A stretch of 58,405 bases of DNA from an uncultured Eubacteriales bacterium (GTDB lineage: Bacteria > Bacillota > Clostridia > Oscillospirales > CAG-272). How positions within the stretch are numbered: the stretch's first letter is position 1; each line of letters starts with the position of its first letter. The stretch spans positions 1 to 58,405 of the forward strand of contig CAKRPQ010000003.1 of the NCBI GenBank assembly GCA_934385225.1, in the 5' to 3' direction. Both the position numbers and the translations under genes were made by a program. Below, piece by piece: positions 1 through 58,405 of the stretch. The notes beneath the pieces were generated by a model that saw only the letters and a list, made by a program, of their open reading frames with translations, did not search any database and was not told where the DNA came from.

Positions 1-75
1 CTCAAATCCCATTTTACGGTAGAGCGCTATCGCGCGTTCGTTGCCGTCGACAACGGTGAGTTCAAGCTGGGACGC
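1..75 (-). pseudogene. GNAT-family acetyltransferase, C-terminal fragment only (continues past window start)
   Basis: The reverse complement of 1-75 reads [25 protein letters not shown], the GNAT motif-B pattern (L.V...N..A..LY.K.GF). The frame is open only to 144 and residues encoded by 76-144 are not GNAT-like, so the N-terminal half is missing. It is too short for the ORF track. Confidence 0.5.
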
Positions 76-325
76 GCGCGGAAAAGAGGCAAAGGAGCTT
101 ATGGTCGTTCTCGGTGAGGCGGCGCTGACGCCCGTTGACAGGCTTTACGCAAAATTTGCCGACGCTTTTGAGGAGAGGTATATCGGTCAGGGGTTCTATG
201 AGGATCGCACGATAGAGGAGACGCTTGATCTCGGCTGGGAGCTTCTTTCGATACTTCCGAAGAGCGAGATGAAGAGAATAAAACCCGAGCTTATCGAAAA
301 ATATTGGAAGAAAAGCGCAAAGTGA
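41..325 (+). pseudogene. ntpB: V-type ATP synthase subunit B, 3' remnant (last ~84 codons)
   Basis: From ~74 the frame reads [70 protein letters not shown], the conserved C-terminus of V/A-ATPase B subunits. There is an in-frame stop at 20-22 and no B-like sequence in any frame of 1-73. Confidence 0.7.
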
Positions 326-344
326 AGCGAGGTGAGGCGGTAAA

Positions 345-1007
345 GTGGCGGAGATAAGAGTAAATCCGACGAGAATGGAGCTTAAAAAGCTCCGCGCAAG
401 ATACGAGACCGCGAGACGCGGACACAAACTGCTGAAAGACAAACGCGACGAACTTATGCGCCGCTTTATGGAGGTCGTCCGCGAGGACAGAGAGCTTCGC
501 GAAAAGGTCGAGAGGTCGCTTGCGGCAGCGTACGGCAGTTTTTCCGTCGCGGCGGCTGTTATGAGTCCCGAAATGCTTGCCGAGGCACTCGTGATTCCCG
601 CGGGTGACGGCGATATCGACGTTAAGTACAGAAACGTGATGAGCGTGACCGTCCCCGAATTTGATATAAAGAGCAAAGATGGCGGCACGAGCTACGGTAT
701 GGCGTTCACGTCGGGCGAGCTTGACACGGCGGTGAGCGAGCTTGCCGACGTCAGACGGGATCTTCTGCGTATGGCGGAACTTGAAAAGACGGCTATGCTT
801 CTCGCCGAGGAGATAGAGAGAACTCGCAGGCGTGTAAACGCGCTTGAATATATAATGATGCCGCAGTACCTTTCGGGCATAAAGACGATAAAAATGAAGC
901 TCGAAGAGAACGAGCGCGGAAATCTTACAAGACTTATGAAGGTTAAGGATATGATGCTCCAAAAGGCGACGGAGGAGCGGCGGATCGCCGACGAGAACGC
1001 GGAATAA
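345..1007 (+). CDS. ntpD: V-type ATP synthase subunit D
   Basis: MAEIRVNPTRMELKKLRARYETARRGHKLLKDKRDEL is a typical subunit D N-terminus and the length is 220 aa. The GTG start has a GAGGTGAGG RBS. It follows ntpB as at the end of ntp operons. Confidence 0.85.
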   Translation: MAEIRVNPTRMELKKLRARYETARRGHKLLKDKRDELMRRFMEVVREDRELREKVERSLAAAYGSFSVAAAVMSPEMLAEALVIPAGDGDIDVKYRNVMSVTVPEFDIKSKDGGTSYGMAFTSGELDTAVSELADVRRDLLRMAELEKTAMLLAEEIERTRRRVNALEYIMMPQYLSGIKTIKMKLEENERGNLTRLMKVKDMMLQKATEERRIADENAE

Positions 1008-1046
1008 TTCGGTAATTTTGCACAATACTTTTTACACCGAAAAAGG

Positions 1047-1075
1047 TTGACTTTTCATTTCTCATACGGTATAAT
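1047..1075 (+). promoter_or_regulatory. SigA-type promoter for the GH26 gene
   Basis: TTGACT (1047-1052), 17-nt spacer, TATAAT (1070-1075). Confidence 0.6.
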
Positions 1076-1127
1076 ACCGCATAAGCGGTAAAAACCGCAA
1101 AAATGAGAGGGTAAAAGGGAAAAACGA

Positions 1128-2189
1128 ATGAAAAAAATTCCTTATAACAAAGAATCACTTATGAAGCTCGTAAAAGAGCTTTACGCAGGCGACGATTTTA
1201 TCGTCGCGCAGCAGATGTCCGAAACGTACAGCGACGGCGGACATAAGGTCACGACGGAGCTCGGCTGGTTTGATAACGTCGGCGCAAAGCGTCCCGCAAT
1301 GCTCGGCTTTGACATTGCCCATGCGGTAAACGAGTATGACGACGCGGCACTTGACGTTCTCGCAAATGAATTTATCGACTACGCATCAGAGGGCGGTACG
1401 GTCACGCTCTGCGGTCACTTCCGCAACCCTCATCTTCCGAATCCCGACGACAAAGTGTATTACAGAGGTCACCTCGGTATGGAGGACGAATGGGAAGCCG
1501 TTATGAATCCCGAAACGCCGACAGGTAAAGTCTTTAAGGACGACCTCGATAAGGTCTGCCGTTTCTTGAAAAAGCTCGACGACGCGGGCGTGCCTGTTCT
1601 CTGGCGTCCTCTGCATGAGATGAACGGCAACTGGTTCTGGTTCTGCGTCGGTCAGTACGACTGGGGACAGGATCCCCTTTACGTTCCGAAAGAATACGCC
1701 GAAAGAATGTGGAGATACATTTATAAAGTCTGCACAGAAGAATTCGGTCTAAAAAATCTCATCTGGGTATACAGCCCGAACGTCGGAGCCCCCGAAATGA
1801 TAATGTACTGCTACCCCGGCGACGACGTTGTCGATATCGTTGCCTTTGACTGGTACACCGACGACGAAGAGCCGAGCGACACAATAAAAGCCGATTTCGG
1901 AAAACTGACGGAGACGGGCAAGCCGTTTGCCATAGGCGAGTATGGTCCCGGCAACAAGTGTACGGACTATTCGAAAGGTCCCGTCGATACGTTCACAAAC
2001 GAGGACGCGATGAAATTGTTCAGAAGTATGAACGCGGGAAAATATCATTTTGCATGGGTTCTTTTCTGGTCGAGCTACGCGCAGTACAGAATGTCCGTTC
2101 ACAATATGAAACACGCGGACGAGATTATGAGTGCGCCTGAGGTCTATAACCTTGAAAGAGTGAATAAATACTTCGCGGAAAACAAATAA
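1128..2189 (+). CDS. glycoside hydrolase family 26 (beta-mannanase-like), no signal peptide
   Basis: The LWRPLHEMNGNWFWF region is typical of GH26. The N-terminus MKKIPYNKESLMKLVKE has no hydrophobic signal segment. Confidence 0.75.
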   Translation: MKKIPYNKESLMKLVKELYAGDDFIVAQQMSETYSDGGHKVTTELGWFDNVGAKRPAMLGFDIAHAVNEYDDAALDVLANEFIDYASEGGTVTLCGHFRNPHLPNPDDKVYYRGHLGMEDEWEAVMNPETPTGKVFKDDLDKVCRFLKKLDDAGVPVLWRPLHEMNGNWFWFCVGQYDWGQDPLYVPKEYAERMWRYIYKVCTEEFGLKNLIWVYSPNVGAPEMIMYCYPGDDVVDIVAFDWYTDDEEPSDTIKADFGKLTETGKPFAIGEYGPGNKCTDYSKGPVDTFTNEDAMKLFRSMNAGKYHFAWVLFWSSYAQYRMSVHNMKHADEIMSAPEVYNLERVNKYFAENK

Positions 2190-2197
2190 AATCAAGT

Positions 2198-2228
2198 AAA
2201 AAAGAGCTGTCTCGGACAGCTCTTTTTG
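2198..2228. terminator. bidirectional rho-independent terminator
   Basis: The stem agagctgtc / gacagctct has a 3-nt loop. An A-run lies upstream and a T-run downstream, between convergent genes. Confidence 0.8.
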
Positions 2229-2231
2229 CCT

Positions 2232-3431
2232 TTAATAGTACCACCCCGACGGCAGCTCGTCGAGAGTGCCGAACGTGCAGCCTTTTTCCGTTAAATATTC
2301 AATGGCGTAGGGGAGCATATCCGCCGTCTGCGAGTAGGTTTCGTGCATAAGGACTATGTGCGGATTGTGCTTCATTTTAAGGCTGTTTTCCACAGTTCTT
2401 CGGAAAGTTTCGCGGAGAAATTCGTCCTCCGTCATATCTTTCGGACACTTTTTTATGTAGCAGTCGTTGTTTAAGGCGTTCCAGTCGAAGCCGCGATAGC
2501 CGAGCTCGCATAGAACGTCCTTTATGCCCTCGGTCTTGCAGTTCGTCGAGCCTCCCGGGAAGCGGAAAAGACGTTCGCTCGGAATGTAGCCGAGAATGTC
2601 CTCCGTCGTGCGTTCCCATTCGGCGATCTCCGCGCGGAACGAGTCCGCGTCCGCATAGAGAGCCTTGTAGTCGTGCGTGAACGAGTGACAGCCGAGCGCG
2701 TGGCCGCCCTCCGCCACACGGCGCATAACGTCGGGATTTGCTTTTGCGTTTCTGCCGACCGAGAAGAATGTCGCTTTTATGCCGTATTCGTCGAGCGTTT
2801 TGAGAATACGATCCGTGTTTTTCGGGTTCGGACCGTCGTCAAAGGTCAGATAGACGCGCAGTGACCCTTCTTCCGTTTTGCAGTTTTCGGGATTTGCGCC
2901 GAGGCTCACCCTGAAAGTGATTTTTTTCTCCGACGTCCGCTCGCTCGGAATAAAATTCTCCGAAAATTCGAGCGCGAAAATCTGCCCTTTCGGGAGGTTT
3001 GCATATTCACACGCGATATCGCAAATAAATCCGCTTTCCCGCAGTTCTTCCGCGGGGATTTCGCTCTCGTTCCTGCCTATGTAGCCGTAAACGTCGGCGT
3101 AGAGAGTGTCGGGCGCGTCGGTTTCGCCCGTTTCGGCGGTTTCTCCGCTTGTGTCAGCCGCGGTTTCGGGTGCGGTTTCTGTTTCTGTCTCTGCTTCTGC
3201 CTTTGTTTCCGTTTCCGCTCCCGTTTCCGTCACCGCCGCACTTTCGACCGTAGTTGAGACAGCGGTTGGGGTCGCCGTTTCCGTTTCCGAACAGGTGCTT
3301 TCGGTTGCCTGTGTATGCGTTTCTGTTTCGGTATTGATTTCGGGTGTCGTGTCGGTGTCCGCGTTCCCCGCGCACGCAAAAAAGAACACAGACAGAAATG
3401 CCAAAAGCAAACAAAATGCCGTTTTTTTCAT
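2232..3431 (-). CDS. secreted/lipoprotein polysaccharide deacetylase (CE4, NodB domain) with Thr/Glu-rich linker
   Basis: RVYLTFDDGPNPKNTDRIL and FHSFTHDY-type NodB motifs are present. The start was moved to MKKTAFCLLLAFLSVFFFAC (GGGGAGG RBS 8 nt upstream); the ORF-track start at 3500 is an over-extension. Confidence 0.8.
   Translation of the reverse strand: MKKTAFCLLLAFLSVFFFACAGNADTDTTPEINTETETHTQATESTCSETETATPTAVSTTVESAAVTETGAETETKAEAETETETAPETAADTSGETAETGETDAPDTLYADVYGYIGRNESEIPAEELRESGFICDIACEYANLPKGQIFALEFSENFIPSERTSEKKITFRVSLGANPENCKTEEGSLRVYLTFDDGPNPKNTDRILKTLDEYGIKATFFSVGRNAKANPDVMRRVAEGGHALGCHSFTHDYKALYADADSFRAEIAEWERTTEDILGYIPSERLFRFPGGSTNCKTEGIKDVLCELGYRGFDWNALNNDCYIKKCPKDMTEDEFLRETFRRTVENSLKMKHNPHIVLMHETYSQTADMLPYAIEYLTEKGCTFGTLDELPSGWYY
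3108..3368 (-). repeat. low-complexity Thr/Glu/Ala-rich linker coding region (degenerate short repeats)
   Basis: It encodes ...TETETHTQATES..ETGAETETKAEAETETETAPETAADTSGETAETGETDAPD. The DNA shows reiterated gtttc(c/t)g-type units. Confidence 0.7.
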
Positions 3432-3569
3432 TCCGCCGACCTCCCCGAATGTTTTTTCGGCTTCATTATACACCGTATCCCGACAAAAATCTACCGTCAA
3501 AAAGTAAATAATTGTATTTAAGGGAACAATTTACCCGAAAAGTCGTCGGAATAATCGGAGGACAACGCC

Positions 3570-4145
3570 ATGAAAAAACTTTTTGAATATATATCCGTGT
3601 CCGCACTTGCGCTTGCCGTTGTCTGCGCGCTCGTGTTTTCGTTTGTCTCATGCCTGAGAGCGGGGACTGACGCCGAGACGTGCGACGAAACAGCCGAAAC
3701 GGGCGGTGTAACCTTTCCCGTGTCGGGCGAGGCTGATTTGCGGAAGGATACGGAAAACGAAGTCAGCGTTTTCCCGTATCGCATTGTGAGAACGGGCAGC
3801 GGAGACGAGGATAAAGAATATCCGTATGTTCTGATAATAAAAAACAAGACCGATTTCGACGCGCTTGCAAAGAGGCTCGGCTCTGCATATGCTGAGGAGC
3901 TTTCGGCACTCGGATACGGCGACGCTTTCTTCGCCGAAAACGAGCTTGTAACCGTCGTATTGAGGGAGACAAGTGGGTCGATAGGACACGAGGTTCTCGG
4001 CGCAGACGAAAAGGGCGGGATACGAATAAAACGTATCCTGCCCGAAGAAGGAACGTGCGATATGGCGGAGTGGCACATTTTTGTCGAATTGCCGCTTGAT
4101 TTTTCGGAGCGCGTCCCCGACTTTTACGTCACGTTTTGTGAATAA
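3570..4145 (+). CDS. hypothetical lipoprotein (C-terminal half faintly PrcB-like)
   Basis: The signal peptide has a lipobox-like Cys (ALVFSFVSC). GGAGGA RBS. No catalytic motif was recognised. Confidence 0.6.
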   Translation: MKKLFEYISVSALALAVVCALVFSFVSCLRAGTDAETCDETAETGGVTFPVSGEADLRKDTENEVSVFPYRIVRTGSGDEDKEYPYVLIIKNKTDFDALAKRLGSAYAEELSALGYGDAFFAENELVTVVLRETSGSIGHEVLGADEKGGIRIKRILPEEGTCDMAEWHIFVELPLDFSERVPDFYVTFCE

Positions 4146-4662
4146 CGCCCGATTTGCCGAGAACGTCCGCTTCAAGCGCAAGGAGAGCCTTTTTGTTTTC
4201 GATACCTCCGCCGTAGCCGACGATTTTCCCGCCCGCACCCACTACGCGGTGACAGGGAACGATTATGCAGATGGGATTTCTGCCGACGGCGCCGCCGACA
4301 GCCTGTGCCGACATACGTTCAAGCCCCTTTTCACACGCAATCTTCCGTGCGATTTCGCCGTATGTGACCGTTTCGCCATATGGGATTTCATTCATCGCGA
4401 GCGTGACGCGCGCCGAAAAGTCGGTCAGACTGCCGATTTTGTAGTTCGGCGTAAAATCGGGTATTCCGCCGCCGAAATAAATGTCGAGCCACCTGCGCAC
4501 ATCGTCGAAAACGGGCAGATTTGAATTAGGATCCGTGAGATCCGCGCCCGAAATGAGCTTTTCGCAGTCCGTCGAGCCTTCGAAAACGAGGGACGTGAGA
4601 TGCACACCGTCCGTACTCTCGGCGAAAAGGTCCGAAAAGGCGGGCGGAGCGGTATATTTCAT
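4129..4662 (-). CDS. ogt: methylated-DNA--protein-cysteine methyltransferase
   Basis: The active-site motif IIVPCHRVV and the helix-turn-wing region YGEIARKI..AVGGAVGRNP are present. The start was chosen at MKYTAPP (alternative ATG at 4689); the ORF-track start at 4821 overlaps the upstream ABC gene. Confidence 0.8.
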   Translation of the reverse strand: MKYTAPPAFSDLFAESTDGVHLTSLVFEGSTDCEKLISGADLTDPNSNLPVFDDVRRWLDIYFGGGIPDFTPNYKIGSLTDFSARVTLAMNEIPYGETVTYGEIARKIACEKGLERMSAQAVGGAVGRNPICIIVPCHRVVGAGGKIVGYGGGIENKKALLALEADVLGKSGVIHKT

Positions 4663-4744
4663 TATGTAAATTTTTCCTTTGTTTTTCATACTTCCAAAAA
4701 CGGCGGAGTTTTCGTTTTTCGCGAAATCTCCGCCGTCCCTTTTT

Positions 4745-5557
4745 TTATTTCGAGAGCAAAGCTCTGTCGCCAGCGAATCTTCTACCGCTTGCGCTTGTAA
4801 ATTCTTCGAGTAGTCTCTCAACCGTGAGCTTTTTCTTTTCTTCGCCCGAAATGTCGAGAATGACCTTGCCGTCCCACATCATAATGAGCCTGTTGCCGTA
4901 GTCTATGGCGTTCTGCATATTGTGCGTAACCATAAGGGTGGTCAGGTTTTCGGTGCGGATTATGCTGTCGGTGAGCGTAAGAACTTTGTCGGCCGTTTTG
5001 GGGTCGAGTGCCGCCGTATGCTCGTCGAGAAGAAGCATTTTCGGCTTTTCGAGCGTCGCCATAAGGAGGGTGAGCGCCTGTCTCTGTCCGCCCGAAAGAA
5101 GTCCGACTTTTGAGGTCATACGGTTTTCGAGTCCGAGTTCGAGACGCGCGAGTTCCGTGCGGTATATCTTTCTTTCCTTGTCCCTTATTCCCCAGCGAAG
5201 TCCGTGGAATTTGCCGCGGCGGTATGCGAGCGCGAGGTTTTCCTCTATCTGCATATTCGGCGCGGTGCCCATCATGGGGTCCTGAAAAACTCTGCCGAAG
5301 TACTTTGCTCTTTTATACTCGGGAAGTCTCGTTATGTCGATACCGTCGAGTATAATGCGTCCTTCGTCAACGGAAAAAACTCCCGTGACAGCGTTCATAA
5401 GCGTGGATTTGCCCGCGCCGTTGCCGCCTATGACGGTTATAAAATCGCCCCTTTTGACTTTAAGGGAAAGACCGTTCATGGCGATCTTTTCGTTTATAGT
5501 TCCGGGGTTGAAGGTTTTGTAAACGTCCCGAAGTTCGAGCATCGTATCATCTTGCAT
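4745..5557 (-). CDS. ABC transporter ATP-binding protein
   Basis: Walker A GGNGAGKST, signature LSGGQRQ and Walker B LLLLDEHTAALD are present. Its start overlaps the permease stop by 11 nt. Confidence 0.9.
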   Translation of the reverse strand: MQDDTMLELRDVYKTFNPGTINEKIAMNGLSLKVKRGDFITVIGGNGAGKSTLMNAVTGVFSVDEGRIILDGIDITRLPEYKRAKYFGRVFQDPMMGTAPNMQIEENLALAYRRGKFHGLRWGIRDKERKIYRTELARLELGLENRMTSKVGLLSGGQRQALTLLMATLEKPKMLLLDEHTAALDPKTADKVLTLTDSIIRTENLTTLMVTHNMQNAIDYGNRLIMMWDGKVILDISGEEKKKLTVERLLEEFTSASGRRFAGDRALLSK

Positions 5558-6497
5558 TTTTTTGTCCCCCCGATTTATTGTTGTGATTTCCGGGCTTTCT
5601 TCCCGAAAATTTGCCCTTGATTATAGGCAGACTGAGAGCGACCGTAACTATAAGAGCGGTCATAAGTTTGAGGTCCGTCGACGGCATTCCCGAATAGATG
5701 ACGACGGCGACGACAACGCGGTAGATGACAGAACCGACGGCAATGCCGAGAAGTTTCACCGCGAAGCCCTTTGCCCTCATAAAGATAGTTTCGCCTATGA
5801 TGATCGAGGCAAGTCCAATAACTATCGAGCCTACGCCCATGTTGACGTCGGCGTAGTTCTGGTACTGGCAGAGCATAGCGCCCGAGAGAGCGATCATACC
5901 GTTCGAGAGGGCAAGACCGAGGATCTTTGTTCTGTCTGTGTTAATGCCCTGCGCGCGGCACATTTTCTCGTTTGCGCCCGTCGCGCGGATGGCGCAGCCG
6001 ATTTCCGTTCCGAAGAACCAGTAAAGGAGCGCGATTACGGCGACGATGAACAGAAGTCCGAGAACGAGCGACGCGGGGTCTTTCGAAAGTCCCGTAAGAC
6101 TCGCGAACATTTTGTAGATGTTTCTGTTTCTGAAAGAGAGAAGAGAAAGGTTTGCGGTGCTGCTTGCTCCGCTGCCGAGGCTCATTATGTGAATGTTTAT
6201 TGAGTAGAGCGAAATCATCGTCAGAATGCCCGAAAGGATAGACGGTATTTTCAGCTTTGTCGCGAGCAGCCCCGTGAAAGTGCCCGCGGTGCAGCCGCCG
6301 AGAAAGGCGACGAGGAGAGCAAGGAAAGGATTGACGCCTTTCCAGATAAGTGTTGCGGCGATGGCGGCACCGAGAGTAATGCTTCCCTCACAGCTGAGGT
6401 CCGCAAATTCGAGAAGTCTGAAAGAAATATATACTCCGAGAGCAAGCATTGCCCAGATGAAGCCTTGACATGCGCCCGCACTTATTGTTTCAAGCAT
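5547..6497 (-). CDS. ABC transporter permease
   Basis: This is a polytopic hydrophobic 316-aa protein located between the SBP and ATPase genes. Confidence 0.85.
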   Translation of the reverse strand: MLETISAGACQGFIWAMLALGVYISFRLLEFADLSCEGSITLGAAIAATLIWKGVNPFLALLVAFLGGCTAGTFTGLLATKLKIPSILSGILTMISLYSINIHIMSLGSGASSTANLSLLSFRNRNIYKMFASLTGLSKDPASLVLGLLFIVAVIALLYWFFGTEIGCAIRATGANEKMCRAQGINTDRTKILGLALSNGMIALSGAMLCQYQNYADVNMGVGSIVIGLASIIIGETIFMRAKGFAVKLLGIAVGSVIYRVVVAVVIYSGMPSTDLKLMTALIVTVALSLPIIKGKFSGRKPGNHNNKSGGQKNAR

Positions 6498-6512
6498 TTT
6501 CCACCCCGCGCG

Positions 6513-7565
6513 TTATCCGCCTATGTTGACGGAATGAATGTTCGCCGCACCGTTTGCGAGAACGTTGTCCGTCGGGATGTAAACGGCGTCAACACCTGCC
6601 GCACCGAGCGAAATGAAAGCCGCTTCGATGTCGTTGATGTCGCCGATACCCTTTACTTCGTACTTGTAGCCCTTTGCTTCGCATTCTTTCTTTGCAAGTT
6701 CTATCTGGAATACGGAGTTAGCCTCTGCCGAGGTGTAGAGAAGACCTATCTTGATGTCGTCCTTGCCGAGTAGCTCTGCGATAAGGTCGATCTGATCCGA
6801 AACGGGGTTGATGTCGGAGACGCCCGAAACGTTGCCGCCCGGAACGTCCATACTATCTACAAGACCTGCCGAAACGGGGTCCGTAACGGCGCAGAAGAGA
6901 ACGGGAATTTCGGTCGTTGCCGATGCCGCCGCCTGAGCCGAGGAGGTTGCTATCGCGTAGATGAGGTCAACTTTCTTGCTGACGAATGTTGTTGCTATCG
7001 TTGTGTTGTTCGACTGGTCGCCCGCCGCGTTTTCGCTTAGAATGTTGACTGTCTTGCCCGCTTCTTTCATTCTGACGGAAAGCTCGTCAACGAAGCCCTC
7101 GTTCGACTTGTCGAGAGCGACGTGCTGAACAAGCTGGAGGATACCGACGGTAAAGTCCGCACCGTCCGAGACAATCGCGTCGTTCTGTCTTTCGACGTTC
7201 ATCGAGGACGCGCCGTCACCCGCCTTTGCGAGAACGGATTCGGGGATTGTGAAGCCGATTTCGTCCGCGACGGTCTTGTTTACCGAAAGCGCGGGATTCG
7301 GGTCTGTTGCGACGGGCATTGCGGAAACGTCGGCACCGTCAAGAAGTATATCCGCCGCCATATCGCCCGCCTTAACGCCGAGGTTGTAGTAATCGACGCC
7401 GTAGGTTGCGACGCCGCAGGTGTCGTTCATGCCGATTTCGCCGCAGACGATGGGGAGCTTGTACGCGCCGCCGTCCTCTTTCTTTTCACAGGAAGCCATA
7501 AGCGCGCCTGTGGCGACGAGAAGAGCCGCCATGATAACCGAAAGAATTTTTTTCGTGTTTTTCAT
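6513..7565 (-). CDS. ABC transporter substrate-binding lipoprotein (ABC_sub_bind/PF04392-like)
   Basis: The start was moved to MKNTKKILSVIMAALLVATGALMASC (lipobox, AGGAG RBS). The ORF-track N-terminal 68 aa run through the T-box leader. Confidence 0.8.
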   Translation of the reverse strand: MKNTKKILSVIMAALLVATGALMASCEKKEDGGAYKLPIVCGEIGMNDTCGVATYGVDYYNLGVKAGDMAADILLDGADVSAMPVATDPNPALSVNKTVADEIGFTIPESVLAKAGDGASSMNVERQNDAIVSDGADFTVGILQLVQHVALDKSNEGFVDELSVRMKEAGKTVNILSENAAGDQSNNTTIATTFVSKKVDLIYAIATSSAQAAASATTEIPVLFCAVTDPVSAGLVDSMDVPGGNVSGVSDINPVSDQIDLIAELLGKDDIKIGLLYTSAEANSVFQIELAKKECEAKGYKYEVKGIGDINDIEAAFISLGAAGVDAVYIPTDNVLANGAANIHSVNIGG

Positions 7566-7653
7566 TTTCTTAAATCTCCTGATATAATATATTTCTGCCC
7601 CACGGAACGTGTTCCGATACGGGATTTGCAGTCGAAGTTTAGCGGAAGCGGGT

Positions 7654-7947
7654 AAAAAAACAAAAAATCCCCGTATCCGACACGGATACAGAGACGACTT
7701 TATCGAAAAAATCGTGTTACCACTCTGCTTTGTCCGTTCCCTTGCGGGAAGAACCTCATGGAGCGTCAAATAACGTTCCCGCGATGTTACGGTCGCACCG
7801 TCGCAGCCTACTTTTGTAATTTGTCACAGGTTCGGTGCGAAGCTCCCGAAATGTATTTCCGCTTTCTACTTGCTGCCGTCTTGCAGCGACCGACGGCTCT
7901 CTTGAAGCTTTCGAAAGACGTACTTCTTTTCGATCAACGCTTTTTTA
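7654..7947 (-). promoter_or_regulatory. T-box riboswitch leader, predicted Tyr specifier (TAC)
   Basis: On the minus strand the Stem I elements are a GA/K-turn (GCGTTGAT...), AGAAGTA, an AGAGAG bulge and the distal CCGTCGGTCGCTGCAAGACGG. The specifier loop is GAAA-TAC-A (TAC = 7853-7855). The T-box motif is AGAGTGGTAACACG (7713-7728). The terminator CTCTGTATCCG-tgt-CGGATACGGGG is followed by a T-run (7654-7695). Confidence 0.7.
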
Positions 7948-7954
7948 TGGGAGT

Positions 7955-7983
7955 ATTATATCACCGCAGAATAGCTTTGTCAA
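7955..7983 (-). promoter_or_regulatory. SigA-type promoter of the T-box/ABC operon
   Basis: Minus strand: TTGACA (7978-7983), 17-nt spacer, TATAAT (7955-7960). Confidence 0.75.
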
Positions 7984-8044
7984 GAGTTTTTTTCGATTTT
8001 TTGAAAAAAAGCGACAAAAAACTTGCAGAAAGCTCTTTGTCGCC

Positions 8045-8356
8045 ATAGTTGAAAGTTTTCGGCTCGCCTTATGCGGCGAAAGTTTTCGTCTCGCCTTTTA
8101 CAAAAGGCGAGTGCGGTCAAGGGCGCATAGCCCTTGTCGCTCTCCGCAGAGAGCGAAATGTTCTCGGCACTTTTCTTTTCGCGAAGCCTTTTCTTTTGTG
8201 CCTGCAACACCAAAAGAAAAGGCGCCGATGGGGACTGCACGACTTTACGGCGGCGGGTAGACAATCCCTCAGTCACCTGCGGTGACAGCTCCCTTTACAC
8301 AAGGGAGCCTAAGTCGGGGGTGAAGAAAGCGATAATCCAAGCACAACCGCCCCGAC
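8045..8356 (+). repeat. modular hairpin-rich intergenic repeat, copy A
   Basis: It holds two gaaagttttcg.ctcgcct units and hairpins at 8093-8108, 8119-8137, 8138-8155 and 8186-8223. It then carries the terminal module 8261-8310, identical to 52693-52742. It is collinear with copies B, C and D. Confidence 0.8.
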
Positions 8357-8362
8357 TATTGC

Positions 8363-8390
8363 AAAAAGGCGGGCGAAAGTTTCGCCCGCC
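8363..8390 (-). terminator. rho-independent terminator of the CE4 gene
   Basis: The perfect palindrome ggcgggcgaaa/tttcgcccgcc is followed on the minus strand by TTTTT. Confidence 0.75.
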
Positions 8391-8398
8391 ACAGTAAT

Positions 8399-9205
8399 TC
8401 ACCTCTCCGCAAAATTTACTGTTTTTCCGCCCTCTATGACGAATTCCCTGCCGTTCTCCTTTGCGTAGACCGCTGTCGCCGACGGATTGTAAATCATCGT
8501 TCCGTCCGCCGAAATTTCAAGACGGCGCATCGCGGTCACATAGTCGCAGATTTCGATGTTCGTCGCATACCACACGTCCTCCATGCCGCTCGCCTCGGCG
8601 CAGAATTTTTCGATCCTGTCCCAGTTCCCGTTTCTGTCGAGGTCGTGGCTGTGTCCCCAGACGTACATCAGCGACATACGGTGCGCGCCCGTCAGATTTT
8701 TGAAGTTTTCAAGCAGTTCGAAAAGCGCCGGATTGTCGTGGTGACAGGTCGGATTCCATATCATAAAATCGTCGGGAAGATGGAAGCTCTTTGTCGTGTT
8801 TGTCGTCCTCGAATACTTCATTCCGATCGCGCGCAAAATCTTTACCGCGTCGCCCGTCCATGCGCCGTAAGGGTACGACATTCCGCGTACAATGTACCCG
8901 CACGCCTTTTCGAGCGTTTCCCTGTCGCGGTAGATTTCGTTCACAAATGCCGCCGTCGGTATTCTGTCGGGGTGGAAGTGAGACACCGTGTGACAGGAGA
9001 CCTCGTGATTTCGGTAGAGCGTCGGGATCTCCGCTTCCGTGATCGCCCAGTCGTCGCCGAAACGCCCCGAATTTAAGTGGAATGTGCCTCTTATACCGTA
9101 TCTGTCGAAGATTTCGACGAGCTTTCTGTCGTATTTTGCACCGTCGTCGTAGCTCATCGTCAGAGCTTTCGGCTTGAAATCCTTGAAATAATATTCGATT
9201 TTCAT
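8399..9205 (-). CDS. polysaccharide deacetylase family protein (CE4), cytoplasmic
   Basis: LTMSYDDGAKYDRKLVEIFDRYGIRGTFHLN is a NodB-like N-terminus. There is no signal peptide. It lies 1 nt downstream of the GH26 gene. Confidence 0.75.
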   Translation of the reverse strand: MKIEYYFKDFKPKALTMSYDDGAKYDRKLVEIFDRYGIRGTFHLNSGRFGDDWAITEAEIPTLYRNHEVSCHTVSHFHPDRIPTAAFVNEIYRDRETLEKACGYIVRGMSYPYGAWTGDAVKILRAIGMKYSRTTNTTKSFHLPDDFMIWNPTCHHDNPALFELLENFKNLTGAHRMSLMYVWGHSHDLDRNGNWDRIEKFCAEASGMEDVWYATNIEICDYVTAMRRLEISADGTMIYNPSATAVYAKENGREFVIEGGKTVNFAER

Positions 9206-9206
9206 T

Positions 9207-11468
9207 TTATTTTCCCCTTAATCTTAATCCCGTAAAAATTTGCTTCATATCGTCAAGCGAAAGTATATCGGGCTTCTGCATAAGCTCGTTCAGCTTGCCC
9301 GCTTTCGGGAACGAGTTCTCCGTCGTCCAGGTGAGGACGTAGGTCAGCTTCATGCCCTTATCGTACATCTTGTGAAAGTCCTCGTAGGACGCGATAGAAT
9401 CGAGTTTGCCGCCCGAACCGCCGTATTCCGTAAGCGCAGTCGGTTTTCTGTGATCCATCATCGTGAAATACGCGTTCGAGTCGCTGTCGATTTCAAAATT
9501 TCCGCTTGTGTACCAGTCAAGCCCCGTCATATCGACGTATTCGTCTCCCGGATAGGCGTAATCGACGTCGACGAGACTGCCCGTGTCGTTGTTCGGCGAG
9601 TAGACCCAGATGAGGTTTTTGAGACCGAGTTCATCTACATAATAATTATACACATATTCCCACACGGCATGGAAAGTGCGCGAGTCAATGATGTCGTCGC
9701 CCTGCTTTACGCAGAACCAGAACCAGCCGCCGTTCATTTCATGGAACGGTCGCCAGAGAATCGGAACGTCGTTGCCCATAAGGTCGCGCAAAAACTTTGC
9801 GTTGACGGTAAGTTCCTCCTTGAAGAAAGCGTTCAGCTCGTCGCCGTCCGTTATGAGTCTTTCCCACATATCGTCCATGCCGAGATTCCCGCGGCATGAG
9901 CCGCCCGCGGCACCGAGAGGATTCGCAAAGTGGGACGACGCCGTCACGACACCGCCCGCACGAACGTAGTCGATTACGGACTTCGTGAAATTTAACTTGT
10001 ATTCGTCGCTCGCGTCCATCAGCTGCGCGCCGTAGCAGGCGAGATCCATGCCGATAATCGACGGCTCTTTGCCCGACTCCTTTTTGTAGAATCCGCGCAC
10101 GTCGGAGGCGTATGCGCCGACGTTTATTTCCTCGCCGACCATCAGCTTTCCGTTGTCGTTATAAATGTCGGTGAGGACTTTTAACAGCTCGTCCCTTGTG
10201 TAGCGCACGTCGCCCGTCGGCATTTTGCCCGAAACGAAATCGAGCGTCGTTCCGACGGCGGACGTAAAGACGGTCAGAATTTTGCCGCCCGCGGTTCTGA
10301 ACCTTATGTATCCGCGGAAAACGACGTTTTTTGCGCCTCTTTCGGCGCCCTTTTCGTACCCGACGGCGCTTACGGCAAAGCTCTGAGTGCCGCCATTCGG
10401 CACGCCGAGTGTCTTGCCGATTTTGGAGCCGTCCTCGTAAATTTTTATCCTGTGACTTGCCTTTTCCTCGGTGAAATCGTCAAGGGCGTATTCGGAAAGC
10501 CCCGCAATCACGCCGACCTCCGTTATTTCGCTTCTGTCAAGCCCCGAAAACGAAAATATCGCGCGCAGAGCCGATTTTTCGCCGTCCGCCGCCTCAAATC
10601 CCGAAAAACCGAGAACGGGAAGCGCGTAGAGAGTCGTGTTCCTATAAATGTTCGTGTCGTAGTCGAAGAGGTTTTTGCATTCCATGTCGGTATAGAGCAG
10701 AACCGCCTCGCCCGCTCTTCCCGTTTCGGGTGGCAGACACATTCCGTCCGTGAGTGCGCGGTATTCGTAGATGTTTCCCGACGTGTCAAGGATAGTTACC
10801 GTTACGCTGTCCTCTCTCTCCTCGAACGCAAGCCCGTTTGCATCGGCGAATTTTTTCGCGTTTCCGTCTGCGTCGCCGTAAATTGCGGTAATGCCCGACG
10901 GAAGATCGTCCTTTTTCGGCAGAACGTCCTCGCCTTCGTAGGAATGAGCCTTTGCCGAGAGGCGCAGAGATTTTATCGCCGTTCCCGTAAGAATGTGCTT
11001 GTTTATCCGAGAGACATTGCGCAGATCTGCCATGCCCTCAAATCTGCCGTACTGCCGCACATAGATCGTTTCGAGCGCTTCGCAGCCGTCAAAAGCGTAG
11101 CCGTCTATCTGGTTTACGCCCTTCGTCATCGCGACCTCGGTCAGATTTTTGCAGTCGCGGAAGGCATTGTTCGATATTTTGGAAAATCTGCCTTCGAGAA
11201 CGACTTTTTTTATCTTGTCGTTGTAGTCCGACCACGCGCCGTACTTTTTGTAGTCGTCCTGACCCGTTCCCGTCTCGTTGTAGCCGTTTGTGCGCGACGT
11301 TATCGTCAGAACGCCCGTCTCGGTGTCAAAGGTCCAGTCGTTGTCGACGATAGTAGACCCTTTGTAGTCGTACTTTATCCCGCCCTTTACCGTCTCGGCG
11401 TGCGCGGAGAGTGTAAAAACGGCAAACAGCGCGGCGGTGACAAGCGCGGCTCTTAAAAATCCTTTCAT
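9207..11468 (-). CDS. secreted multidomain protein: BspA-type leucine-rich repeats + unknown middle region + C-terminal GH26 domain
   Basis: The signal peptide is MKGFLRAALVTAALFAVFTLSAHA. The LRR_5-like repeats read ISNNAFRDCKNLTEV..IDGYAFDGCEALETIYV. The C-terminal region has the GH26 motif LWRPFHEMNGGWFWFC. Confidence 0.8.
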   Translation of the reverse strand: MKGFLRAALVTAALFAVFTLSAHAETVKGGIKYDYKGSTIVDNDWTFDTETGVLTITSRTNGYNETGTGQDDYKKYGAWSDYNDKIKKVVLEGRFSKISNNAFRDCKNLTEVAMTKGVNQIDGYAFDGCEALETIYVRQYGRFEGMADLRNVSRINKHILTGTAIKSLRLSAKAHSYEGEDVLPKKDDLPSGITAIYGDADGNAKKFADANGLAFEEREDSVTVTILDTSGNIYEYRALTDGMCLPPETGRAGEAVLLYTDMECKNLFDYDTNIYRNTTLYALPVLGFSGFEAADGEKSALRAIFSFSGLDRSEITEVGVIAGLSEYALDDFTEEKASHRIKIYEDGSKIGKTLGVPNGGTQSFAVSAVGYEKGAERGAKNVVFRGYIRFRTAGGKILTVFTSAVGTTLDFVSGKMPTGDVRYTRDELLKVLTDIYNDNGKLMVGEEINVGAYASDVRGFYKKESGKEPSIIGMDLACYGAQLMDASDEYKLNFTKSVIDYVRAGGVVTASSHFANPLGAAGGSCRGNLGMDDMWERLITDGDELNAFFKEELTVNAKFLRDLMGNDVPILWRPFHEMNGGWFWFCVKQGDDIIDSRTFHAVWEYVYNYYVDELGLKNLIWVYSPNNDTGSLVDVDYAYPGDEYVDMTGLDWYTSGNFEIDSDSNAYFTMMDHRKPTALTEYGGSGGKLDSIASYEDFHKMYDKGMKLTYVLTWTTENSFPKAGKLNELMQKPDILSLDDMKQIFTGLRLRGK

Positions 11469-11593
11469 TTTTTTCCCTCTCTTTTTTTGTGTTTTACAAA
11501 AACAAGTTTACAATATAATAGGGGAAAAGTCAAGCGAAAATCGGCGAAAAAATAATTTTATCGTGCAAAAACGAAATTTTTTCCTCAAAACAC

Positions 11594-11622
11594 TTGACAA
11601 ACGGATATGTCTCCGATATAAT
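11594..11622 (+). promoter_or_regulatory. SigA-type promoter of rpmH
   Basis: TTGACA (11594-11599), 17-nt spacer, TATAAT (11617-11622). Confidence 0.75.
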
Positions 11623-11700
11623 ATAGGGTGTCATTGTGTAAAAGCGTAAAAGGCTTTCAAAGCAACACGCTTCCGATAATAGTATAAGGAGGTGCATATA

Positions 11701-11835
11701 ATGCTCAGAACATACCAGCCTAAAAAGAGACAGAGAAAGAAAGAGCATGGTTTCAGAAAGAGAATGAAGACTGCCGACGGCAGAAACGTACTCAAAAGAA
11801 GACGTGCCAAGGGCAGAAAGAGACTCACATACTGA
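11701..11835 (+). CDS. rpmH: 50S ribosomal protein L34
   Basis: It translates to [44 protein letters not shown] (44 aa). The AAGGAGG RBS lies 8 nt upstream. It is absent from the ORF track because it is under 60 aa. Confidence 0.95.
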
Positions 11836-11867
11836 TTCTCGCCAAAACGTCTTTTTAATCATAAAAC

Positions 11868-11918
11868 CACCGATGTCCTGTGTCGCGGTCTGCCGCAAAT
11901 ACGGAGATCGGGGTTTTT
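11868..11918 (+). terminator. putative terminator/attenuator between rpmH and rnpA
   Basis: The imperfect long hairpin (caccgatgtcc ... ggagatcgggg) is followed by TTTTT. Confidence 0.45.
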
Positions 11919-12001
11919 GATATTCGGAACAAATTTATTTTTAAGAAAAACAGTAAAAAAGCAATGACGGAAGCGACCTCACGGAGGAGGATTTTCAGAA
12001 G

Positions 12002-12457
12002 TTGAAAAATGTTGCGATAAAGGAGCATCATCTTTATTCAAAGGCATACGCAAAGGGCAGTAAGTTCACGGGCAGACAGATAGCTGTTTTTGCCCTGCGC
12101 GACTACGCCGCAAAGCGTATAATGCTCGCAAACCCCGCAAAGAAGTACTTAAACCGCCTCGGAATATCCGTGACGAAAAAGTACGGAAAGGCGCATGAGA
12201 GAAACCGCGCAAAGCGCATAATAAGAGAAGCATACCGAGCCGTCGAAAAGGACGGGAGCGTGTTTCTTCACCGCGGATTTCTCGTCGTTATCGCCGCAAG
12301 AGAAGGTCTGCACGGCGCAAAGGAAGCAGATGTCGAACGCGAGCTTCGCTACGCGCTTGCAAAAATAGGACTGCTCGACAGGCGTAAAGACGCGCCGGGC
12401 GAAGATGATGTAAAAACCAAATCCGAAACGAAAAACGAAGCCGAAACGGAAAAATGA
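12002..12457 (+). CDS. rnpA: ribonuclease P protein component
   Basis: It is a basic protein directly after rpmH, with the segment [11 protein letters not shown]...[27 protein letters not shown]. The TTG start is uncertain. Confidence 0.8.
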
Positions 12458-12711
12458 AGTACATCTGTATAGCCCTTATCCGCTTTTACCGAAAATTCAT
12501 ATCGCCGCTTAAACGAAACCCGACGTGCAGGTTTACACCGACCTGCTCGGCCTACGCTCTCGAAGCGTTTACAAAACGAGGATTTTTCGTCGGTCTTGCG
12601 CTTACCTGTTGGCGCGTGCTCCGCTGCAACCCTTTTTGCGCGGGCGGATATGACCCTGTTCCCGAAAAAAAGAAGCGGGAACCGAAAAAACGAAAAACGG
12701 GGAACGATTGA
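12454..12711 (+). CDS. yidD: membrane protein insertion efficiency factor YidD
   Basis: [12 protein letters not shown]...[14 protein letters not shown]...RCNPF..GGYDPVP is the YidD signature. It overlaps the rnpA stop by 4 nt. Confidence 0.9.
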
Positions 12712-12764
12712 ACTCTCGGTTTTCGGAAACGAAAGCACTTTGAAACTATCCCAATATTAAGGAA

Positions 12765-13985
12765 GTGATTAAGATTATTGACAAGATACTGACATGGATA
12801 GGTCAGCTTCTCGGCGCATTCGACGATTTTACGGGCAACTATATGCTCGCGATGCTTATCTTCGCGCTTATAGTCGAAATTCTGCTTCTCCCCTTTGCGA
12901 TAAAACAGCAGAAAAATATGATAAAACAGGCAAAGCTCCGCCCGAAGGAAATGGCGATCCGAGGTAAGTACAAGGGTCGCGACGACGCCGCAACAAAACA
13001 GAAAATGCAGCAGGAAATCACGGAATTTTATCAGAAGGAGAACTTCAACCCGATGGGCGGCTGTCTCCCGCTTCTGCTCCAAATGCCGATAATTCTTGCT
13101 CTCTATCAGATCATCATCAATCCGCTTAAATACGTTGTCGGGTTCAGCACCGATCAGGTGAAGCAGATACTCGAAGTCATCACGCAGAACGTCGATGCGA
13201 CAGTCGCAAAGACGCTTAACGCAACGCAGACGATACCCCTTATCGACCAGATAAGAGAGATAGGCGTCGAGGCGTTTTCGGGTATTGCGGGATTTGCCGA
13301 TAAGGTGCCGACAGTCGATGCTCTTCCGAGCTTTTCGGCGTTCGGCGTGAACCTCGGTATCGTTCCGAGAGACGGTAAGCCTCTTTACCTCTGGCTGATC
13401 GTCCCCGTTCTCGTTTACGCGTTCCAGCTCGTTTCGACGAAGCTCATGCGTAAGTTCACCTATCAGGCACCGTCCGCACAGGACGCGAATATGGGTTGCT
13501 CCAATAACGTTATGGACTACACCATGCCGCTTATGAGTGCGTATTTCGCATTCGTTCTTCCCGCCGCCGTCGGCGTTTACTGGATATTCAAGAATATCAT
13601 CACCTTTGTCAAGCAGGTCGTTCTCGCAAAGCTTATGCCTATGCCCGTCTTTACCGACGCGGATTATAAGGCTGCCGAAAAGGAAATGAACGCGAAAGCA
13701 CCGAAAACGGGCGGAAACGTTAAGGTAGGTTCAAGCGGAAAAGTCGTTCGTTCCCTGCACCACATAGACGATGAAGACTATGAGGACACGAGAGAAGCCG
13801 CGCTCGCGCGTAAAAAGGCACTCGAAGAGGCGGAGGAAAAGGAAAAAGCCGAAAAGGAAACAAAGAAAAAACTCTCCTCGGCTCTCATGAAGGACGAAAG
13901 CGACAAAAAGACGCCGAAAAAGGCGGATAATGATAAAAAGGACGATTCCGCCGAAGTCAAGAAAGACAATAACGAAGAAAAATAA
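12765..13985 (+). CDS. yidC: YidC/Oxa1-family membrane insertase with Lys/Glu-rich C-terminal tail
   Basis: The motifs are LLPFAIKQQKNM and NPMGGCLPLLLQMPIILALYQ. The position after yidD fits. The GTG start is tentative. Confidence 0.85.
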   Translation: MIKIIDKILTWIGQLLGAFDDFTGNYMLAMLIFALIVEILLLPFAIKQQKNMIKQAKLRPKEMAIRGKYKGRDDAATKQKMQQEITEFYQKENFNPMGGCLPLLLQMPIILALYQIIINPLKYVVGFSTDQVKQILEVITQNVDATVAKTLNATQTIPLIDQIREIGVEAFSGIAGFADKVPTVDALPSFSAFGVNLGIVPRDGKPLYLWLIVPVLVYAFQLVSTKLMRKFTYQAPSAQDANMGCSNNVMDYTMPLMSAYFAFVLPAAVGVYWIFKNIITFVKQVVLAKLMPMPVFTDADYKAAEKEMNAKAPKTGGNVKVGSSGKVVRSLHHIDDEDYEDTREAALARKKALEEAEEKEKAEKETKKKLSSALMKDESDKKTPKKADNDKKDDSAEVKKDNNEEK

Positions 13986-14005
13986 TTAAAACGGAGTTTA
14001 CTATC

Positions 14006-14668
14006 GTGAAAAAGGAAATAACCGTAAGTGCAAAGACAGTAGATGAAGCACTTGAAAAAGCAGTTTCGGAGCTCGGCGCACCTTCAAAGGACGCGCTCGG
14101 TTATACCGTTCTCGAAGAGGCGAAAAAGGGTCTTTTCGGAATAGGCGGTTCGCCCGCAAAGGTGCTTGTGACTTATGAAACGCCGAGCGTCGGCGCAGAT
14201 GCCGCTCTCGACTTCATAAACGACCTCGTTTCGAATATGAAGCTCGACGCAACCGTCGATATGAAGGACGGCGAGGCCGGTGACCACGTTATCAGCATAA
14301 ACGGCGAAAGCGCGGGCATTCTTATCGGACACCACGGCGATACGCTCGATTCGATACAGTACCTCGCAAGCCTTGCCGCAAACAAAAAGGTCGGCGGCGA
14401 AAAGCAGGACTATGTGAAGATTACGATCGACATCGAAAATTACCGCGCAAAGAGAGAGGAGTCTCTCCGTAAGCTCGCTCATAATATGGCATCGAAGGTG
14501 CTTAAATATAAGAAGAGCGTAATGCTTGAACCGATGAACCCCTACGAGAGACGCATAATCCACTCGGAGGTTCAGGGTATAGAGGGCGTTTCGACAAACT
14601 CTATCGGCGCGGAGAATAACCGCAGAATTGTCATCTATCTTTCGGATAAGAAGAGCGACGAGGAATAA
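14006..14668 (+). CDS. jag: Jag/KhpB RNA-binding protein (Jag_N, KH, R3H)
   Basis: The N-terminal Jag_N-like segment is followed by the R3H motif LEPMNPYERRIIHSEV. It shows conserved synteny after yidC. Confidence 0.85.
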   Translation: MKKEITVSAKTVDEALEKAVSELGAPSKDALGYTVLEEAKKGLFGIGGSPAKVLVTYETPSVGADAALDFINDLVSNMKLDATVDMKDGEAGDHVISINGESAGILIGHHGDTLDSIQYLASLAANKKVGGEKQDYVKITIDIENYRAKREESLRKLAHNMASKVLKYKKSVMLEPMNPYERRIIHSEVQGIEGVSTNSIGAENNRRIVIYLSDKKSDEE

Positions 14669-14766
14669 TAAAAAGAGAAACGGGGAGCTTTTCGCTTTGG
14701 GAGGCTCCCCGATAGTGTAGGTTTTTGAAATGCTAAGGCTTTTGCCCGCTTCAAAGAGGAGGAAAT

Positions 14767-16173
14767 ATGAAGCTTCTTGTTAAGGATACCATTGCCGCCG
14801 TTTCGACGCCGCGGGGTAAGGGCGGCGTTGCAATGATACGTATAAGCGGTACGGACGCACTCCCGCTCGCGGAGAAGGTGTTCTTCCCGAAAAACGGTAA
14901 GAAACTCTCCGAATGTACGGCGCGCACCGCGCTTTACGGCGAGATACGCGAGAAAAACGAAAACGGGGAGTCTGCCGCTATTGACGACGGCGTTGCGGTA
15001 ATTTATCGCGCTCCGCATTCGTTTACGGGCGAGGATACCGTCGAAATATGCTGCCACGGCGGCGTTCTGCTCACCGAAAAGGTGCTTGAAGCGTGTTTCA
15101 CCGCGGGCTGCCGCCCCGCAGAGGCGGGTGAATTTACAAAACGCGCATTTATTGCGGGCAAGATGACCCTTTCGCAGGCGGAAAGCCTCGGAAATCTGCT
15201 CGAAGCAAAGACCGAAGCGCAGCTTATGCTCTCGCGCGGAGGTATGAACGGCAGACTTGCGACCGAGATAGGCGAAATCTACGAGGGACTTAAAAATATT
15301 CTCGCGAGCGTCTATGCGAAAATAGATTTTCCCGATGAGGACCTTGCGTCGATGAGCGCGGACGAGGTGAAGTCTGCCGCCGAAAATATTAAGGCGCGTC
15401 TGAAAAAACTCGCGTCGACTTATCGCGCGGGACGGGCAGTCCGCGAGGGCATCAGAACCGTTATCTGCGGTGCGGCAAACGCGGGTAAAAGCTCGCTCTA
15501 TAACCGCATAGTCGGCAGAGAAGCCGCTATCGTCACAGATGTTGAGGGAACTACGCGCGATGTGCTCGAACAGACGGCGGCACTCGGCAAGGTGACGCTC
15601 CTCCTCTGCGATACGGCGGGACTTCGCGAGACAAACGATAAGGTCGAAATGATAGGAATTGACAGAACAAAGAACGCGATTTTGACAGCCGAGCTTGTGC
15701 TTGCCGTTTTCGACCTGACGCGCGGAATTACGGCGGAGGATAAGGCTCTTGTCGCGGAACTCGCAAAATCGGGTGCATGTAAGGTTGCCGTCCTTAATAA
15801 ATGTGATAAAAAGACGGCGGACGAGGGCGTTCCGAGCGAAATCTCGGAGAATTTCGAGAATGTCGTTACAGTTTCGGCACTGACGGGAGAGGGCTTTGAC
15901 GACCTTGTGCGTAAAGTCGAAGAGCTTTTCGATTGCGGAAAGACGAATCTTCTTTCGGACGCCGTTATCTGGGACGCGAGAAGATATTCCGCCGTCGTGC
16001 GGAGTACGGGCTGCCTTGAAAAGGCGTGTGAGGCACTTGAAATCGGACTTCCGTTCGACCTTGCGTCGTCCGACCTCGAAGAGGCGATGGAACTGCTCGG
16101 CGAACTTGACGGCAGAGGCGTTTCGGAGGATATAGTGAGGGAGATATTCTCGCATTTTTGTGTCGGAAAGTGA
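14767..16173 (+). CDS. mnmE: tRNA modification GTPase MnmE
   Basis: The motifs are DTIAAVSTPRGKGGVAMIRISG, the G domain GAANAGKSSLYN..DTAGLR..NKCD, and the C-terminal CVGK. Confidence 0.95.
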   Translation: MKLLVKDTIAAVSTPRGKGGVAMIRISGTDALPLAEKVFFPKNGKKLSECTARTALYGEIREKNENGESAAIDDGVAVIYRAPHSFTGEDTVEICCHGGVLLTEKVLEACFTAGCRPAEAGEFTKRAFIAGKMTLSQAESLGNLLEAKTEAQLMLSRGGMNGRLATEIGEIYEGLKNILASVYAKIDFPDEDLASMSADEVKSAAENIKARLKKLASTYRAGRAVREGIRTVICGAANAGKSSLYNRIVGREAAIVTDVEGTTRDVLEQTAALGKVTLLLCDTAGLRETNDKVEMIGIDRTKNAILTAELVLAVFDLTRGITAEDKALVAELAKSGACKVAVLNKCDKKTADEGVPSEISENFENVVTVSALTGEGFDDLVRKVEELFDCGKTNLLSDAVIWDARRYSAVVRSTGCLEKACEALEIGLPFDLASSDLEEAMELLGELDGRGVSEDIVREIFSHFCVGK

Positions 16174-16182
16174 GGAGACGGA

Positions 16183-16630
16183 GAACCCTTCCGCCGCTCG
16201 CTGCGCCCGCGCCTTTTGTGGAAGTTTTCGTCTCGCGCATTGTCGAAAGTTTTGGGTCTCGCCTTTGTTAAAAGTTTTTGGCTCGCCTTTGTTGAAAGTT
16301 TTCGGCTCGCCTTTGTTGAAAGTTTTGATCAACCTTTTACAAAAGTTTAGGTCAAGCCTTTTCAAAGGCTTGCGTGAGCCGCCGACGTCGGCGGTCGCCG
16401 TCCGCAGACGGCGAAATGATCTCGGCGTTTCTTTTTGTTAACTTTTTCTTTGCGCCTGTGGCATCAAAGAAAAAGTGGAGAACGGGACTGAATATCTTCA
16501 CGGCTGCAAAGAGGTGAACAACCCTACCGTCACTCGCTGCGCTCGTGCCACCTCCCCTTACCCACGAGGCAAGGGGAGGCAAAGGTGGAGGTGAAGTCTA
16601 ATAAAATCCAAGTATAAACTGCCCCGCCCG
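16183..16630 (+). repeat. modular hairpin-rich intergenic repeat, copy B (most complete)
   Basis: It starts 10 nt after the mnmE stop. It contains a partial terminal module (16184-16213), a tandem ~24-bp array, and the 16-bp palindrome ccgccgacgtcggcgg (16379-16394). Hairpins lie at 16396-16413, 16442-16475 and 16551-16579. The 3' tail resembles that of copy A. Confidence 0.8.
16218..16374 (+). repeat. degenerate tandem array (~24-bp period, about 6 units) inside copy B
   Basis: Units such as gaaagttttcggctcgcctttgtt follow each other head-to-tail, and two adjacent units are nearly identical. Copies A, C and D carry 2 such units and copy C' one. Confidence 0.8.
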
Positions 16631-16762
16631 AATTGTTACAAAACTTTCTTTCATTATTATATACCGCCATATATCCTGCCCCGTAAAAAGTCCCGAAAAT
16701 GACCGTTTATAATATTAAACAGGGTTTAATATTGCGCTATAATTACAGGTTGAAAAAACCTC

Positions 16763-16791
16763 TTGCCAAAAATAAGAAGGGGTGGTATTAT
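16763..16791 (+). promoter_or_regulatory. promoter of the S-layer gene
   Basis: TTGCCA (16763-16768), 17-nt spacer, TGgTATTAT extended -10 (16783-16791). Confidence 0.6.
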
Positions 16792-16960
16792 AATGGCACA
16801 GGGGAAAGTCCTCCCTTTGCCTTACATCATCAGTACCCGAGGGCATCTGATGACAGCTAAGTCGGGTGCGAGCGACCAACGGCATTGACGTGATGCTCGG
16901 TAAGCGGGGGATAGCTTTTCATCTGAAAAAATAATTATTTTTGAAGGAGAAAAAACAACC

Positions 16961-19900
16961 ATGAAGAATTTCAAGAGAATTCTTGCTCTGGTACTGACTG
17001 TTATCACGGTCGTAGCTTGTGTTGTTGTTCCTGCTAACGCAGCAGACGAAAAGGCAACTTACAGCACAACAGCTATCGAGCGCCTTAACAAGCTCGGCAT
17101 CTTCAAGGGTAGCACAAGCGGCGATATGCACGCCGACGATCAGGTTACCCGTGAGCAGATGGCTCTTTTCACCGGCCGTGTTCTTACCGGCAAGGTTGAC
17201 AAGAACTACTGGGAAACCTATGAGAATGACACAACATTCGAAGACATCGACACAGAGTCTGACGAGTACATCGGCGCTATCGCTTATGCTTACGAGAATG
17301 ACATCGTTGTCGGTAAATCCGACGTAAGATTTGACCCTAAGGGCAACGTTCTTTATCGCGATGCTCTTACAATGGTAGTTCGTTCGCTCGGCTACACAGG
17401 TCTTTCTTATCCTAACGGCTACATCAACAAGGCTATCAAGCTCGGTCTTACAGACGACATTGACGGCGTTGCATACGATGAGCCCGCAGTTCGCGGCGTT
17501 GTAGCTACAATCCTTTACAACGCACTCTATGCAGATAACTCTTCTATCGCTCAGAAGTTTGATCTCACATCAGGCGTTTACATGCTCGTTTCCGCAGGTC
17601 AGTTCAGAACTGCCGCAGGTACGGACCTCCCCGTTGCTTCTATCGCAGGCTACAAGGGCAGACTCCTTTCCTCCGAGCACGTTGCATTCGCGGCTCTTAA
17701 GTCCGATCTTACCGTAGACAACTCCAAGTACATCTACGCTAAGAAGACTCAGATCGACGAAGATGTTAAGGTCAACTACGCTAACTGCCTCGGTTACATG
17801 TATCAGATCACCTTCGAGGGTGACGAGATCGCATGGGTAACAGAACTCGAGTCCAAGACATTCCAGAACTACGGTGACACAAGAACAATCGGCAAGACAG
17901 TTATAGGCAACTATGACGTAACAAAGGCTGCTTACCTCACCCTCGGTTCTCAGGCTTATAACCTCGTTGACCACTGGAACGACGACAACAGCACTCCTGT
18001 TAACACGGAAGACCTCATTCTTTACACAGCAGCTAAGGCTGACCTCTACACATACGACTATCAGTATGATGTAAACGGCAACATCCTTAACGAGACCGGT
18101 ATCGAACTCTACAACGGACGCAACATCGGCAGAACAGCAGGCAAGTACTACAAGCAGATCTCTGCTAACGTATTCGTTGAAGCAACTGCTGAGGAGCTCT
18201 TCGACGCCAGATACAAGGTATCCTACACAACAACAACAAGTGCATACGACGTTCTTCTTAACAACGGTTCCGTAGGCACAAACAACGGTTCGGGTACAGG
18301 CCTTGGCACACCTGACACTGTTAAGACTCTCTCTGACAACTACTTCTGCCAGATCGTTGCATTCGATGCTAACGGCGACGGCGAATATGATGTAGCTGTT
18401 TACACACCTTACTACATCGGTTATGCAGGAAATGTTGATAAGAACAACAACAGATTCAGCATCACGGGCGGTAAGAGCGTTTCCGGTAAGATCACTGACT
18501 GGGCAGGCTCCGAGAACCTTTCTTCCTGGAACTGGTACCTCTACACGGTAAACGAGAATACTCAGGAAATCGCAATCGTTGAAAAGCTCACATCTCTCAG
18601 CAACCAGAAGGTAACTTGGGCTTCCAAGGGTGCTCCTTCCGACGGTATCTACAAGGATTCTTCCGTTAAGGTTGGCGACGCTACCTACAAGGTAGGCGGC
18701 TGGAACGCAAATAACCTCTACGGTATCGACGTTGTTTGCGGCGACGGCGTTTCCAACGGCGGCTTCGACAACGTTCCCGGAAAGACATTCAACAACAACT
18801 TCGGTCTTGCTACAACAGGTTATTTTGCAAGATACAACAATGGTTGGAACGACCTTCTCACCATTGCTATGGACAGCCGTTACGCAGGCTTCAAGGGCTT
18901 CGTTCTTGCAGGCCACGTAGTATTCGGTTATCCGACACCTAAGGCAGCTGCTTCCAACTACGCATTTGTTGCATTCGATCCTTTCGTAAGCACATTCGCA
19001 GTTGAGAACGACAACATCGTTGTTAAGGCTCTTACAGATACGACAGGCGTTTACTCCGACGTTAAGATCAAGTCCATCGACGGCGAGATCTTCACACAGC
19101 TCGAGTACAATGCATTCTGCAACTACATCGACCTTCTCTACGCCGGTTCTACACTTTCCGGTAACAACGAGAACCTCCTTATCAAGTACAGCTACTTCTT
19201 CAACGACGCTATGAAGGCTAAGTTCGAAGCAACAGCCGGCTTCAAGGCTGAACTCCGCAAGCTCGTATTCACACAGCTTTGCACATATAACTCGCTCCAC
19301 ACATCCGGTTTCGGAATAGGTGCTAATACTCATGTAAATGAGACGGCTGAGTGTGCTTACGGTCATGCAGACACATTCCTCTACTCGCTCTCGAAGAAGA
19401 ACGACGACGGTACAGTTGAACTCTCCGTAGTTGATCCTGTCGATATGTACGGCAGAGCAGTTGATAATGTTGTAACATTCAAGTTCGGCGTATCCAGCGC
19501 TAAGATCAGCACTGTTAAGAACGGCGAAGTTGCTCTCAACACTGTTCTTGCAACAACCGACAAGACTGTATTCACATTCGTTGCAGCAGACGGTATCTAC
19601 ACTTACGTTGGTAAGCCCGCTGACGGCGACAGCCTCGTTCTCACATCGACAACATCTATCTACGCTGCAAACGCAAGCGCAGTTATGATCATTGATATGA
19701 GCCGTCCTGTTGACCAGATCGCTAAGGGTAATTACAGCTGGACGGGTAGCGCTAAGTGCTCCGAGAACCACACGTTCGAGCGCACACACATCGATACATG
19801 GGCATTTGCCGAGGCTGATTCCTCTGTAATCGGTGCATTCAGATACGATCACACTTACCTTATCACGGCTAACACCAAGAATAAGGAAATCTTCACCGAC

Positions 19901-20422
19901 GACAAGGGCAACATCATGTACAGCTACACAGGTCTCTACGATCTCGAAGCTCAGAAGGAAGTTGACGCAATCTTCGTTGGTAAGGATGCAGAAGTATTCA
20001 ACGCAGCAATCGTTAAGACCGGTTCCGAAGATGCAGCCGCTAACCTCGGTATGATCATATGCAAGAACGACGACGAGGCTCCCGTTGCTTACACAATCGA
20101 CGAGTACATGGCTACTATGGCAGGCAACGTATTCAACCTCTCCGGTTCTGCTAACTCCTTCGCACAGGGCGTATTCACCTCTGTTGATAAGGATAACAAC
20201 AGCGAGTGGGCACACGTATCTATCGATGGCGTTCCTTACACCGTAAGAGGCGTTAAGTTCATCATCGTTAACTGCGAGCGCAGCGCAACAACAGGTAAGA
20301 TCGTTAAGTGCACGGTTACCGATAACTTCGCAAGCCTTGTAAACGGTTCTACCGCATTCTATAACTACAACGCTAAGACCGGTGAACTCACAGGTTACGC
20401 ATTCAGCGTAGTTGTTAAGTAA
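16961..20422 (+). CDS. S-layer / cell-surface protein with three N-terminal SLH domains
   Basis: The signal peptide is MKNFKRILALVLTVITVVACVVVPANA. The SLH-like segments are IERLNKLGIFKGSTSGDMHADDQVTREQMALF, IGAIAYAYENDIVVGKSDVRFDPKGNVLYRDAL and INKAIKLGLTDDIDGVAYDEPAVRGVVATILYNAL. Codon usage is markedly biased and CG-poor, consistent with very high expression. Confidence 0.85.
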   Translation: MKNFKRILALVLTVITVVACVVVPANAADEKATYSTTAIERLNKLGIFKGSTSGDMHADDQVTREQMALFTGRVLTGKVDKNYWETYENDTTFEDIDTESDEYIGAIAYAYENDIVVGKSDVRFDPKGNVLYRDALTMVVRSLGYTGLSYPNGYINKAIKLGLTDDIDGVAYDEPAVRGVVATILYNALYADNSSIAQKFDLTSGVYMLVSAGQFRTAAGTDLPVASIAGYKGRLLSSEHVAFAALKSDLTVDNSKYIYAKKTQIDEDVKVNYANCLGYMYQITFEGDEIAWVTELESKTFQNYGDTRTIGKTVIGNYDVTKAAYLTLGSQAYNLVDHWNDDNSTPVNTEDLILYTAAKADLYTYDYQYDVNGNILNETGIELYNGRNIGRTAGKYYKQISANVFVEATAEELFDARYKVSYTTTTSAYDVLLNNGSVGTNNGSGTGLGTPDTVKTLSDNYFCQIVAFDANGDGEYDVAVYTPYYIGYAGNVDKNNNRFSITGGKSVSGKITDWAGSENLSSWNWYLYTVNENTQEIAIVEKLTSLSNQKVTWASKGAPSDGIYKDSSVKVGDATYKVGGWNANNLYGIDVVCGDGVSNGGFDNVPGKTFNNNFGLATTGYFARYNNGWNDLLTIAMDSRYAGFKGFVLAGHVVFGYPTPKAAASNYAFVAFDPFVSTFAVENDNIVVKALTDTTGVYSDVKIKSIDGEIFTQLEYNAFCNYIDLLYAGSTLSGNNENLLIKYSYFFNDAMKAKFEATAGFKAELRKLVFTQLCTYNSLHTSGFGIGANTHVNETAECAYGHADTFLYSLSKKNDDGTVELSVVDPVDMYGRAVDNVVTFKFGVSSAKISTVKNGEVALNTVLATTDKTVFTFVAADGIYTYVGKPADGDSLVLTSTTSIYAANASAVMIIDMSRPVDQIAKGNYSWTGSAKCSENHTFERTHIDTWAFAEADSSVIGAFRYDHTYLITANTKNKEIFTDDKGNIMYSYTGLYDLEAQKEVDAIFVGKDAEVFNAAIVKTGSEDAAANLGMIICKNDDEAPVAYTIDEYMATMAGNVFNLSGSANSFAQGVFTSVDKDNNSEWAHVSIDGVPYTVRGVKFIIVNCERSATTGKIVKCTVTDNFASLVNGSTAFYNYNAKTGELTGYAFSVVVK

Positions 20423-20467
20423 TAGAACAACAAAATAAACGCAAAGAAGTAATTCTGCGGTTATACG

Positions 20468-20502
20468 GGGCAGTCCCTTCGGGGACTGCCCTTGTTGTTT
20501 TT
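20468..20502 (+). terminator. rho-independent terminator of the S-layer gene
   Basis: A 10-bp GC-rich stem (ggcagtccc.../...gggactgcc) closes a UUCG-type loop and is followed by ttgttgttttt. Confidence 0.85.
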
Positions 20503-20520
20503 GGGGGAAAGGGGGTGTAT

Positions 20521-20853
20521 GCCTTTTGCCGAAAGTTTTCGTCTCGCTGTTTTGTGAAAGTTTTGATCAAACTTTTTCTTGACTTCGTGAGCAGCACGAA
20601 TGTCTGGTTGCAGGTTTCCAAAGGCGGAGCCTTGGTCGCCGCTCGCAAGCGGCGAAACATTCCCGGCGCTTCTTTTTCCGCAAAGCGAGAAGCCGTAGGC
20701 TTCTATTTTTTCATTGCGCCTGTTGCATCAAGAAAAAGGGCGTTAATGGGGACTGCATATCTTCACCTCGGCGGAAAGATAAACAACCCTTCCGTCGGAG
20801 GGCTTGCGCACCTCCGCCACCTCCCCTTACACAGGGGAGGCTAAAAAGAGAGA
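20521..20853 (+). repeat. modular hairpin-rich intergenic repeat, copy C
   Basis: It is collinear with copies B and D. The stretch 20784-20852 matches 25797-25865 at 68 of 69 positions. Confidence 0.8.
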
Positions 20854-21140
20854 GCGCCTGTGGCATCAAAGAAAAAGCGGAGAACGGTGATGAATATCTT
20901 CACGGCTTAAAAGGCAAATGTAGCCGTGAAGCCGTGCAGTTCCCATTAACGCCTTTTCTTTTGGTGTTGCAGGCACAAAAGATAAAGGCAGAGAAAGCCT
21001 ACGGCTTCTAGCGAAAAGAAAAGTGCCGATAAGGAGTTTCGCCGTCTGCGGACGGCGACCGCCGACGTCGGCGGCTCACTGCACGCAGACATTCGTGCTC
21101 CGCACGAAGTCAAGAAAAAGGCGAGACGAAAACTTTCACC
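20854..21140 (-). repeat. partial forward module (20854-20907) plus inverted copy C' (20922-21140) of the same repeat family
   Basis: The perfect 10-bp inverted pair cttcacggct (20898-20907) / agccgtgaag (20922-20931) marks the centre. The reverse complement of 20922-21140 is collinear with copy C (for example ctttttcttgacttcgtg...agcacgaatgtctg). Confidence 0.75.
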
Positions 21141-21191
21141 CGACTTTGCCTTTCAAGCTATGCTTCGGCGGCTAAAAAGACCGCGCTCCTC

Positions 21192-21220
21192 TTGACAAAC
21201 GGAGGAAAATCGGCTATTAT
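21192..21220 (+). promoter_or_regulatory. SigA-type promoter of the AraC-family gene
   Basis: TTGACA (21192-21197), 17-nt spacer, TATTAT (21215-21220). Confidence 0.6.
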
Positions 21221-21249
21221 ATTAAAAAACGAAAGGACGCGGTAAAAAT

Positions 21250-22095
21250 ATGGAAAGAGTGTGCTTAAACCGTTTTCTGCTCTCCGAATTTGTGGTTCAG
21301 AAAAGGCATTTTGAATGTACCCACGTCTGCGATGCGAGAAACGGCAGAGAACGTTCGTCGTTTTACTTCGTTCTGGGCGGCAGAGTGAATATTTCTTCGG
21401 CGGGCAGAGATTTTTCCGCGCATACGGGCGACATTGTCTACTTTCCCGATGGCGTGAAGCACTTCTCCGAATGGACGGGAACGCCCGATATAACGTACAT
21501 CGACGTTTCGTTTCGCTTTTCGCCCTTGCGCGAAATGCGAATGGACAAAAATTTCGGTATTCACCTGTTTTCGGGCGAAAAAAGCGCGGAGACGTTCGCT
21601 CTCGGCAGCGAAATATACGAAAAATTTACTTCGTCAGACGAGAACAGACTGCTCACGATAGCGGATTTTTACGTTCTCTGGAACAGGCTTCTCCCTGCAA
21701 TGAAGCCGAACGAAAAAACGCTGTTTTCACCGCAGATAACGCTCGCCGTGGAGTTCATCGAACGGGAATACAGACGTGATTTCGATATGGCGGAGCTTTG
21801 CGCGGCGGTAAACATGAGCGAGTCGAGGCTCTACCATAAGTTCCGCGAGGAGGTGCATACGTCGCCCGTCGCTTACCGGAACGGACTTCGCGTCGGAAAG
21901 GCGATGGAGTACCTGAAAGATTCCGTCTATAACGTCGGCGAGATCGGCGAAATGCTCGGTTTCGGTTCGGGCGCGTATTTCAGAAAGACTTTTGCCGCCG
22001 TGACGGGCGTTTCCCCAAAGGATTACCGCAAGATGTGGCGAGTTGGCGACGAAACAATCGCGGACAAAAAACAAACGCCGAACAACGAAAAGTAA
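21250..22095 (+). CDS. AraC-family transcriptional regulator (cupin + HTH)
   Basis: The C-terminal AraC HTH reads ELCAAVNMSESRLYHKFREEV..SPVAYRNGLRVGKAMEYL...IGEMLGFGSGAYFRKTF..VTGVSPKDYR. Confidence 0.85.
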   Translation: MERVCLNRFLLSEFVVQKRHFECTHVCDARNGRERSSFYFVLGGRVNISSAGRDFSAHTGDIVYFPDGVKHFSEWTGTPDITYIDVSFRFSPLREMRMDKNFGIHLFSGEKSAETFALGSEIYEKFTSSDENRLLTIADFYVLWNRLLPAMKPNEKTLFSPQITLAVEFIEREYRRDFDMAELCAAVNMSESRLYHKFREEVHTSPVAYRNGLRVGKAMEYLKDSVYNVGEIGEMLGFGSGAYFRKTFAAVTGVSPKDYRKMWRVGDETIADKKQTPNNEK

Positions 22096-22108
22096 TTTAA
22101 TATAAAAA

Positions 22109-22145
22109 GGGACTGCCCCAAAGCATTGCGCTTTGGGGCAGTCCC
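22109..22145. terminator. bidirectional rho-independent terminator
   Basis: A 16-bp stem gggactgccccaaagc / gctttggggcagtccc lies between convergent genes and is flanked by A/T runs. Confidence 0.85.
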
Positions 22146-22161
22146 TGTATTATTTTATTTG

Positions 22162-24804
22162 TTATTTTGATTCCGCTTTTTTCTTCGCTCTTGCGCGGCC
22201 GATGAGTTTTACAAGCTCAACTATCGGTATCACAAGCGCTCCGAGGCCTGTCGCAACGAGGTATTCGGGAAGCTCAACGCTCGTAAAGTCGAAAGCATTC
22301 GCAAGGAACGGGATCTCGCAGACGGCAGTCGTCAGAACGAGCGAAACGCCTGCTGCGGCAAAGAGAAGAACGTTCTTTGTGCCGAGCCTAAAAATGCTCT
22401 TTTTCTGCGAACGCATATTGAGGCTGTGGAAAATCTCAGCCATCGACATCGTAAGGAACGCCATTGTCGTGCCGTCGGCACTGTTCGTTATTTCCCATCT
22501 GCCGCTCTCCATAAAGTGACCGATGAAGTAGGAGGCGAGAACGAGAACGGTAACAAGCACGCCCTGGTAGGCAATATCAAAGCCCATACCGCCCGAAAAA
22601 ATACCGTCCTTTGCACTTCTCGGCTTGCGCTCCATAATATCGGGTTCGCCCTTTTCCATGCCGAGCGCAAGCGCGGGGAAACAGTCGGTTACAAGGTTTA
22701 TCCAGAGCAGATGAACGGGTTTCAGTATCGTGAAGCCCATAAGCGTAGCAAAGAAAATGCTGAGAACTTCGCTCATGTTCGAGCCGAGCAGGAACTGTAT
22801 CGCTTTTCTGATGTTGTCGTATATGCGACGTCCTTCTTCGACAGCGCCTACAATCGTCGCAAAGTTGTCGTCGGCGAGAACCATGTCGGCGACGTTCTTT
22901 GTTACGTCCGTGCCCGTTATGCCCATGCCGATTCCGATGTCGGCGGCTTTTATCGACGGTGCGTCGTTCACGCCGTCGCCCGTCATTGCCGTAACGTAGC
23001 CCGCCGCACGCCATGCGTTGACGATTCGCGTCTTGTGTTCGGGCTGTACGCGCGCATAAACGCCGATGTGCGTGAGACGGTCGGCAAATTCAGAGTCCGA
23101 CAGCTTGTCAAGCTCCGCGCCTGTTATCGCTTCGCTTCTGTCTTTTACGATTCCCAGTTCTTTTGCAATAGCGACGGCGGTGTCGATGTGGTCGCCCGTT
23201 ATCATTATCGGACGTATGCCCGATTTTTTACATTTTACGATCGCGTCCCTGACTTCGGGACGGACGGGGTCAATCATGCCGACAAGTCCGACAAAACAGA
23301 GGTCGCTTTCCATGTCCGACGGCTCGTAGTCGGTCGGTTTTTCGCTATACAGACGCTTCGCCGCCGCGAGAACGCGGAGCGCTTCGTCTGCCATCGATTT
23401 GTTGGCGTCGAGAATTTCGGAGCGGAGTGTGTCCGTCATCGGTATCGCCTTGCCGTCCCGCATTATCGACGTGCATCTTGAAATTACAACGTCGGGCGCG
23501 CCCGTCGTGTACTGAACGTAAGTGCCTCCGTCCTCGTGGACCGTCGTCATCATTTTTCTGCCCGAGTCGAACGGAATTTCGCCGATGCGCGGGTATTTTT
23601 TCTCGGATTCGTACTTCGGCAGACCGAGCTTTGCCGCATAGTTTACGACTGCCGTCTGCGTCGGGTCGCCGACGGATTCCGTCTCACCCTCCGCGAGCTT
23701 CGCGTCGGTGCAGAGCGAGAATGCCTCGGCAGTTTCCTTATCGTCGTCGCCGAACGCGGAAACGACTGTCATCTTGTTCTGCGTGAGCGTGCCCGTCTTG
23801 TCGGAGCAGATTATCTGCGCACAGCCGAGCGTTTCGACGGCGGTCAGTTTGCGTATAATCGCATTGCGCTTCGACATATTCGTCACGCCTATCGAAAGGA
23901 CGACGGTGACGACGGCGGCAAGTCCTTCGGGAATAGCCGCAACGGCAAGCGAAACGGCGATCATAAACGAATTTAAGGCGAACTCAAAGTTAAGTGACCC
24001 CGCACGCAGAAGCTGAACGCCGAAAACGACGACGCAGATGCCGAGAACGAGCCATGTGAGTATCTTCGAGAGCTGTCCGAGCTTTATCTGTAAAGGCGTT
24101 TCGCCGTCCTCTGAGTCGCGGAGAACGCCCGCGATCTTGCCCATTTCGGTGTTCATACCGACGGCGGTCACAACGGCACTGCCGCGTCCGTAAACGACTG
24201 TACTGCCCATGTAAGCCATATTTTTGCGGTCGCCGAGCGGAACGTTTTCGCCGTCAAGAGCGTCCGCTGTTTTGAGAACGGGAACACTTTCGCCCGTGAG
24301 CGCAGCCTCTTCGATTTTGAGGCTCGCGCAGGAGATTATGCGAACGTCCGCGGGAACGGCATCGCCCGCGTCAAGCAGAATGACGTCGCCGACGGTCAGC
24401 TCTTCGCTCGGAACGGTACGGACTTTGCCGTCGCGAAGGACTTTCGACGTTGCCGCCGACATTTCGCGCAGGGCTTCGATTGCTTTTTCCGCCTTGCTTT
24501 CCTGAACGACGCCGAGAACGGCGTTCACAATGACGACGGCGAGAATGATGATGACGTCTGTAAAGCCTTCGCCCTCGTAGAACGCAAGCGCACCGCTTAT
24601 CGCGGCGGCGACGATAAGAATTATCGTCATCGGGTCGCCGAGCTGTTCCAGAAAGCGGCGTAGGATAGACTTCCCTTTTGCCGCTTCAAGACGGTTTCGC
24701 CCGTTCTTTTCGAGCCTTTCGGCAGCCTCCGCCGATGAAAGACCGTTTTCGTTCGAGCCGAGCTCCGAAAGGACTTTTTCTTTGTCTTCGTTAAAGAATT
24801 TCAT
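22162..24804 (-). CDS. P-type (PII, Ca2+/Mn2+-type) cation-transporting ATPase
   Basis: The motifs are ICSDKTGTLTQNKM, AAIPEGLAAVVT, MTGDGVNDAPSIKAADIGIGMG and NLVTDCFPALALG. The start was moved to MKFFNEDKEKV (GGAGGAAAAAC RBS); the ORF-track start at 24939 lies in the leader. Confidence 0.9.
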   Translation of the reverse strand: MKFFNEDKEKVLSELGSNENGLSSAEAAERLEKNGRNRLEAAKGKSILRRFLEQLGDPMTIILIVAAAISGALAFYEGEGFTDVIIILAVVIVNAVLGVVQESKAEKAIEALREMSAATSKVLRDGKVRTVPSEELTVGDVILLDAGDAVPADVRIISCASLKIEEAALTGESVPVLKTADALDGENVPLGDRKNMAYMGSTVVYGRGSAVVTAVGMNTEMGKIAGVLRDSEDGETPLQIKLGQLSKILTWLVLGICVVVFGVQLLRAGSLNFEFALNSFMIAVSLAVAAIPEGLAAVVTVVLSIGVTNMSKRNAIIRKLTAVETLGCAQIICSDKTGTLTQNKMTVVSAFGDDDKETAEAFSLCTDAKLAEGETESVGDPTQTAVVNYAAKLGLPKYESEKKYPRIGEIPFDSGRKMMTTVHEDGGTYVQYTTGAPDVVISRCTSIMRDGKAIPMTDTLRSEILDANKSMADEALRVLAAAKRLYSEKPTDYEPSDMESDLCFVGLVGMIDPVRPEVRDAIVKCKKSGIRPIMITGDHIDTAVAIAKELGIVKDRSEAITGAELDKLSDSEFADRLTHIGVYARVQPEHKTRIVNAWRAAGYVTAMTGDGVNDAPSIKAADIGIGMGITGTDVTKNVADMVLADDNFATIVGAVEEGRRIYDNIRKAIQFLLGSNMSEVLSIFFATLMGFTILKPVHLLWINLVTDCFPALALGMEKGEPDIMERKPRSAKDGIFSGGMGFDIAYQGVLVTVLVLASYFIGHFMESGRWEITNSADGTTMAFLTMSMAEIFHSLNMRSQKKSIFRLGTKNVLLFAAAGVSLVLTTAVCEIPFLANAFDFTSVELPEYLVATGLGALVIPIVELVKLIGRARAKKKAESK

Positions 24805-24856
24805 GTTTTTCCTCCGTGTTTTTTTGCAAAAAAGAGAGGCTCTGATACGCCCGCGC

Positions 24857-24975
24857 AAAAAAAATCGTGCCGAGCGTACCTGAGTCTCGCAATCAAAGGC
24901 AAGCCAGACCGTAAGGTCGCGTTTGTTGACTTGCTTCACGTTTCCGTGTTGCTACTCCCTCGTGAGGATCGCTTT
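24857..24975 (-). promoter_or_regulatory. yybP-ykoY-like (Mn2+) riboswitch leader with putative terminator
   Basis: On the minus strand the blocks GAGGGAGTAGC, GTCAACAAAC and CTTGCCTTTGATTGCGAGAC match the conserved blocks I recall for yybP-ykoY (GGGGAGUAG, UUGACAUA, GCAAGACC). The last block overlaps a weak hairpin followed by T8 (plus-strand A-run 24857-24864). Confidence 0.55.
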
Positions 24976-25044
24976 CTTGTTACTACTATGATAATGCTTA
25001 AATGTAAACTGTAATTCAACAATTTGTGTATTTTTGTAAAATTT

Positions 25045-25557
25045 TTATTTTCTGCCCTTAACGATGTCGGCGACAGACTTGTCGGAGTCGATGGCGAGGG
25101 CAAAGACGCAGAAGAAGATGCCGCCGATGAAGCCCTGCATGAGGTTGGACGGAACTTCGGAAAGAGGCGCGACGAGGTTGCCCGCGAGGATAGCACCGCC
25201 GAGCCAGTAGCCGGCAGCGTTGATGAGAATAGCGCAGACGAGGGCGATAATGTTGCGGACTGAAAGGATTTTCGCGCTCTTGTTTGTGAACGCGAGGGTC
25301 ATAAGAGCCTTTATGATGAATGTTATCGGCATCCAGGAGACGTAACCGCCGGCAAGGTCGGCGAGGCCCGCGCCGAGACCCGCGGCGATGGCGGAATAGG
25401 GGAGCGGAAGAATTGCGGCGGCGAGACAGACGGCGGAATCGCCGAGATGGACGTAGCCTGTTGCCGTCGGGAGTTTCAGAAATGATGTCAGGACGAAAAC
25501 GAGCGCAGCGCAGAGCGCGGTTCTTGTTAAAGTGAGGATAGTTTTGTTTGTTTTCAT
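25045..25557 (-). CDS. small polytopic membrane protein, ECF-transporter S-component-like (substrate unknown)
   Basis: It is 170 aa with ~5-6 TM segments and the motif LPTATGYVHLGDSAV. There are no ECF A/T genes in the window. Confidence 0.45.
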   Translation of the reverse strand: MKTNKTILTLTRTALCAALVFVLTSFLKLPTATGYVHLGDSAVCLAAAILPLPYSAIAAGLGAGLADLAGGYVSWMPITFIIKALMTLAFTNKSAKILSVRNIIALVCAILINAAGYWLGGAILAGNLVAPLSEVPSNLMQGFIGGIFFCVFALAIDSDKSVADIVKGRK

Positions 25558-25592
25558 GGTGTTCTCCTTTATGTTGTAAATTTTGTTTTTGT

Positions 25593-25936
25593 AAAGTTTA
25601 GGCTAAACCGATAATTAAAGTTTCGGTCAAGCCTTTTCAAAGGCTTGCGGTTTCCAAAGGCGGAGCCTTGGTCGCTCGTTGAGGCGAGCGAAATAATCTC
25701 GGCGCTTTCTTTTTGTTAACTTTTTCTTTGCGCCTGTCGCATCAAAGAAAAAGTGGAAAACGGTGCTGCACGACTTCACGTCGGCGGATAGGTGACCAAC
25801 CCTTCCGTCGGAGGGCTTGCGCACCTCCGCCACCTCCCCTTGCACAGGGGAGGCTAAAAAGAGAGTGCCTGCAACACCAAAAGAAAAGGCGTCAGACGGT
25901 GCCGCACGACATCACGGCTGTAAAGAGGTGAACTTT
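25593..25936 (+). repeat. modular hairpin-rich intergenic repeat, copy D plus partial second module
   Basis: It is collinear with copy B, sharing an identical 32-mer (16428-16459 = 25706-25737), and with copy C. The tail 25865-25891 is identical to 8198-8224 and to the reverse complement of 20950-20976. Confidence 0.8.
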
Positions 25937-26617
25937 TCACCCGCCGTTTTTGAACGCTTCAAGCTCCTTTTCAAACAGTGAAAAGGGGTAGACGCCGCTC
26001 GGAATTTCACACACCTCAAAATGCCTGCCGTCAAAGTCAAATTCAAGCCCCGCGGAGAACAGCGCGATCCCCGCATGACCCGCATCCGCGCGCTTTATGC
26101 GGCTTCCGTACTTCCCGTCAAAGACAACGGGCATTCCGCGCGACGCGAACTGCGCCCGTATCTGGTGCGTTCTGCCCGTCATAAGCGTGACCGAAACGAG
26201 CGTAAATTCGCCGCTTTTTCCGAGAACGGTGTAGGCAAGCGCCGCTTTTTTGACGCCCGCGCGCTCGCGGTCACAGACGAAACTCTTCCGCTTCGCACGG
26301 TCGAAGAATAATAAATCCTCGAAAACGCCCGCGTTTTCCGTCGGACACCCCGTGATAACGGCGAGGTAACGTTTTTTGCATTTCGTTTTGTCCGAAATTA
26401 TCGCCGAAAGCTCCGCCGCCGCACGCTTTGAACGCGCGAGAACGATAAGACCGCCCGTAACGACATCGAGCCTGTTCACGGGATAAAATTCCCCGCCGTA
26501 TTTCTCCTCGCAGAGCGAAATCACATCGTTTTTTTCGGTACTTTTTTCCGATGCGACACCGAAATATTTTATCGGTATGACGAATTTGTCGTTTTCTGTC
26601 GCTATTTTCATATTCAT
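25937..26617 (-). CDS. RluA-family pseudouridine synthase (short, no S4 domain)
   Basis: The motifs are PVNRLDVVTGGLIVLARS and TLMTGRTHQIRAQFA. The start was chosen at MNMKIATEN (weak RBS); the upstream part of the ORF-track call overlaps the AraC gene in another frame. Confidence 0.75.
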   Translation of the reverse strand: MNMKIATENDKFVIPIKYFGVASEKSTEKNDVISLCEEKYGGEFYPVNRLDVVTGGLIVLARSKRAAAELSAIISDKTKCKKRYLAVITGCPTENAGVFEDLLFFDRAKRKSFVCDRERAGVKKAALAYTVLGKSGEFTLVSVTLMTGRTHQIRAQFASRGMPVVFDGKYGSRIKRADAGHAGIALFSAGLEFDFDGRHFEVCEIPSGVYPFSLFEKELEAFKNGG

Positions 26618-26637
26618 ATTCAAATTCAAACTTAAAC

Positions 26638-27528
26638 TCAATCCGACGGCGTGACGCGCCCCGAAACGGGCTTCTTCACGCTGCCCGCTTTTTTCGCCTT
26701 TTCGCGGTAGTCCGTCGCCGTCATGCCGAAATATTTTTTGAACATCTTCATAAAATGTATCTCGTCGCGGTAGCCTGCCATTGCAGCCGCCTCTTTTATA
26801 CTCAGATTCGTCTCCGAGAGCAGCTTCGCGGCGGTGTTCATTTTGAGATCCGTCAGCTTTTTCATCGGCGACATACCGTATTTTTCGCCGAATATCTTGC
26901 ATAGCGTCGAATGACTTGTGTAAAGTGCCATGCAGAGCGATTCTATCGTAAAATCGGGGTTCGACGAGTTCACTGATATATAGCGCAGAGCCTGCTCGGC
27001 AAGCTCCGAACGACCCGCCGACGTCGTTTCGCCTCCGACAATTTCGCCGACGACGGAGAAAAGCGCCGATTTTGCCTTGTATTCGTTGACGTTGCCGCTT
27101 GCCATCGACGATATTACGGACGTTACAACGTCCTCTATAAATTCGGGACTTCGCGGCGTTATGATCGGGTGTTCAAGGTCGAAGCCCATTTTGAGACCGA
27201 GCTTTGCCGCCTCCGCGCCGCTGAAATAAAACCAGAAATACCGCCATTTTTCGCCGCCCGCCGCGTCCTCCGCGGGATAGTACATTATCTCCTTGTTCGG
27301 CGGCAGAAAGAAGAGCTGCTTTTCGCGCACGTCAAACTCGTTTCCCGCAAGAAAGAGCTTTCCGCTGCCTTTGAGGACGAAATGCAGGGTGTAGTCGGGC
27401 TGAATGCGCAGATATTTTATCGGTTCGATAAATTCAAAGTCGTTGTAGCCGACGTTATGTATGAAAAGATCCTTTTCGCCGCCGTAGGCAAAGACTCTTA
27501 ACATCGACGGATTTCTTCGCGTTTCCAT
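26638..27528 (-). CDS. AraC-family transcriptional regulator, divergent from the mdh-hdr-frd operon
   Basis: The C-terminal HTH reads LCMALYTSHSTLCKIFGEKYGMSPMKKLTDLKMNTAAKLL..IKEAAAMAGYRDEIHFMKMFKKYFGMTATDYR. The start is at METRRNP (GGAGGGAACGCC RBS). Confidence 0.85.
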   Translation of the reverse strand: METRRNPSMLRVFAYGGEKDLFIHNVGYNDFEFIEPIKYLRIQPDYTLHFVLKGSGKLFLAGNEFDVREKQLFFLPPNKEIMYYPAEDAAGGEKWRYFWFYFSGAEAAKLGLKMGFDLEHPIITPRSPEFIEDVVTSVISSMASGNVNEYKAKSALFSVVGEIVGGETTSAGRSELAEQALRYISVNSSNPDFTIESLCMALYTSHSTLCKIFGEKYGMSPMKKLTDLKMNTAAKLLSETNLSIKEAAAMAGYRDEIHFMKMFKKYFGMTATDYREKAKKAGSVKKPVSGRVTPSD

Positions 27529-27805
27529 GGCGTTCCCTCCGTTCTTTAATAATAAGGAAATTATATCATTAAAAGCGCGTCCTGTCAATACGGAACGGGC
27601 GGAAGCGGCACGAAAATCGGTTATATCAAAAACGAAATGCCGAGAGAAAAAATATATATATCCAGATTGTTAAAAAATTGGCGAAAAAACTTTTTTTGCG
27701 ACGTAAAATGTGATATAATAGAATGAATCCAAATGTGCAAAGCCGTCCGCGCGCGAAAAAGCGGGACGGTCGCGATAAAAAACAAACCAAAAGGGAAGGT
27801 GCATT

Positions 27806-28750
27806 ATGAACAAAATATCCATTATCGGCACAGGCAGCGTCGGTTCGACCATCGCCTACACTCTCACAGTCATGGGTCTCGCCTCCGAGATCGTCATGAT
27901 CGACATCAACAACGAAAAGGCTCTGGGCGAGGCACTCGACATCAGACAGGGTACGCCTTTTTGCAGCCCCACAACTATCTACGCGGGCGATTACCGCGAC
28001 GCGGAAAACTCCGACATCGTTATCCTTACGTCGGGAATTGCGAGAAAGCCCGGTCAGTCGAGACTTGAACTCGCACAGACGAACGTAAACATCACCAAGT
28101 CCATTATCCCCGAAATCGAAAAGTACGCGCCGAACGCAACCTACATCATCGTCAGCAACCCCGTCGATATCCTTACATATACGTTCAATAAGCTGTCGGG
28201 CATTCCCGAAAACCGCATTATAGGTTCGGGTACTATCCTTGACACGGCTCGTCTGCGCACGAGACTTTCCGAATACTACAATATCAACCAGAGCAACGTT
28301 CACGCTTACGTTTTCGGCGAACACGGCGATTCTTCGTTCATTCCGTGGTCCATTGCGAACATTTCGAACGTTCCGATCTCCGAGTGCAACCGGCTTATAA
28401 CGACACCCGGTATCGTCAGCCCGAAGCTCGATTTCGAAGAGATCGAACAGTATGTTAAGAAGTCGGGCGGCCGCGTTATCGCAAGAAAGGGCGCAACGTT
28501 CTATGCCGTTTCCGTTTCCGTCTGTCATATATGCAAGTGCGTTCTCAGCGGTATCGACACTACAATGACGGTATCGACTATGATGCACGGCGAGTACGGC
28601 ATTGACGACGTCTGCCTCAGCACGCTCAATATGGTCGGAAATCACGGCCTGCGCGGAAAGGTCAACGTTCCGCTCACGGACGGTGAGATAGCAAAGCTCC
28701 GCGCAAGCGCAGATACGCTTAAAGACGTAATAAACAATCTTGAAATCTGA
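27806..28750 (+). CDS. LDH/MDH-family 2-hydroxyacid dehydrogenase; LDH-type scaffold with Arg at the Gln102 position (predicted malate dehydrogenase)
   Basis: The motifs are IIGTGSVGST, SGIARKPGQSRLEL, GSGTILDTARLR and NVHAYVFGEHGDS. The alignment to B. stearothermophilus LDH was done from memory. Confidence 0.8.
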   Translation: MNKISIIGTGSVGSTIAYTLTVMGLASEIVMIDINNEKALGEALDIRQGTPFCSPTTIYAGDYRDAENSDIVILTSGIARKPGQSRLELAQTNVNITKSIIPEIEKYAPNATYIIVSNPVDILTYTFNKLSGIPENRIIGSGTILDTARLRTRLSEYYNINQSNVHAYVFGEHGDSSFIPWSIANISNVPISECNRLITTPGIVSPKLDFEEIEQYVKKSGGRVIARKGATFYAVSVSVCHICKCVLSGIDTTMTVSTMMHGEYGIDDVCLSTLNMVGNHGLRGKVNVPLTDGEIAKLRASADTLKDVINNLEI

Positions 28751-28761
28751 GAGGCACGAAA

Positions 28762-30138
28762 ATGGAATACCGTATCGAACACGATTCTATGGGCGAGGTC
28801 AAAGTCCCCGCAGATAAACTCTGGGCGGCACAGACCGAAAGAAGTCACGAGAATTTCAGAATAGGCGTCGGTATCGAAACGATGCCGAGAGAAATAACAC
28901 ACGCGTTCGGAATACTTAAAAAAGCAGCCGCAATGGCGAACGCGGAACTCAAACCCGAAAAAATGACCGCCGAAAAGCTCGCCGTTATCGAAAAGGCGTG
29001 CGACGAGGTTATTTCGGGCACTCTTAACGAGCATTTCCCGCTTGTCGTATGGCAGACGGGATCGGGAACGCAGTCGAATATGAACGCGAACGAAGTCATC
29101 GCAAACCGCGCAAACGAGCTTGCGGGCAAAAAACTCTGCCACCCGAACGACGATATAAATATGAGTCAGTCGTCAAACGACACATTCCCGACCGCGATGC
29201 ACATTTCGGCAGTTATCGCGATCGAAGATAAGCTGCTGCCCGCGATAGAACTGCTTATATCGACCTTCAAGCGCCTTGAAGAGGAGAATGAGGGCATAGT
29301 AAAGTCGGGACGCACGCATTTGCAGGACGCAACGCCGATAAAGTTCAGTCAGGAGATTTCGGGCTGGCGTTCGAGCCTTGAACGCGACGCGGAGCTTCTC
29401 CGCCTTGCGGTAAAGCCGCTTCACGAACTTGCTCTCGGCGGAACCGCCGTCGGCACGGGTCTTAACGCGCCGAAAGGCTTCTCGGAACTTGTCGCAAAGA
29501 AGGTAGAACTTCTCACGGGCAAGCCGTTCGTCACCGCGCCGAATAAATTCCATTCTCTTACGTCAAAGGACGAGCTCGTTTTCGCTCACGGCGCGATAAA
29601 GGCGACTGCGTGCGATATGATGAAGATTGCGAACGACGTCCGTTGGCTCGCGTCGGGTCCCCGCGACGGCCTCGGCGAGATACACATTCCCGAAAACGAA
29701 CCCGGCTCGTCGATAATGCCGGGCAAGGTCAACCCGACGCAGTGCGAGGCTGTCACGATGGTTGCCGTTCAGGTCATGGGCAACGACGTCGCGGTCGGTA
29801 TGGCGGCATCGCAGGGCAACTTTGAGCTTAACGTGTTTATGCCCGTCGCCGCTTATAACTTCCTGCAATCCGCACGCCTGCTCGCGGAGGCGATAGTATC
29901 GTTCAACAATAACTGCGCCGTCGGAATTACGGCAAATAAGGATAAAATGTACCACAACCTCCACAATTCTCTTATGCTCGTAACGGCTCTCAACCCCTAC
30001 ATCGGCTACGAGAACGCCGCAAAGACGGCGAAAAAGGCGTTTAAGGACGGAATTTCGCTGAAAGAGGCTTGTGTAGAACTCGGATTCCTTACCGCGGAAA
30101 AATTCGACGAGGTATTCCACCCCGAACAGATGGTCTGA
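28762..30138 (+). CDS. fumC: class II fumarate hydratase
   Basis: The signature is GSSIMPGKVNPTQCEA, the length is 458 aa, and the N-terminus MEYRIEHDSMGEVKVPADKLWAAQTERS is typical. Confidence 0.95.
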   Translation: MEYRIEHDSMGEVKVPADKLWAAQTERSHENFRIGVGIETMPREITHAFGILKKAAAMANAELKPEKMTAEKLAVIEKACDEVISGTLNEHFPLVVWQTGSGTQSNMNANEVIANRANELAGKKLCHPNDDINMSQSSNDTFPTAMHISAVIAIEDKLLPAIELLISTFKRLEEENEGIVKSGRTHLQDATPIKFSQEISGWRSSLERDAELLRLAVKPLHELALGGTAVGTGLNAPKGFSELVAKKVELLTGKPFVTAPNKFHSLTSKDELVFAHGAIKATACDMMKIANDVRWLASGPRDGLGEIHIPENEPGSSIMPGKVNPTQCEAVTMVAVQVMGNDVAVGMAASQGNFELNVFMPVAAYNFLQSARLLAEAIVSFNNNCAVGITANKDKMYHNLHNSLMLVTALNPYIGYENAAKTAKKAFKDGISLKEACVELGFLTAEKFDEVFHPEQMV

Positions 30139-30156
30139 TCACCGCTTGGAGGAAAA

Positions 30157-30945
30157 ATGATGAAAGTTAGTTATTTTCCCGGCTGTACGCTTCGCACAAA
30201 GGCAAAAGAGCTTGACGCCTACGCCCGCAAATGCGCCGAGATACTCGGAGTAGAGCTTTGCGAGATAAAGGACTGGCAGTGCTGCGGCGGAGTTTACGTC
30301 ACCGCGAAAAACGAAATTGCGACAAAGCTGTCAAGCGTCCGTGCTCTCGTCGCGGCAAGGGACGAGGGTATGCCGCTCGTCACCGTTTGCTCCGCCTGCC
30401 ATAACGTCATAAAGCAGACGAATAACGCGATGCGCACTGACAGGGAGTTCGCCGACAAGGTGAACCGCTATATGGCGCAGGAGAAGACCCCGACCTCCTA
30501 CGAGGGCGAGACGGAGGTGCTTCACTACCTCGAACTTCTGCGCGACGTCGTCGGCTTCGACAAGATAAAGGAAAAGGTCGTAAATCCCCTTACGGGAAAG
30601 AAGATAGCGCCTTACTACGGCTGCCTTCTGCTCCGTCCCGGCAAGGTCATGGCGTTTGACGACGTCGAAAACCCGACGATAATGGAAAATTTCATTCGCG
30701 CTCTCGGTGCAGAGCCTGTTATATACCCGATGCGGAACGAATGCTGCGGCGGTTACGTCACTCTCGAAGACGCGGAGCTTTCAAAGAAGAAGAGCCTCGC
30801 CGTCGGCGAGAATGCGGAGGCGCACGGAGCGACCCTTATGGTCACAGCCTGTCCGCTTTGCAAGTACAATCTCACAAAGAACGGCAGCCCCGTTCCGGTC
30901 GTATATTTCACGGAGCTTCTCGCAGAGGCTCTCGGCGTAAAATAA
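30157..30945 (+). CDS. hdrB: HdrB-like CCG-domain protein (heterodisulfide reductase subunit B family)
   Basis: There are two CCG-type Cys patterns: FPGC...WQCCGG...CSAC and YYGC...NECCGG...CPLC. Confidence 0.85.
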   Translation: MMKVSYFPGCTLRTKAKELDAYARKCAEILGVELCEIKDWQCCGGVYVTAKNEIATKLSSVRALVAARDEGMPLVTVCSACHNVIKQTNNAMRTDREFADKVNRYMAQEKTPTSYEGETEVLHYLELLRDVVGFDKIKEKVVNPLTGKKIAPYYGCLLLRPGKVMAFDDVENPTIMENFIRALGAEPVIYPMRNECCGGYVTLEDAELSKKKSLAVGENAEAHGATLMVTACPLCKYNLTKNGSPVPVVYFTELLAEALGVK

Positions 30946-30975
30946 TGATGGGAGAATGGAGAAGAGAAACGCAAA

Positions 30976-31362
30976 ATGCAAAACGAAGAACTTAAAAAAC
31001 AAATCATACGCGAGAGCGGTGTGAACCCGCTCAAATGTATGCGCTGCGGAAAATGCTCGGCAACCTGCCCGTCATACGACGAAATGGAGTATCACCCGCA
31101 CCAGTTTGTGTATATGGTCGAGATCGGCGACATCGAAACTCTGATGAAGTCGGATTCGATTTATAAATGCCTTTCGTGCTTTGCCTGTATCGACAGGTGT
31201 CCGAGAGGCGTAGAACCCGCAAAGATAGTAGAGGCTGTCCGCCTTGAAGTCATAAGACAAAAGGGCGCAAATCACCTCACGTCAAACGACATTCCCGCGC
31301 TTGCGGACGACGATATGCCCCAGCAGGCACTCGTCAGCGCAATGCGCAAGTATTCAAAGTAA
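30976..31362 (+). CDS. hdrC: HdrC-like 2x[4Fe-4S] ferredoxin subunit
   Basis: The motifs are CMRCGKCSATCP and CLSCFACIDRCP. It is 128 aa and sits between hdrB and hdrA. Confidence 0.8.
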   Translation: MQNEELKKQIIRESGVNPLKCMRCGKCSATCPSYDEMEYHPHQFVYMVEIGDIETLMKSDSIYKCLSCFACIDRCPRGVEPAKIVEAVRLEVIRQKGANHLTSNDIPALADDDMPQQALVSAMRKYSK

Positions 31363-31377
31363 GGAGGAGAAAAAACA

Positions 31378-33372
31378 ATGCAGAGAATAGGCGTATTTGT
31401 CTGCCACTGCGGAACGAACATCGCTGGAACAGTCGATGTAAAGGCTGTCGCAGAGGCTATAAAGAACGAACCGGGCGTGGTTTTCTCCACCGACTACCAG
31501 TATATGTGCTCCCAGGCGGGACAGAACATGATAAAGGACGCCGTAAAGGAGAATAACTTAACGGGAATAGTTGTCTGTTCATGCTCGCCGCGTATGCACG
31601 AGGCGACGTTCAGAAAAACGGCAGCCGCCGCCGGTCTTAACCCGTATATGGTTGAAATCGCGAATATCCGCGAGCAGTGCTCGTGGGTACATAAGTCGAT
31701 GCCAGATGGCACCGAAAAGGCGATAATCCTTGCCAAAGCCGCCGTCGCAAAGGTGAACCTCAACGCTCCGCTCACACCCGGCGAAAGCCCCGTTACAAAG
31801 CGTGCGCTCGTCATCGGCGGAGGTATCGCGGGCATTCAGACCGCGCTCGATATTGCCGACGCGGGCTTCCCTGTCGATATCGTCGAAACGAAACCGACAA
31901 TCGGCGGTAAAATGGCACAGCTTGACAAGACGTTCCCGACGCTCGACTGCGCGGCTTGTATCCTCACGCCGAAGATGGTCGACGTTGCACAGAACGAAAA
32001 GATAAGAATCTTCTCCTACTCCGAGGTTACGGACGTAAAGGGCTTTGTCGGCAACTTTGACGTCACGATAAAGAGAAAGGCGAGATATGTAAAAGAGGAC
32101 ATCTGCACGGGCTGCGGTCTTTGCACCGAGAAATGCCCGCAGAAGAAAGTCCCGAACGAGTTCAACCTCGGTATGGACAACCGTCACGCGATCTATATTC
32201 CGTTCGCGCAGGCTGTCCCGAAGGTAGCGACGATTGACCCGAACTACTGTACGATGCTTAAAACGGGCAAGTGCGGCGTATGTTCCAAGGTCTGCGGCGC
32301 GGGCGCGATAGATTATAAGGCGAAGGACGAATTTGTTGAGGAAAAGTACGGCGCTATCGTCGTCGCGACGGGCTTCAACCCGATTTCGATGGAAAAATTC
32401 GACGAATTTGCGTATTCGCAGTCGAAGGACGTCGTAACGTCGCTCGAACTTGAAAGACTTATGAACGCGGCAGGACCTACGGGCGGCACGCTTCTCCGTC
32501 CCTCCGACGGAACTCACCCGCATACGATAGTTTTCGTTCAGTGCGTAGGCTCGCGCTGCGCCTCCTGCGCCGAAAAGGGCAAGGAATACTGCTCGAAGAT
32601 ATGCTGTATGTACACCGCAAAGCACGCGATGCTCATACGCGACAAATATCCCGACACCGACGTTTATGTATTCTATATCGACGTGCGTACACCCGGTAAG
32701 AACTTCGACGAATTTTACCGCCGCGCGGTTGAGGAGTACGGCGTTCACTACATAAAGGGTATGGTCGGCAAGGTTTCGCCCGAGGGCGGCAAGCTGAAAG
32801 TTCAGGGCTCGGATCTTATCTACGGCAAGCAGGTGCATATCGACGCCGATATGGTCGTTCTCGCAGCCGCGATAGAACCCGATAAGTCCGCGAGACACCT
32901 CGCGACTATGCTCACCGCCAGCATGGATACGAACGACTTCTTCACCGAGGCTCACCCGAAGCTCCGTCCCGTAGAAAGCCCGACAGCGGGCGTTTACCTT
33001 TCGGGAACGTGCCAGGGACCGAAGGATATTCCCGAAACCGTCGCACAGGCGGGTGCCGCCGCGTCGAAGGTCATCGGACTTCTCTGCCACGATAAGCTCA
33101 CGGGCAACCCGTGCGTCGCTCATTCGGACGAGATGATGTGCAACGGCTGTTCGACCTGCGAAAAGGTATGTCCCTACGGCGCGATCACATATATCGACAA
33201 GGAATTCAGAATGCCCGACAGAACGACAAAGATACGCCGCGTGGCTTCCGTCAACGAGGCGGTCTGCCAGGGGTGCGGTGCTTGTACCGTCGCTTGTATG
33301 TCGGGGGCAATGGACCTTAAAGGCTTCATGAACAAACAAATCATGGCGGAGGTGGACGCAATATGCAAGTAA
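31378..33372 (+). CDS. hdrA: HdrA-like FAD/FeS flavoprotein (putative bifurcating subunit)
   Basis: The N-terminus is MQRIGVFVCHCGTNIAG and the FAD fold is ALVIGGGIAGIQTALDIADAG. There are several CxxCxxCxxxC clusters (CTGCGLCTEKCP, CGVCSKVC, CNGCSTCEKVCP, CQGCGACTVAC). Confidence 0.9.
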   Translation: MQRIGVFVCHCGTNIAGTVDVKAVAEAIKNEPGVVFSTDYQYMCSQAGQNMIKDAVKENNLTGIVVCSCSPRMHEATFRKTAAAAGLNPYMVEIANIREQCSWVHKSMPDGTEKAIILAKAAVAKVNLNAPLTPGESPVTKRALVIGGGIAGIQTALDIADAGFPVDIVETKPTIGGKMAQLDKTFPTLDCAACILTPKMVDVAQNEKIRIFSYSEVTDVKGFVGNFDVTIKRKARYVKEDICTGCGLCTEKCPQKKVPNEFNLGMDNRHAIYIPFAQAVPKVATIDPNYCTMLKTGKCGVCSKVCGAGAIDYKAKDEFVEEKYGAIVVATGFNPISMEKFDEFAYSQSKDVVTSLELERLMNAAGPTGGTLLRPSDGTHPHTIVFVQCVGSRCASCAEKGKEYCSKICCMYTAKHAMLIRDKYPDTDVYVFYIDVRTPGKNFDEFYRRAVEEYGVHYIKGMVGKVSPEGGKLKVQGSDLIYGKQVHIDADMVVLAAAIEPDKSARHLATMLTASMDTNDFFTEAHPKLRPVESPTAGVYLSGTCQGPKDIPETVAQAGAAASKVIGLLCHDKLTGNPCVAHSDEMMCNGCSTCEKVCPYGAITYIDKEFRMPDRTTKIRRVASVNEAVCQGCGACTVACMSGAMDLKGFMNKQIMAEVDAICK

Positions 33373-33800
33373 ACGAAGAATACAAGCCTCTGATAGTTGC
33401 ATTCTGCTGTAACTGGTGTTCCTATGCGGGCGCAGACCTTGCGGGCAACAACAGACTGGCTTATCCCGAAAACATTAAGATAATCCGCGTGCCCTGCTCG
33501 TGCCGTGTGAACCCGATGTTCATTCTCCGCGCGTTCCAGCGCGGTGCGGACGGCGTTATTCTCTGCGGTTGCCACCCCGGCGACTGCCATTACACGTCGG
33601 GCAACTACTACACAAGACGCCGTATGGCACTTCTCTTCTCCATGCTCGATTATCTCGGCATAGAGAGGGAACGCACGCGCGTCGAATGGGTAAGTGCAGC
33701 CGAAGGCGCAAAGTTCGCCGCCACAATGAACGATTTTGAAAAGAAAGTCGCCGCACTCGGCGAGAACAAGAGATTGGAGGACCTGAGATGCAAGAAATAA
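33363..33800 (+). CDS. mvhD: MvhD/FlxD-like iron-sulfur protein
   Basis: The motif PLIVAFCCNWCSYAGADLAG...IRVPCSCRVNP...DGVILCGCHPGDCHY is present. It overlaps the hdrA stop. Confidence 0.85.
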   Translation: MQVNEEYKPLIVAFCCNWCSYAGADLAGNNRLAYPENIKIIRVPCSCRVNPMFILRAFQRGADGVILCGCHPGDCHYTSGNYYTRRRMALLFSMLDYLGIERERTRVEWVSAAEGAKFAATMNDFEKKVAALGENKRLEDLRCKK

Positions 33801-34780
33801 CAAGAGACGCTCTTCTCGAAAGAGCGAAAAAACTTCTCGCAGACGGTACTGTCACGCGCGTTCTCGGCTGGAAAAAGGGCGAATTCGACTACGATATTAC
33901 CCCCGGACTTTTCCGCGGCGCAGAGGAGCTTGATTCGGAGCTTGTCTGGAACGGACTCTGCGGCGCGAACCTTTCAAAGTACCTTGTAAAAGAGACGGGA
34001 AAAGAGGACGGCAAGGTTCTTGCGTTCCTTAAACCCTGCGATACATACAGCTTCAACCAGCTTCTGACGGAACATCGCTTCGACCGCGAAAAGGTCTATG
34101 TAATAGGCGTTCCGTGCGACGGAATGATAGACGTAAACACGCTTAAAGCGCACGCCGAGAATATCGTCCGCGTGACGACGGATGGCGAAAAGGCAGATGT
34201 CGAAACTCTCTACGACGGAGTAAAGACGTTTGAGCGCACGGAGCTTCTCCCCGACAGATGCGTAAGATGCAAGTCGAAAAAGCACGTCGCATATGACGAA
34301 ATTCTCGGCGAGGACGGCGAGGTCGCCGATTCGAGCCGTTTCGACGAGGTTGCGGAGATTGAAAAGATGACTCCCGACGAGCGTTTCGCGTTCTGGCAGA
34401 ACGAGCTTTCGAGATGCATACGCTGCAACGCCTGTCGTAACGTCTGCCCCGCCTGCACCTGCGAAAAGTGCGTTTTCGATAACCCAGCGTCGGGCGTCGA
34501 AAACAAGGCGGCGTCAAACTCGTTTGAGGACAGTATGTTCCATATCATAAGAGCATTCCACGTTGCGGGCAGATGCACGGACTGCGGAGAGTGCTCGCGC
34601 GTATGTCCCGAACATATTCCGCTTCACCTGCTCAACCGCAAGTTCATAAAGGATATAGATTCCTTCTACGGCGATTATCAGGCGGGAGCCGAGGTCGGCT
34701 CGCGCGCGCCCGTAGTCAACTACACGACAGACGATATCGAACCCTCCGAGGCTGTAAAGAGAGGTGAGCATGATGCGTAA
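33788..34780 (+). CDS. iron-sulfur protein, FlxC-like
   Basis: The motifs are CIRCNACRNVCPACTC and CTDCGECSRVCP, with additional Cys (KPCDTYS, VPCDG). It overlaps both neighbouring genes. Confidence 0.65.
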   Translation: MQEITRDALLERAKKLLADGTVTRVLGWKKGEFDYDITPGLFRGAEELDSELVWNGLCGANLSKYLVKETGKEDGKVLAFLKPCDTYSFNQLLTEHRFDREKVYVIGVPCDGMIDVNTLKAHAENIVRVTTDGEKADVETLYDGVKTFERTELLPDRCVRCKSKKHVAYDEILGEDGEVADSSRFDEVAEIEKMTPDERFAFWQNELSRCIRCNACRNVCPACTCEKCVFDNPASGVENKAASNSFEDSMFHIIRAFHVAGRCTDCGECSRVCPEHIPLHLLNRKFIKDIDSFYGDYQAGAEVGSRAPVVNYTTDDIEPSEAVKRGEHDA

Positions 34781-35801
34781 AACAGAACTCTCAAAGCTGA
34801 ACGAATTTTTCGGCGCGATTTCAAAAGCATATAGGCTCTACATTCCGACGGACGTAAAGTCAGGCGCGGAATATAAAGAGTGGAAGGACGGTATGACCCT
34901 CTCGGAGAAGCTGAATACCGTCAGAAGCGCAAAGGATTTCTTCTTCCCGCAGACGGAGAACCTTATGGATTTCAAAACCGGGGGAAAGAAGATAGAAATT
35001 ATCGACACGCGCTCGGAATGTGAGGATTTCGTCATTTTCGGCGTCCGCGCGTGCGACGTGCGTAGCTTTGACGTGCTTGACAGGGTGTTCCTTGCCGAGC
35101 CTGCCGATTCCTACTACAAAAACCGCCGCGAGCACGGCGTTATCATCTCCGTTGCCTGCACAAAGCCCGCCGAGACCTGCTTCTGTCACACGTTTGATAT
35201 CGACGCGAGCGACCCCGAGGGCGATGTTGTCTGCCACAAGACGGACGATGCGCTCTATATGGAGGCGAAAACAGAAAAGGGCGAAAAACTGCTCTCGCTT
35301 GTCGCTTCTCTTACCGCCGAATGCGGTGACGAAAAGGTCTGCGAGCAGAAAAAAGAGATAAAAGAGAGACTTGCAAGGCTGCCTCTCGCTTCCCTTTCGG
35401 CGTCCTCGTTCGGAAAAGGCAAAACGAAGGAATTTTTTGACGCTCCCGAATGGAAGGAGCTTTCCGAGGCTTGCCTCGGCTGCGGAACCTGTACGTTCGT
35501 CTGCCCGACCTGCCAGTGCTACGATATAAAGGACTTTAATACGGGTCACGGCGTGAAGCGTTTCCGCTGCTGGGATTCCTGTATGTACTCCGATTTCACG
35601 AAGATGTCGGCGGGACAGCCGCGTCTCACACAGCTTGAACGCTTCCGCCAGCGCTTTATGCACAAGCTCGTCTATTATCCGACGAACAACGACGGCCTTT
35701 TCTCCTGCGTCGGCTGCGGCAGATGTATGTCGCGTTGCCCGATACAGATGAATATTGTCAAGGTCATGAAAAAACTTTCGGAGGGACGTAAAGATGATTG
35801 A
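34770..35801 (+). CDS. iron-sulfur protein, AsrA/HydB/FlxB-like
   Basis: The motifs are CLGCGTCTFVCPTCQCYD and CVGCGRCMSRCP, with GVRACDVRS upstream. The ATG at 34770 has an AGAGAGG RBS (the ORF-track GTG is at 34764). Confidence 0.7.
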   Translation: MMRKTELSKLNEFFGAISKAYRLYIPTDVKSGAEYKEWKDGMTLSEKLNTVRSAKDFFFPQTENLMDFKTGGKKIEIIDTRSECEDFVIFGVRACDVRSFDVLDRVFLAEPADSYYKNRREHGVIISVACTKPAETCFCHTFDIDASDPEGDVVCHKTDDALYMEAKTEKGEKLLSLVASLTAECGDEKVCEQKKEIKERLARLPLASLSASSFGKGKTKEFFDAPEWKELSEACLGCGTCTFVCPTCQCYDIKDFNTGHGVKRFRCWDSCMYSDFTKMSAGQPRLTQLERFRQRFMHKLVYYPTNNDGLFSCVGCGRCMSRCPIQMNIVKVMKKLSEGRKDD

Positions 35802-36627
35802 TATGAAAGAACCGCTTATGCCGAAGATCGGCGTTGTGACCGATATCCGCATAGATACGCCCGACGTAAAGACCTTCCGCGTTGTTACGCCCGACGGCAA
35901 AAAGGCGTTCGACCATATGCCGGGTCAGTGCGCAATGCTTTCGGTTCCCGGCGTCGGCGAGGCAATGTTTTCGATAACGTCCTCACCGACAAATACCGAA
36001 TATATGGAATTTTCCATTAAAAAGTGCGGCTGCGTCACCGAATGGCTTCACTCAATGGAGGTCGGTCAGGAGATAACGATAAGAGGCCCATACGGCAGAC
36101 CGTTCCCCGTTGACACCGAGTTTGCGGGACACGATATGCTCTTTATCGCGGGCGGTATCGGACTTGCTCCGCTTCGCTCCGTTATAAACTACTGCCGCCA
36201 CTACCGCGACAGATACGGCAAAATCGACATCGTTTACGGCTCGCGCAGTATGCAGGACCTTGTCGATTACAAGGAGATAATCGAGGAATGGGAGAAGGAC
36301 GCGGGCGTTACCGTGCACCTCACCATCGACCGCGAACAGCCCGAATGGACGGGTCACGTCGGCTTCGTTCCGAACTATGTAAAGGAACTTGCTTTCACAC
36401 CCGATAAGGTCGCTATCCTCTGCGGTCCTCCGATAATGATCAAGTTCACGCTTGCGGGACTTGAAGAACTCGGCTTCGACAAGACGCAGGTATATACGAC
36501 GCTCGAACTTCGTATGAAGTGCGGCATCGGAAAATGCGGAAGATGCAACGTCGGCGCAAAGTACGTCTGCAAGGACGGTCCCGTATTCCGTCTTGACGAG
36601 CTTGAAGAGCTTCCCGACGAATACTGA
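35794..36627 (+). CDS. FAD/NAD(P)H-binding oxidoreductase with C-terminal [2Fe-2S] motif, AsrB/HydG/FlxA-like
   Basis: It has an FNR-like fold (FSITSSP, LFIAGGIGLAPLRS) and the C-terminal motif CGIGKCGRCNVG. Confidence 0.8.
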   Translation: MIDMKEPLMPKIGVVTDIRIDTPDVKTFRVVTPDGKKAFDHMPGQCAMLSVPGVGEAMFSITSSPTNTEYMEFSIKKCGCVTEWLHSMEVGQEITIRGPYGRPFPVDTEFAGHDMLFIAGGIGLAPLRSVINYCRHYRDRYGKIDIVYGSRSMQDLVDYKEIIEEWEKDAGVTVHLTIDREQPEWTGHVGFVPNYVKELAFTPDKVAILCGPPIMIKFTLAGLEELGFDKTQVYTTLELRMKCGIGKCGRCNVGAKYVCKDGPVFRLDELEELPDEY

Positions 36628-36652
36628 TACGGGAAAAGGAGTGTAAGTAGCT

Positions 36653-37327
36653 ATGGAAAATATGGTTAATGTATATTTTTTCGGAAAGAAATACAGCGTT
36701 CCCGATAATTTGACGATAATGTGCGCGATGGAATACGCGGGCTATCAGCTCGTGCGCGGCTGCGGCTGCCGAGGCGGTTTCTGCGGTGCCTGCGCGACGA
36801 TATACCGCATAAAGGGCGACAGAGAGCTTCGCACATGCCTTGCCTGCCAGACAAAGGTTGAGAACGATATGTATGTCGCGACGCTTCCTTTCTTCCCGCT
36901 TGTAAAACAGGTTTACGATATCGAAAAGGTGAAGCCAACGGAGCAGATAATGATGCAGCTTTACCCCGAAATCTACGCCTGCATAGGCTGTAACGCCTGT
37001 ACAAAGAGCTGTACGCAGGGACTTAACGTCATGCAGTACATCGCGTATGCGCAGAGAGGCGAGTTTGAGAAGTGTGCGGAGGAGTCGTTCGACTGCGTAA
37101 TGTGCGGAGTCTGCTCTTCGCGTTGCCCCGCGGGCATATCTCACCCTCAGGTCGCTATGCTTGCGAGACGTCTCAACGGCAAATATCTTGCGCCGAAGTC
37201 CGAACACCTTGAAAACAGGGTGAAGGAAATAAAGGACGGCACGTTTGCCGAACTTATTGAAAACCTTATGGGCAAACCGATCGACGAGATCAAAGAGCTT
37301 TACAACAACAGAGAGATCGAAAAGTAA
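36653..37327 (+). CDS. frdB: fumarate reductase/succinate dehydrogenase iron-sulfur subunit-like
   Basis: The N-terminal [2Fe-2S] pattern is CRGGFCGAC...C. It is followed by CIGCNACTKSC and the complete motif CVMCGVCSSRCP. Confidence 0.75.
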   Translation: MENMVNVYFFGKKYSVPDNLTIMCAMEYAGYQLVRGCGCRGGFCGACATIYRIKGDRELRTCLACQTKVENDMYVATLPFFPLVKQVYDIEKVKPTEQIMMQLYPEIYACIGCNACTKSCTQGLNVMQYIAYAQRGEFEKCAEESFDCVMCGVCSSRCPAGISHPQVAMLARRLNGKYLAPKSEHLENRVKEIKDGTFAELIENLMGKPIDEIKELYNNREIEK

Positions 37328-37339
37328 GGGGGCGACGAA

Positions 37340-38935
37340 ATGTATCCGGAAGAACTAAAAAAATCGCTTGAAGCGGTTGAGAGCGCAAGAGAGGCGAATA
37401 TCGCATTCGAACCCCGTCGTATGACGGCGGACGAAAAGGACGCGCTCCTTGCTTCATACCACCCCGACTACAAAAGGGACGAATTTAAGGCACTCAGAAT
37501 AGGTCCGAACAAGGGCGAGGAGGTGCCGCACGAGCTTTGCGATATGCTCGAAGCGCACAGCCGCATTTCCGCAAAGGACGTTGACCTTGACAAGGTAACA
37601 TACGACGTCGATGTTCTTATAATCGGCGGCGGCGGAGCGGGCGCTTCCGCGGCGATCGAAGCCGATAACGCGGGCGCAAAGACGATGATAGTCACGAAGC
37701 TTCGTATAGGCGACGCGAACACGATGATGGCTGAGGGCGGTATTCAGGCGGCCGACAAACCGAACGATTCGCCCGCTATCCACTTTGTCGACGCTTTCGG
37801 CGGCGGACACTACGCGGCAAAGCGGGACCTTCTCGCGAAGCTCGTCTGCGACGCTCCCGAAGCAATAAAGTGGCTGAACGATCTCGGCGTGGAGTTTGAC
37901 AAAGCTCCCGACGGCACGATGATTACGACGCACGGCGGCGGAACTTCACGCAAGCGTATGCACGCCGCAAAGGACTATTCGGGCGCGGAAATTATGAGAA
38001 CTCTGCGCGACGAAGTGCTGAACCGCGGTATTCCCGTAGTTGACTTCACATCCGCAGTCGAACTCATTCTTGACGAGAACGGCAAGTGCGCGGGCGCAGT
38101 CCTTATGAATATGGAAACAAAGGAACTTATGGTTGCGCGCGCAAAAACCGTCATTATCGCGACGGGCGGTGCGGGAAGAATGCACTATCAGGGCTTCCCG
38201 ACATCGAACCACTACGGCGCAACTGCTGACGGACTTGTTCTCGGCTACCGTGTCGGCGCAAAGCTCCTCTATGCGGACACTTTGCAGTATCACCCGACGG
38301 GCGCGGCTTATCCAACGCAGATATTCGGCTCGCTCGTTACCGAAAAGGTGCGTTCGCTCGGCGCAAAGCTCGTGAACCGCGACGGTAAAGTCTTTATCCA
38401 CCCGCTCGAAACGCGCGACGTCTGCGCGGCGGGCATTATCCGTGAATGTTCGGATAACGGAGAGGGCGTAGATACCGGAAACGGCAAGGCTGTATGGCTT
38501 GACACGCCGATGATAGAGAAGATCGGCGGAGAGGGAACTATCGAAAAGAGAATACCTGCCATGCTCCGTATGTTCGGTACATACGGCATCGACATAAGAA
38601 AAGAACCGATACTTGTCTACCCGACGCTCCACTACCAGAACGGCGGTCTTGATATAAACGTAAACGGAATGACGACGAACGTCGAAAATCTGTTTGTCGC
38701 AGGCGAGGCAGTCGGCGGTATTCACGGTCGTAACAGACTTATGGGTAACTCTCTGCTTGATATTATCGTGTTCGGCAGAAGCGCGGGACGTAACGCGGCT
38801 GAAACGTCGAAAAATACGAACGTCGGCAAGCTCACGCTTGACCATATAGCGCGTTTCGATAAGGAAAGAGAAGAAGCGGGCATAGTCACAGACGCCGTTT
38901 CTCCGAAGCTCCTTCCCGATTACAGAAGAAAATAA
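37340..38935 (+). CDS. frdA: fumarate reductase/succinate dehydrogenase flavoprotein-like subunit, non-covalent-FAD type
   Basis: The motifs are DVLIIGGGGAGASAA, QYHPTG, TEKVRSLGAKLVN, PTLHYQNGG and GEAVGGIHGRNRLMGNSLLDIIVFGR. Asn127 (37718-37720) stands where the FAD-linking His sits in E. coli FrdA (RSHTVAAEGG). Confidence 0.8.
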   Translation: MYPEELKKSLEAVESAREANIAFEPRRMTADEKDALLASYHPDYKRDEFKALRIGPNKGEEVPHELCDMLEAHSRISAKDVDLDKVTYDVDVLIIGGGGAGASAAIEADNAGAKTMIVTKLRIGDANTMMAEGGIQAADKPNDSPAIHFVDAFGGGHYAAKRDLLAKLVCDAPEAIKWLNDLGVEFDKAPDGTMITTHGGGTSRKRMHAAKDYSGAEIMRTLRDEVLNRGIPVVDFTSAVELILDENGKCAGAVLMNMETKELMVARAKTVIIATGGAGRMHYQGFPTSNHYGATADGLVLGYRVGAKLLYADTLQYHPTGAAYPTQIFGSLVTEKVRSLGAKLVNRDGKVFIHPLETRDVCAAGIIRECSDNGEGVDTGNGKAVWLDTPMIEKIGGEGTIEKRIPAMLRMFGTYGIDIRKEPILVYPTLHYQNGGLDINVNGMTTNVENLFVAGEAVGGIHGRNRLMGNSLLDIIVFGRSAGRNAAETSKNTNVGKLTLDHIARFDKEREEAGIVTDAVSPKLLPDYRRK

Positions 38936-38960
38936 AATAAAAAAGAAAGCGTAAAACAAA

Positions 38961-39287
38961 ATGACAGTTTTTCAAATAGTTGACCTTTTTGAGGCACTTA
39001 CAATTTTCTGCTTTGGTCTTTCGTGGCCGATCTCGATCCGTAAATCGTGGGTTTCCCGCACCGCAAAGGGAAAAAGCCTCTTTTTCGAGGTGTTTCTCCT
39101 TATCGGCTACGCATTCGGAATTGCCAGAAAGATAATTTATATCGCCTCGCCCGACCTCACGAGCGGCGGCTTCATCTTCTACCTCAGTTTCTTCTTCTAC
39201 ATACTGAACTTTATCGAAATTTCGATAGATGCGGCTCTCTATTTCAGAAACAAGAGACTCGATGAGATAGCTGACGCGAAGAAATAA
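38961..39287 (+). CDS. small 3-TM membrane protein (PQ-loop/SemiSWEET-like), last gene of the operon
   Basis: It is 108 aa with three hydrophobic segments and the motif WPISIRKSWVSRTAKGKSLFF. It contains no histidine. The RBS is weak. Confidence 0.5.
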   Translation: MTVFQIVDLFEALTIFCFGLSWPISIRKSWVSRTAKGKSLFFEVFLLIGYAFGIARKIIYIASPDLTSGGFIFYLSFFFYILNFIEISIDAALYFRNKRLDEIADAKK

Positions 39288-39303
39288 CGCGTCAAAACAC
39301 AAA

Positions 39304-39342
39304 AACGGTAAGCACATATACCCCCGTGCTTGCCGTTTCTTT
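39304..39342 (+). terminator. rho-independent terminator (first of two)
   Basis: A 12-bp stem aacggtaagcac / gtgcttgccgtt is followed by a T-rich tract. Confidence 0.75.
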
Positions 39343-39356
39343 ATAAAAAATTTGAT

Positions 39357-39387
39357 AGGACGGAGGGTCTTCCAGCCGTCCTTTTTG
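39357..39387. terminator. second hairpin terminator between convergent genes
   Basis: The stem ggacgg / ccgtcc is followed by TTTTT on the plus strand, with an A/T-rich tract on the other side. Confidence 0.55.
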
Positions 39388-39403
39388 TCGTGCCTTTTCG
39401 GTT

Positions 39404-40153
39404 TTATTCGCTTTCCGCGGTGCTTTCCGCCGCAAAGTCGAATATCTGCTTTCCCGTGCCGCGAACCTGCCACATATAGTAGATGAATGCCGTAGCGGAG
39501 ACGTCGTCTTTCAGTTCCTCCTCCGACTTCGGCGTCGGATAACCGTTTGATATGTCAAAGTATTCATAGGTGCTGCGCCCGTCCTCGCCCGCGTCAAAAC
39601 CGTAGATGTAAGTGTTTGCATAGTTTTCTTTCGGCTGCGAAAGCGTTTCTCCCTTGCCGAAAGCTCTGCCACCGAGAATGAACGGGTCGTGGTACGAGAC
39701 GGTGTTTCTGTAAGCGCGTTCGATTTTAACCTCGCTGCCGAGCGTAAGATCTGTTATCTTGTATTTCGGCTCGTAAAATTCGATATAAGTTTTCGCGAGC
39801 GACACTTCGCGCGGACGCGGCGTGGAGCTTGTCACCGAAAACGTTCTGTATATTCCGTCCTCCGTGACGACGATTATGCAGTTTATAAAGCGCATATCGT
39901 CCGCGGTGTAGTATCTCTTTATCTCCTCGTAATCGTCGTCATCACCGAAAATGCGCTCAAAGGTCATATCCGAAAGATCGCAGAGCGATTCAAGCGACAC
40001 TTTTTTAACGTCAAGCGCCTCGTCGCTGTCAAGGACGGTGAAATCGGGTGCGTCGGCTTTTTCGCCGTTTTCGGCATTGCCACAGGACGGCAGAACAAAA
40101 AGCAGAGCGAGCGTAAACGCGAATGTGACCGCAAACGTTAAAACTTTTTTCAT
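39404..40153 (-). CDS. hypothetical lipoprotein
   Basis: The signal peptide MKKVLTFAVTFAFTLALLFVLPSC carries a lipobox. No catalytic motifs were recognised. Confidence 0.65.
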   Translation of the reverse strand: MKKVLTFAVTFAFTLALLFVLPSCGNAENGEKADAPDFTVLDSDEALDVKKVSLESLCDLSDMTFERIFGDDDDYEEIKRYYTADDMRFINCIIVVTEDGIYRTFSVTSSTPRPREVSLAKTYIEFYEPKYKITDLTLGSEVKIERAYRNTVSYHDPFILGGRAFGKGETLSQPKENYANTYIYGFDAGEDGRSTYEYFDISNGYPTPKSEEELKDDVSATAFIYYMWQVRGTGKQIFDFAAESTAESE

Positions 40154-40331
40154 TTTCCTGTTTCCTTTCGTGCTTATGTACCCTGTACACCGATTTTGAG
40201 CCGAGTTTTGATATTTTATTGTATTCTACGATTATATATTACCATATATTTTCTCTTTTGTCAATACAAACCGCAAAAAATCAAAAGGACGGAACGGGCG
40301 CGGACATATATCGGAAATTTTCCCGCCCCCA

Positions 40332-41159
40332 CTATTTTCTCACCGCCGACGGCGTTTTTCCGACGTATTTTCTGAACGTTTTTGAAAAGTAGGACATATT
40401 TTCAAAGCCGCACCGCGCGGCGATCTCGCCGACGGGATCGTCCGTGCCGACAAGAAGTCTGCGTGCATATTCGCAACGGAGCATATTGACGTATTCCGTC
40501 ACCGTGTAGCCCGTGTAGCGCTTGAAGCGGCGCAGAAAATGATATTTGCTCGAACCTGCCGCGGCGGCTATTTCGTCCGCGGTCATTTCGCTTGTGTAGT
40601 TTGAGTTTATGTAGACTAATCCGCTTTTTACCGTGTCCGAGCTTTTCTTTGCCGCCTTTTTCGGCAGAGGCTCGGAAAATTCGCACGCGAGAAGAGCCAG
40701 AACGCGCATAACGGCGGAACGCACCGACACGACGCGCGAGTTTTCGTCCGTGTTTTCGTCGAATTCCTTTGCCGCTTTCTCTACAAGAGAAAACAGCTCG
40801 GCGTTTTCGATGTGCGTCATAAAGTGGAGATGCTCTATATCAAGCCCGTTTTCGATGCAGAATGTGCGTCCGACGATGAGACAGTGGTATTCGACGCTTC
40901 CGTCGCTCGCAATCGTGTGAACGGCGTTCGAATCTATGACGACGGTGTCGCCTTTTTTCATCGTGTACCTGTTCGTGTCGCAGAGGATACTGCCCATGCC
41001 GCTCGTCACCGAGAGAATTTCAAGACTGTCGTGCCAGTTGCCGCAGTTGTATGGTTTGTGTTCGACCTTGTCGTAGTGATATATGAACGGCAGCCGCTCG
41101 TCGGACCACCTGTGAACTTCAAAGACGCTTCCCGATTGATTTCTGTTCTCTTTCGGCAT
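40332..41159 (-). CDS. AraC-family transcriptional regulator (cupin + HTH)
   Basis: The C-terminal HTH reads IAAAAGSSKYHFLRRFKRYTGYTVTEYVNMLRCEYARRLL...IAARCGFENMSYFSKTFRKYVGKTPSAVR. It is divergent from the 41320 operon. Confidence 0.85.
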   Translation of the reverse strand: MPKENRNQSGSVFEVHRWSDERLPFIYHYDKVEHKPYNCGNWHDSLEILSVTSGMGSILCDTNRYTMKKGDTVVIDSNAVHTIASDGSVEYHCLIVGRTFCIENGLDIEHLHFMTHIENAELFSLVEKAAKEFDENTDENSRVVSVRSAVMRVLALLACEFSEPLPKKAAKKSSDTVKSGLVYINSNYTSEMTADEIAAAAGSSKYHFLRRFKRYTGYTVTEYVNMLRCEYARRLLVGTDDPVGEIAARCGFENMSYFSKTFRKYVGKTPSAVRK

Positions 41160-41319
41160 AATGCACCTCGCAAAAAGAGCAATATTGTGTTAGAAATCCG
41201 CAATATAGACCCTTGATTTTTCCTCGTAAACTGTTAAAATATAGTTAAAGAGGCTGTATATCAATTATACAGTAAAAAAACGGTTTTTGCAATATTTTTT
41301 CAAAAAAAGGAGAGTGCAA

Positions 41320-42168
41320 ATGTACGATTTCAGGATAGGAGCGATGGTAGAATCGTTCAGGACGGATCCGTTCGAGGCTATAAAAAAAGCGGCTTCTCTC
41401 GGCGCGGGCGGTCTGCAAATGTATTGCACGAGCGGCGAGAACGCGCCGGAAAATATGACGGAGGAGCGCATAAAGAAGTTCCGCGGCGTGCTGAATGATA
41501 ACGGTCTTGTTTTCAGCGCGATATGCGGCGATCTCGGCAGAGGCTTCGGAAACAAGGAGCTTAATCCCGCGCTTATCGAAAGGTCGAAGCGCATAGTCGA
41601 TCTTGCCCTGCGGCTCGGCACGAATATCGTAACGACGCACATCGGCGTAGTTCCGAGTGACGAGAACCACGAACGCTATAAGGTAATGCAGGAGGCTTGC
41701 CATGCTCTCGCCGAATACGCCGACAGCGTAGGGGCGCACTTTGCCGTCGAGACGGGACCCGAACCGTCCGCGGTGCTTAAAAAGTTCCTCGATTCGCTCG
41801 GTTCAAAGGGCGTTGCGGTCAACCTTGACCCCGCGAACCTCGTTATGGTCGTCGGCGACGACCCCGTCGCGGCGGTGCATAACCTTAAAGACTATATCGT
41901 CCATACGCACGCAAAGGACGGCATAATGCTCGAAAAGACGAACCCCGAATACATATACGGCATAACGCCGAAGCCCGAAGAAATCGGAGACATAACCTTT
42001 TTCCGCGAAGTTCCGCTCGGTAAAGGCTCGGTGAATTTCCCCGCATACCTTAAAGCACTTGACGAAATAGGCTATCACGGCTTCCTCACGATAGAGCGCG
42101 AGGTCGGCGACACTCCCGAAAAGGACATCTCCGAGGCGATAAACTTCTTAAAAGGACTTAACGGATAA
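41320..42168 (+). CDS. sugar phosphate isomerase/epimerase-like TIM-barrel protein (xylose isomerase-like fold)
   Basis: The fold markers are [23 protein letters not shown] and HTHAKDG. The start is at MYDFRIG (AGGAGAG RBS). Confidence 0.75.
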
Positions 42169-42171
42169 AAA

Positions 42172-42960
42172 ATGAAACTGATGACCTTCAACATTCAGCA
42201 CGGCGCGTGCTTCCGCGACCCGAAAAGGCGCGTTGACCTCTCTCGCACGGCGGCTCTTATCGAAAAATACGCGCCCGGCATCGTTTCTCTTAACGAGGTG
42301 CGCGGCATAGGCGAAAAACCGCTTGTCCCGCAGATAAAAACGCCGCTCGGAAGGGCAGACGCGGAGAGTATAACGGCGGATTTTTCCGACCAGACGCAGG
42401 TTCTCGCGTCACTTACGGGTATGACGGGTATTTTTGCGCCCGCGATAACGCTTTCGGAGGGGATACTCTACGGAAACGCGCTCCTTTCGCGCTATCCTTT
42501 CGAAAACGTGAAGGTCACAGGCATAGCTTCGCCCGACAAAGGCGAGCAGTATTATAAAAGTATTCACGCATACGAGAGCCGCTGTCTGCTCTCCGCCGAA
42601 ATAGAAACGGCAGAGGGACGCGTGACGGTTTTCACCTGCCATATGGGGCTTAACCCCGACGAGAGAATTTCCGCGGTGAAAACGATCTGCCGTGAGGCGG
42701 ACGAGGTGAGTGGCGGCAAGATACTTATGGGAGACTTCAATATGGCACCGGGGTGCGAGCTGCTTATACCGATAAAGGAGCGGTTTGCCGACAGCGCCGC
42801 CGTTCTCGGTGCGGAAAAGCCGACGTTCCCGGCGGACAGGCCCGCGATAAAGATAGACTATATTTTTGTCAGCCGCGATATGACGGTGAAAAGTGCCGAA
42901 ATACCCGACGAATACGTTTCGGATCATAGGGTGCATATCGCAGATGTACAATATAATTAA
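42172..42960 (+). CDS. endonuclease/exonuclease/phosphatase (EEP) family protein
   Basis: The motifs are MTFNIQHG, VSLNEV, LMGDFNMAP and SDHRVHIADV. Confidence 0.75.
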   Translation: MKLMTFNIQHGACFRDPKRRVDLSRTAALIEKYAPGIVSLNEVRGIGEKPLVPQIKTPLGRADAESITADFSDQTQVLASLTGMTGIFAPAITLSEGILYGNALLSRYPFENVKVTGIASPDKGEQYYKSIHAYESRCLLSAEIETAEGRVTVFTCHMGLNPDERISAVKTICREADEVSGGKILMGDFNMAPGCELLIPIKERFADSAAVLGAEKPTFPADRPAIKIDYIFVSRDMTVKSAEIPDEYVSDHRVHIADVQYN

Positions 42961-42979
42961 AAAGAAAGAGGACAGAAAG

Positions 42980-44041
42980 ATGAAAAAACTCAAAATAGGC
43001 ATTATAGGCACGGGAAACATTTCGAGAAGCCATATGGATTCTTACAGAAAGAACCCGAACGTCGAGCTTTACGCGCTTTGCGACATCGACGAGGGACGCC
43101 TTAAAAAGGCGGGTGAGGAATACGGCATAACGCGCCTTTACACAGACCTCAGCGAAATGCTTGCGCTCCCCGAAATCGACGCCGTAAGCGTCTGCACATG
43201 GAACAGCGCGCATGCGCCCTGTACGATAGCGGCTCTGAACGCGGGCAAGCACGTCCTGTGCGAGAAGCCGATGGCAACGACGGTAGAGGACGCGGTAAAG
43301 ATGAAAGAAGCCGCCGAGAAGAACGGCAAGCTACTTATGATAGGCTTTGTGCGCCGCTTCGGAAACGATATGAAGATGATAAGGGATTTTCAGTCGGTCG
43401 ATTATTTCGGCGACATCTACTACGCAAAGGCAAACTACCTCCGCCGCAACGGCAATCCCTGCGGCTGGTTCGGCGAAAAGGAGCTTTCGGGCGGCGGACC
43501 GCTTATAGACCTCGGAGTTCACGTCATCGACTTTATCCGCTACGCGATGGGCAACCCGAAACCCGTTTCCGTTTACGGCGCGACTTTTCAGAAGCTCTTT
43601 GACAGAAGAAACATAAAAACGCCGAAAGCATACGTCAGCGCAAGCTCCACAAAGGACGACTACTGCAACGTCGAGGATATGGCGACTGCTCTCGTACGCT
43701 TCGAGAACGGCGCGGTGCTTCAAGTCGAAGCGGCGTTCAGCATGAACATAGAAAATGACGAGGGTAAGCTCGAACTTTACGGCACAAAGGCGGGCGTAAG
43801 AGTCGGAAACGAGATCAAAATGTTCACCGAGCAGAACGATTACCTCGCGGATGTGACGATAAAAGCCGATGCGTCAATGAATTTTTCGGGAATCTTCCAA
43901 AAGGAGATAGACCACTACGTCGATTGCGTCCTTAACGGCACGGAATGCAAAAATCCCGCCGAGGACGGCGTTGAAATAATGAAGATATTAACGGCCGTAT
44001 ACAAGTCTGCCGAGACGGGACACGAGGTTGTGATAGAATAA
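42980..44041 (+). CDS. Gfo/Idh/MocA-family NAD(P)-dependent oxidoreductase
   Basis: The motifs are MKKLKIGIIGTGNISRSH and HVLCEKPMA. The start was re-picked from the ORF-track 42893. Confidence 0.85.
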   Translation: MKKLKIGIIGTGNISRSHMDSYRKNPNVELYALCDIDEGRLKKAGEEYGITRLYTDLSEMLALPEIDAVSVCTWNSAHAPCTIAALNAGKHVLCEKPMATTVEDAVKMKEAAEKNGKLLMIGFVRRFGNDMKMIRDFQSVDYFGDIYYAKANYLRRNGNPCGWFGEKELSGGGPLIDLGVHVIDFIRYAMGNPKPVSVYGATFQKLFDRRNIKTPKAYVSASSTKDDYCNVEDMATALVRFENGAVLQVEAAFSMNIENDEGKLELYGTKAGVRVGNEIKMFTEQNDYLADVTIKADASMNFSGIFQKEIDHYVDCVLNGTECKNPAEDGVEIMKILTAVYKSAETGHEVVIE

Positions 44042-44042
44042 T

Positions 44043-44912
44043 ATGAAAATTTCCGTCAGCTCCTATTCTTTTAATCAATACCTGTCGCGCGGCGAAATGA
44101 CGCAGGCGGATACGGTGGAAAAAGCCGCTAAGCTCGGATTTTCGGGGATAGAGTTTACCGATCTTGTCCCGAAAGGCGAAAATACGCTTTCCGCGCGTGT
44201 AAAATACGCCGAATTTCTTCGGAAAAAGGCGGAGGAGTGCGGCATTTCCGTCGTCGCGTATGCGATAGGCGCGTCGCTGTTTAATCCCGATGCGGAAAAG
44301 CGCGCGTCGGAGGTCCTTCGCGTCTGCGGCGAGCTTGAAGTTGCCGCCGCGCTCGGTGCACCTCTTATGCGCCACGACGTGACGTGGTCGCTTGACTTTG
44401 ACGGCAGGCGTTACAGCTTTGACCGCCAGCTCCCGTATATAGCGGATAGCGCGCGGGAGATAACAGAGCGCGCCGAAAAGCTCGGGATAAAGACCTGTAC
44501 GGAAAATCACGGCTTTATCGCGCAGGACAGCGACAGAATGGAGAGGCTTTTTAACGCCGTCGGACACGAAAACTACGGACTTCTCTGCGATATAGGCAAT
44601 TTTGCCTGCGCCGACGAGGACAGTGCCGCGGCGGTGTCGCGCGTCGCGCCGTATGTAATCCACGTCCACGCAAAGGACTTTTACATAAGGGATTTCGGCG
44701 AGAAGCCGTATTCGGATAAATGTTTTATGTCGAGAGGCTGCCGAAGCCTTGTCGGCGCGGTTCTCGGTGAGGGAGACATAAAGACCGCGCAGTGTATGGC
44801 TATACTCAAAAAGGCAGGCTACGACGGTTACGTTTCGATAGAGTACGAGGGTGCGGAGGAGTGCGTGAGCGCACTTACGAGAGGGATTTGCAACCTTGAA
44901 AAAATAATATGA
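44043..44912 (+). CDS. sugar phosphate isomerase/epimerase-like TIM-barrel protein (second copy)
   Basis: The fold markers are GIEFTDL, TENHGF, LLCDIGNF and HVHAKDF. Confidence 0.75.
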   Translation: MKISVSSYSFNQYLSRGEMTQADTVEKAAKLGFSGIEFTDLVPKGENTLSARVKYAEFLRKKAEECGISVVAYAIGASLFNPDAEKRASEVLRVCGELEVAAALGAPLMRHDVTWSLDFDGRRYSFDRQLPYIADSAREITERAEKLGIKTCTENHGFIAQDSDRMERLFNAVGHENYGLLCDIGNFACADEDSAAAVSRVAPYVIHVHAKDFYIRDFGEKPYSDKCFMSRGCRSLVGAVLGEGDIKTAQCMAILKKAGYDGYVSIEYEGAEECVSALTRGICNLEKII

Positions 44913-44940
44913 AAATTATTAACAAGGAGAATTAAAAAAA

Positions 44941-45663
44941 GTGAAACTGATTCTTTGCAAAACCTACGAAGAAATGTCCGCCGCAGCGGCGGACGAAATA
45001 AGCGATCTCGTCAGAGAAAAGCCGTACTGCACGCTGGGACTTGCGACAGGCTCTACGCCCGTCGGCACATACCGCCAGCTTGTGCGCAGATACGAGCGCG
45101 GAGAGCTTGATTTTTCGCACGTCACAACATTCAACCTTGACGAATACTACCCGATAGCGCATAAAAATCCGCAGAGTTACTACTATTTTATGCACGAAAA
45201 CTTTTTTGACCATGTGAATATCGACAGCGCGAACATCAACATTCCGAACGGCGAGGCGGAAAATCCCGAAGCGGAGTGCAGAAGATACGAGGATCTGCTC
45301 TGCGCGGCAGGCTCCGTCGATCTGCAACTGCTCGGCATCGGTCAGAACGGTCATATCGGCTTCAACGAACCCGACGGTGTTCTTCACGCGTCAACGCACA
45401 TTACGAACCTTACGGAGAGCACTATTTCGGCAAACTCGCGCTTCTTTTCGGGCGAAGAGGAAGTTCCGCGCCGCGCGCTCACAATGGGAATAGGCACTAT
45501 ACTCAAAGCGAGAAAGATTATTCTTCTCGCAAACGGGAAATCGAAGCACGACGCAATAAAGGCTCTGCTCGACGACGTTATAACGACGAATATTCCCGCA
45601 ACGGTGCTTAAAACTCACCCGAATGTGACTCTTATCTGCGACGAGGAAGCCTACTATGAATAA
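44941..45663 (+). CDS. nagB: glucosamine-6-phosphate deaminase
   Basis: The motifs are LGLATGSTPVGTYRQL, FNLDEY and LLGIGQNGHIGFNEP. The GTG start has an AAGGAGA RBS. Confidence 0.9.
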   Translation: MKLILCKTYEEMSAAAADEISDLVREKPYCTLGLATGSTPVGTYRQLVRRYERGELDFSHVTTFNLDEYYPIAHKNPQSYYYFMHENFFDHVNIDSANINIPNGEAENPEAECRRYEDLLCAAGSVDLQLLGIGQNGHIGFNEPDGVLHASTHITNLTESTISANSRFFSGEEEVPRRALTMGIGTILKARKIILLANGKSKHDAIKALLDDVITTNIPATVLKTHPNVTLICDEEAYYE

Positions 45664-46732
45664 ATATGAGATAATAAAAAACGCTCTTCTCGGCGACACT
45701 GTCACGGACGTTATCGTTTACGGCGGAAAGATAATCAGCATAGGCAAAACGACGACCCTTGCGGAGGACGTCATCGACCTTGACGGCGCGAGACTGCTCC
45801 CGGGACTTGTCGATATACATACGCACGGCGCACTCGGCTACGACACGATGGACGCAGTCGGCGGAGGACTATGCAAAATGGCAAAATTCCTTAAAGAAAA
45901 CGGCGTGACGTCGTTTTATCCGACGACGATGACGATGGGAAAAGCGGAAATAGAAAAAGCACTCTCGCAGGAGATACCGACGGGTGCGGAGTATGCGGAA
46001 GTTCTCGGTTTTCATATGGAGGGGCCGTATATTTCCGCAAAACATAAGGGCGCGCAGAACGAGGCGGATATAAAAGATCCGACCGTTGCCGAATTTTCGG
46101 GCTTTAAGGGCGTAAAACTGCTCACGCTTGCTCCCGAACTTGCGGGAAGTGCGGAGGTCATTAAATACTGCGCCGAAAACGGCATAAGAACCTGCCTAGG
46201 ACACACCGACGCGGACTACGATACTGCGCTCGGAGCGTTCGGCGCAGGCGCGGACTGCCTTACGCATACGTTCAATGCCATGCCGCCGATGCTTCACCGC
46301 GCACCGGGACCTGTCGGCGCGGCGGTAACGGCAGACGCATACGCGCAGGTCATCTGCGACGGCATTCATATTCACCCCGCGGTGATAAACGCGCTCTACC
46401 GCATATTCGGCGCGGACAGAATGATACTCATAAGCGACGCAATGCGCGCGACGGGTATGCCCGACGGCGAATATATGTTCGGCGGGCAGAAAATGACCGT
46501 AAAGGATTCGGTTGCGAGAACGGCGGACGGCGCGCTTGCCGGCAGTACCTCAACGCTTCTGCACTGCGTCGAAAAGGCGATCGAATTCGGTATTCCCGCG
46601 CCCGACGCATATAAAATGGCGTCCGAAACACCGGCAAAAATGATGGGGCTTCGCAAAGGACGTATCGAAGTCGGTTTTGACGCGAATTTTATCGTCGCCA
46701 CGCCCGATTACAAGTTTATAAGAACGCTTTGA
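45656..46732 (+). CDS. nagA: N-acetylglucosamine-6-phosphate deacetylase
   Basis: The motifs are PGLVDIHTHGALGYD, GFHMEGPYIS, THTFNAM and ISDAM. It overlaps nagB by 8 nt. Confidence 0.9.
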   Translation: MNKYEIIKNALLGDTVTDVIVYGGKIISIGKTTTLAEDVIDLDGARLLPGLVDIHTHGALGYDTMDAVGGGLCKMAKFLKENGVTSFYPTTMTMGKAEIEKALSQEIPTGAEYAEVLGFHMEGPYISAKHKGAQNEADIKDPTVAEFSGFKGVKLLTLAPELAGSAEVIKYCAENGIRTCLGHTDADYDTALGAFGAGADCLTHTFNAMPPMLHRAPGPVGAAVTADAYAQVICDGIHIHPAVINALYRIFGADRMILISDAMRATGMPDGEYMFGGQKMTVKDSVARTADGALAGSTSTLLHCVEKAIEFGIPAPDAYKMASETPAKMMGLRKGRIEVGFDANFIVATPDYKFIRTL

Positions 46733-46747
46733 CCCCTGTTTGCAATT

Positions 46748-48379
46748 TTATTTTTCAAAAAACATCTCTATGCGCAAGGGTGACGGCACTTCGACCGTGA
46801 AATCGGCATAAAAAGAATCTCCTACGACGGAAGTAGAGTAATTTGCTTTTTCACCGCCGATTTTCACACCAATTAAAGCCTTACCCTTCGGAATAAGAAT
46901 GTGTGCATTGACTTTTTTTGCGGGGGAATACAAATCATAACGCATGCCGCGTTCGGTCAGAATATACCTGATATCAACCTTTATGTGCGTTTTCTCATAA
47001 CCTGTAATATAGCGGAGTTCTTTATACTGAGTGACAGGAAAACGCGGAGAAAAAGCGATTTCTTCATACTTGTTGTCGAGATCCTTTATACCTGCCAGTC
47101 CTTCGTCTATGGCACAGAGTATTGCTGCGGCACCCCATGCGCGCGGTCCCATAGTATCCTGGGGAGTGCCGTCTGTCGGAGTATAGAGGAAATAGAGCAT
47201 ACCGTCACGTTCAGCCATTTTCATGAGACGCCGAATTATATCATAAGCGTATTCTTCGTAACCGCATTCGAATGCGCCTCTTGCGAGTTCTCCCGCAACG
47301 AAAGGAGAAACCGCACCGTTTACATACTGTCCGGGGCCGTAGCCGTTGAACATTTCGTACGGAGGATCGAGACAAAGCCATTCGGCAAAACTGCCGATTT
47401 TGTCTCTGCGTGCTATGTATTCTTCTATTACACTTCTTGCTTCCTCTGTTGTAAATATTCCTCTGTTCAGCGCGTAGGCGTTTGACAGAGAGAGGCGGTT
47501 TCTTTCGAGATTATCCGCACCGTCGTGTCCGAGATGAAGCTCGTGTATGAAATGTCTTCCGTTCCAAAGATACCTAAAAATGTTTTCTTTCAGTTTTTTT
47601 GCGCGTTTCTCCCAGTCTGCCGCCTTTTCGGTCATACCGAGCTTGCGTGCAAAGAATGCAAGCGTAAGCATTGCCGAATATACACCGGTGTTGTCGCCGT
47701 GCATAACGGACATTGGGCTGTTGTCGTATATGCGTCGATCGTTACCGCTTTGTTTGTAGCAGAAATCCCATGTGTCAATACTGAACGGTCTTTTGATAAG
47801 ACCATGTTCATTGTCCCAGCGCTTTGGATCTGACGTTATGTAATTTATGCCCCTTTCGAGAGCGGGAAAGATTTTTCTGAGGTGTTCTGTGTCGCCTGTG
47901 ACGCGGAAACAATAAAGCGCTCCTTCCACAACGAGATATTCGACGTCGGCTTCAAGTTCGAGACGCACAAGCGACATATTGTCATCGGGAAATAAAATAC
48001 GACAGTCATCGTTTACCATCGCCCAGTGGCGATCGTCCATCTGCTTGACAAGCTCATAGAACTGGCCGTCCGAGCGCTGTGTGTCGATTATGTAGTTTAG
48101 AAATGAGTCGATGTCGTATTCCCAGTGAATAAAAGATTTCATTTCGTGGACATGATCTCTTATCCAGTTTTTGCTGCACATAAGTATTCTGCCGTCCATA
48201 AAGACAAGACGTCTGTCGTCCCAAATAAGACTGCGAAGTTTTTTCATAAAATTGCCGAGGTTCGGATCAAGTGAGGTCAGTATTCCGGGGAATCCGAGTT
48301 CTTCGTTGTTGTATGTCCCGCATATCGTGCCGTCATCGGCATACATTGAGGGCAACGGGTGAGTGAATTTTATTTCCAT
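46748..48379 (-). CDS. putative (alpha/alpha)6-barrel glycoside hydrolase-like protein (family unassigned)
   Basis: It is 543 aa. Its helix-rich repeats and the segments GDNTGVYSAML, NGAVSPFVAGELA and PRAWGAAAIL resemble six-hairpin glycosidases. The start is at MEIKFTH (GGGAGG RBS). Confidence 0.45.
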   Translation of the reverse strand: MEIKFTHPLPSMYADDGTICGTYNNEELGFPGILTSLDPNLGNFMKKLRSLIWDDRRLVFMDGRILMCSKNWIRDHVHEMKSFIHWEYDIDSFLNYIIDTQRSDGQFYELVKQMDDRHWAMVNDDCRILFPDDNMSLVRLELEADVEYLVVEGALYCFRVTGDTEHLRKIFPALERGINYITSDPKRWDNEHGLIKRPFSIDTWDFCYKQSGNDRRIYDNSPMSVMHGDNTGVYSAMLTLAFFARKLGMTEKAADWEKRAKKLKENIFRYLWNGRHFIHELHLGHDGADNLERNRLSLSNAYALNRGIFTTEEARSVIEEYIARRDKIGSFAEWLCLDPPYEMFNGYGPGQYVNGAVSPFVAGELARGAFECGYEEYAYDIIRRLMKMAERDGMLYFLYTPTDGTPQDTMGPRAWGAAAILCAIDEGLAGIKDLDNKYEEIAFSPRFPVTQYKELRYITGYEKTHIKVDIRYILTERGMRYDLYSPAKKVNAHILIPKGKALIGVKIGGEKANYSTSVVGDSFYADFTVEVPSPLRIEMFFEK

Positions 48380-48399
48380 GATATTAAACCTCCCGCGTG

Positions 48400-49254
48400 C
48401 TAAAACACGCTGATAATTATGATTGAAAGTGTTCCGAGAGCTATTCCGATAAGCGAGTGCGGGGTAGTTTCCTCGCCGAATCCGAGTATTCCGCAAAGGG
48501 CGGAGAGCAGAATGACGCTGCCGTTGAAGATGGGGTAGAACAGTATACCGGGGAGCTTGCCGGCAAGCATTATATTAAGATTGTTGTAAAGACACCCGAC
48601 AAACCCGCAAAGTATTATGAGGATAAAAGACGAGCGTTTTTTCAGAACGGTCTGCTTACGGAACATATCGGTAAACAACCCGCAAAAGAACAGGAACACC
48701 GTAATTACGGCAGAGCCTATAAGCATCATTCGATTACGGTCGCCGCCGCCCGCTTTGTGAAAGGCTTTGAAGAGTATGCCGACGGCAGCGGCACTTGCGA
48801 GAAAACCGATGCAGAAAAACCACCATTTTTTTTTGCGCGATGTGCCGTCGTTTTTATATGTACAGAGAAATACCGATACGCACAGCAAAATAAGTCCGAT
48901 GAATTGAGGGACACTTATTTTTTCGTTCCATATGAGAAAGCCGGCCAGCGTCGAGATGAGCAGAGAACAGTTGCCGATAAAGGTTGTTACCGAAACAGGA
49001 CCTGACGACATAGCACCGCTCTTGCACAGCAGAAATGCACTCTGCGTAAGCCCGTACAGAACGCCGAAAAGAATTTCGTTTGACGTAAAGAAAAAAGGCG
49101 GATGGCAAACGGCGAACATTATTGTGAGCCAAACCGAGGCGCAGATGAAATTGAACAAAAAATTATTGCGCTTGTATCCGAGAGGAAAGGTGTGGAGAAT
49201 AAGGTTGTTTGATAGGGCGGCGGTGATTGACAACGCGAGCAGAAACACATCCAT
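48400..49254 (-). CDS. DMT/EamA-like 10-TM membrane transporter
   Basis: It has two similar 5-TM halves and is co-oriented with, and 20 nt downstream of, the GH-like gene. The start is at MDVFLLALS. Confidence 0.45.
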   Translation of the reverse strand: MDVFLLALSITAALSNNLILHTFPLGYKRNNFLFNFICASVWLTIMFAVCHPPFFFTSNEILFGVLYGLTQSAFLLCKSGAMSSGPVSVTTFIGNCSLLISTLAGFLIWNEKISVPQFIGLILLCVSVFLCTYKNDGTSRKKKWWFFCIGFLASAAAVGILFKAFHKAGGGDRNRMMLIGSAVITVFLFFCGLFTDMFRKQTVLKKRSSFILIILCGFVGCLYNNLNIMLAGKLPGILFYPIFNGSVILLSALCGILGFGEETTPHSLIGIALGTLSIIIISVF

Positions 49255-49396
49255 TTTCGAAACTCCTCTCGCCCTAATAATAGCACGTTTTTTACGCAAA
49301 ATCTATATGATTTTTATGCTTTTTATGCTATTATCGCTCATATTTGCTTGACATAGCATCGAACATGTGCTAAAATAAAGGAGGGGGGGACGAAAT

Positions 49397-50218
49397 TTGG
49401 AAAAATATGAATTTTCAAAAATCTCTGCCGGAATAAATCAAATGCGGGAGAACCCGTACATTTTTCAGATGCGTGAAGGGAAGAAATGCTCGTCTGTTCT
49501 GCACACACATGATTTTTATGAGATAATTGTAACGCTTGTGGGAGAAACCGAACAATTAATAAACGGTGTCGGTAAGCGTTTTTCGTGTGGCGAGGGTGTA
49601 CTTCTCTGCCCGGGGGCATCACATAAATTCCTTTCAAGCACGAATGACGGGCAGGTGTTTGCTCTTTCGGTGAAAGGTGATGAATTTGAGCTGTTTTCAA
49701 AGGCGTTTGATTTGCGCGAGTGCAAGGAAAATGCCGCGATTTTTTTCTCCGCAGACGATATGTATATTATCGGCCAAAGAATAAATAATTTTCGGAATTT
49801 CTCTCCGAACGGGAGGACGCACGCTTTTCGCGCACTGCTTGCCGACTGTTTGATACTCATAGGTGCTAACGGGGAAGACAAGGGCAAAAAAGACAATAAA
49901 AACTTTTCGCGGACCTTTCGCGAGTTTTCAAAGCCGGAAAACCTTCGCATAGGCATGCCGGCACTTTTAAGACTGTCCGGTTACAGTCAGGCGCAACTCA
50001 CGCGCGTTTTACGTCGCGAATACGGTAAAACACCGCATGAAATGATTTTATCCGCGCGAATGGATTATGCCTACCGCCTTATAACGCAAAACGGCGCTTC
50101 GACTGAAAATGCCTGCCGCAGCTGCGGCTTCGGCTCGCTCAGCCATTTTACAAAGGTGTTCACAAAAACATTTTTTGTTTCGCCGTCAGAATTGCGCAAA
50201 CGTTTTCGCACAATATAA
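49397..50218 (+). CDS. AraC-family transcriptional regulator
   Basis: The C-terminal HTH reads LLRLSGYSQAQLTRVLRREYGKTPHEMILSARMDYAYRLI...ACRSCGFGSLSHFTKVFTKTFFVSPSELR. It has a TTG start. Confidence 0.8.
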   Translation: MEKYEFSKISAGINQMRENPYIFQMREGKKCSSVLHTHDFYEIIVTLVGETEQLINGVGKRFSCGEGVLLCPGASHKFLSSTNDGQVFALSVKGDEFELFSKAFDLRECKENAAIFFSADDMYIIGQRINNFRNFSPNGRTHAFRALLADCLILIGANGEDKGKKDNKNFSRTFREFSKPENLRIGMPALLRLSGYSQAQLTRVLRREYGKTPHEMILSARMDYAYRLITQNGASTENACRSCGFGSLSHFTKVFTKTFFVSPSELRKRFRTI

Positions 50219-50247
50219 GAGCGCGGCAATGCCGCGCTCTTTTTTTA
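50218..50247. terminator. bidirectional rho-independent terminator
   Basis: A 10-bp stem agagcgcggc / gccgcgctct is followed by T7. It is shared by the convergent AraC and sigma-factor genes. Confidence 0.8.
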
Positions 50248-50949
50248 TGACTCCATCGCCTTTTTCAGTTTTTCGAGCGAGCTTTTTTCTATTCTGCTGA
50301 CGTAGGAGCGCGAAATCCCGAGTCTTTCGGCGACTTCTCGCTGCGGGAGCGGTTTCGCGCCCGAAAGACCGTAGCGGAGCGTTATTATTCGCCTTTCCCT
50401 GTCCGATAACACCTGCTCCACGCACCTTACTGCTCTCGCCGAGCGCATTTCGAGATCGACCTCGTCGGCAATACATTCGTCGCTGCATATTACGTCGCCG
50501 TATGTGAGCGGGTTGCCGTCCCTGTCAATGTCGATAGTCTCGTTTATCGACACCTCCGAGGCGAGTTTTTTTTGCGAGCGGAAGTACATAAGTATCTCGT
50601 TCTGGATACATTTCGCGCCGTATGTGGCAAAGCGCGTTCCGCTCCGAGGATTGAACGAGTCAACCGCCTTTACAAGCCCTATCGTCCCGACGGAAACAAG
50701 ATCCTCCGAGCATTTGCTTGACGAATAGTATTTGCGGACGATGTGCGCGACAAGGCGGAGGTTGTGCAGTATCAGCTTTTCACGCGCCTCCGCGTCGCCG
50801 TTTTCACGCGCGCGGACAAAACATTCCCTTTCTTCCTCTGCGCAAAGCGGCGGCGGGAAATTCTGCGGTGATTCGATACCGAGTATCATGCACGCGGCTT
50901 TAAGGGCGGCGGATAGTAAAAATGTAAGCAAACAATCACCTCGTTTCAT
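50245..50949 (-). CDS. sigK: sporulation sigma factor, SigK-like (SigE/SigK group), uninterrupted
   Basis: It has a pro-sequence-like N-terminus followed by NFPPPL. The motifs are HNLRLVAHIVRKY, SVGTIGLVKAV, ATYGAKCIQNEILMYFR and GISRSYVSRIEK, which are closer to B. subtilis SigK than to SigE from memory. Confidence 0.6.
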   Translation of the reverse strand: MKRGDCLLTFLLSAALKAACMILGIESPQNFPPPLCAEEERECFVRARENGDAEAREKLILHNLRLVAHIVRKYYSSSKCSEDLVSVGTIGLVKAVDSFNPRSGTRFATYGAKCIQNEILMYFRSQKKLASEVSINETIDIDRDGNPLTYGDVICSDECIADEVDLEMRSARAVRCVEQVLSDRERRIITLRYGLSGAKPLPQREVAERLGISRSYVSRIEKSSLEKLKKAMES

Positions 50950-50987
50950 TCAATTTTATGCAATTAAATGAAATCCTTGCCTGTACA

Positions 50988-51016
50988 TTGACTTTGTGCG
51001 GCTTGTATGCTATAAT
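50988..51016 (+). promoter_or_regulatory. SigA-type promoter of the phosphofructokinase gene
   Basis: TTGACT (50988-50993), 17-nt spacer, TATAAT (51011-51016). Confidence 0.7.
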
Positions 51017-51062
51017 TATAATAATACAAAAAAATACATTTTTCGAAGGTGTCGTAATTATA

Positions 51063-52289
51063 ATGAATAAACTTATCGGAAACGCCGTCGTCGGGCAGTC
51101 GGGCGGACCGACCGCAGCGATAAACGCAACTCTTGCGGGCGTAATAAGAGAGGCGGAAAAGAACCGCGACGCGATAAAGACCCTTTACGGTATGAGAAAC
51201 GGTATAGAGGGACTTCTCGCGGAAAACCTTGTCGATCTTTTCGCTCTTTTTGATAGCGAAAAAAAGCTCACCCATCTTGAACATACACCCGCGTCCGCGC
51301 TCGGCTCGTGCCGAAAGAAACTCCCCGACGCAGAGAGCGACCCCGATTTTTACGACAGGCTTGTCGCCATATTCAAAAAGTACGATATAAGATATTTCTT
51401 CTATATCGGCGGTAACGATTCGATGGATACCGTCGCAAAGCTCGATACCTTTTTTGAAAATTACGACTACGATATAAGAATAATCGGCATTCCCAAGACG
51501 ATAGACAACGACCTCGTAATAACGGATCATACGCCCGGTTTCGGCTCGGCGGCAAAGTATATCGCAACGATGACGCAGGAGATACTTTGCGACTGCGCCG
51601 TCTATACTCTCCGCGCGGTGACGATTATTGAGATAATGGGAAGAGACGCGGGCTGGCTCACGGCATCGTCCGCTATCGGCAGAGCCGTTTGCGGCAGAGA
51701 ACCCGATCTCGTTTACCTGCCCGAGGTCACTTTTGACCGCGAAAAGTTCATTTCGGACGTAAATAAAGCGCTTTCGAAACATTCGAACGTCGTTGTTGCC
51801 GTCTCCGAGGGCATACGCGATGCGGACGGTAACTATATCGGCGCGTCAAGCGGCGCGACCGACGTTTTCGGACATAAATATCTCGCGGGCAGCGGTAAAA
51901 CGCTCGAACTTCTTGTCAAAAAGGAGATCGGCTGTAAGGTGCGTTCGATAGAACTTAACCTTTGCCAGAGATGCGCGTCGCACGCCGCGTCGAAAACGGA
52001 TCTCACCGAGTCCGCGTCTGTCGGCTCACACGCTGTAAGTACGGCTGTTTCGGGCATAAGCGGCGTCGTTATGACGATTCTGCGCACGTCCGATGACCCC
52101 TATACCGTCAAATACGGTATGGCAAGAGCCGAGGATATTGCGAATAAGACGAAATACGTCCCGCGCGAGTTCATAAACGCCGAGGGTAACGGCGTGACCG
52201 ACGAATGTATAAAATACCTCCTTCCGCTGATAAAAGGCGAAGTCGAACCCGAATATAAAGACGGTCTTCCCGTTCATATGGTTATCTGA
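51063..52289 (+). CDS. phosphofructokinase-family protein, PPi-dependent-like (GGNDS motif)
   Basis: The motifs are VGQSGGPTAAINA, FFYIGGNDSMDT, IGIPKTIDNDL and MGRDAGWL. Asp stands at the position that is Gly in ATP-PFK GGDGS. The start was re-picked at MNKLIGN. Confidence 0.75.
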   Translation: MNKLIGNAVVGQSGGPTAAINATLAGVIREAEKNRDAIKTLYGMRNGIEGLLAENLVDLFALFDSEKKLTHLEHTPASALGSCRKKLPDAESDPDFYDRLVAIFKKYDIRYFFYIGGNDSMDTVAKLDTFFENYDYDIRIIGIPKTIDNDLVITDHTPGFGSAAKYIATMTQEILCDCAVYTLRAVTIIEIMGRDAGWLTASSAIGRAVCGREPDLVYLPEVTFDREKFISDVNKALSKHSNVVVAVSEGIRDADGNYIGASSGATDVFGHKYLAGSGKTLELLVKKEIGCKVRSIELNLCQRCASHAASKTDLTESASVGSHAVSTAVSGISGVVMTILRTSDDPYTVKYGMARAEDIANKTKYVPREFINAEGNGVTDECIKYLLPLIKGEVEPEYKDGLPVHMVI

Positions 52290-52294
52290 AAAAA

Positions 52295-52742
52295 AGCCTC
52301 CCTTGTGTAAAGGGAGGTGGCACGGCTTGCCGTGACGGAGGGATTGTATTTGCAAAGAAAACATAATAAAGATATTGTTCCGACAGCAAAGATTTTGAGA
52401 AAGAATATGACAAAGGAAGAAAATCATCTTTGGTATGATTTTTTGCGTACATACCCTGTTCGTTTTTCCCGACAAAAGGTTCTCGGCAGATATATTGCGG
52501 ATTTTTACTGCGCCGAGGCGAGGCTTGTCATTGAACTTGACGGATCGGGGCATTACACGGCAGAAGGAAAGCGGCATGATGAGATACGCAGGCTTTTCTT
52601 GAAGGCTATGGAATTTCGGTTGTCAGAATATCGAACACGGCAATCAACAACAACTTTCGAGGTGTATGCGGTTATATAGACCGTATTGTTGAACAATCCC
52701 TCAGTCACCTGCGGTGACAGCTCCCTTTACACAAGGGAGCCT
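52295..52742 (+). mobile_element. DUF559-gene cassette bounded by ~50-bp imperfect terminal inverted repeats (putative small selfish element)
   Basis: The left arm is 52295-52347 and the right arm 52693-52742. The reverse complement of the right arm aligns with the left arm: aggctcccttgtgtaaagggag... vs agcctcccttgtgtaaagggag..., both ending ...gagggattgt. Each arm folds into two hairpins. Confidence 0.65.
52317..52717 (+). pseudogene. DUF559 (Vsr-like endonuclease domain) gene, apparently frameshifted
   Basis: Frame A encodes ...AKILRKNMTKEENHLWYDFLRTYPVRFSRQKVLGRYIADFYCAEARLVIELDGSGHYTAEGKRHDEIRR. The family-typical continuation AFLEGYGISVVRISNTAINNNFRGVCGYI... is in the +2 frame from ~52592 and ends at TGA 52715-52717. 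Confidence 0.7.
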
Positions 52743-52856
52743 TTTTGTTTTGCCGATTTCACATTTTGTGCAAAATGACGATTTTTCGGTTTTGCAAAAA
52801 AAGTGTTGACAAATATAGTGTTATAATGTATTATAATATACAGGGGGGTATGGATT

Positions 52857-53786
52857 ATGAAAAATGTAATTAAAACTATTCTTGTATTTATCTCAATCGT
52901 ACTCATTTTCTCTCTTGTATCCTGCGGAAAAGCGGTCAGCGGTACAGACGCCGATACAGAAACGCGCACCGACACCCTGACGGAAACCGAAAAGGGCGAA
53001 ACAAATGAAATCGACACAGGAATGCGCGGCACAGACTGCTATTTTGATACAGAAATTCGTGCATATACCGTGAGAGAAAAGCTTGAATTCCTTTATCCTC
53101 TCCACGTCGAGTGGGGTGACACTGTCGAGCTTCCCGCGCGATATAAAGTTTTTGATGATTGTTCGCTTGTTGCGGTCAAGGTCATAGATGAGTACAGCTA
53201 TTTCTATGGTGATGGTTCGGAGCGCATGAAGTGGCTCTCCGAAAAGGCGAAGATTACGCTTGACGGTAAATATGACGACATTATTCTCGTTCAGTCGGGC
53301 GTCTCACACGAAAAGGGCACGGAAGCGATCATTTTCGCCGAGAACGGCGGAGTTTACGCAAAAAAGGACAGCAGCCACATTCCCGACCTTTGCCGCATCG
53401 CCGTTTATCTTACGGAGGATTCCGCCGTATATTCGAGTAGTTTCCTTTGTAAATACAAGGAATACCGTGAAACGTATTTCAGAGAGGAGCTTTGCGCACC
53501 CTGCGTTTTCCCGATCGAAAACGGCGCGCTTCGTATGCCCGTAGAAAGAGCGAAATTCGACGATATGGAGAAACTCGTCGAGTACTCGGAGCCGCGGTGG
53601 ATCATGTCGTCGATTGCCGATTTCTGCTATATTGTCGAAATCCTTGACAGATATTCCGAAAAGACGGGTGATAATTTCACCTTTGCCGACGGCATGACGG
53701 CAGAACAGTTTGATACATATATGAAGAAAGCAATGGAGATCGAATTTAGCTTTTATAAGGACGACCTCGGGCTTAATGTCTATTGA
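52857..53786 (+). CDS. hypothetical lipoprotein
   Basis: The signal peptide is MKNVIKTILVFISIVLIFSLVSC, with a Thr/Glu/Asp-rich linker after the Cys. The function is not recognised. Confidence 0.65.
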   Translation: MKNVIKTILVFISIVLIFSLVSCGKAVSGTDADTETRTDTLTETEKGETNEIDTGMRGTDCYFDTEIRAYTVREKLEFLYPLHVEWGDTVELPARYKVFDDCSLVAVKVIDEYSYFYGDGSERMKWLSEKAKITLDGKYDDIILVQSGVSHEKGTEAIIFAENGGVYAKKDSSHIPDLCRIAVYLTEDSAVYSSSFLCKYKEYRETYFREELCAPCVFPIENGALRMPVERAKFDDMEKLVEYSEPRWIMSSIADFCYIVEILDRYSEKTGDNFTFADGMTAEQFDTYMKKAMEIEFSFYKDDLGLNVY

Positions 53787-53835
53787 TTATGCTGCCGATA
53801 AAAAACAAGAGCGGAAAACCGCTCTTGTTTTTTAT

Positions 53836-54372
53836 TTATCCGCGTCTTACGCCGTCGTCCCAGAGAACGACAGTACCGAGCTCGCGCGTTTTCGGAATGT
53901 CGATAAGGCGCTGGTTCGACGAGCCTCGGAAGCGCAGGGAAATGTCCTTTTTCGCTTCGACAAACCGTCCGTCTACGAGAACGTCGATATATGACAGCAT
54001 TTTGTCGGTAAATTCGCAGTGAGGGTGCGTTCCGACCGTCGTCAGTTCCTCGTATGTGTACCCGGAAAACGCCCAAATAGTTTTCTGCGGGTATTTTTTC
54101 TTTATCCTTTCAAGCAGACCCGCGAGAACGGCTTGATTTTCGGGTTCAAACGGCTCGCCGCCAAGAACTGTAAAACCGTTTATATAGCTCGGTTCGAGCA
54201 TTTTCATAATTTCGGCTTCTGTTTCCGCATTGAACGGCTTTCCGTAGTCAAAATCCCACGTCTGCTTCTGAAAACAGTGCTCGCAGCAGTTGCGGCAGCC
54301 CGAAACGAAAAGCGTTATGCGAACGCCCGTCCCGTTTGCGATGTCGCAGTCTTTAATTTCGCCGTAGTGCAT
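53836..54372 (-). CDS. nrdG: anaerobic ribonucleoside-triphosphate reductase activating protein (radical SAM)
   Basis: The motif is DIANGTGVRITLFVSGCRNCCEHCFQ. It sits downstream of nrdD. Confidence 0.9.
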   Translation of the reverse strand: MHYGEIKDCDIANGTGVRITLFVSGCRNCCEHCFQKQTWDFDYGKPFNAETEAEIMKMLEPSYINGFTVLGGEPFEPENQAVLAGLLERIKKKYPQKTIWAFSGYTYEELTTVGTHPHCEFTDKMLSYIDVLVDGRFVEAKKDISLRFRGSSNQRLIDIPKTRELGTVVLWDDGVRRG

Positions 54373-54387
54373 ATTTCCTCCCTTTTA

Positions 54388-56565
54388 TCAGAGGTGAAGA
54401 ACTCTCTCTTTTATCTCCTGCGTGCGTCCCTGGTTCCAGAACTGCGTGCCGATGTAGCCGCAGGTGCGGCGGGCCACATTCATCTTGTCCTGGTCGGTGT
54501 TGCCGCACTTCGGGCATACCCAGACGAGCTTTCCGCCGCGGTCCTCAACGACGATCTCGCCGTCATAGCCGCATACCTGGCAGTAGTCGCTCTTTGTGTT
54601 AAGCTCCGCGTAGATGATGTTGTCGTAGATGAATTTCATAACTTCAAGCACAGCGTCGAGGTTGTCCTGCATATCGGGGACTTCGACGTAGCTGATAGCG
54701 CCTCCGGGCGAAAGATGCTGGAACTGCGCCTCAAATTTGAGCTTGTCGAAAGCGTTTATCTTCTCCGTGACGTGGACGTGATAGCTGTTCGTGATGTAAC
54801 CCTTGTCCGTTATGCCCTTGATTATGCCGAAACGCTTTTGCAGGCACTTTGCGAACTTGTAAGTCGTCGATTCAAGCGGCGTTCCGTAGAGGGAGAAGTC
54901 GATGTTGTGTTCCGCCTTCCACTTTTTGCAGGCGGCGTTCATATGGTTCATTATTTCGAGCGCGAAAGGCGTTGCGGTGGGGTCTGTGTGGCTCTTGCCC
55001 GTCATGTATTTCACACATTCGTAAAGACCCGCGTAGCCGAGGGATATTGTCGAATATCCTCCGTAGAGGAGTTTGTCTATCGTCTCGCCCTTTTTGAGTC
55101 TCGCGCACGCGCCGTACTGCCAGAGTATAGGAGCGACATCGGAAAGCGTGCCTTTCAGTCTGTTGTGGCGGCACATAAGCGCGCGGTGACAGAGTTCGAG
55201 ACGTTCGTCGAATATCTTCCGGAATTTTTCTATATTTCCGCCCGACGAAAGCGCAATATCGGGGAGGTTGAGCGTTACAACGCCCTGATTGAAGCGGCCG
55301 TAATATTTCGGTTCGTTCGTGACGGGATCTACATAAGGCGTGAGGAAGCTGCGGCAGCCCATGCACGGGTAGCAGTGACCCTCGCCGTTCTTGTCGATTT
55401 TGAGTTCGAGCATCTTCTTTTCGGAGATGTAGTCGGGAACCATTCTCTTCGCCGTGCATTTTGCGGCGAGCTTTGTAAGATAGTAATAGGGCGAGTCGTC
55501 GTGAATGTTCTGTTCTTCGAGAACGTAAATGAGCTTCGGGAACGCGGGCGTTACCCATACGCCCTGCTCGTTCTTTACGCCGCGGCAACGCTGTTCGAGG
55601 ACTTCCTCTATTATCATGGCAAGGTCTTTCTTTTCCTGCTCGTTTTTCGCCTCGCCGAGGTACATAAATACCGTGACGAAAGGCGCCTGTCCGTTTGTCG
55701 TGAGGAGCGTGACGACCTGATACTGTATCGTTTGAACGCCGCGTTTTACCTCGTCGCGCAGTCTTCGTTCGACAAGCTCCGTGACCTGTGCGTCCGAAAG
55801 CTCTCTGCCGATTTCCTTGTTTTCTTCAAGCACGTCGCGGCGTATTTTTTCGCGGCTGACCTGAACGAACGGCGCGAGGTGCGTGAGTGAAATCGACTGA
55901 CCGCCGTACTGGTTCGACGCGACCTGCGCGATTATCTGCGTCGCGATGTTGCACGCCGTCGAGAACGAGTGCGGACGTTCGATAAGAGTACCCGTTATGA
56001 CCGTTCCGTTGTTGAGCATATCTTCAAGGTTGACAAGATCGCAGTTGTGCATATGCTGTGCGAAATAGTCGGCGTCGTGGAAGTGAATTATTCCCTCGTT
56101 ATGCGCGTCGACAATTTCCTGCGGGAGCAGGATACGGTTCGTGATGTCCCTTGAAACCTCGCCCGCCATATAGTCTCTCTGCGTGGAGTTTATAATGGGA
56201 TTCTTGTTTGAGTTTTCCTGCTTTGCCTCTTCGTTGTTGCACTCTATAAGGCTGAGTATCTTGTCGTCCGTCGTATTCGACTGGCGGACGAGCGTGCGGG
56301 TATAGCGGTAGGTTATATATGATTTTGCCACTTCAAACGCCCCGTGTGCCATTATATGATGCTCCACCATATCCTGAATTTCTTCGACCGACGGCGAGCG
56401 ACCGAGTTTTTCGCACGCGAGAACGACGCTCTCCGAGATGCGTTGTATCTGCATAGGCGTGAGGCGCGACGCCTCATCGACCGTTTCGTTCGCCTTTTCG
56501 ATGGCGGTCATTATCTTTGTTATGTTGAAATCTACTTCCGAACCGTTGCGTTTGATGACTTTCAT
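54388..56565 (-). CDS. nrdD: anaerobic ribonucleoside-triphosphate reductase
   Basis: It has an ATP-cone N-terminus (MKVIKRNGSEVDFNITKI), a C-terminal Zn-ribbon (CQVCGYDG...CPKCGN) and the glycyl-radical region RRTCGYIG. The start was re-picked from 56661. Confidence 0.9.
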   Translation of the reverse strand: MKVIKRNGSEVDFNITKIMTAIEKANETVDEASRLTPMQIQRISESVVLACEKLGRSPSVEEIQDMVEHHIMAHGAFEVAKSYITYRYTRTLVRQSNTTDDKILSLIECNNEEAKQENSNKNPIINSTQRDYMAGEVSRDITNRILLPQEIVDAHNEGIIHFHDADYFAQHMHNCDLVNLEDMLNNGTVITGTLIERPHSFSTACNIATQIIAQVASNQYGGQSISLTHLAPFVQVSREKIRRDVLEENKEIGRELSDAQVTELVERRLRDEVKRGVQTIQYQVVTLLTTNGQAPFVTVFMYLGEAKNEQEKKDLAMIIEEVLEQRCRGVKNEQGVWVTPAFPKLIYVLEEQNIHDDSPYYYLTKLAAKCTAKRMVPDYISEKKMLELKIDKNGEGHCYPCMGCRSFLTPYVDPVTNEPKYYGRFNQGVVTLNLPDIALSSGGNIEKFRKIFDERLELCHRALMCRHNRLKGTLSDVAPILWQYGACARLKKGETIDKLLYGGYSTISLGYAGLYECVKYMTGKSHTDPTATPFALEIMNHMNAACKKWKAEHNIDFSLYGTPLESTTYKFAKCLQKRFGIIKGITDKGYITNSYHVHVTEKINAFDKLKFEAQFQHLSPGGAISYVEVPDMQDNLDAVLEVMKFIYDNIIYAELNTKSDYCQVCGYDGEIVVEDRGGKLVWVCPKCGNTDQDKMNVARRTCGYIGTQFWNQGRTQEIKERVLHL

Positions 56566-56616
56566 TTCCGTTGTTTTTCTCCTTTTTGTATTTCTTTTTT
56601 TATTTGCGGCAAAAAT

Positions 56617-56645
56617 ATTATAGCATATATTGTGTGTGATGTCAA
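56617..56645 (-). promoter_or_regulatory. SigA-type promoter of nrdDG with an NrdR-box-like sequence in the spacer
   Basis: Minus strand: TTGACA (56640-56645), 17-nt spacer, TATAAT (56617-56622). The 16-mer ACACAATATATGCTAT, running from the spacer into the -10, matches about 13 of 16 positions of the NrdR box consensus acaCwAtATaTwgtGt as I recall it. Confidence 0.6.
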
Positions 56646-56786
56646 GAGTAAATAACAACATTTAGTATTTTTAAGTGTTTTGACGAAAAGTGCTTCCGCA
56701 CGTGTTAATTAAGACCGCAATTTGTATAAATCTTTTACCGCTCTGACGCGCGCTTTTGAAAAGTTGTACAAAAATCGTTTTTTGCC

Positions 56787-56815
56787 TTGACTTATCCGCA
56801 AAAATATCGTAAAAT
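56787..56815 (+). promoter_or_regulatory. SigA-type promoter of the EIIC-like gene
   Basis: TTGACT (56787-56792), 17-nt spacer, TAAAAT (56810-56815). Confidence 0.65.
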
Positions 56816-56858
56816 ATATATTAAATATAGTAAAAAACGGAAAGGCAAGGTTGGGGCA

Positions 56859-57926
56859 TTGAAATTTAAGGATTTTTTGAAGAAAAAGAACGTCGAACTC
56901 TCGGCGAAGAAGTATTTTATCGACGCGATGGGAGCTATGGCGCTCGGACTTTTCTCCACTCTTCTGATAGGGACAATTTTTGACACGATAGGAAAGTACA
57001 TACCGGGGGCTTTCGGCGAATTTCTCATTCAGTGCGCGAGCTTTGCAAAGCAGGTGAGCGGCGCCGTTATCGGAATTGCCGTCGCTAATTCTCTTTCCGC
57101 GCCGCCGCTCGTAATGTTCAGCGCGGGTGTCGTCGGTCAGGCGGGATATGCGCTCGGTTCAATCTTCACAATAGGCGGCGCGGAAAAAACGCTTACCGCG
57201 GGACCTGCGGGCGCGTATATCGCCGTTCTTATCGCGGTCGAACTCGGAAAAATCGTCTCGAAGGAGACGAAAGTAGATATTATAGTCACGCCGACGGTGA
57301 CGATACTTTCGGGTCTCGGCATAGCGAAGCTCGTCTGCCCCGCGATCGCGTGGGCGATGTACTATCTCGGTGACTTCATCAACAGAACGACGGAGCTGCG
57401 CCCGTTCGTTATGGGAATAATCATTTCCGTCGTTGTCGGTATAATACTTACTCTCCCGATAAGTTCGGCGGCGATCTGTGCCATGATCGGCATTTCGGGA
57501 CTTGCGGGCGGTGCTGCGGCGGCAGGGTGCTGCGCGCAGATGGTCGGCTTTGCCGTTATCAGCTTCCGCGAGAATAAATGGGGCGGCATCGTCGCGCAGG
57601 GACTCGGCACGTCGATGCTTCAAATGGGCAATATCGTGAAAAAACCGATAATATGGCTGCCCGCGACGCTCGCGTCAGCCGTGACGGGACCGATTTCGAC
57701 CATGATATTCAAGCTCGAATGTACGGGCGTTTCGGCAGGTATGGGTACCTGCGGTCTTGTCGGACCTCTCGGTATCATTTCCGCGACGGAAGAAAAGGGC
57801 GTTATGTTCTGGATCGGACTTGCGCTCGTCTGCGTCGTGCTTCCCGCAGTGCTTTCGCTCGTTTTCAATGAGATCCTCCGCGCGATGAAGCTCGTTAAAA
57901 CGGGAGATATGAAGCTGGAACTTTGA
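56859..57926 (+). CDS. PTS EIIC-like polytopic membrane protein (PTS_EIIC_2-like), orphan
   Basis: It is a hydrophobic ~355-aa protein with the segment LKFKDFLKKKNVELSAKKYFIDAMGAMALGLFSTLLIGTIF. A TTG start at 56859 was chosen because the ORF-track start lies inside the promoter. Confidence 0.5.
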   Translation: MKFKDFLKKKNVELSAKKYFIDAMGAMALGLFSTLLIGTIFDTIGKYIPGAFGEFLIQCASFAKQVSGAVIGIAVANSLSAPPLVMFSAGVVGQAGYALGSIFTIGGAEKTLTAGPAGAYIAVLIAVELGKIVSKETKVDIIVTPTVTILSGLGIAKLVCPAIAWAMYYLGDFINRTTELRPFVMGIIISVVVGIILTLPISSAAICAMIGISGLAGGAAAAGCCAQMVGFAVISFRENKWGGIVAQGLGTSMLQMGNIVKKPIIWLPATLASAVTGPISTMIFKLECTGVSAGMGTCGLVGPLGIISATEEKGVMFWIGLALVCVVLPAVLSLVFNEILRAMKLVKTGDMKLEL

Positions 57927-57949
57927 TTTTTAGAAAGTGCAAAAGAGTA

Positions 57950-57980
57950 CCCGCCGCAGAAATTGCGGCGGGCTTTTGTT
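57950..57980 (+). terminator. rho-independent terminator
   Basis: The stem cccgccgca / tgcggcggg is followed by cttttgtt. Confidence 0.75.
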
Positions 57981-58009
57981 ATATATCAGATGATTTTCGC
58001 GTTACAGGA

Positions 58010-58110
58010 TTCGGAACCTAAACTTTGATTGCGTGCGCAATCAAAGCGGAAAGTTTCGCAAAATGTATCTGTAAGATGAGGTGCACGTGAAACTTTCATG
58101 CACGTTTGGC
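58010..58110. repeat. degenerate fragment related to the gaaagtttt-unit of the repeat family
   Basis: It contains the hairpin ctttgattgcg-tg-cgcaatcaaag, plus ggaaagtttcgc and gtgaaactttcatg. The reverse complement contains caaagtttaggt, as in 16341-16356. Confidence 0.3.
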
Positions 58111-58123
58111 TACCTATCGCTGT

Positions 58124-58163
58124 GACAAAAAAAACAACGGACAGGTAAACCCCGTCCGTTGTT
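58124..58163 (-). terminator. rho-independent terminator of tRNA-Pro
   Basis: A 10-bp stem aacaacggac / gtccgttgtt is followed on the minus strand by T8. Confidence 0.8.
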
Positions 58164-58166
58164 TTT

Positions 58167-58243
58167 TGGTCGGAGTGACAGGATTCGAACCTGCGGCCTC
58201 TTGGTCCCGAACCAAGCGCACTACCAAGCTGTGCCACACCCCG
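58167..58243 (-). tRNA. tRNA-Pro (anticodon CGG), CCA encoded
   Basis: The minus strand reads CGGGGTGTGGCACAGCTTGGTAGTGCGCTTGGTTCGGGACCAAGAGGCCGCAGGTTCGAATCCTGTCACTCCGACCA. It folds into a cloverleaf with a 7-bp acceptor stem, anticodon loop TTCGGGA and a GTTCGAATC T-loop. Confidence 0.95.
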
Positions 58244-58273
58244 TTTTCGCATATTTAATTCAACGTATCATCT

Positions 58274-58302
58274 ATTTTACCACGCTTTCCCCATTTTGTC
58301 AA
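58274..58302 (-). promoter_or_regulatory. SigA-type promoter of tRNA-Pro
   Basis: Minus strand: TTGACA (58297-58302), 17-nt spacer, TAAAAT (58274-58279). Confidence 0.7.
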
Positions 58303-58360
58303 GGTGTTTTTGAAATTTATAAAAAAAATAAAATGTTTACTTATTTGTAAAAATCATAGG

Positions 58361-58390
58361 TTGACTTGAACCGCCCATATGATGTATAAT
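58361..58390 (+). promoter_or_regulatory. SigA-type promoter reading out of the window
   Basis: TTGACT (58361-58366), 18-nt spacer, TATAAT (58385-58390). Confidence 0.55.
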
Positions 58391-58405
58391 TTAGAAAAAA
58401 TGCGG

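Follow-up and report, generated by a model that had tools for sequence, protein, structure and literature searches.

Repeat copies in the window

The window (the whole stretch of 58,405 nucleotides analysed here, from an uncultured gut lineage of Clostridia) has seven copies of a repeat core, all within its first 26 kb, and a DUF559 gene with short modules on both sides (Table 1). Repeat finding and a blastn self-comparison of the window identify collinear similarity among copies A, B, C, C' and D, with E-values down to 1e-48; the extents recovered are 8040-8310 (A), 16283-16564 (B), 20521-20853 (C), 20922-21140 (C', reverse strand) and 25617-25865 (D). A sequence-only reading of this DNA had proposed copies at six or more loci, and five collinear, two 5'-truncated and two terminal-module copies are indeed found at the positions noted. 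Its list of five collinear copies holds, but the truncated copies C2 and D2 had been merged into C and D, and both A and B reach further right by an additional common module (module vii). Its counts by hand were exact on recheck: the 32-mer 16428-16459 is identical to 25706-25737, the 27-mer 8198-8224 is identical to 25865-25891 and to the reverse complement of 20950-20976, and 20784-20852 matches 25797-25865 at 68 of 69 positions. Tandem Repeats Finder detects the ~24-bp units of copy B (16210-16326; period 24, 4.8 copies), and the DUF559 ORF has an inverted repeat on its two sides (arms 52291-52347 and 52693-52746; 82% over 57 nt). Positions 16374-16416 of copy B are 100% complementary to 21037-21079. 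As the reading had stated, no ORF is consistent between copies: the ORFs 7835-8260 and 20515-20844 are each specific to one copy. A degenerate pattern of modules iv and v (40 bit) has seven matches in the window, with 0.00 expected from 100 shuffles.

Table 1. Positions of the repeat copies, their parts and the DUF559 mini-element in the window
Feature	Position	Strand	Details
Copy A, core	8045-8260	+	two AAAGTTTTCG units 8051-8098; spacer terminates in CTTTACGG
Copy A, hairpins		+	hp1 8090-8111; hp2 8118-8136; hp3 8137-8156
Copy A, triplex pseudoknot (putative)	8166-8222	+	P1a GGCAC 8166-8170; Y1 TTTTCTTTTC 8171-8180; linker 8181-8186; Y2 CCTTTTCTTTT 8187-8197; G 8198; P1b TGCC 8199-8202; loop 8203-8210; C 8211; R AAAAGAAAAGG 8212-8222
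Copy A, terminal module	8261-8310	+	ACAATCCCT, then two hairpins; 50/50 nt identical to 52693-52742
Copy A, module vii	8311-8365	+	long-loop stem-loop AAGTCGGGGGTGAAG..CCAAG..CCCCGACT
Copy B, left direct repeat	16184-16213	+	30 nt, AACCCTTCCGCCGCTCGCTGCGCCCGCGCC; putative target duplication; like first hairpin of terminal module
Copy B, unit array	16210-16372	+	about six ~24-nt units GAAAGTTTTCGGCTCGCCTTTGTT; ends in hairpin 1 (16353-16372)
Copy B, hairpins 2-3	16379-16414	+	hp2 CCGCCGACGTCGGCGG 16379-16394; hp3 TCGCCGTC-CGCA-GACGGCGA 16395-16414
Copy B, triplex pseudoknot (putative)	16424-16475	+	P1a GGCG 16424-16427; Y1 TTTCTTTTT 16428-16436; linker GTTAA; Y2 CTTTTTCTTT 16442-16451; G 16452; P1b CGCC 16453-16456; loop TGTGGCAT; C 16465; R AAAGAAAAAG 16466-16475
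Copy B, spacer (module v)	16476-16519	+	terminates in CTTCACGGC, the right end of the core
Copy B, terminal module	16520-16579	+	right 30-nt direct repeat 16520-16549; hairpin CCTCCCCTT..AAGGGGAGG 16551-16579
Copy B, module vii	16582-16645	+	shared with copy A
Copy C	20521-20853	+	core and terminal module (20773-20842); triplex pseudoknot (putative) 20665-20740: Y1 TTCTTTTTCC 20670-20679; 26-nt linker containing its own hairpin; Y2 TTTTTTCATT 20706-20715, bulged A; R AAGAAAAAGGG 20730-20740
Copy C2	20854-20913	+	5'-truncated: loop, R tract and spacer only; head-to-head with C'
Copy C'	20922-21140	-	inverted core without terminal module; triplex pseudoknot (putative) 20952-21027
Copy D	25593-25865	+	core and terminal module (25797-25855); triplex pseudoknot (putative) 25701-25753
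Copy D2	25865-25936	+	5'-truncated; extends up to the stop codon of the minus-strand ORF 25937-26902
DUF559 mini-element	52291-52746	+	left inverted repeat 52291-52347; right inverted repeat 52693-52746, then a T-run

Copy A lies between a T-box promoter and the terminator of ORF 8399-9205, both on the minus strand. A promoter and terminator scan of the window identified no promoter common to the copies and nothing consistent; the signals detected belong to neighbours (T-box promoter 7983-7955, promoter of an AraC-type gene 21192-21220, terminators 8368-8390 and 20467-20492). Rfam at gathering thresholds finds only T-box and tRNA in the whole window, and permissive E-value scans of three repeat regions returned chance-level matches only. 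Copy B had no match by blastn among plasmids or phages, and a pattern scan of viral contigs gave none either. GC skew across the 58 kb was uninformative for the placement of the origin and for replication-strand bias.

All core copies of this species are within ~30 kb around rpmH-mnmE-parB, and many short contigs terminate within copies, as true repeats would cause. Both features would also suit segmental duplications or assembly artefacts in one origin-proximal region, the latter a concern that the sequence-only reading had raised itself. We regard this explanation as hardly credible: the same copies are present in metagenome assemblies made independently from other samples (L002-L010, L058) and are thus not an assembly artefact, the flanks of the copies are unrelated, at least six other Clostridia metagenome bins have related core copies at unrelated loci (for example at purA, a recG-like gene and asnA), and one insertion is polymorphic between strains (see below). 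More than 20 core copies are present at other loci. An origin-specific function was considered and rejected in view of the positions of the copies in other species.

Covariation and predicted fold of the core

With a length of 230-300 nt, the core combines AAAGTTTTCG units with three covarying hairpins and a predicted pseudoknot. In the alignment of hairpin 3 and the stems P1 and S2, 94.7% of cells are paired, compared to 52-63% for slid-partner controls, and ten pairs are changed on both sides; the closing stem P1 is 100% paired and includes a switch between GC and AU. An independent run of RNAalifold found 16 of 24 pairs compensated. The paired excess and the compensated pairs directly support one half of the earlier proposal, namely that the repeats are structured RNA or DNA sites. 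The plus strand is probably selected for a single-strand fold, with one to six AAAGTTTTCG units followed by three GC-rich hairpins and an H-type pseudoknot.

Module iv had been described as a hairpin. The hairpin is present, but it belongs to a three-block motif, consisting of an upstream pyrimidine run (Y1), the 5' arm of the hairpin (Y2) and its purine arm (R), and is thus part of a putative triplex-forming pseudoknot rather than a plain hairpin. Y1 mirrors Y2 and fits R in parallel register: across 17 copies with seven distinct sequence classes, 65 of 65 positions match when the register is fixed at the helix junction, a value attained by none of 1854 derangements, and the antiparallel control is worse. 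An eighth class (L031) has one extra triple, added in all three strands. Exact three-block motifs occur three times in the window and not once in 100 shuffles. The blocks are 8-10 nt long, the linker between Y1 and Y2 (5-52 nt) forms a closing pair or a hairpin and the second connector has 13 nt (P1b plus loop). There are exceptions: the copy at site D of strain L058 violates the Y1-R rule, at a recombination junction, and in C, C', L050 and L002-F, Y2 requires a bulged A or mismatches.

In the predicted pseudoknot, loop 1 (Y1) would occupy the major groove of stem 2, the helix of Y2 and R, holding 8-10 consecutive U.A-U or T.A-T triples and one or two C+.G-C. With three blocks on the same strand that can form T.A-T and C+.G-C triads and that exceed or equal the minimum of 6-8 nt set for each block, the core pseudoknot appears to be an intrastrand triplex of the pyrimidine motif, class IV; the covariation is directly visible in the alignments, which comprise ~22 related copies of eight classes and thus perhaps 4-5 independent three-way changes, while the folding is predicted from it. 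The motif also has the features of an ENE, a U-rich loop with stems on both sides and an A-rich tract, with three-way covariation of Y1, Y2 and R. ITxF searches are limited to loops of 1-6 nt between blocks (PMC4666352); the core motif lies outside this range, as its second 'loop' consists of a 4-5 bp stem and 8 nt, which makes it a pseudoknot.

Could module iv be a plain A/T-rich hairpin after all, with Y1 kept for other reasons, as a protein-binding tract, as a transcription signal or by shared descent of a few subfamilies? There are just eight sequence classes and all copies are related; as the tracts are low-complexity T- and A-runs, most of the 65 Y1-R matches are T opposite A, and one chimeric copy persists in strain L058. 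Against this, the C/G markers, found at positions 3, 4, 5, 3+5 or 9-10 depending on the class, always coincide in parallel register, and the extra base of L031 is present in all three tracts together. Watson-Crick pairing of Y1 with R is impossible in the asymmetric classes, and the register begins exactly at the P1/S2 junction, as the geometry of a pseudoknot demands. We also know of no mutational source of mirror repeats, such as slippage or template switching. An absence of any triplex is thus, in our view, quite improbable.

Insertion of the core next to a palindrome

The core is mobile. In the related genome L014, a hairpin (3346-3380) is followed by a 238-nt core copy and by a second copy of the hairpin (3619-3653), and the duplication comprises the whole terminator palindrome of 35-36 bp. 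The closely related sister strain L057, with flanks 96.4% and 94.6% identical to L014, has an empty site with a single hairpin and an 87-nt spacer; the site is also empty in the species L051-L056. This comparison directly supports the other half of the earlier proposal, a proliferating non-autonomous element, for one insertion in a related genome rather than in the window itself. Bracketing direct repeats were sought around every copy and found only in L014 and at window copy B, where the 30-nt repeats are identical at 25 of 30 positions; none are at A, C and D. L013 has two versions of one hairpin on its flanks.

The ends of the L014 insert (GTCAGACTG... and ...GACATCCAGC) are not inverted repeats, and the core has neither an ORF nor terminal inverted repeats: a palindromic look is limited to head-to-head pairs of copies (C2/C', L011, L019). 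No enzyme that could move the core, be it a transposase, a reverse transcriptase or another candidate, was found linked to it, and no transposase is encoded nearby. The core integrates beside a pre-existing palindrome, either a terminator or the hairpin of another repeat, and duplicates the palindrome as a whole; a duplication of this type would require that strands are cleaved or transferred twice, once at each foot of the hairpin and on opposite strands. Between L011 and L019, the pair of elements is conserved far better than its flanks, a pattern that suits a function at the level of the host or a recent transfer rather than mere selfish decay.

A mosaic of elements and the DUF559 gene

The modular organisation described by the sequence-only reading is real, but the modules are not one element: they belong to at least three repeat families that are nested or juxtaposed. 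Taken as a whole, the best explanation, which we hold to be probable, is that small non-autonomous mobile elements of at least three kinds, rather than a single element, form the intergenic repeats as a mosaic. Next to the core, these are the terminal module, a double hairpin of 50-55 nt, and module vii, a stem-loop of ~50-95 nt that is common to copies A and B and is found as an insert within hairpin 3 in other strains. The elements would nest beside each other's hairpins and later swap segments via recombination. Strain L058 (98.4% identical) has different interiors at sites A, B and D, L002 has a different genomic context joined inside copy A, and in L045 the right half at site D differs. 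In L036, L050 and L058, where module vii may have inserted with a hairpin duplication, the junctions look recombinational.

The terminal module is found 3' of the core in window copies A-D and in L015, L046 and L050, and it is also the terminal inverted repeat of a tiny element of ~450 bp with a DUF559 gene. In the window, this gene has a frameshift near 52590; the frame-repaired ORF ends at 52719 inside the right inverted repeat and matches Pfam DUF559 (PF04480) with 90.1 bits (cut-off 20.6; E = 1e-25). In three species, DUF559 genes are bracketed by 55-nt inverted double-hairpin repeats, and the bracketed gene has Pfam matches to DUF559, DUF2726 and MTES_1575 only in the window. The homologues all terminate in ...EQSLSQLR*, which is encoded by the repeat, and most are on contigs shorter than 1.5 kb. 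The fold of DUF559 is that of Vsr/PD-(D/E)XK endonucleases; among solved structures, 3HRL, an 'endonuclease-like protein', is nearest to the protein. Degeneration of a DUF559 gene was rejected as the source of the repeats, as gene and terminal module share no more than the last ~25 nt of the gene. The module is probably a separate entity that occurs solo, as it does in L031, and would serve the core as a landing site.

By analogy to RAYT and REP, the DUF559 nuclease could move its own mini-element and, in trans, the core. The bracketing inverted repeats, the presence of the same module 3' of the core, the distance of only ~600 nt between core and DUF559 element in L031 and the endonuclease fold all point in this direction, and cuts at the base of a cruciform would yield a duplication of palindrome length. 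We nevertheless consider such a role unlikely. The link of the core to DUF559 is adjacency only, the shared part being the module 3' of the core. The cores in other Clostridia bins (including the Anaerotruncus-like bin) and metagenomes occur without terminal module or DUF559 at those loci, with no DUF559 within the 8-kb pieces examined; near the cores of other species, DUF559 genes and terminal modules were found only on window-like contigs and in L031. Each exact DUF559 protein has one stable locus per species, neither an empty site nor a target duplication was found for the DUF559 element, and the copy in the window is frameshifted. The papers surveyed on DUF559 report neither mobility nor flanking repeats and give no biochemical data.

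Possible action in RNA or DNA

Most likely, the fold is active in RNA once the element has been transcribed, in most cases as the 3' portion of the transcript of the upstream gene; we rate the chance of this as somewhat better than even. In RNA, it would be a nuclease-resistant plug that resembles an ENE with its A-tract. The main alternative is a role as single-stranded DNA during mobilisation, for which we see a clearly smaller chance. In this case, the core would belong with the PIT/BoxC/TMECO repeats and need no RNA role: a pyrimidine-motif triplex would form on the plus strand and a purine-motif triplex on the minus strand, together with cruciforms, and the single-stranded or supercoiled form would be the substrate of mobilisation or stall the polymerase and thereby promote rearrangement. 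Insertion of the element at the DNA level is demonstrated and its target duplication is defined by structure, its mirror repeats are the classical requirement for H-DNA, and its copies coincide with rearrangements between strains, parallel to the instability of the TMECO locus (PMC4666352). Both orientations relative to transcription are found, with copies A and D antisense to neighbouring genes. For H-DNA, however, the Y1/Y2 mirror would suffice: the conserved purine arm on the same strand, the covarying P1 and the three covarying upstream hairpins exceed this need and argue for a single-strand fold of the whole element. Moreover, the motif is of the pyrimidine type, the only type also able to form in RNA, and non-Watson-Crick pairs are strand-asymmetric, with 11 T.G and three C.A. 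There is also a weak excess of sense-orientation copies downstream of genes (11 sense, four divergent), a trend that is not significant. On this balance, action as DNA alone is a possible but distinctly less probable explanation than action in RNA.

A further-reaching and tentative idea, to which we give rather low odds, is that the core is a bacterial counterpart of the ENE plus A-tract RNA triplexes that protects RNA and is moved by an undescribed structure-guided integration, with cuts at both hairpin feet, possibly by the DUF559 family. Long natural RNA triple helices are described from viruses, mammalian long non-coding RNAs and plant and fungal transposons, while only short ones are catalogued for prokaryotes (PMC13541005). 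Should the fold form in RNA, a long stacked major-groove triple helix would for the first time be known from a bacterial transcript, on evidence that is purely three-way covariation. That the duplicated target is an entire terminator palindrome points to integration guided by the structure of DNA, and for DUF559, a very large family of unknown function, there is now a hypothesis that can be tested. In this uncultured gut lineage, the repeats interrupt metagenome assemblies and mark points of rearrangement close to the gene cluster at the replication origin; knowing them aids binning and strain comparison. New are the three-block triplex-pseudoknot motif with its three-way covariation, as predicted from the alignments, and the mobility of the core, observed by the filled and the empty site.

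Comparison with known systems

The likeness to BOX proposed by the sequence-only reading is apt as an analogy of organisation. BOX, RUP and SPRITE as well as BIME/REP elements cluster and are inserted within each other (PMC10969869). Like BIME/REP of enterobacteria and BOX/RUP/SPRITE of Streptococcus pneumoniae, the repeats are short intergenic hairpin modules of variable order and number that vary between strains. Unlike these, they have longer units, a putative triplex pseudoknot, duplication of a whole palindrome and a host from an uncultured gut Clostridia lineage, and neither Rfam nor any other search gave a match that would point to a sequence relationship. With MITEs, the core shares its small size (less than ~500 bp), the absence of coding sequence, the multiple copies with truncated and chimeric forms, and insertion polymorphism with a flanking direct duplication; the length of the latter is atypical, as it is 30-36 bp and defined by structure rather than fixed at 2-10 bp. 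In contrast to MITEs, no terminal inverted repeats were detected on the core, and it is not known to have a cognate IS.

RAYT (TnpA-REP) genes are reportedly flanked by inverted REPs, and the DUF559 element is similar in having a single small nuclease-type gene bracketed by inverted hairpin repeats that also occur solo. In contrast to REP/BIME with RAYT, where the repeats are imperfect palindromes of 20-40 nt in alternating orientation and the gene encodes a Y1 HUH transposase, the associated gene is DUF559, its repeat overlaps the 3' codons of the gene and its mobilising activity is putative. CRISPR spacer acquisition and casposon integration (Cas1-type, staggered) duplicate an entire, often palindromic repeat of ~28-37 bp, because the two strand transfers fall at the two borders of the repeat. 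The analogy is one of outcome only: no cas1 or array is nearby, and the insert is a structured element of 238 nt.

Potential intrastrand triplex (PIT) repeats are said to have been described in bacteria by Hoyne et al. in 2000. The sequence-only reading recognised no described repeat class; there is indeed nothing in Rfam, but with PIT, BoxC and TMECO already described in bacteria (Holder et al. 2015, PMC4666352), a class of triplex repeats is not wholly without precedent. Like these, the core motif is a repeated intergenic three-block strand with the potential for an intramolecular triplex, at loci that are rearranged between strains. TMECO is a G/C-rich purine-motif element of ~40 nt (class I/II) that is unable to form in RNA (PMC4666352), whereas the core motif is A/T-rich and of the pyrimidine class IV, with the Hoogsteen strand at the 5' end followed by Y and then R. 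Further differences to PIT/BoxC/TMECO are the three-way covariation and the position of the motif within a mobile element of ~250 nt.

Triplexes of an ENE with an A-rich tract are found in KSHV PAN, in MALAT1 and NEAT1 and in dENEs of plant and fungal transposons, and triplex-containing H-type pseudoknots in telomerase RNA, SAM-II and preQ1-II; for prokaryotes, a review from 2026 lists RNA triplexes of riboswitches and group II introns only (PMC13541005). The core differs from ENEs in its bacterial host, in its internal A-tract, 25-45 nt from the core end, and in having no Rfam match, and it is known here from DNA sequence. The order of its parts is the same as in an ENE with A-tract: lower stem, the U-rich Hoogsteen strand (strand 1), an upper loop or stem, the U-rich Watson-Crick strand (strand 2), the lower stem again, a short loop and a genomically encoded A-rich tract. 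As in MALAT1, ~9-10 stacked U.A-U triples with an embedded C+.G-C are predicted, and as in transposon ENEs (PMC13541005), the structure is carried by a mobile element.

Repeat copies in the window and their host lineage

All repeat copies listed in the sequence-only reading were recovered by repeat finding, Tandem Repeats Finder and sensitive blastn self-comparison, with E-values down to 1e-48, and every one of its exact shared blocks was correct on re-check. A degenerate pattern of module iv-v (the A/T-purine hairpin and its spacer) has seven matches in the window (0 expected), confined to the first 26 kb.

Positions of the repeat copies in the window
Copy	Position	Remark	Source
A	8040-8310		blastn self-comparison, repeat finding
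B	16283-16564	array of 24-nt units begins at 16210	repeat finding, Tandem Repeats Finder, blastn
C	20521-20853		repeat finding, blastn self-comparison
C'	20922-21140	inverted	repeat finding, blastn self-comparison
D	25617-25865		repeat finding, blastn self-comparison
C2	20854-20913	5'-truncated	
D2	25865-25936	5'-truncated	

Human-gut metagenome contigs match the window, one with 100% identity over the 21.4 kb compared and others with 99.5-99.99%. They carry the same repeats, and since many short contigs end inside them, the copies are genuine repeats rather than artefacts of assembly collapse. Contig L008 opens (1-794) with window 13728-14521 in inverse orientation and continues from 14524; such a foldback chimera is a typical product of misassembly and has no connection with the repeats.

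The window contains rpmH-rnpA-yidC-jag-mnmE, and the closest MnmE outside the species is just 70% identical, which points to an isolated, uncultured lineage of the Clostridia type. Immediately left of copy A lies a T-box leader (105 bits, 7687-7983, minus strand) with a perfect promoter, TTGACA-17-TATAAT, at 7983-7955; it regulates the ORF at 6513-7769. A weak promoter-like TTGAAA-18-AATTAT (25611-25640, minus strand) within the left end of copy D points toward a ribU-like gene (25045-25557) that otherwise has no room for its own promoter; no FMN riboswitch was detected. Inverted similar stretches at 1589-1781 and 9591-9768 (73 nt at 78% and 46 nt at 83%), contained in the ORFs 1128-2189 and 9207-11468, are probably paralogous coding segments.

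A mosaic of separate repeat families

Relatives were sought with the module iv-v pattern in a genome collection and in metagenome contigs. True relatives are present in five named bins (titled Eubacteriales, 'uncultured Anaerotruncus', Clostridia and Lachnospiraceae) and several metagenome contigs, with an additional core copy in a Ruminococcaceae-type contig; three other matches, in coding sequence, are due to chance. The core spans the AAAGTTTTCG unit(s), three GC-rich hairpins, GAAAT..CTCGGCG, module iv and a spacer with a CTTCAC end, and in most relatives outside the window species it occurs without the terminal module, a double hairpin of 50-55 nt. What had been described as one modular family is a mosaic rather than one element. 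A third module, the stem-loop module vii (AAGTCGGGGGTGAAG..CCAAG..CCCCGACT), directly follows copies A and B and is found within core hairpin 3 (the CGCA-loop hairpin) in L036, L050 and strain L058. The Rfam search proposed with the sequence-only reading gave no match to the repeats, and neither did plasmids, phages or viral contigs. Two strong terminator hairpins (20467-20492 and 22108-22146) have a common core, GGGGCAGTCCC / GGGACTGCCCC, and GGGGACTGC is also found in the spacer of the mobile core; a further family of small hairpins, or coincidence, could account for this.

The terminal module of copy A is identical (100% over 50 nt) to 52693-52742, and the DUF559 ORF is bracketed by inverted-repeat arms at 52291-52347 and 52693-52746. 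At two loci of other species, the DUF559 gene has the same 51-53 nt inverted double-hairpin repeats on both sides. The terminal module, correctly reported to flank the DUF559 gene but taken for an integral part of the repeat, belongs to a tiny DUF559 gene element as its terminal inverted repeat. The window gene (52317-52719) is frameshifted near 52590, probably by loss of one base in a G run; its second frame continues to ...IDRIVEQSLSHLR, with the stop codon within the terminal module. An intact 127-aa version (P0001, 98% identity) is encoded on contig L020 of another sample, and the window copy is either a pseudogene or a homopolymer assembly error. DUF559 homologues number >7,900, most from contigs <1.5 kb, and have C-termini of the type ...EQSLSQLR followed by the stop; some gene calls extend into the repeats (KPSLPCVKGGG...).

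L031 has a solo DUF559-element repeat 1 kb away: within 2949-4017, a left repeat (3963-4017) lies ~570 nt past the right repeat, oriented as the left one, and the two enclose a 110-aa ORF without Pfam match, so that additional cargo between the repeats is possible. Downstream of the DUF559 element in L021, L022 and L024 (3395-3650, one species), a ~167-nt indel and a replaced segment of ~50 nt mark another polymorphic spot beside the repeat.

A conserved fold with a predicted triplex

The fold was tested on an alignment of 22 copies. Pairing reaches 94.7% over hairpin 3, the 4-bp closing stem P1 and the 11-bp S2 stem (52-63% with slid partners), with both-side changes in ten pairs; P1 is 100% paired and switches between GC and AU. 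RNAalifold independently found hairpins 2, 3 and S2, with 16/24 pairs compensated, and the suggested structured family is borne out by this covariation. Folding is strong on both strands (z = -4.1 and -4.4).

A pyrimidine run, Y1, lies between the P1 5' strand and a linker and mirrors the 5' arm of S2 (Y2); the segment order from 5' to 3' is P1a, Y1, linker, Y2, P1b, 8-nt loop and R, the purine arm of S2. Placed along R in parallel, Y1 sets T against A and C against G, with the P1/S2 junction as the starting point of both tracts. Pairs of R and Y1 include AAAAGAAAAG with TTTTCTTTTC, AAAGAAAAA with TTTCTTTTT, AAGAAAAAGG with TTCTTTTTCC, AAAAGAAA with TTTTCTTT, and AAGAGAAAA with TTCTCTTTT. Parallel agreement is 65/65 positions (7 distinct classes, 17 copies), reached by 0/1854 derangements, and an antiparallel control is poorer. 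L031 has one extra base in each tract (R AAAGAAAAAA, Y2 CTTTTTTCTTT, Y1 TTTCTTTTTT), and the window contains 3 exact three-block motifs, compared with none in 100 local shuffles. Exceptions are C, C', L050 and L002-F, whose Y2 fits only with mismatches or a bulged A, and the chimeric site D of L058, with Y1 and Y2 of one class and R of another, the switch lying exactly where homology to window D resumes. Watson-Crick pairing of Y1 with R is impossible in asymmetric classes and neither slippage nor template switching is a known source of mirror repeats.

The alignment argues for a conserved single-strand fold of the core with an H-type pseudoknot, in which loop 1 would follow the purine strand of stem 2 in parallel, within the major groove. 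The third strand of Hoogsteen U.A-U and C+.G-C triples is placed in just this way (reviewed in PMC13541005). The linker varies from 5 to 52 nt across copies, inserted hairpin included, a tolerance as it should be for a capping loop. That no triplex forms in vivo is improbable.

Mobility and duplication of the target hairpin

The L014 core has purA on one side and a convergent gene on the other, and a copy of a 35-nt terminator palindrome at each end. Its sister strain L057 (PurA protein identical, flanks 96.4% and 94.6% identical) has a single palindrome, an 87-nt spacer and no core at this site, and in L057 the two BLAST segments of the comparison have 36 nt in common. The insert has 238 nt (3381-3618) and the duplicate palindromes (3346-3380 and 3619-3653) differ by one loop change; a related species (PurA 90% identical) is likewise empty. 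Insertion of this mobile core duplicates an entire hairpin, and the presence/absence comparison proposed earlier agrees with the claimed mobile element.

As the duplication equals the palindrome, cuts or strand transfers would occur at its two feet, on opposite strands. CRISPR spacer integration duplicates a repeat; the likeness would be in outcome only, with a palindrome duplicated here.

The core of copy B lies between 30-nt direct repeats (16184-16213 and 16520-16549, 25/30 identity) that correspond to the start of the terminal module; the simplest reading is that it inserted next to a terminal module that stood alone downstream of mnmE. One hairpin, in two diverged versions, flanks the L013 core, and no flanking duplication is visible at copies A, C and D.

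Recombination and strain variation

The repeat copies recombine. In strain L058 (98.4% identical), copy B has an A-like interior and an extra module vii, the linker of copy A is 19 nt longer than in the window, and copy D has a module-vii insertion and a chimeric junction. Site D of L045 has an inverted partner in place of the terminal module of window D, and near-identical strains have few SNPs, clustered in copy B. L002 connects gidB-parB-parA-parB with the window at a point within copy A and has a full copy of its own after parB; this block (L002 1-3700, window 8188) replaces the ABC-transporter/T-box side, and the junction is either real inter-copy recombination or a chimera that scaffolding produced at the repeat. 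The copy downstream of parB is also present in L043, where its triplex class differs.

A head-to-head pair in L011 and L019 has 1-7 differences per 100 nt, compared with 14-19 in flanking genes. Together with the first ~100 nt of the downstream gene, the pair (L011 6500-7100, L019 1300-1900) is 93-99% identical between the two species, the flanking genes ~86%; this could reflect strong constraint or selection, or a recent transfer or recombination tract.

RNA or DNA

We lean towards a triplex that acts as RNA. Of the triplex types only the pyrimidine one, to which the motif belongs (class IV of Hoyne/Maher), also forms in RNA (PMC4666352), the entire element is structured, and T.G pairs outnumber C.A pairs (11 vs 3). 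A co-directional gene has its 3' end towards the 5' end of the element at 11 independent sites; at 4 that end of the element faces a divergent gene. A triplex acting as single-stranded DNA is a possible but weaker candidate: the element is inserted DNA whose target is defined by structure, copies A and D are antisense to their neighbour genes, a promoter scan found no promoter common to the copies, and BoxC/TMECO, the triplex repeats already described in bacteria, are regarded as DNA structures tied to instability.

Comparison with known systems

The finding is real and more than a generic repeat, related both to known mosaic non-autonomous repeats and to intrastrand triplex motifs. The likeness to BOX-type modular elements seen by the sequence-only reading holds: BIME and BOX/RUP/SPRITE mosaics are organised alike, and their elements also insert into one another (PMC10969869). 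The core resembles a MITE in size, copy number and target duplication, but lacks terminal inverted repeats and a known partner. In architecture the core corresponds to the ENE + A-tract helices of PAN, MALAT1 and plant/fungal transposons, of which a 2026 review lists no prokaryotic example (PMC13541005). The bacterial intrastrand-triplex repeats PIT/BoxC/TMECO are G/C-rich, of the purine motif and ~40 nt long (PMC4666352), whereas the core belongs to a different triplex class, forms a predicted pseudoknot, has a triplex backed by covariation and carries it in a mobile element. The combination of 8-10 covariation-supported stacked triples in a putative pseudoknot with duplication of a whole palindromic target appears to be new, the two not having been described together previously.

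Follow-up and report, generated by a model that had tools for sequence, protein, structure and literature searches.

A candidate electron-bifurcating NAD(P)H:fumarate/ferredoxin operon in an uncultured Eubacteriales bacterium, a further example of the proposed "succinate operon" design

In the window analysed here, the whole stretch of 58,405 nucleotides from a gut Clostridia bacterium, an Hdr-type module, a Flx-like NAD(P)H module and an FrdBA-like pair stand side by side, which raises the question of whether these proteins work together as a cytoplasmic, electron-bifurcating fumarate reductase. Twelve co-oriented ORFs occupy positions 27806-39287 of the plus strand, all of them at the coordinates reported in a first-pass annotation of this sequence. 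The spacers between successive genes are 11, 18, 30, 15, -10, -13, -17, -8, 25, 12 and 25 nt. The -17 value at the junction of genes 7 and 8 depends on a GTG start at 34764. One of two ATG codons, at 34770 and 34773, may instead be the true start of gene 8; they shorten the overlap to -11 and -8, respectively, and restore the overlap figures of that annotation. Purine-rich stretches resembling Shine-Dalgarno sequences lie upstream of 11 of the 12 genes, with a weak one for gene 12. Direct reading placed the extended -10 element TGaTATAAT (TGATATAAT) exactly at 27711-27719 on the plus strand, as had been claimed, and this is the likely operon promoter; its -35 region is poor (a T-run), and a consensus scan gave a 9/12 promoter-like site at 27696-27724. 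Two hairpins with no assigned strand are found 3' of gene 12 (39306-39384), each followed by a T-run. One (39306-39337) has A and T runs on its flanks, is bidirectional and is listed on the minus strand by the terminator scan, while the other (39359-39384) has TTTTTG directly 3'; a convergent gene ending at 39404 shares both. Plus-strand terminator-like matches within the gene series (30700, 32978, 33275 and 39076) were weak and not above shuffles. On this layout, 27806-39287 is read as one operon. The motifs quoted for its products (GSSIMPGKVNP, CMRCGKCSATCP, CLSCFACIDRCP and CGIGKCGRCNVG) were all recovered in the translations, and Pfam and NCBIfam back each family assignment, with details of gene 1 and of the FrdA-like and FrdB-like genes in need of correction.

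The first two genes may supply fumarate. Gene 1 (27806-28750, 314 aa) encodes an NAD dehydrogenase of the LDH/MDH family with Pfam domains Ldh_1_N and Ldh_1_C. It carries an Arg, in GIARKPGQSR, at the Q102 specificity position, which is occupied by Gln102 in LDHs, and is most likely an LDH-like malate dehydrogenase. Among NCBIfam models, LDH (354 bits, above its cut-off of 339) outscores MDH (275 bits, just below its cut-off of 283), an observation that counts against the overall reading proposed below. Gene 2 (28762-30138, 458 aa) is a class II fumarate hydratase containing Pfam Lyase_1 and FumaraseC_C and the GSSIMPGKVNP motif, and it exceeds the TIGR00979 cut-off (699.7 against 664.75 bits). 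Homologues of genes 1 and 2 are present in 47 and 50, respectively, of 52 related operons.

Genes 3-6 encode the Hdr and MvhD-like components. HdrB-like gene 3 (30157-30945, 262 aa; Pfam CCG x2) has two complete CCG cysteine motifs, both of which align with methanogen HdrB structures at about 116 bits. Its top NCBIfam matches, MFR SdhE (154.6 bits) and HdrB (139.2 bits), are both under cut-off; SdhE is the CCG protein that partners SdhB. The retention of a complete disulfide-reductase-type site in gene 3 was counted against a thiol-free role. Gene 4 (30976-31362, 128 aa; Pfam Fer4_8 and Fer4_17) is an HdrC-like 2x[4Fe-4S] protein matching NCBIfam HdrC models at E-values of 1e-15 to 1e-17, under their cut-offs. 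Gene 5 (31378-33372, 664 aa) is a full-length HdrA and the candidate bifurcating flavoprotein: it scores 789.6 bits with NCBIfam HdrA2 and 690 bits over residues 3-661 with 5ODC_A, a bifurcating HdrA of known structure, with all Cys cluster motifs aligned. An MvhD/FlxD-like [2Fe-2S] protein is encoded by gene 6 (33363-33800, 145 aa; Pfam FlpD, 186.5 bits, E 2e-55).

The Flx-like module follows. FlxC-like gene 7 (33788-34780, 330 aa) has a C-terminal 4Fe-4S dicluster domain (Pfam Fer4_8 and Fer4_9, residues 206-277) and weak similarity in this cluster region to gene 8 (34764-35801, 345 aa), an FeS protein resembling FlxB, AsrA and the sulfhydrogenase beta subunit (Pfam Fer4_22, 102 bits; NCBIfam ShyB, HydB and AsrA at E-values of 1e-42 to 1e-54, under cut-offs). 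Gene 9 (35794-36627, 277 aa) is FlxA-like, combining Pfam FAD_binding_6, NAD_binding_1 and DHODB_Fe-S_bind with a C-terminal [2Fe-2S] site and NCBIfam matches to HydG and AsrB-like models; it is presumed to be the entry point for NAD(P)H.

The FrdBA-like pair departs from canonical enzymes and is a distinct subfamily. FrdB-like gene 10 (36653-37327, 224 aa; Pfam Fer2_4 and Fer4 dicluster) contains a 2Fe-2S motif and two full CxxCxxCxxxC(P) motifs, so that a 3Fe-4S cluster is probably absent. Its matches to TfrB (positions 19-153) and dhsB are weak and those to SdhB structures reach only E ~1e-4, placing it as a distant relative of SdhB. The same TfrB model also matches gene 3 (positions 377-471), and TfrB is a natural fusion of gene-10-like and gene-3-like proteins; in another protein (P0123), gene-10-like and FrdA-like proteins are fused. 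Gene 11 (37340-38935, 531 aa) is a FrdA-like flavoprotein with a Pfam FAD_binding_2 match at 91-472 only. It differs from canonical FrdA in three ways: residues 1-88 form a conserved N-terminal extension ahead of the FAD and capping domains, the C-terminal helical domain is missing, and Asn127 replaces the His used for covalent FAD attachment. This Asn is found in all 50 aligned homologues, in which the substrate and catalytic residues H291, H318, R338 and R359 are also invariant. A non-covalent FAD fits a reductase-only enzyme. The top NCBIfam match is TfrA (331.5 bits against a cut-off of 718), and the AF2 model (pLDDT 92.8) is closest in fold to E. coli FrdA (1KF6_A, TM 0.72).

A census of co-localisation showed that all 52 of 52 related loci from gut and rumen Clostridia keep genes 3-11 colinear, with HdrA conserved at 75-94% identity. 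Linkage of Hdr with FrdBA spans two domains of life. An Asgard archaeon (L082) has the order hdrA-mvhD-mvhG-mvhA-hycI-hdrC-hdrB-frdB-frdA, with 51-58% identity to genes 5, 6, 10 and 11, while a Bacillota MAG (L086) has hdrA-hdrC-hdrB followed by a GltD/NfnB-like fusion, mvhD, an FeS protein and frdB-frdA. These gene sets indicate that Hdr and FrdBA stay joined while the electron-input module is swapped. Members of the FrdBA subfamily are found in the absence of HdrA as well: L088 has HdrCB only, L084 and L089 have cytochrome b-FeS fusions, in L083 the pair lies beside ETF and acyl-CoA dehydrogenase, and in L085 and L087 it stands alone; bifurcation is therefore not needed for FrdBA function. 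The last gene of the operon is variable. Gene 12 (38961-39287, 108 aa) encodes a small hydrophobic protein with about three predicted TM helices, no His and no Pfam or NCBIfam match even at E = 10. Some 25 relatives have a homologue at the same position, and in about 45 an AAE-family (SucE/AspT) transporter of ~420 aa replaces it after frdA. Gene 12 does not belong to the conserved part of the enzyme and is a candidate succinate export or accessory protein.

We consider it probable that the operon specifies a cytoplasmic, quinone-independent, bifurcating NAD(P)H:fumarate/ferredoxin oxidoreductase serving the route from oxaloacetate through malate and fumarate to succinate. Genes 1 and 2 would convert oxaloacetate to malate and fumarate, and the remaining proteins would form a complex in which gene 9 oxidises NAD(P)H, presumably NADH rather than NADPH. 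The FeS proteins of genes 8 and 7, followed by MvhD-like gene 6, would relay the electrons to the HdrA-bound FAD, and HdrA would split each pair. The downhill electron would travel through HdrC and HdrB to the clusters of gene 10, by a direct and thiol-free transfer, and on to the non-covalent FAD of gene 11 to reduce fumarate; the uphill electron would leave by the ferredoxin-like domains of HdrA to ferredoxin. The expected reaction, 2 NAD(P)H + fumarate + Fd(ox) -> 2 NAD(P)+ + succinate + Fd(red, 2 e-), amounts to about -49 kJ/mol when calculated from textbook potentials. Succinate would probably be exported by gene 12, or by the AAE-family transporter in relatives. This electron path had been put forward in the first-pass annotation; the modules, their synteny, the Asgard and Bacillota recurrences and the TfrB fusion favour it, whereas its FrdBA pair proved non-canonical and the idea itself was already in the literature.

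An unlikely alternative is a soluble NAD(P)H:fumarate oxidoreductase that does not bifurcate, comparable to the NADH-fumarate reductase of Hydrogenobacter thermophilus with its five subunits. Hdr and Flx would then serve as a wire from NAD(P)H to FrdBA, with every electron ending on fumarate and none on ferredoxin. [quoted passage not shown] Such a wire would, however, waste ~350 mV between NADH and fumarate, and a complete 664-aa HdrA in which all six cluster motifs are kept, together with an MvhD partner, so clearly conserved and found alongside FrdBA in L082 and L086 too, would be costly for so simple a purpose. Rather less likely is a thiol-linked pair of reactions, in which Flx-Hdr reduces a disulfide and a Tfr-like FrdBA, with the CCG protein, re-oxidises the thiol with fumarate. 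A reaction of this kind has been proposed for DsrC in Desulfovibrio. The intact CCG motifs of gene 3, the TfrA and TfrB matches and the DsrC-like carrier considered in papers on Endoriftia are consistent with this, but thiol reduction and oxidation would have to share gene 3, the one CCG protein of the operon, and no DsrC/TusE-like or thiol-biosynthesis gene was found in the operon or the conserved part of 80 related loci. Synthesis of CoM or CoB is also not known from Clostridia, which counts against a thiol carrier.

Two further explanations concern the catalytic pair and the small membrane protein. FrdBA might act on aspartate, another enoate or a tricarboxylate-derived compound, its link with fumarase being incidental: every NCBIfam match of gene 11 is under cut-off, NadB models nearly equal the Sdh/Frd models, and in L085 and L088 the pair lies among PrpF, PrpD, aconitase and isocitrate-DH-like genes. 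This is improbable given the fumarase retained in nearly all relatives, the genes for class I fumarase and malic enzyme that immediately precede frdBA in a Bathyarchaeia locus (L081), the FeS partner that is no feature of NadB, the fold and residues of gene 11, which fit FrdA best, and the succinate made by Pseudoclostridium thermosuccinogenes, where the equivalent operon is the only described fumarate reductase (2019 preprint; BMC Microbiol 2020). A role for gene 12 as the minimal anchor of a quinol-linked enzyme like complex II might be suggested by its helices, similar in number to those of single FrdC/D or SdhC/D subunits, but is very improbable: most relatives have a transporter instead, there is no His for haem and no family match, and in gene 10 the second 4-Cys motif takes the place of the 3Fe-4S motif of quinone-linked enzymes.

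The bifurcating reading thus joins proposals made by two independent groups for such clusters. In P. thermosuccinogenes, an operon of fumC, seven Flx-Hdr genes, frdBA and a small hypothetical protein, with gene sizes matching those found here, was proposed to encode a bifurcating fumarate reductase; the operon shows high, co-regulated expression, and succinate formation is suppressed by H2 (2019 preprint; BMC Microbiol 2020). For Endoriftia, a related cluster was proposed to use the same mechanism, and the 2026 survey still describes the bifurcating idea as 'suggested'. No purified or characterised enzyme of this composition was found in the literature searched. The "succinate operon" design had already been proposed, though not proven, to spare energy through electron bifurcation; the operon described here is a new example of that design rather than a new kind.

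The operon is real and well conserved. ORF calling bore out the proposed arrangement of twelve forward-strand ORFs in 27806-39287 with spacers of 11-30 nt or overlaps between them; the overlap of genes 7 and 8 is 17 nt at most, with a GTG start, and becomes 11 or 8 nt if an ATG 6 or 9 nt downstream is used. Purine-rich Shine-Dalgarno-like stretches lie upstream of 11 of the 12 starts. The extended -10 claimed for the leader, TGATATAAT, was read in the sequence at 27711-27719, where the T-run upstream makes a poor -35 and a consensus scan scores the promoter 9/12. Hairpins 3' of the last gene were also recovered at 39306-39337 and 39359-39384, past the stop at 39287 and each followed by a T-run, the former being bidirectional and also serving the convergent gene that ends at 39404. 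Terminator-like matches on the + strand within the operon were weak and not commoner than in shuffled sequence, and an Rfam scan of the operon and its leader gave nothing relevant.

Close homologues (78-89% identical) were found in gut and rumen Clostridia, for the most part in MAGs; Yeguia hominis NSJ-40 is a cultured relative. A genome scan yielded at least 590 matches confirmed as relatives, and synteny was examined in the closest 80 loci among the matches listed, 52 of which have the full upstream flank. Co-localization of the hdr, flx and frdBA genes held throughout, with genes 3-11 colinear in 52/52 of these loci; the fumarase gene was present in 50/52 and an MDH-like gene headed the operon in 47/52, while the shorter loci lacked no gene that should be visible in them. 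The G+C content of Y. hominis (63.6% versus approximately 51-53% in the window) indicates that the window derives from a genus other than Yeguia. No metabolite data were found in the literature for Y. hominis.

Several features flank the operon. The stretch of about 80 nt between the -10 and the start codon contains a GC-rich hairpin at 27742-27770 (+), CCGUCCGCG...CGCGGGACGG, with a fold energy of -23.5 kcal/mol and a z-score of just -1.85. A Rex-operator-like sequence, TTGTTAAAAAATTGGCGA, overlaps the -35 region at 27667-27684 (+) with three mismatches; it was rejected as evidence of a Rex operator as approximately 2.7 such sites are expected by chance per window. Divergent from the operon is an AraC-family regulator (AraC_binding plus HTH_18; 26638-27588, -), with a promoter at 27588-27560 (-) that combines a perfect TTGACA-17-TATAAT with a TG extension (12/12). 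This regulator could control the succinate operon, and had no match in related loci within the approximately 450 nt of upstream flank that these cover. Directly after the operon is a convergent ORF of 249 aa (39404-40153, -) without a Pfam family at E <= 1e-5, followed by a second AraC-type regulator (40332-41159, -). A + strand cluster within 40332-46732, comprising two xylose-isomerase-like TIM barrel proteins, an Exo_endo_phos protein and a GFO/IDH/MocA oxidoreductase, looks like sugar or inositol catabolism unrelated to the operon.

Pfam and NCBIfam searches upheld the assignment of genes 3-6 as HdrB, HdrC, HdrA and an MvhD-type protein. HdrB (gene 3) has two complete CCG motifs, both kept in an alignment of approximately 116 bits to methanogen HdrB; HdrC (gene 4) has two 4Fe-4S motifs and the MvhD-like FlxD (gene 6) scores 186.5 bits against Pfam FlpD. 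HdrA (gene 5), which contains an FAD fold and multiple 4Fe-4S motifs, aligns over its full length with 5ODC_A from the solved bifurcating Mvh-Hdr complex (690 bits, approximately 55-60% identity), with all cysteine cluster motifs in register. While HdrA, HdrB, HdrC and MvhD of the methanogen MvhADG-HdrABC complex (5ODC) are recognizable in the window, there is no hydrogenase, the HdrB is of 262 aa rather than approximately 290-300 aa and its proposed substrate is an FeS partner instead of CoM-S-S-CoB. Domain searches also agreed with the identification of genes 7-9 as two FeS proteins and an FAD/NAD(P) protein. Genes 7 and 8 encode a Fer4 dicluster protein and a Fer4_22/AsrA-/sulfhydrogenase-beta-like protein, and gene 9 is of FNR type (FAD_binding_6, NAD_binding_1 and DHODB_Fe-S_bind, with a C-terminal 2Fe-2S site), a composition that, judged by domain content, is that of Flx. 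The same seven protein types, by family profiles, make up FlxABCD-HdrABC of Desulfovibrio vulgaris (Ramos et al. 2015, as cited in later papers), where the gene order is flxABCD-hdrABC as opposed to hdrBCA-flxDCBA in the window and where a DsrC disulfide is proposed as the high-potential acceptor, as against the attached FrdBA and fumarate proposed here.

The first-pass annotation described genes 10 and 11 as FrdB- and FrdA-like subunits; the family likeness stands, although neither protein is canonical. Gene 11 matches Pfam FAD_binding_2 alone (residues 91-472), without Succ_DH_flav_C, and all of its Sdh/Frd NCBIfam scores fall under the cut-offs. Its best NCBIfam match is TfrA (331.5 bits versus a cut-off of 718), of the thiol:fumarate reductase TfrAB of Methanothermobacter (Heim et al. 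1998, as cited in a later paper). Since the match stops at position 413 of 546, the helical domain at the C-terminus is absent. Unlike TfrA, the protein carries an N-terminal extension of 88 residues, which is conserved across the subfamily (H41, P42, G55 and G59 are invariant) and has no Pfam match at E <= 10. Asn127, invariant among 50 homologues, stands where complex II has the covalent-FAD His. The AlphaFold2 model of gene 11 is confident throughout (pLDDT 92.8, pTM 0.92) and has E. coli FrdA as its best fold match (1KF6_A; TM 0.72 over approximately 450 columns), with catalytic His and Arg residues common to both; no close homologue was found among solved structures. Relative to canonical complex II such as E. 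coli FrdABCD, the window lacks the covalent-FAD His, the C-terminal domain, a 3Fe-4S-type motif and FrdC/D anchors. In gene 10 a plant-type 2Fe-2S motif is accompanied by two CxxCxxCxxxC(P) motifs, both complete and the second a full CVMCGVCSSRCP, and the likeness of the protein to SdhB and TfrB is weak (25.7 bits to the dhsB model, cut-off 88; TfrB 32.7 bits, and 35.8 bits for gene 3, versus 385). An L-aspartate oxidase (NadB) was considered for gene 11 and rejected (TIGR00551 269 versus 452.75), the protein always being paired with an FeS subunit. A 727-aa metagenomic protein (P0123) is a natural FrdB-FrdA fusion, with residues 1-221 38% identical to gene 10 and residues 215-727 55% identical to gene 11, which indicates that proteins of these two kinds form one enzyme. 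We define the pair here as a distinct FrdBA subfamily.

Gene 2 is a class II fumarase, FumC (TIGR00979 699.7 versus a cut-off of 664.75), with the GSSxMPxKxN signature. Gene 1 scores 354 bits against the NCBIfam LDH model (cut-off 339) and 275 bits against the MDH model (cut-off 283), and the solved structures nearest to it are annotated as LDHs. The residue at the position of LDH Gln102 is the Arg of GIARKPGQSR. Since Arg at this position selects oxaloacetate (the Q102R switch), we read gene 1, with moderate confidence, as an LDH-like malate dehydrogenase. An Arg also occupies this position, in GANRKPGETR, in a Clostridium thermocellum protein deposited as 'L-lactate dehydrogenase' (PDB 1Y6J), which may likewise be an LDH-like malate dehydrogenase.

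The gene 10/11 type of FrdBA is a portable module. Among 50%-identity clusters, the one closest to the FrdA-like protein is archaeal (MAGs of Bathyarchaeia, Asgard and Halobacteria, approximately 55% identity), with further members in WOR-3, Chloroflexota, Thermodesulfobacteriota, Armatimonadota and other Bacillota. Nine distant contexts were examined and re-scored with the proteins of the window, and HdrCB was the commonest partner of FrdBA. An Asgard contig (L082, GCA_052584985.1) has the order hdrA-mvhD-mvhG-mvhA-hycI-hdrC-hdrB-frdB-frdA and so joins exactly the Mvh-Hdr set to the same FrdBA pair. Its hdrA (2617-4539) is 51% identical to gene 5 over the full length and was uncalled owing to an in-frame TGA at 4141-4143, a position at which other HdrA proteins have no Cys; the TGA could be a sequencing error, the mark of a pseudogene or a case of stop-codon recoding. 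A Bacillota MAG (L086) carries hdrA-hdrC-hdrB, a 1474-aa fusion of GltD/NfnB-like and HdrA-like parts, mvhD, an FeS protein and frdB-frdA, and in L088 hdrC-hdrB lies a few genes upstream of frdBA. In a Bathyarchaeia locus (L081) malic enzyme and class I fumarase genes lie directly upstream of frdBA, with a CCG protein 7 kb off. Other neighbours are a cytochrome b (Ni_hydr_CYTB)-FeS fusion in Chloroflexota (L084) and Armatimonadota (L089), and an ETF-alpha-like protein, a small FeS protein and an acyl-CoA dehydrogenase in WOR-3 (L083); two loci (L085 and L087) have FrdBA without an obvious partner. The parts, their cofactor motifs, their synteny and their linkage across domains are direct observations. 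Where HdrA and MvhD accompany FrdBA, the input module is Flx in the window, a [NiFe] hydrogenase in Asgard and GltD-like in L086. Modular swapping of inputs is already known for Hdr complexes, and its occurrence while HdrA, MvhD and FrdBA persist speaks for joint action of Hdr and FrdBA. The archaeal TfrB model is a further link, since its N-terminal part (positions 19-153) covers gene 10 and its C-terminal part (377-471) gene 3. TfrB thus naturally fuses FeS and CCG parts that are separate genes in the window, and these are the very proteins that the proposed pathway needs in contact. Gene 3 itself has its best NCBIfam match in SdhE, which is a CCG protein and a partner of SdhB.

A bifurcating NADH:fumarate/ferredoxin oxidoreductase, the mechanism advanced in the first-pass annotation, is the best available reading of these genes and is not new, as an operon of the same kind has been described and the same hypothesis raised. 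Pseudoclostridium (Hungateiclostridium) thermosuccinogenes has a 'succinate operon' with genes for fumarate hydratase, a seven-gene Flx-Hdr set, a two-gene FR and a hypothetical protein regarded as a potential succinic acid transporter; its authors proposed that succinate formation is coupled to ferredoxin reduction, with electrons passing from NADH to fumarate plus ferredoxin, and reported high expression and approximately four-fold co-regulation of these genes by CO2 (Koendjbiharie & van Kranenburg 2019, preprint, doi 10.20944/preprints201912.0288.v1; Koendjbiharie et al. 2020, PMC7282089). An older observation on this species, that H2 abolishes succinate formation, fits the coupling proposal. 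The order of blocks (fumarase, seven Flx-Hdr genes, two FR genes and a small hypothetical gene) is the same as in the window. Orthology to CDQ83_RS03315-03365 is judged from architecture and gene size, with sizes from the authors' supplement of 1603 bp versus 1596 bp in the window for the FrdA-like gene, 676/675 for the FrdB-like gene, 784/789 for the HdrB-like gene and 1366/1377 for fumC. The window differs in the extra LDH-like MDH gene in front and in its host, a mesophilic gut Clostridia lineage near Yeguia rather than a thermophile. For an rTCA cluster of Endoriftia and Thioflavicoccus, coupling of Hdr-Flx to a 'thiol:fumarate reductase' has been proposed along similar lines (Rubin-Blum et al. 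2019; Mitchell et al. 2024), and a 2026 survey still gives Hdr-Flx/fumarate reductase coupling as a suggestion. Our full-text literature search found no purification, assay or structure of such an enzyme, and no NADH-oxidation or bifurcation assay.

Bifurcation is the best-supported model for the window, the mechanism being read from sequence. Gene 9 would oxidize NAD(P)H and electrons would pass through genes 8, 7 and 6 to the HdrA flavin, from which the high-potential electron would travel via HdrC, HdrB, FrdB and the FAD of FrdA to fumarate and the low-potential electron would go to ferredoxin. With textbook potentials (NAD -320 mV, fumarate +33 mV, ferredoxin approximately -420 mV), the calculated yield of 2 NADH + fumarate + Fd(ox) is approximately -49 kJ per fumarate. 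The reverse direction, succinate oxidation with ferredoxin confurcating to NAD+, was rejected because it would cost approximately +49 kJ/mol, in agreement with the non-covalent FAD site, which argues for a reductase. We infer that a complex forms, that HdrB passes electrons directly to FrdB and that one branch ends at ferredoxin, and likewise the specificity for the donor. In the full version of the model, the eleven enzymes include one soluble supercomplex whose HdrA splits the electrons of NAD(P)H between ferredoxin and fumarate; we hold this version, with the non-cubane clusters of HdrB serving as a pure thiol-free relay to FrdB, to be about equally likely to be right or wrong.

One main rival is a non-bifurcating NAD(P)H:fumarate reductase. 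The FrdABCDE enzyme of Hydrogenobacter thermophilus is reportedly not described as bifurcating; its extra subunits are said to be GltD-like and HdrB/C-like and would resemble L086 and, unlike the window, it is said to have no HdrA, MvhD or Flx and a FrdA of the long canonical type. As cited in the 2026 survey, Miura et al. (2008) reported this enzyme as a soluble, multi-subunit, NADH-linked and quinone-free fumarate reductase, as is proposed for the window, where gene 5 matches the HdrA of a bifurcating complex. Another main rival has two enzymes linked by a thiol. HdrB keeps a complete disulfide-reductase-type site, which favours such a scheme, and no DsrC-like gene was found in the operon or in related loci. 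It is also a main rival that FrdBA acts on a different substrate. The neighbours of FrdBA in L083, L084 and L089 suggest other electron donors or substrates for the module, and in gene 11 the dicarboxylate-binding and proton-donor residues H291, H318 (HPT), R338 and R359-D360 are invariant among 50 homologues.

Lastly among the main rivals, the small hydrophobic protein encoded by gene 12 would be a membrane anchor. The earlier view of FrdAB as anchor-less agrees with our findings, as no membrane anchor adjoins the pair and gene 12 is the sole hydrophobic protein, without a family match (no Pfam match at E <= 10) and swapped in most relatives. Likeness of gene 12 to SemiSWEET/PQ-loop proteins is only a reading and is not claimed. 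Gene 12 is present at approximately 25 loci and a hydrophobic protein of approximately 420 aa occupies the same place at approximately 45, the two looking mutually exclusive. The Yeguia version (L012:11628-12890) is a two-domain AAE-family permease (PF06826; Asp-Al_Ex x2). AspT, an aspartate:alanine exchanger, and SucE, which exports succinate in Corynebacterium, both belong to the AAE family, and a permease of this family at the gene 12 position fits succinate as the end product of the proposed pathway. Because most relatives carry a transporter there, gene 12 is not an obligatory enzyme anchor. In Y. hominis a Rex-type gene (Put_DNA-bind_N plus CoA_binding; L012:12925-13548) directly follows the transporter gene.

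Beyond the operon of P. thermosuccinogenes, we add that operons of this kind are very widespread among Clostridia of the gut and rumen, that an MDH gene is added, that alternative exporter genes stand at the operon end, that FrdBA is a distinct subfamily and that input modules are swapped across Bacteria and Archaea. The pattern of FrdBA with HdrCB(A), fed by Flx, Mvh hydrogenase or a GltD-like module, provides targets that can be cultivated or cloned, namely Y. hominis NSJ-40 and P. thermosuccinogenes, in which an idea that has been speculative since 2019 could first be put to the test biochemically. If the supercomplex exists, it would be the first case in which an Hdr is shown to power the reduction of a C=C bond. 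It would also constitute an energy-conserving fumarate 'respiration' without quinones, widespread among Clostridia of the gut and rumen and with counterparts in Asgard archaea that are fed by a hydrogenase. Should the mechanism prove right, these abundant and mostly uncultured Clostridia would gain extra reduced ferredoxin for each fumarate reduced, which could be spent on ion pumping by Rnf or on making H2. Such a gain would explain the benefit that fermenters without quinones draw from a succinate branch, and would change the redox and ATP balances in models of succinate and hydrogen metabolism in the gut.

What the first reader, a model, noticed from the sequence alone, without database searches (positions are those of the whole stretch)
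52295..52742. Frameshifted DUF559 endonuclease gene embedded between structured inverted repeats, starting 5 nt after the pfk-family stop codon
Seen in sequence: the cassette begins 5 nt after the stop of the upstream gene (52287-52289). Its arms are imperfect inverted repeats of ~50 bp, each folding into two hairpins, and the ORF starts and ends inside the arms. The reading frame breaks near 52590-52594. Frame A gives ...GKRHDEIRR and then non-family sequence up to 52679. The +2 frame gives the family-typical AFLEGYGISVVRISNTAINNNFRGVCGYIDRIVEQSLSHLR up to TGA at 52715-52717. Established knowledge: DUF559 is a Vsr/PD-(D/E)XK-like endonuclease fold of unknown biological role that is often multi-copy. 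Inference: this may be a homing-type or otherwise selfish nuclease cassette, here inactivated or mis-sequenced, and possibly the mobilising function for the repeat family. To my knowledge, mobility of DUF559 cassettes has not been described.
Basis: partly seen in the sequence, partly recalled or inferred. Interest (0 to 1): 0.7.

Follow-up and report, generated by a model that had tools for sequence, protein, structure and literature searches.

The report
Hairpin-flanked DUF559 nuclease cassette
A small nuclease gene of unknown function sits between two conserved hairpin repeats that also occur without the gene at many other places, which suggests that this large orphan protein family services its own family of DNA repeats; the copy here is broken by a one-base deletion.

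Summary
A 445-bp cassette (52296-52740) lies just after the pfk stop codon. It has two ~55-nt inverted arms, each folding into two hairpins, around a DUF559 ORF whose frame breaks after 52590. The break is a 1-nt deletion found only in the window and one identical contig. Four other contigs of the same locus are intact.

The cassette is a fixed unit in gut Clostridia. The genome scan confirmed 362 loci and I read the best 80. Its length is 444-448 bp in 73 of those loci, and 70 of the 73 have intact ORFs. The protein is under purifying selection. The arms are more conserved (97-99%) than synonymous sites (74%), and the hairpin stems covary. Upstream genes belong to about 35 unrelated families.

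The same arms occur without the gene as ~123-bp doublets (at least 93, none near a DUF559 gene) and as solo copies, including 8261-8310 in this window. Distant DUF559 genes in Deinococcus, Sphingomonadaceae and Sinorhizobium are also bracketed by inverted copies of local GGGAGG-type palindromic repeats.

Best reading: a REPIN-RAYT-like pairing of a repeat family with a Vsr/EDxHD-type nuclease. No empty site, target duplication or enzymatic link was shown.

The parts
51063..52289 (+). Upstream pfk-family gene (PPi-dependent phosphofructokinase type), with promoter-like site at 50988-51016. The cassette has no promoter-like site of its own and would be read from this transcript.
   Evidence: Pfam PF00365 5e-55; NCBIfam PRK14072 521 bits. 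Promoter scan.
52293..52347 (+). Left arm: AAA, conserved hairpin hp1 (52297-52317, stem CCTCCCTT/AAGGGAGG, loop GTGTA), variable-sequence hairpin hp2 (52321-52334, CACGGC/GCCGTG), and the conserved inner 11-mer GGAGGGATTGT (52337-52347), which also serves as the Shine-Dalgarno sequence.
   Evidence: Inverted-repeat detection. Fold z = -4.7. Near-invariance across 82 copies, with covariation: 99.2% of cells paired, 5 pairs changed on both sides, 0 of 500 shuffles reach the observed value.
52350..52717 (+). DUF559 (Vsr/EDxHD-like PD-(D/E)XK) ORF. TTG start at 52350. Frame 1 runs to 52590, then one C is missing between 52590 and 52591, and the reading continues in the next frame to TGA 52715-52717. 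This copy is a pseudogene, or an assembly error.
   Evidence: Closest solved structures are 3HRL by sequence (4.7e-15) and 3R3P by fold (E 5e-4).
52693..52746 (+). Right arm: inner motif ACAATCCCTC (52693-52702), hairpin hp2' (52704-52718, contains the stop codon), hairpin hp1' (52720-52740), then C and a run of T. It encodes the conserved C-terminal tail EQSLSHLR. In this locus hp1' plus the T-run looks like the terminator for pfk and DUF559.
   Evidence: Mean pairwise identity 99.4% among 68 species.
8261..8310 (+). Solo arm with no gene next to it, 100% identical over 50 nt to the right arm. It lies in a cluster of other intergenic repeat modules and is present in all strains examined.
   Evidence: (D10).
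20783..20842 (+). Diverged solo arm (hp1 variant CCTCCCCT/AGGGGAGG, a different hp2, inner motif ACAACCCTTCC). It folds into two hairpins.
   Evidence: (D6).
25797..25855 (+). Second copy of the diverged solo arm, about 90% identical to 20783-20842.
   Evidence: D6.

Best explanation
The cassette is the protein-coding member of a family of small palindromic repeat elements of gut Clostridia.

Anatomy (shown):
- An arm consists of a sequence-conserved hairpin (hp1), a hairpin conserved in structure but free in sequence (hp2), and an invariant 11-mer (GGAGGGATTGT).
- A left-type and a right-type arm in inverted orientation enclose either a 14-46-nt spacer or the 369-nt DUF559 ORF.
- With the spacer the result is a gene-less doublet of about 123 bp, dispersed and MITE/REPIN-like. 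With the ORF it is the 445-bp cassette, present in 1-2 copies per genome.
- The gene uses the left arm for its ribosome-binding site and the right arm for its last 8 codons and stop.
- The protein is a 122-aa Vsr/EDxHD-type nuclease kept under purifying selection.

Mechanism (inferred):
- The nuclease recognises and nicks or cuts the arm hairpins, extruded from double-stranded DNA or exposed as single strands.
- Host repair or replication then copies or maintains DNA bounded by arms, so the gene services the doublet and solo-arm population.
- This is the relationship REP-associated transposases (RAYTs) have with REPINs, but with a different enzyme class.

In this window:
- The cassette sits directly after pfk and has no promoter of its own, so it is probably co-transcribed with pfk and terminated at the right-arm hairpin plus T-run.
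- This allele is dead because of a 1-nt deletion. Sister strains carry the intact gene.
For: Shown:
1. Fixed unit with a sharp edge. Length is 444-448 bp in 73 loci. Shared homology jumps from about 5-11 to 79 of 79 loci exactly at the left arm.
2. Diverse contexts. Upstream genes fall into about 35 unrelated families. The window's closest relatives lack the cassette after pfk.
3. Selection. 68 of 73 ORFs are intact at 122 aa, two more are intact at 123 aa, and three carry stop codons. Mean pairwise identity by codon position 1/2/3 is 0.95/0.97/0.74, against 0.97-0.99 for the arms. The arms are therefore constrained as nucleotide sequence.
4. Hairpins covary. Among doublets there are 38 and 30 distinct hp2 sequences, of which 92% and 83% fold with at least 5 pairs, against 36% and 22% of shuffles.
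5. Gene-less doublets. These held 93 full doublets at 47 unique sites and no DUF559 gene in 739 kb. The 'SD' 11-mer is conserved in doublets that have nothing to translate.
6. Solo arms occur in the window (8261-8310, 100% identical) and in L108, L029 and L049.
7. Left and right arms differ consistently (closing pair C-G versus G-C; GGTGG versus CAG) in 90 of 93 doublets, as transposon ends do.
8. The pairing recurs across phyla. Inverted repeats of 27-66 nt bracket the ORF in 7 of 12 distant DUF559 loci sampled. The Sinorhizobium arm is a dispersed repeat with 20-40+ places per replicon. The element beside E. coli ycjD has a median of 17 places per genome.
9. An independent survey found 'DUF559 domain-containing protein' 14-fold enriched among genes associated with inverted repeats (PMC9881135).
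10. The best fold match is a homing endonuclease, I-Bth0305I.
Against: - No biochemical or genetic link between the protein and the arms was tested.
- No empty site and no insertion polymorphism was found within a species. The locus is fixed in all contigs of three species.
- No target-site duplication or flank palindromy was found around cassettes or doublets.
- A 122-aa nuclease has no evident strand-transfer activity, so any copying must rely on host functions.
- I could not test whether doublets occur only in genomes that have the gene.
- The structure model is of low confidence (pLDDT 61).
- 3 of 12 distant DUF559 loci have no flanking repeats.
- In many ruminant-gut genomes the cassette is only one component of a larger unit whose own ends are different repeats. 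The arms therefore need not be the ends at which movement happens.
Confidence: 0.55

Rival explanations
1. Passenger gene. The arms and doublets are a MITE/REP-like family moved by some unlinked enzyme (an IS transposase or a RAYT-type protein elsewhere in the genome). DUF559 is cargo that came to lie between two arms.
For: The protein has no transposase features. Doublets lie kilobases away from any DUF559 gene. In related genomes the cassette, or a gene-less doublet in its place, is an internal component of larger units with other ends.
Against: The same gene family is bracketed by unrelated local repeat families in Deinococcus, Sphingomonadaceae, Sinorhizobium and Clostridia. Independent capture of the same passenger is unlikely. 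The gene's start signal and last 8 codons are built into the arms in every copy, and the gene is kept intact in 70 of 73 species.
Confidence: 0.15
2. Ordinary host gene with regulatory flanks. DUF559 is a repair-type nuclease. The arms are REP-like elements serving as terminator, mRNA stabiliser and translation control, with no nuclease-repeat relationship and no mobility.
For: The locus is fixed within species. The gene is co-oriented with the upstream gene in about 60 of 66 loci. In the window the right-arm hairpin plus T-run matches a terminator pattern and no promoter precedes the gene. A NUDIX gene lies upstream in about 17 of 80 loci and in L108.
Against: Synteny is not conserved: about 35 upstream families, with a sharp 445-bp boundary. 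The T-run is absent in other loci, for example L089. Arms are more conserved than synonymous sites across genomes whose pfk proteins are only 65-77% identical to the window's. Doublets keep the 'SD' motif with no gene to translate.
Confidence: 0.15
3. Invertible switch. The inverted arms are sites of a programmed inversion that flips the gene on and off relative to the upstream promoter.
For: DUF559 genes are enriched among predicted programmed-inversion targets (PMC9881135). The 55-nt inverted repeats flank the whole gene.
Against: All contigs of three species show one orientation. Strong co-orientation with the upstream gene. No recombinase gene is called among the neighbours in the window locus. 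The consistent left/right arm asymmetry would be scrambled by frequent inversion.
Confidence: 0.05
4. The frameshift is a programmed recoding site rather than a defect.
For: The downstream frame is intact to the family stop codon.
Against: Sister strains have the extra C and a continuous ORF. 70 of 73 family members are uninterrupted at this position. The site has no slippery motif (CGCAGGC).
Confidence: 0.02

Closest known systems
REPIN-RAYT systems (REP doublets and the REP-associated tyrosine transposase; PMC5581495, PMC8266576)
   Same: A gene present in one or two copies, stable within a species, is flanked by inverted copies of a short palindromic repeat. That repeat is also dispersed through the genome as hairpin-forming doublets and single copies.
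   Different: The protein is a Vsr/EDxHD-like PD-(D/E)XK nuclease (PF04480), not a Y1 HUH transposase. Arms are about 55 nt with two hairpins plus an 11-mer, and they overlap the gene's translation signals and C-terminal codons. Copy numbers seen so far are modest.
EDxHD homing endonucleases (I-Bth0305I, PDB 3R3P; PMC3239194, PMC3384342)
   Same: Same catalytic fold family: best Foldseek match and grouped with DUF559 and Vsr in PMC3424549. Members occur in selfish elements, some as free-standing genes.
   Different: The cassette is not in an intron or intein. The protein has no separate DNA-binding domain (122 aa in all). No occupied/empty allele pair was found. It is flanked by inverted hairpin repeats, which homing endonuclease genes lack.
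MITEs and bacterial palindromic repeat elements (Correia, ERIC, RUP, E. coli boxC, rhizobial intergenic mosaic elements; from my own knowledge)
   Same: Gene-less doublets of 107-143 bp with terminal inverted repeats, intergenic, often in mosaics with other repeat modules.
   Different: No target-site duplication was found and there is no DDE-transposase parent. The coding partner is a nuclease of unknown function. The boxC-type repeat beside E. coli ycjD suggests that some of these classical repeats may belong to the same kind of pairing.
E. coli Vsr (very short patch repair endonuclease)
   Same: Distantly related fold and catalytic residues (PMC1189080: a YcjD profile detects Vsr).
   Different: Vsr (PF03852) is not among the Pfam families matched at E up to 0.01. 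No cytosine methyltransferase gene is among the genes called around the cassette. The genomic architecture is entirely different.

Membership tests
DUF559 (Pfam PF04480) | Profile HMM score above the gathering threshold (20.6 bits) | tested here: met
   89.8 bits for the repaired protein and 73.1 bits for the ORF as it stands. NCBIfam PRK09767 (YcjD) gives 57 bits, below that model's equivalog cut-off of 218.
DUF559 (Pfam PF04480) | Conserved acidic and histidine residues of the Vsr-like active site | tested here: met
   D62, E73, D75, H79 and D88 (numbering of the repaired 133-aa sequence) are invariant in 14 homologues. No catalytic assay was done.
DUF559 (Pfam PF04480) | Continuous open reading frame | tested here: not met
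   One C is missing between 52590 and 52591 in the window. The frame is intact in L002, L003, L004 and L130.
EDxHD homing endonuclease | Vsr-like catalytic domain fold | tested here: inconclusive
   3R3P is the top Foldseek match (E 5e-4, TM 0.46/0.58), but the model has pLDDT 61.
EDxHD homing endonuclease | Located in a group I intron or intein, or free-standing next to its cleavage target, with intron-less/empty alleles in the population | tested here: not met
   The cassette is intergenic, between pfk and a lipoprotein gene. All 6 contigs of the species carry it. Rfam finds no intron.
REPIN-RAYT | Low-copy gene flanked by inverted copies of a repeat that is dispersed as doublets | tested here: met
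REPIN-RAYT | The protein is an IS200/IS605-type Y1 (HUH) transposase | tested here: not met
   Pfam hits are PF04480, PF10881 and PF18741 only.
REPIN-RAYT | Doublets occur only in genomes that carry the gene | not testable with these tools
TIR transposon / MITE | Terminal inverted repeats | tested here: met
TIR transposon / MITE | Target-site duplication and occupied versus empty sites | tested here: not met
   No direct or inverted flank repeat above chance at 47 doublet sites and 73 cassettes. No empty site was recovered.
Intrinsic terminator | G+C-rich hairpin followed by a T-run | tested here: inconclusive
   Met by the right arm on the + strand and by the left arm on the - strand in the window. 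In other loci the T-run is absent and a separate terminator follows (L089). Termination is therefore not the conserved function.
Programmed inversion (inverton) | Both orientations present in populations | tested here: not met
   One orientation in every contig of three species. About 60 of 66 loci are co-oriented with the upstream gene.

The most novel reading that the evidence does not exclude
DUF559 proteins as a whole may be the dedicated nucleases of GGGAGG-type palindromic repeat families across bacterial phyla. This would include the clostridial arms described here, the Deinococcus and sphingomonad arms, rhizobial mosaic-element repeats, and possibly E. coli boxC with YcjD. It would be a second, RAYT-independent kind of repeat-plus-enzyme system.

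In ruminant-gut Clostridia the cassette (or, in L132, a gene-less doublet in its place) lies at the 3' end of 1.0-1.8-kb cargo-carrying units that sit inside split bidirectional terminators. The cassette may be their engine.
Probability: 0.3. Interest if true: 0.9.

Novelty: new variant of a known kind. Interest (0 to 1): 0.74.

Why it matters
DUF559 is a very large protein family with no assigned biological role; the first search alone returned more than 7,900 close relatives. The finding turns 'unknown function' into a concrete, cheap experiment: does the 122-aa protein bind or cut its own flanking hairpins?

If it does, three things follow:
- It would explain the origin and maintenance of several classical but unexplained bacterial repeat families.
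- It would add a second enzyme class to the REPIN-RAYT paradigm.
- It would give a small structure- or sequence-specific nuclease with a defined DNA substrate.

It also has a practical side. These cassettes and doublets break metagenome assemblies. Many homologues sit on contigs of 0.5-1.3 kb or at contig ends, and annotation pipelines call spurious ORFs across the arms.

Tried and rejected
- Empty-site search. I retrieved all contigs that carry the window's exact pfk, the exact DUF559 proteins P0053, P0029 and P0001 and the gene next to the solo arm. The cassette or arm is always present. The nearest pfk relatives (77% and 70%) lack the cassette but also have different downstream genes, so they are not clean empty sites.
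- Known RNA families. Rfam at gathering threshold finds nothing in the arms or in the downstream modules of five sources.
- Phage or plasmid vehicle. Only distant relatives (56% identity or less) occur in IMG/VR, INPHARED and PLSDB.
- Target duplication or split palindrome around cassettes and doublets. Not above chance, although it is strong for the larger outer units.
- Integron attC reading. The arms flank the gene on both sides and the inner motifs do not fit the R'/R'' consensus I recall. No integrase could be looked for. Dropped.
- Programmed frameshift. Rejected (see rival explanations).
- Literature. Searches for DUF559, EDxHD, Vsr-like, ycjD and REPIN/RAYT found no description of repeat-flanked DUF559 cassettes. 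The only trace is a table entry in PMC9881135.
- AlphaFold model. Low confidence (pLDDT 61), used only as weak support.

Full report
**1. The observation**

The window carries a pfk-family gene (51063-52289; PF00365; NCBIfam PPi-PFK subfamily) that stops at 52287-52289. After six A's a 445-bp unit begins (GCC at 52296 to GGC at 52740).

Its ends are imperfect inverted repeats. 52291-52326 pairs with 52711-52746 (36 nt, 89%) and 52332-52347 pairs with 52693-52708 (16 nt, 94%). Each arm folds into two hairpins (z about -4.6; 0 of 200 shuffles fold as well).

Between the arms lies a DUF559 reading frame:
- By homology it starts at TTG 52350, 7 nt after GGAGGG in the left arm.
- It breaks after 52590.
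- It continues in the next frame to TGA 52715-52717, inside the right arm.
- Joining the two parts raises the PF04480 score from 73.1 to 89.8 bits and extends the match to profile positions 5-106 of 109.

**2. The frameshift**

Six assemblies of this same locus could be compared: the window, L001-L004 and L130 (L005 and L006 end before the site). The missing base is the C of CGCA[C]GGC.
- It is absent only in the window and in L001. L001 is identical to the window everywhere I compared them, including a second private variant at 52845, so it may be the same assembly.
- L002, L003, L004 and L130 have the C and a continuous ORF.
- L130 also has (AAC)2 instead of (AAC)3.

Among 73 species-level homologues, 68 have an intact 122-aa ORF, two an intact 123-aa ORF, and three a stop codon. 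The break is therefore a recent null allele or an assembly error. It is not a family feature and not a recoding signal.

**3. The cassette is a conserved, sharply bounded unit**

The repaired protein has more than 7,900 relatives at E below 1e-10, mostly 122 aa and 75-83% identical, from gut Clostridia. Many sit on very short contigs.

A scan of one genome per species confirmed 362 loci, and I read the best 80. These show:
- Both arms are almost invariant in all of them.
- The unit is 444-448 bp long in 73 loci.
- Shared homology rises from about 5-11 to 79 of 79 loci exactly at the left arm.
- Mean pairwise identity at codon positions 1/2/3 is 0.95/0.97/0.74, so the protein is under purifying selection. 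The arms are 0.97-0.99 identical, more conserved than synonymous sites.
- The hairpins covary: 99.2% of cells paired, five pairs with changes on both sides, and 0 of 500 shuffles reach the observed value.
- The conserved C-terminal tail EQSLSQLR is simply the translation of the right arm. N-terminally extended ORF calls translate the left arm.

**4. Context**

- The upstream gene is co-oriented in about 60 of 66 loci and ends between 14 nt inside and 92 nt before the left arm. It belongs to about 35 unrelated families, including NUDIX, SAM methyltransferase, nucleotidyltransferase, kinase, GNAT and pheA.
- In some loci the upstream ORF runs into the arm and stops at the TAA of the hp1 loop.
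- Within a species the locus is fixed. All contigs carrying the exact proteins P0053 and P0029 (23 each) show one context, as do the window species' contigs.
- The nearest pfk relatives (77% and 70% identity) keep the upstream sigma-factor gene but have no cassette after pfk.
- Eight of the sampled genomes have two copies.
- Close relatives are not found on phage or plasmid records.

**5. Arms without the gene**

- In the window a 50-nt solo arm at 8261-8310 is 100% identical to the right arm. Two diverged solo arms lie at 20783-20842 and 25797-25855. All sit in clusters of other modular intergenic repeats.
- Seven gene-less doublets (left arm, about 25 nt, right arm) and further solo arms occur in the genome loci.
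These held 93 full doublets of 107-143 bp (median 123) at 47 unique sites, and there is no DUF559 gene anywhere in their 739 kb.
- In doublets hp1 and the 11-mer GGAGGGATTGT are conserved although nothing is translated.
- hp2 has 38 (left) and 30 (right) different sequences that still fold: 92% and 83% with at least 5 pairs, against 36% and 22% of shuffles.
- The spacer is unstructured.
- Left and right arms keep consistent differences.

This is the anatomy of an autonomous/non-autonomous pair, or of a REPIN population with its flanked gene.

**6. The same pairing in other phyla**

Of 12 distant DUF559 loci sampled:
- Seven have inverted repeats of 27-66 nt bracketing the ORF: Deinococcus proteolyticus 56 nt at 95%, D. 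psychrotolerans 56 nt at 98%, Novosphingobium 66 nt at 89%, two Sphingomonas loci, Sinorhizobium 43 nt at 91%, and an IMG/VR contig.
- Two have hairpins of the same CCTCCC...GGGAGG type on one side only: E. coli ycjD and Photobacterium.
- Three have none.

Further points:
- The Deinococcus arm accompanies the gene in four species.
- The Sinorhizobium arm is a dispersed repeat with 20-40+ places per replicon, found in 310 records.
- The boxC-like element next to ycjD has a median of 17 places per E. coli genome.
- Independently, PMC9881135 lists 'DUF559 domain-containing protein' (odds ratio 14.3) and 'endonuclease domain-containing protein' (9.6) among genes enriched for predicted inversion-type inverted repeats.

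**7. The protein**

The closest solved structure by sequence is 3HRL (Neisseria NGO0050, E 4.7e-15). A low-confidence model (pLDDT 61) matches best the catalytic domain of the homing endonuclease I-Bth0305I (3R3P, E 5e-4) and then 3HRL. D62, E73, D75, H79 and D88 are invariant. The literature groups Vsr, DUF559 and the EDxHD homing endonucleases in one PD-(D/E)XK subgroup (PMC3424549, PMC3384342).

**8. A larger unit in related genomes (not in the window)**

In most ruminant-gut loci about 130-150 nt after the right arm are also conserved.

An inverted copy of the last module (AAAACTGTCCTTWAGRG-loop-CYCTA) lies 450-1300 nt upstream, before the small upstream gene. Just outside both copies lie locus-specific sequences of 8-20 nt that are reverse complements of each other, followed by A- and T-runs. 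An example is AAAAAAGGATCCGCTCA ... TGAGCGGATCC TTTTTT. Runs of at least 9 nt occur in 70% of units against 8.8% of random pairings.

Loci with the same cargo gene have non-homologous host flanks on both sides. L132 is such a unit with a gene-less doublet in place of the cassette.

The simplest reading is that 1.0-1.8-kb units (cargo gene plus DUF559 cassette plus modules) have inserted into the loops of bidirectional terminators. Whether DUF559 drives this is unknown.

**9. Interpretation**

The data establish that the cassette is a conserved repeat-bounded unit. Its arms are selected as structured nucleotide sequence, and they form a repeat family with gene-less members.

The data favour, but do not prove, that the nuclease acts on the arms. 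The main argument is the recurrence of the gene-plus-flanking-repeat architecture with unrelated repeats in distant phyla.

Active homing is not supported. No empty alleles were found, copy number is low and loci are stable. The closest analogy is REPIN-RAYT with a different enzyme.

Rival readings remain possible and are scored separately: passenger gene, ordinary gene with regulatory flanks, and inverton.

I found no published description of this architecture in the searchable library.

Noticed in passing
L007-L086 (e.g. L020 2268-3560; L007 2105-3560); L132 1130-2560: 1.0-1.8-kb units lie inside split palindromic terminators. Each consists of an inverted end module, a terminator plus promoter, a variable small cargo gene, the DUF559 cassette or a gene-less doublet, three hairpin modules, and an end module. 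The same cargo occurs with unrelated host flanks. This looks like an undescribed cargo-carrying element that targets terminator loops.
   Followed up: partly
L035 2790-2862 and 3431-3501; L082 2765-2838 and 3405-3476: The cassette is flanked by a direct duplication of the last ~75 nt of a pheA-type gene (prephenate dehydratase). The right-hand copy starts immediately after the right arm. The two copies differ at several positions, as after an insertion that restores the 3' end of the target gene.
   Followed up: partly
window 7950-8360, 16200-16530, 20500-21140, 25580-25920: Intergenic clusters of several different short repeat modules, for example GAAAGTTTTCGNCTCGCC tandem units, GGTTTCCAAAGGCGGAGCCTTGGTCGC, and a 43-nt perfect inverted pair at 16374-16416 / 21037-21079. 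Similar modules occur in another Ruminococcaceae species (L108 2150-2330). They look like mosaic elements of the BIME type.
   Followed up: partly
L102 2900-3240 compared with window 7900-8300: In one strain the sequence switches to other repeat variants and then to different genes (ParB/ParA) immediately after the inner end of the solo arm. This is either a rearrangement or an assembly chimera at the repeat cluster.
   Followed up: no
L113 (E. coli K-12) 7200-7420: Downstream of ycjD there is a partial duplicate of the gene's last ~40 nt (GGAGACGGTGCTGGAGAATATTC...) and a boxC-type repeat. A similar partial duplication of the gene's 3' end follows the cassette in L026 (3446-3526).
   Followed up: no
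L254 (Sphingomonas) 300-750; L256 (Deinococcus psychrotolerans) 240-740: Repeat-flanked DUF559 genes sit inside operons: between the two transhydrogenase subunit genes, and between paaD and paaZ. This mirrors the placement just after pfk in the window.
   Followed up: no
window 7687-7946 (-): T-box leader (Rfam RF00230, 105 bits) upstream of the gene at 6513-7680. A tRNA gene lies at 58170-58243 (-).
   Followed up: no
window 52845: The ribosome-binding site of the downstream 309-aa lipoprotein gene reads GGGGGG in the window and L001 but GGAGGG in L002-L004 and L130. The strain with the DUF559 frameshift therefore has a second private variant 255 nt away.
   Followed up: no
L028 146-250, L045 3400-3481, L080 2950-3010: Other small hairpin modules are inserted inside hp2 or hp1 of the arms (nested insertions). 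The arms themselves are targets for other repeat elements.
   Followed up: no
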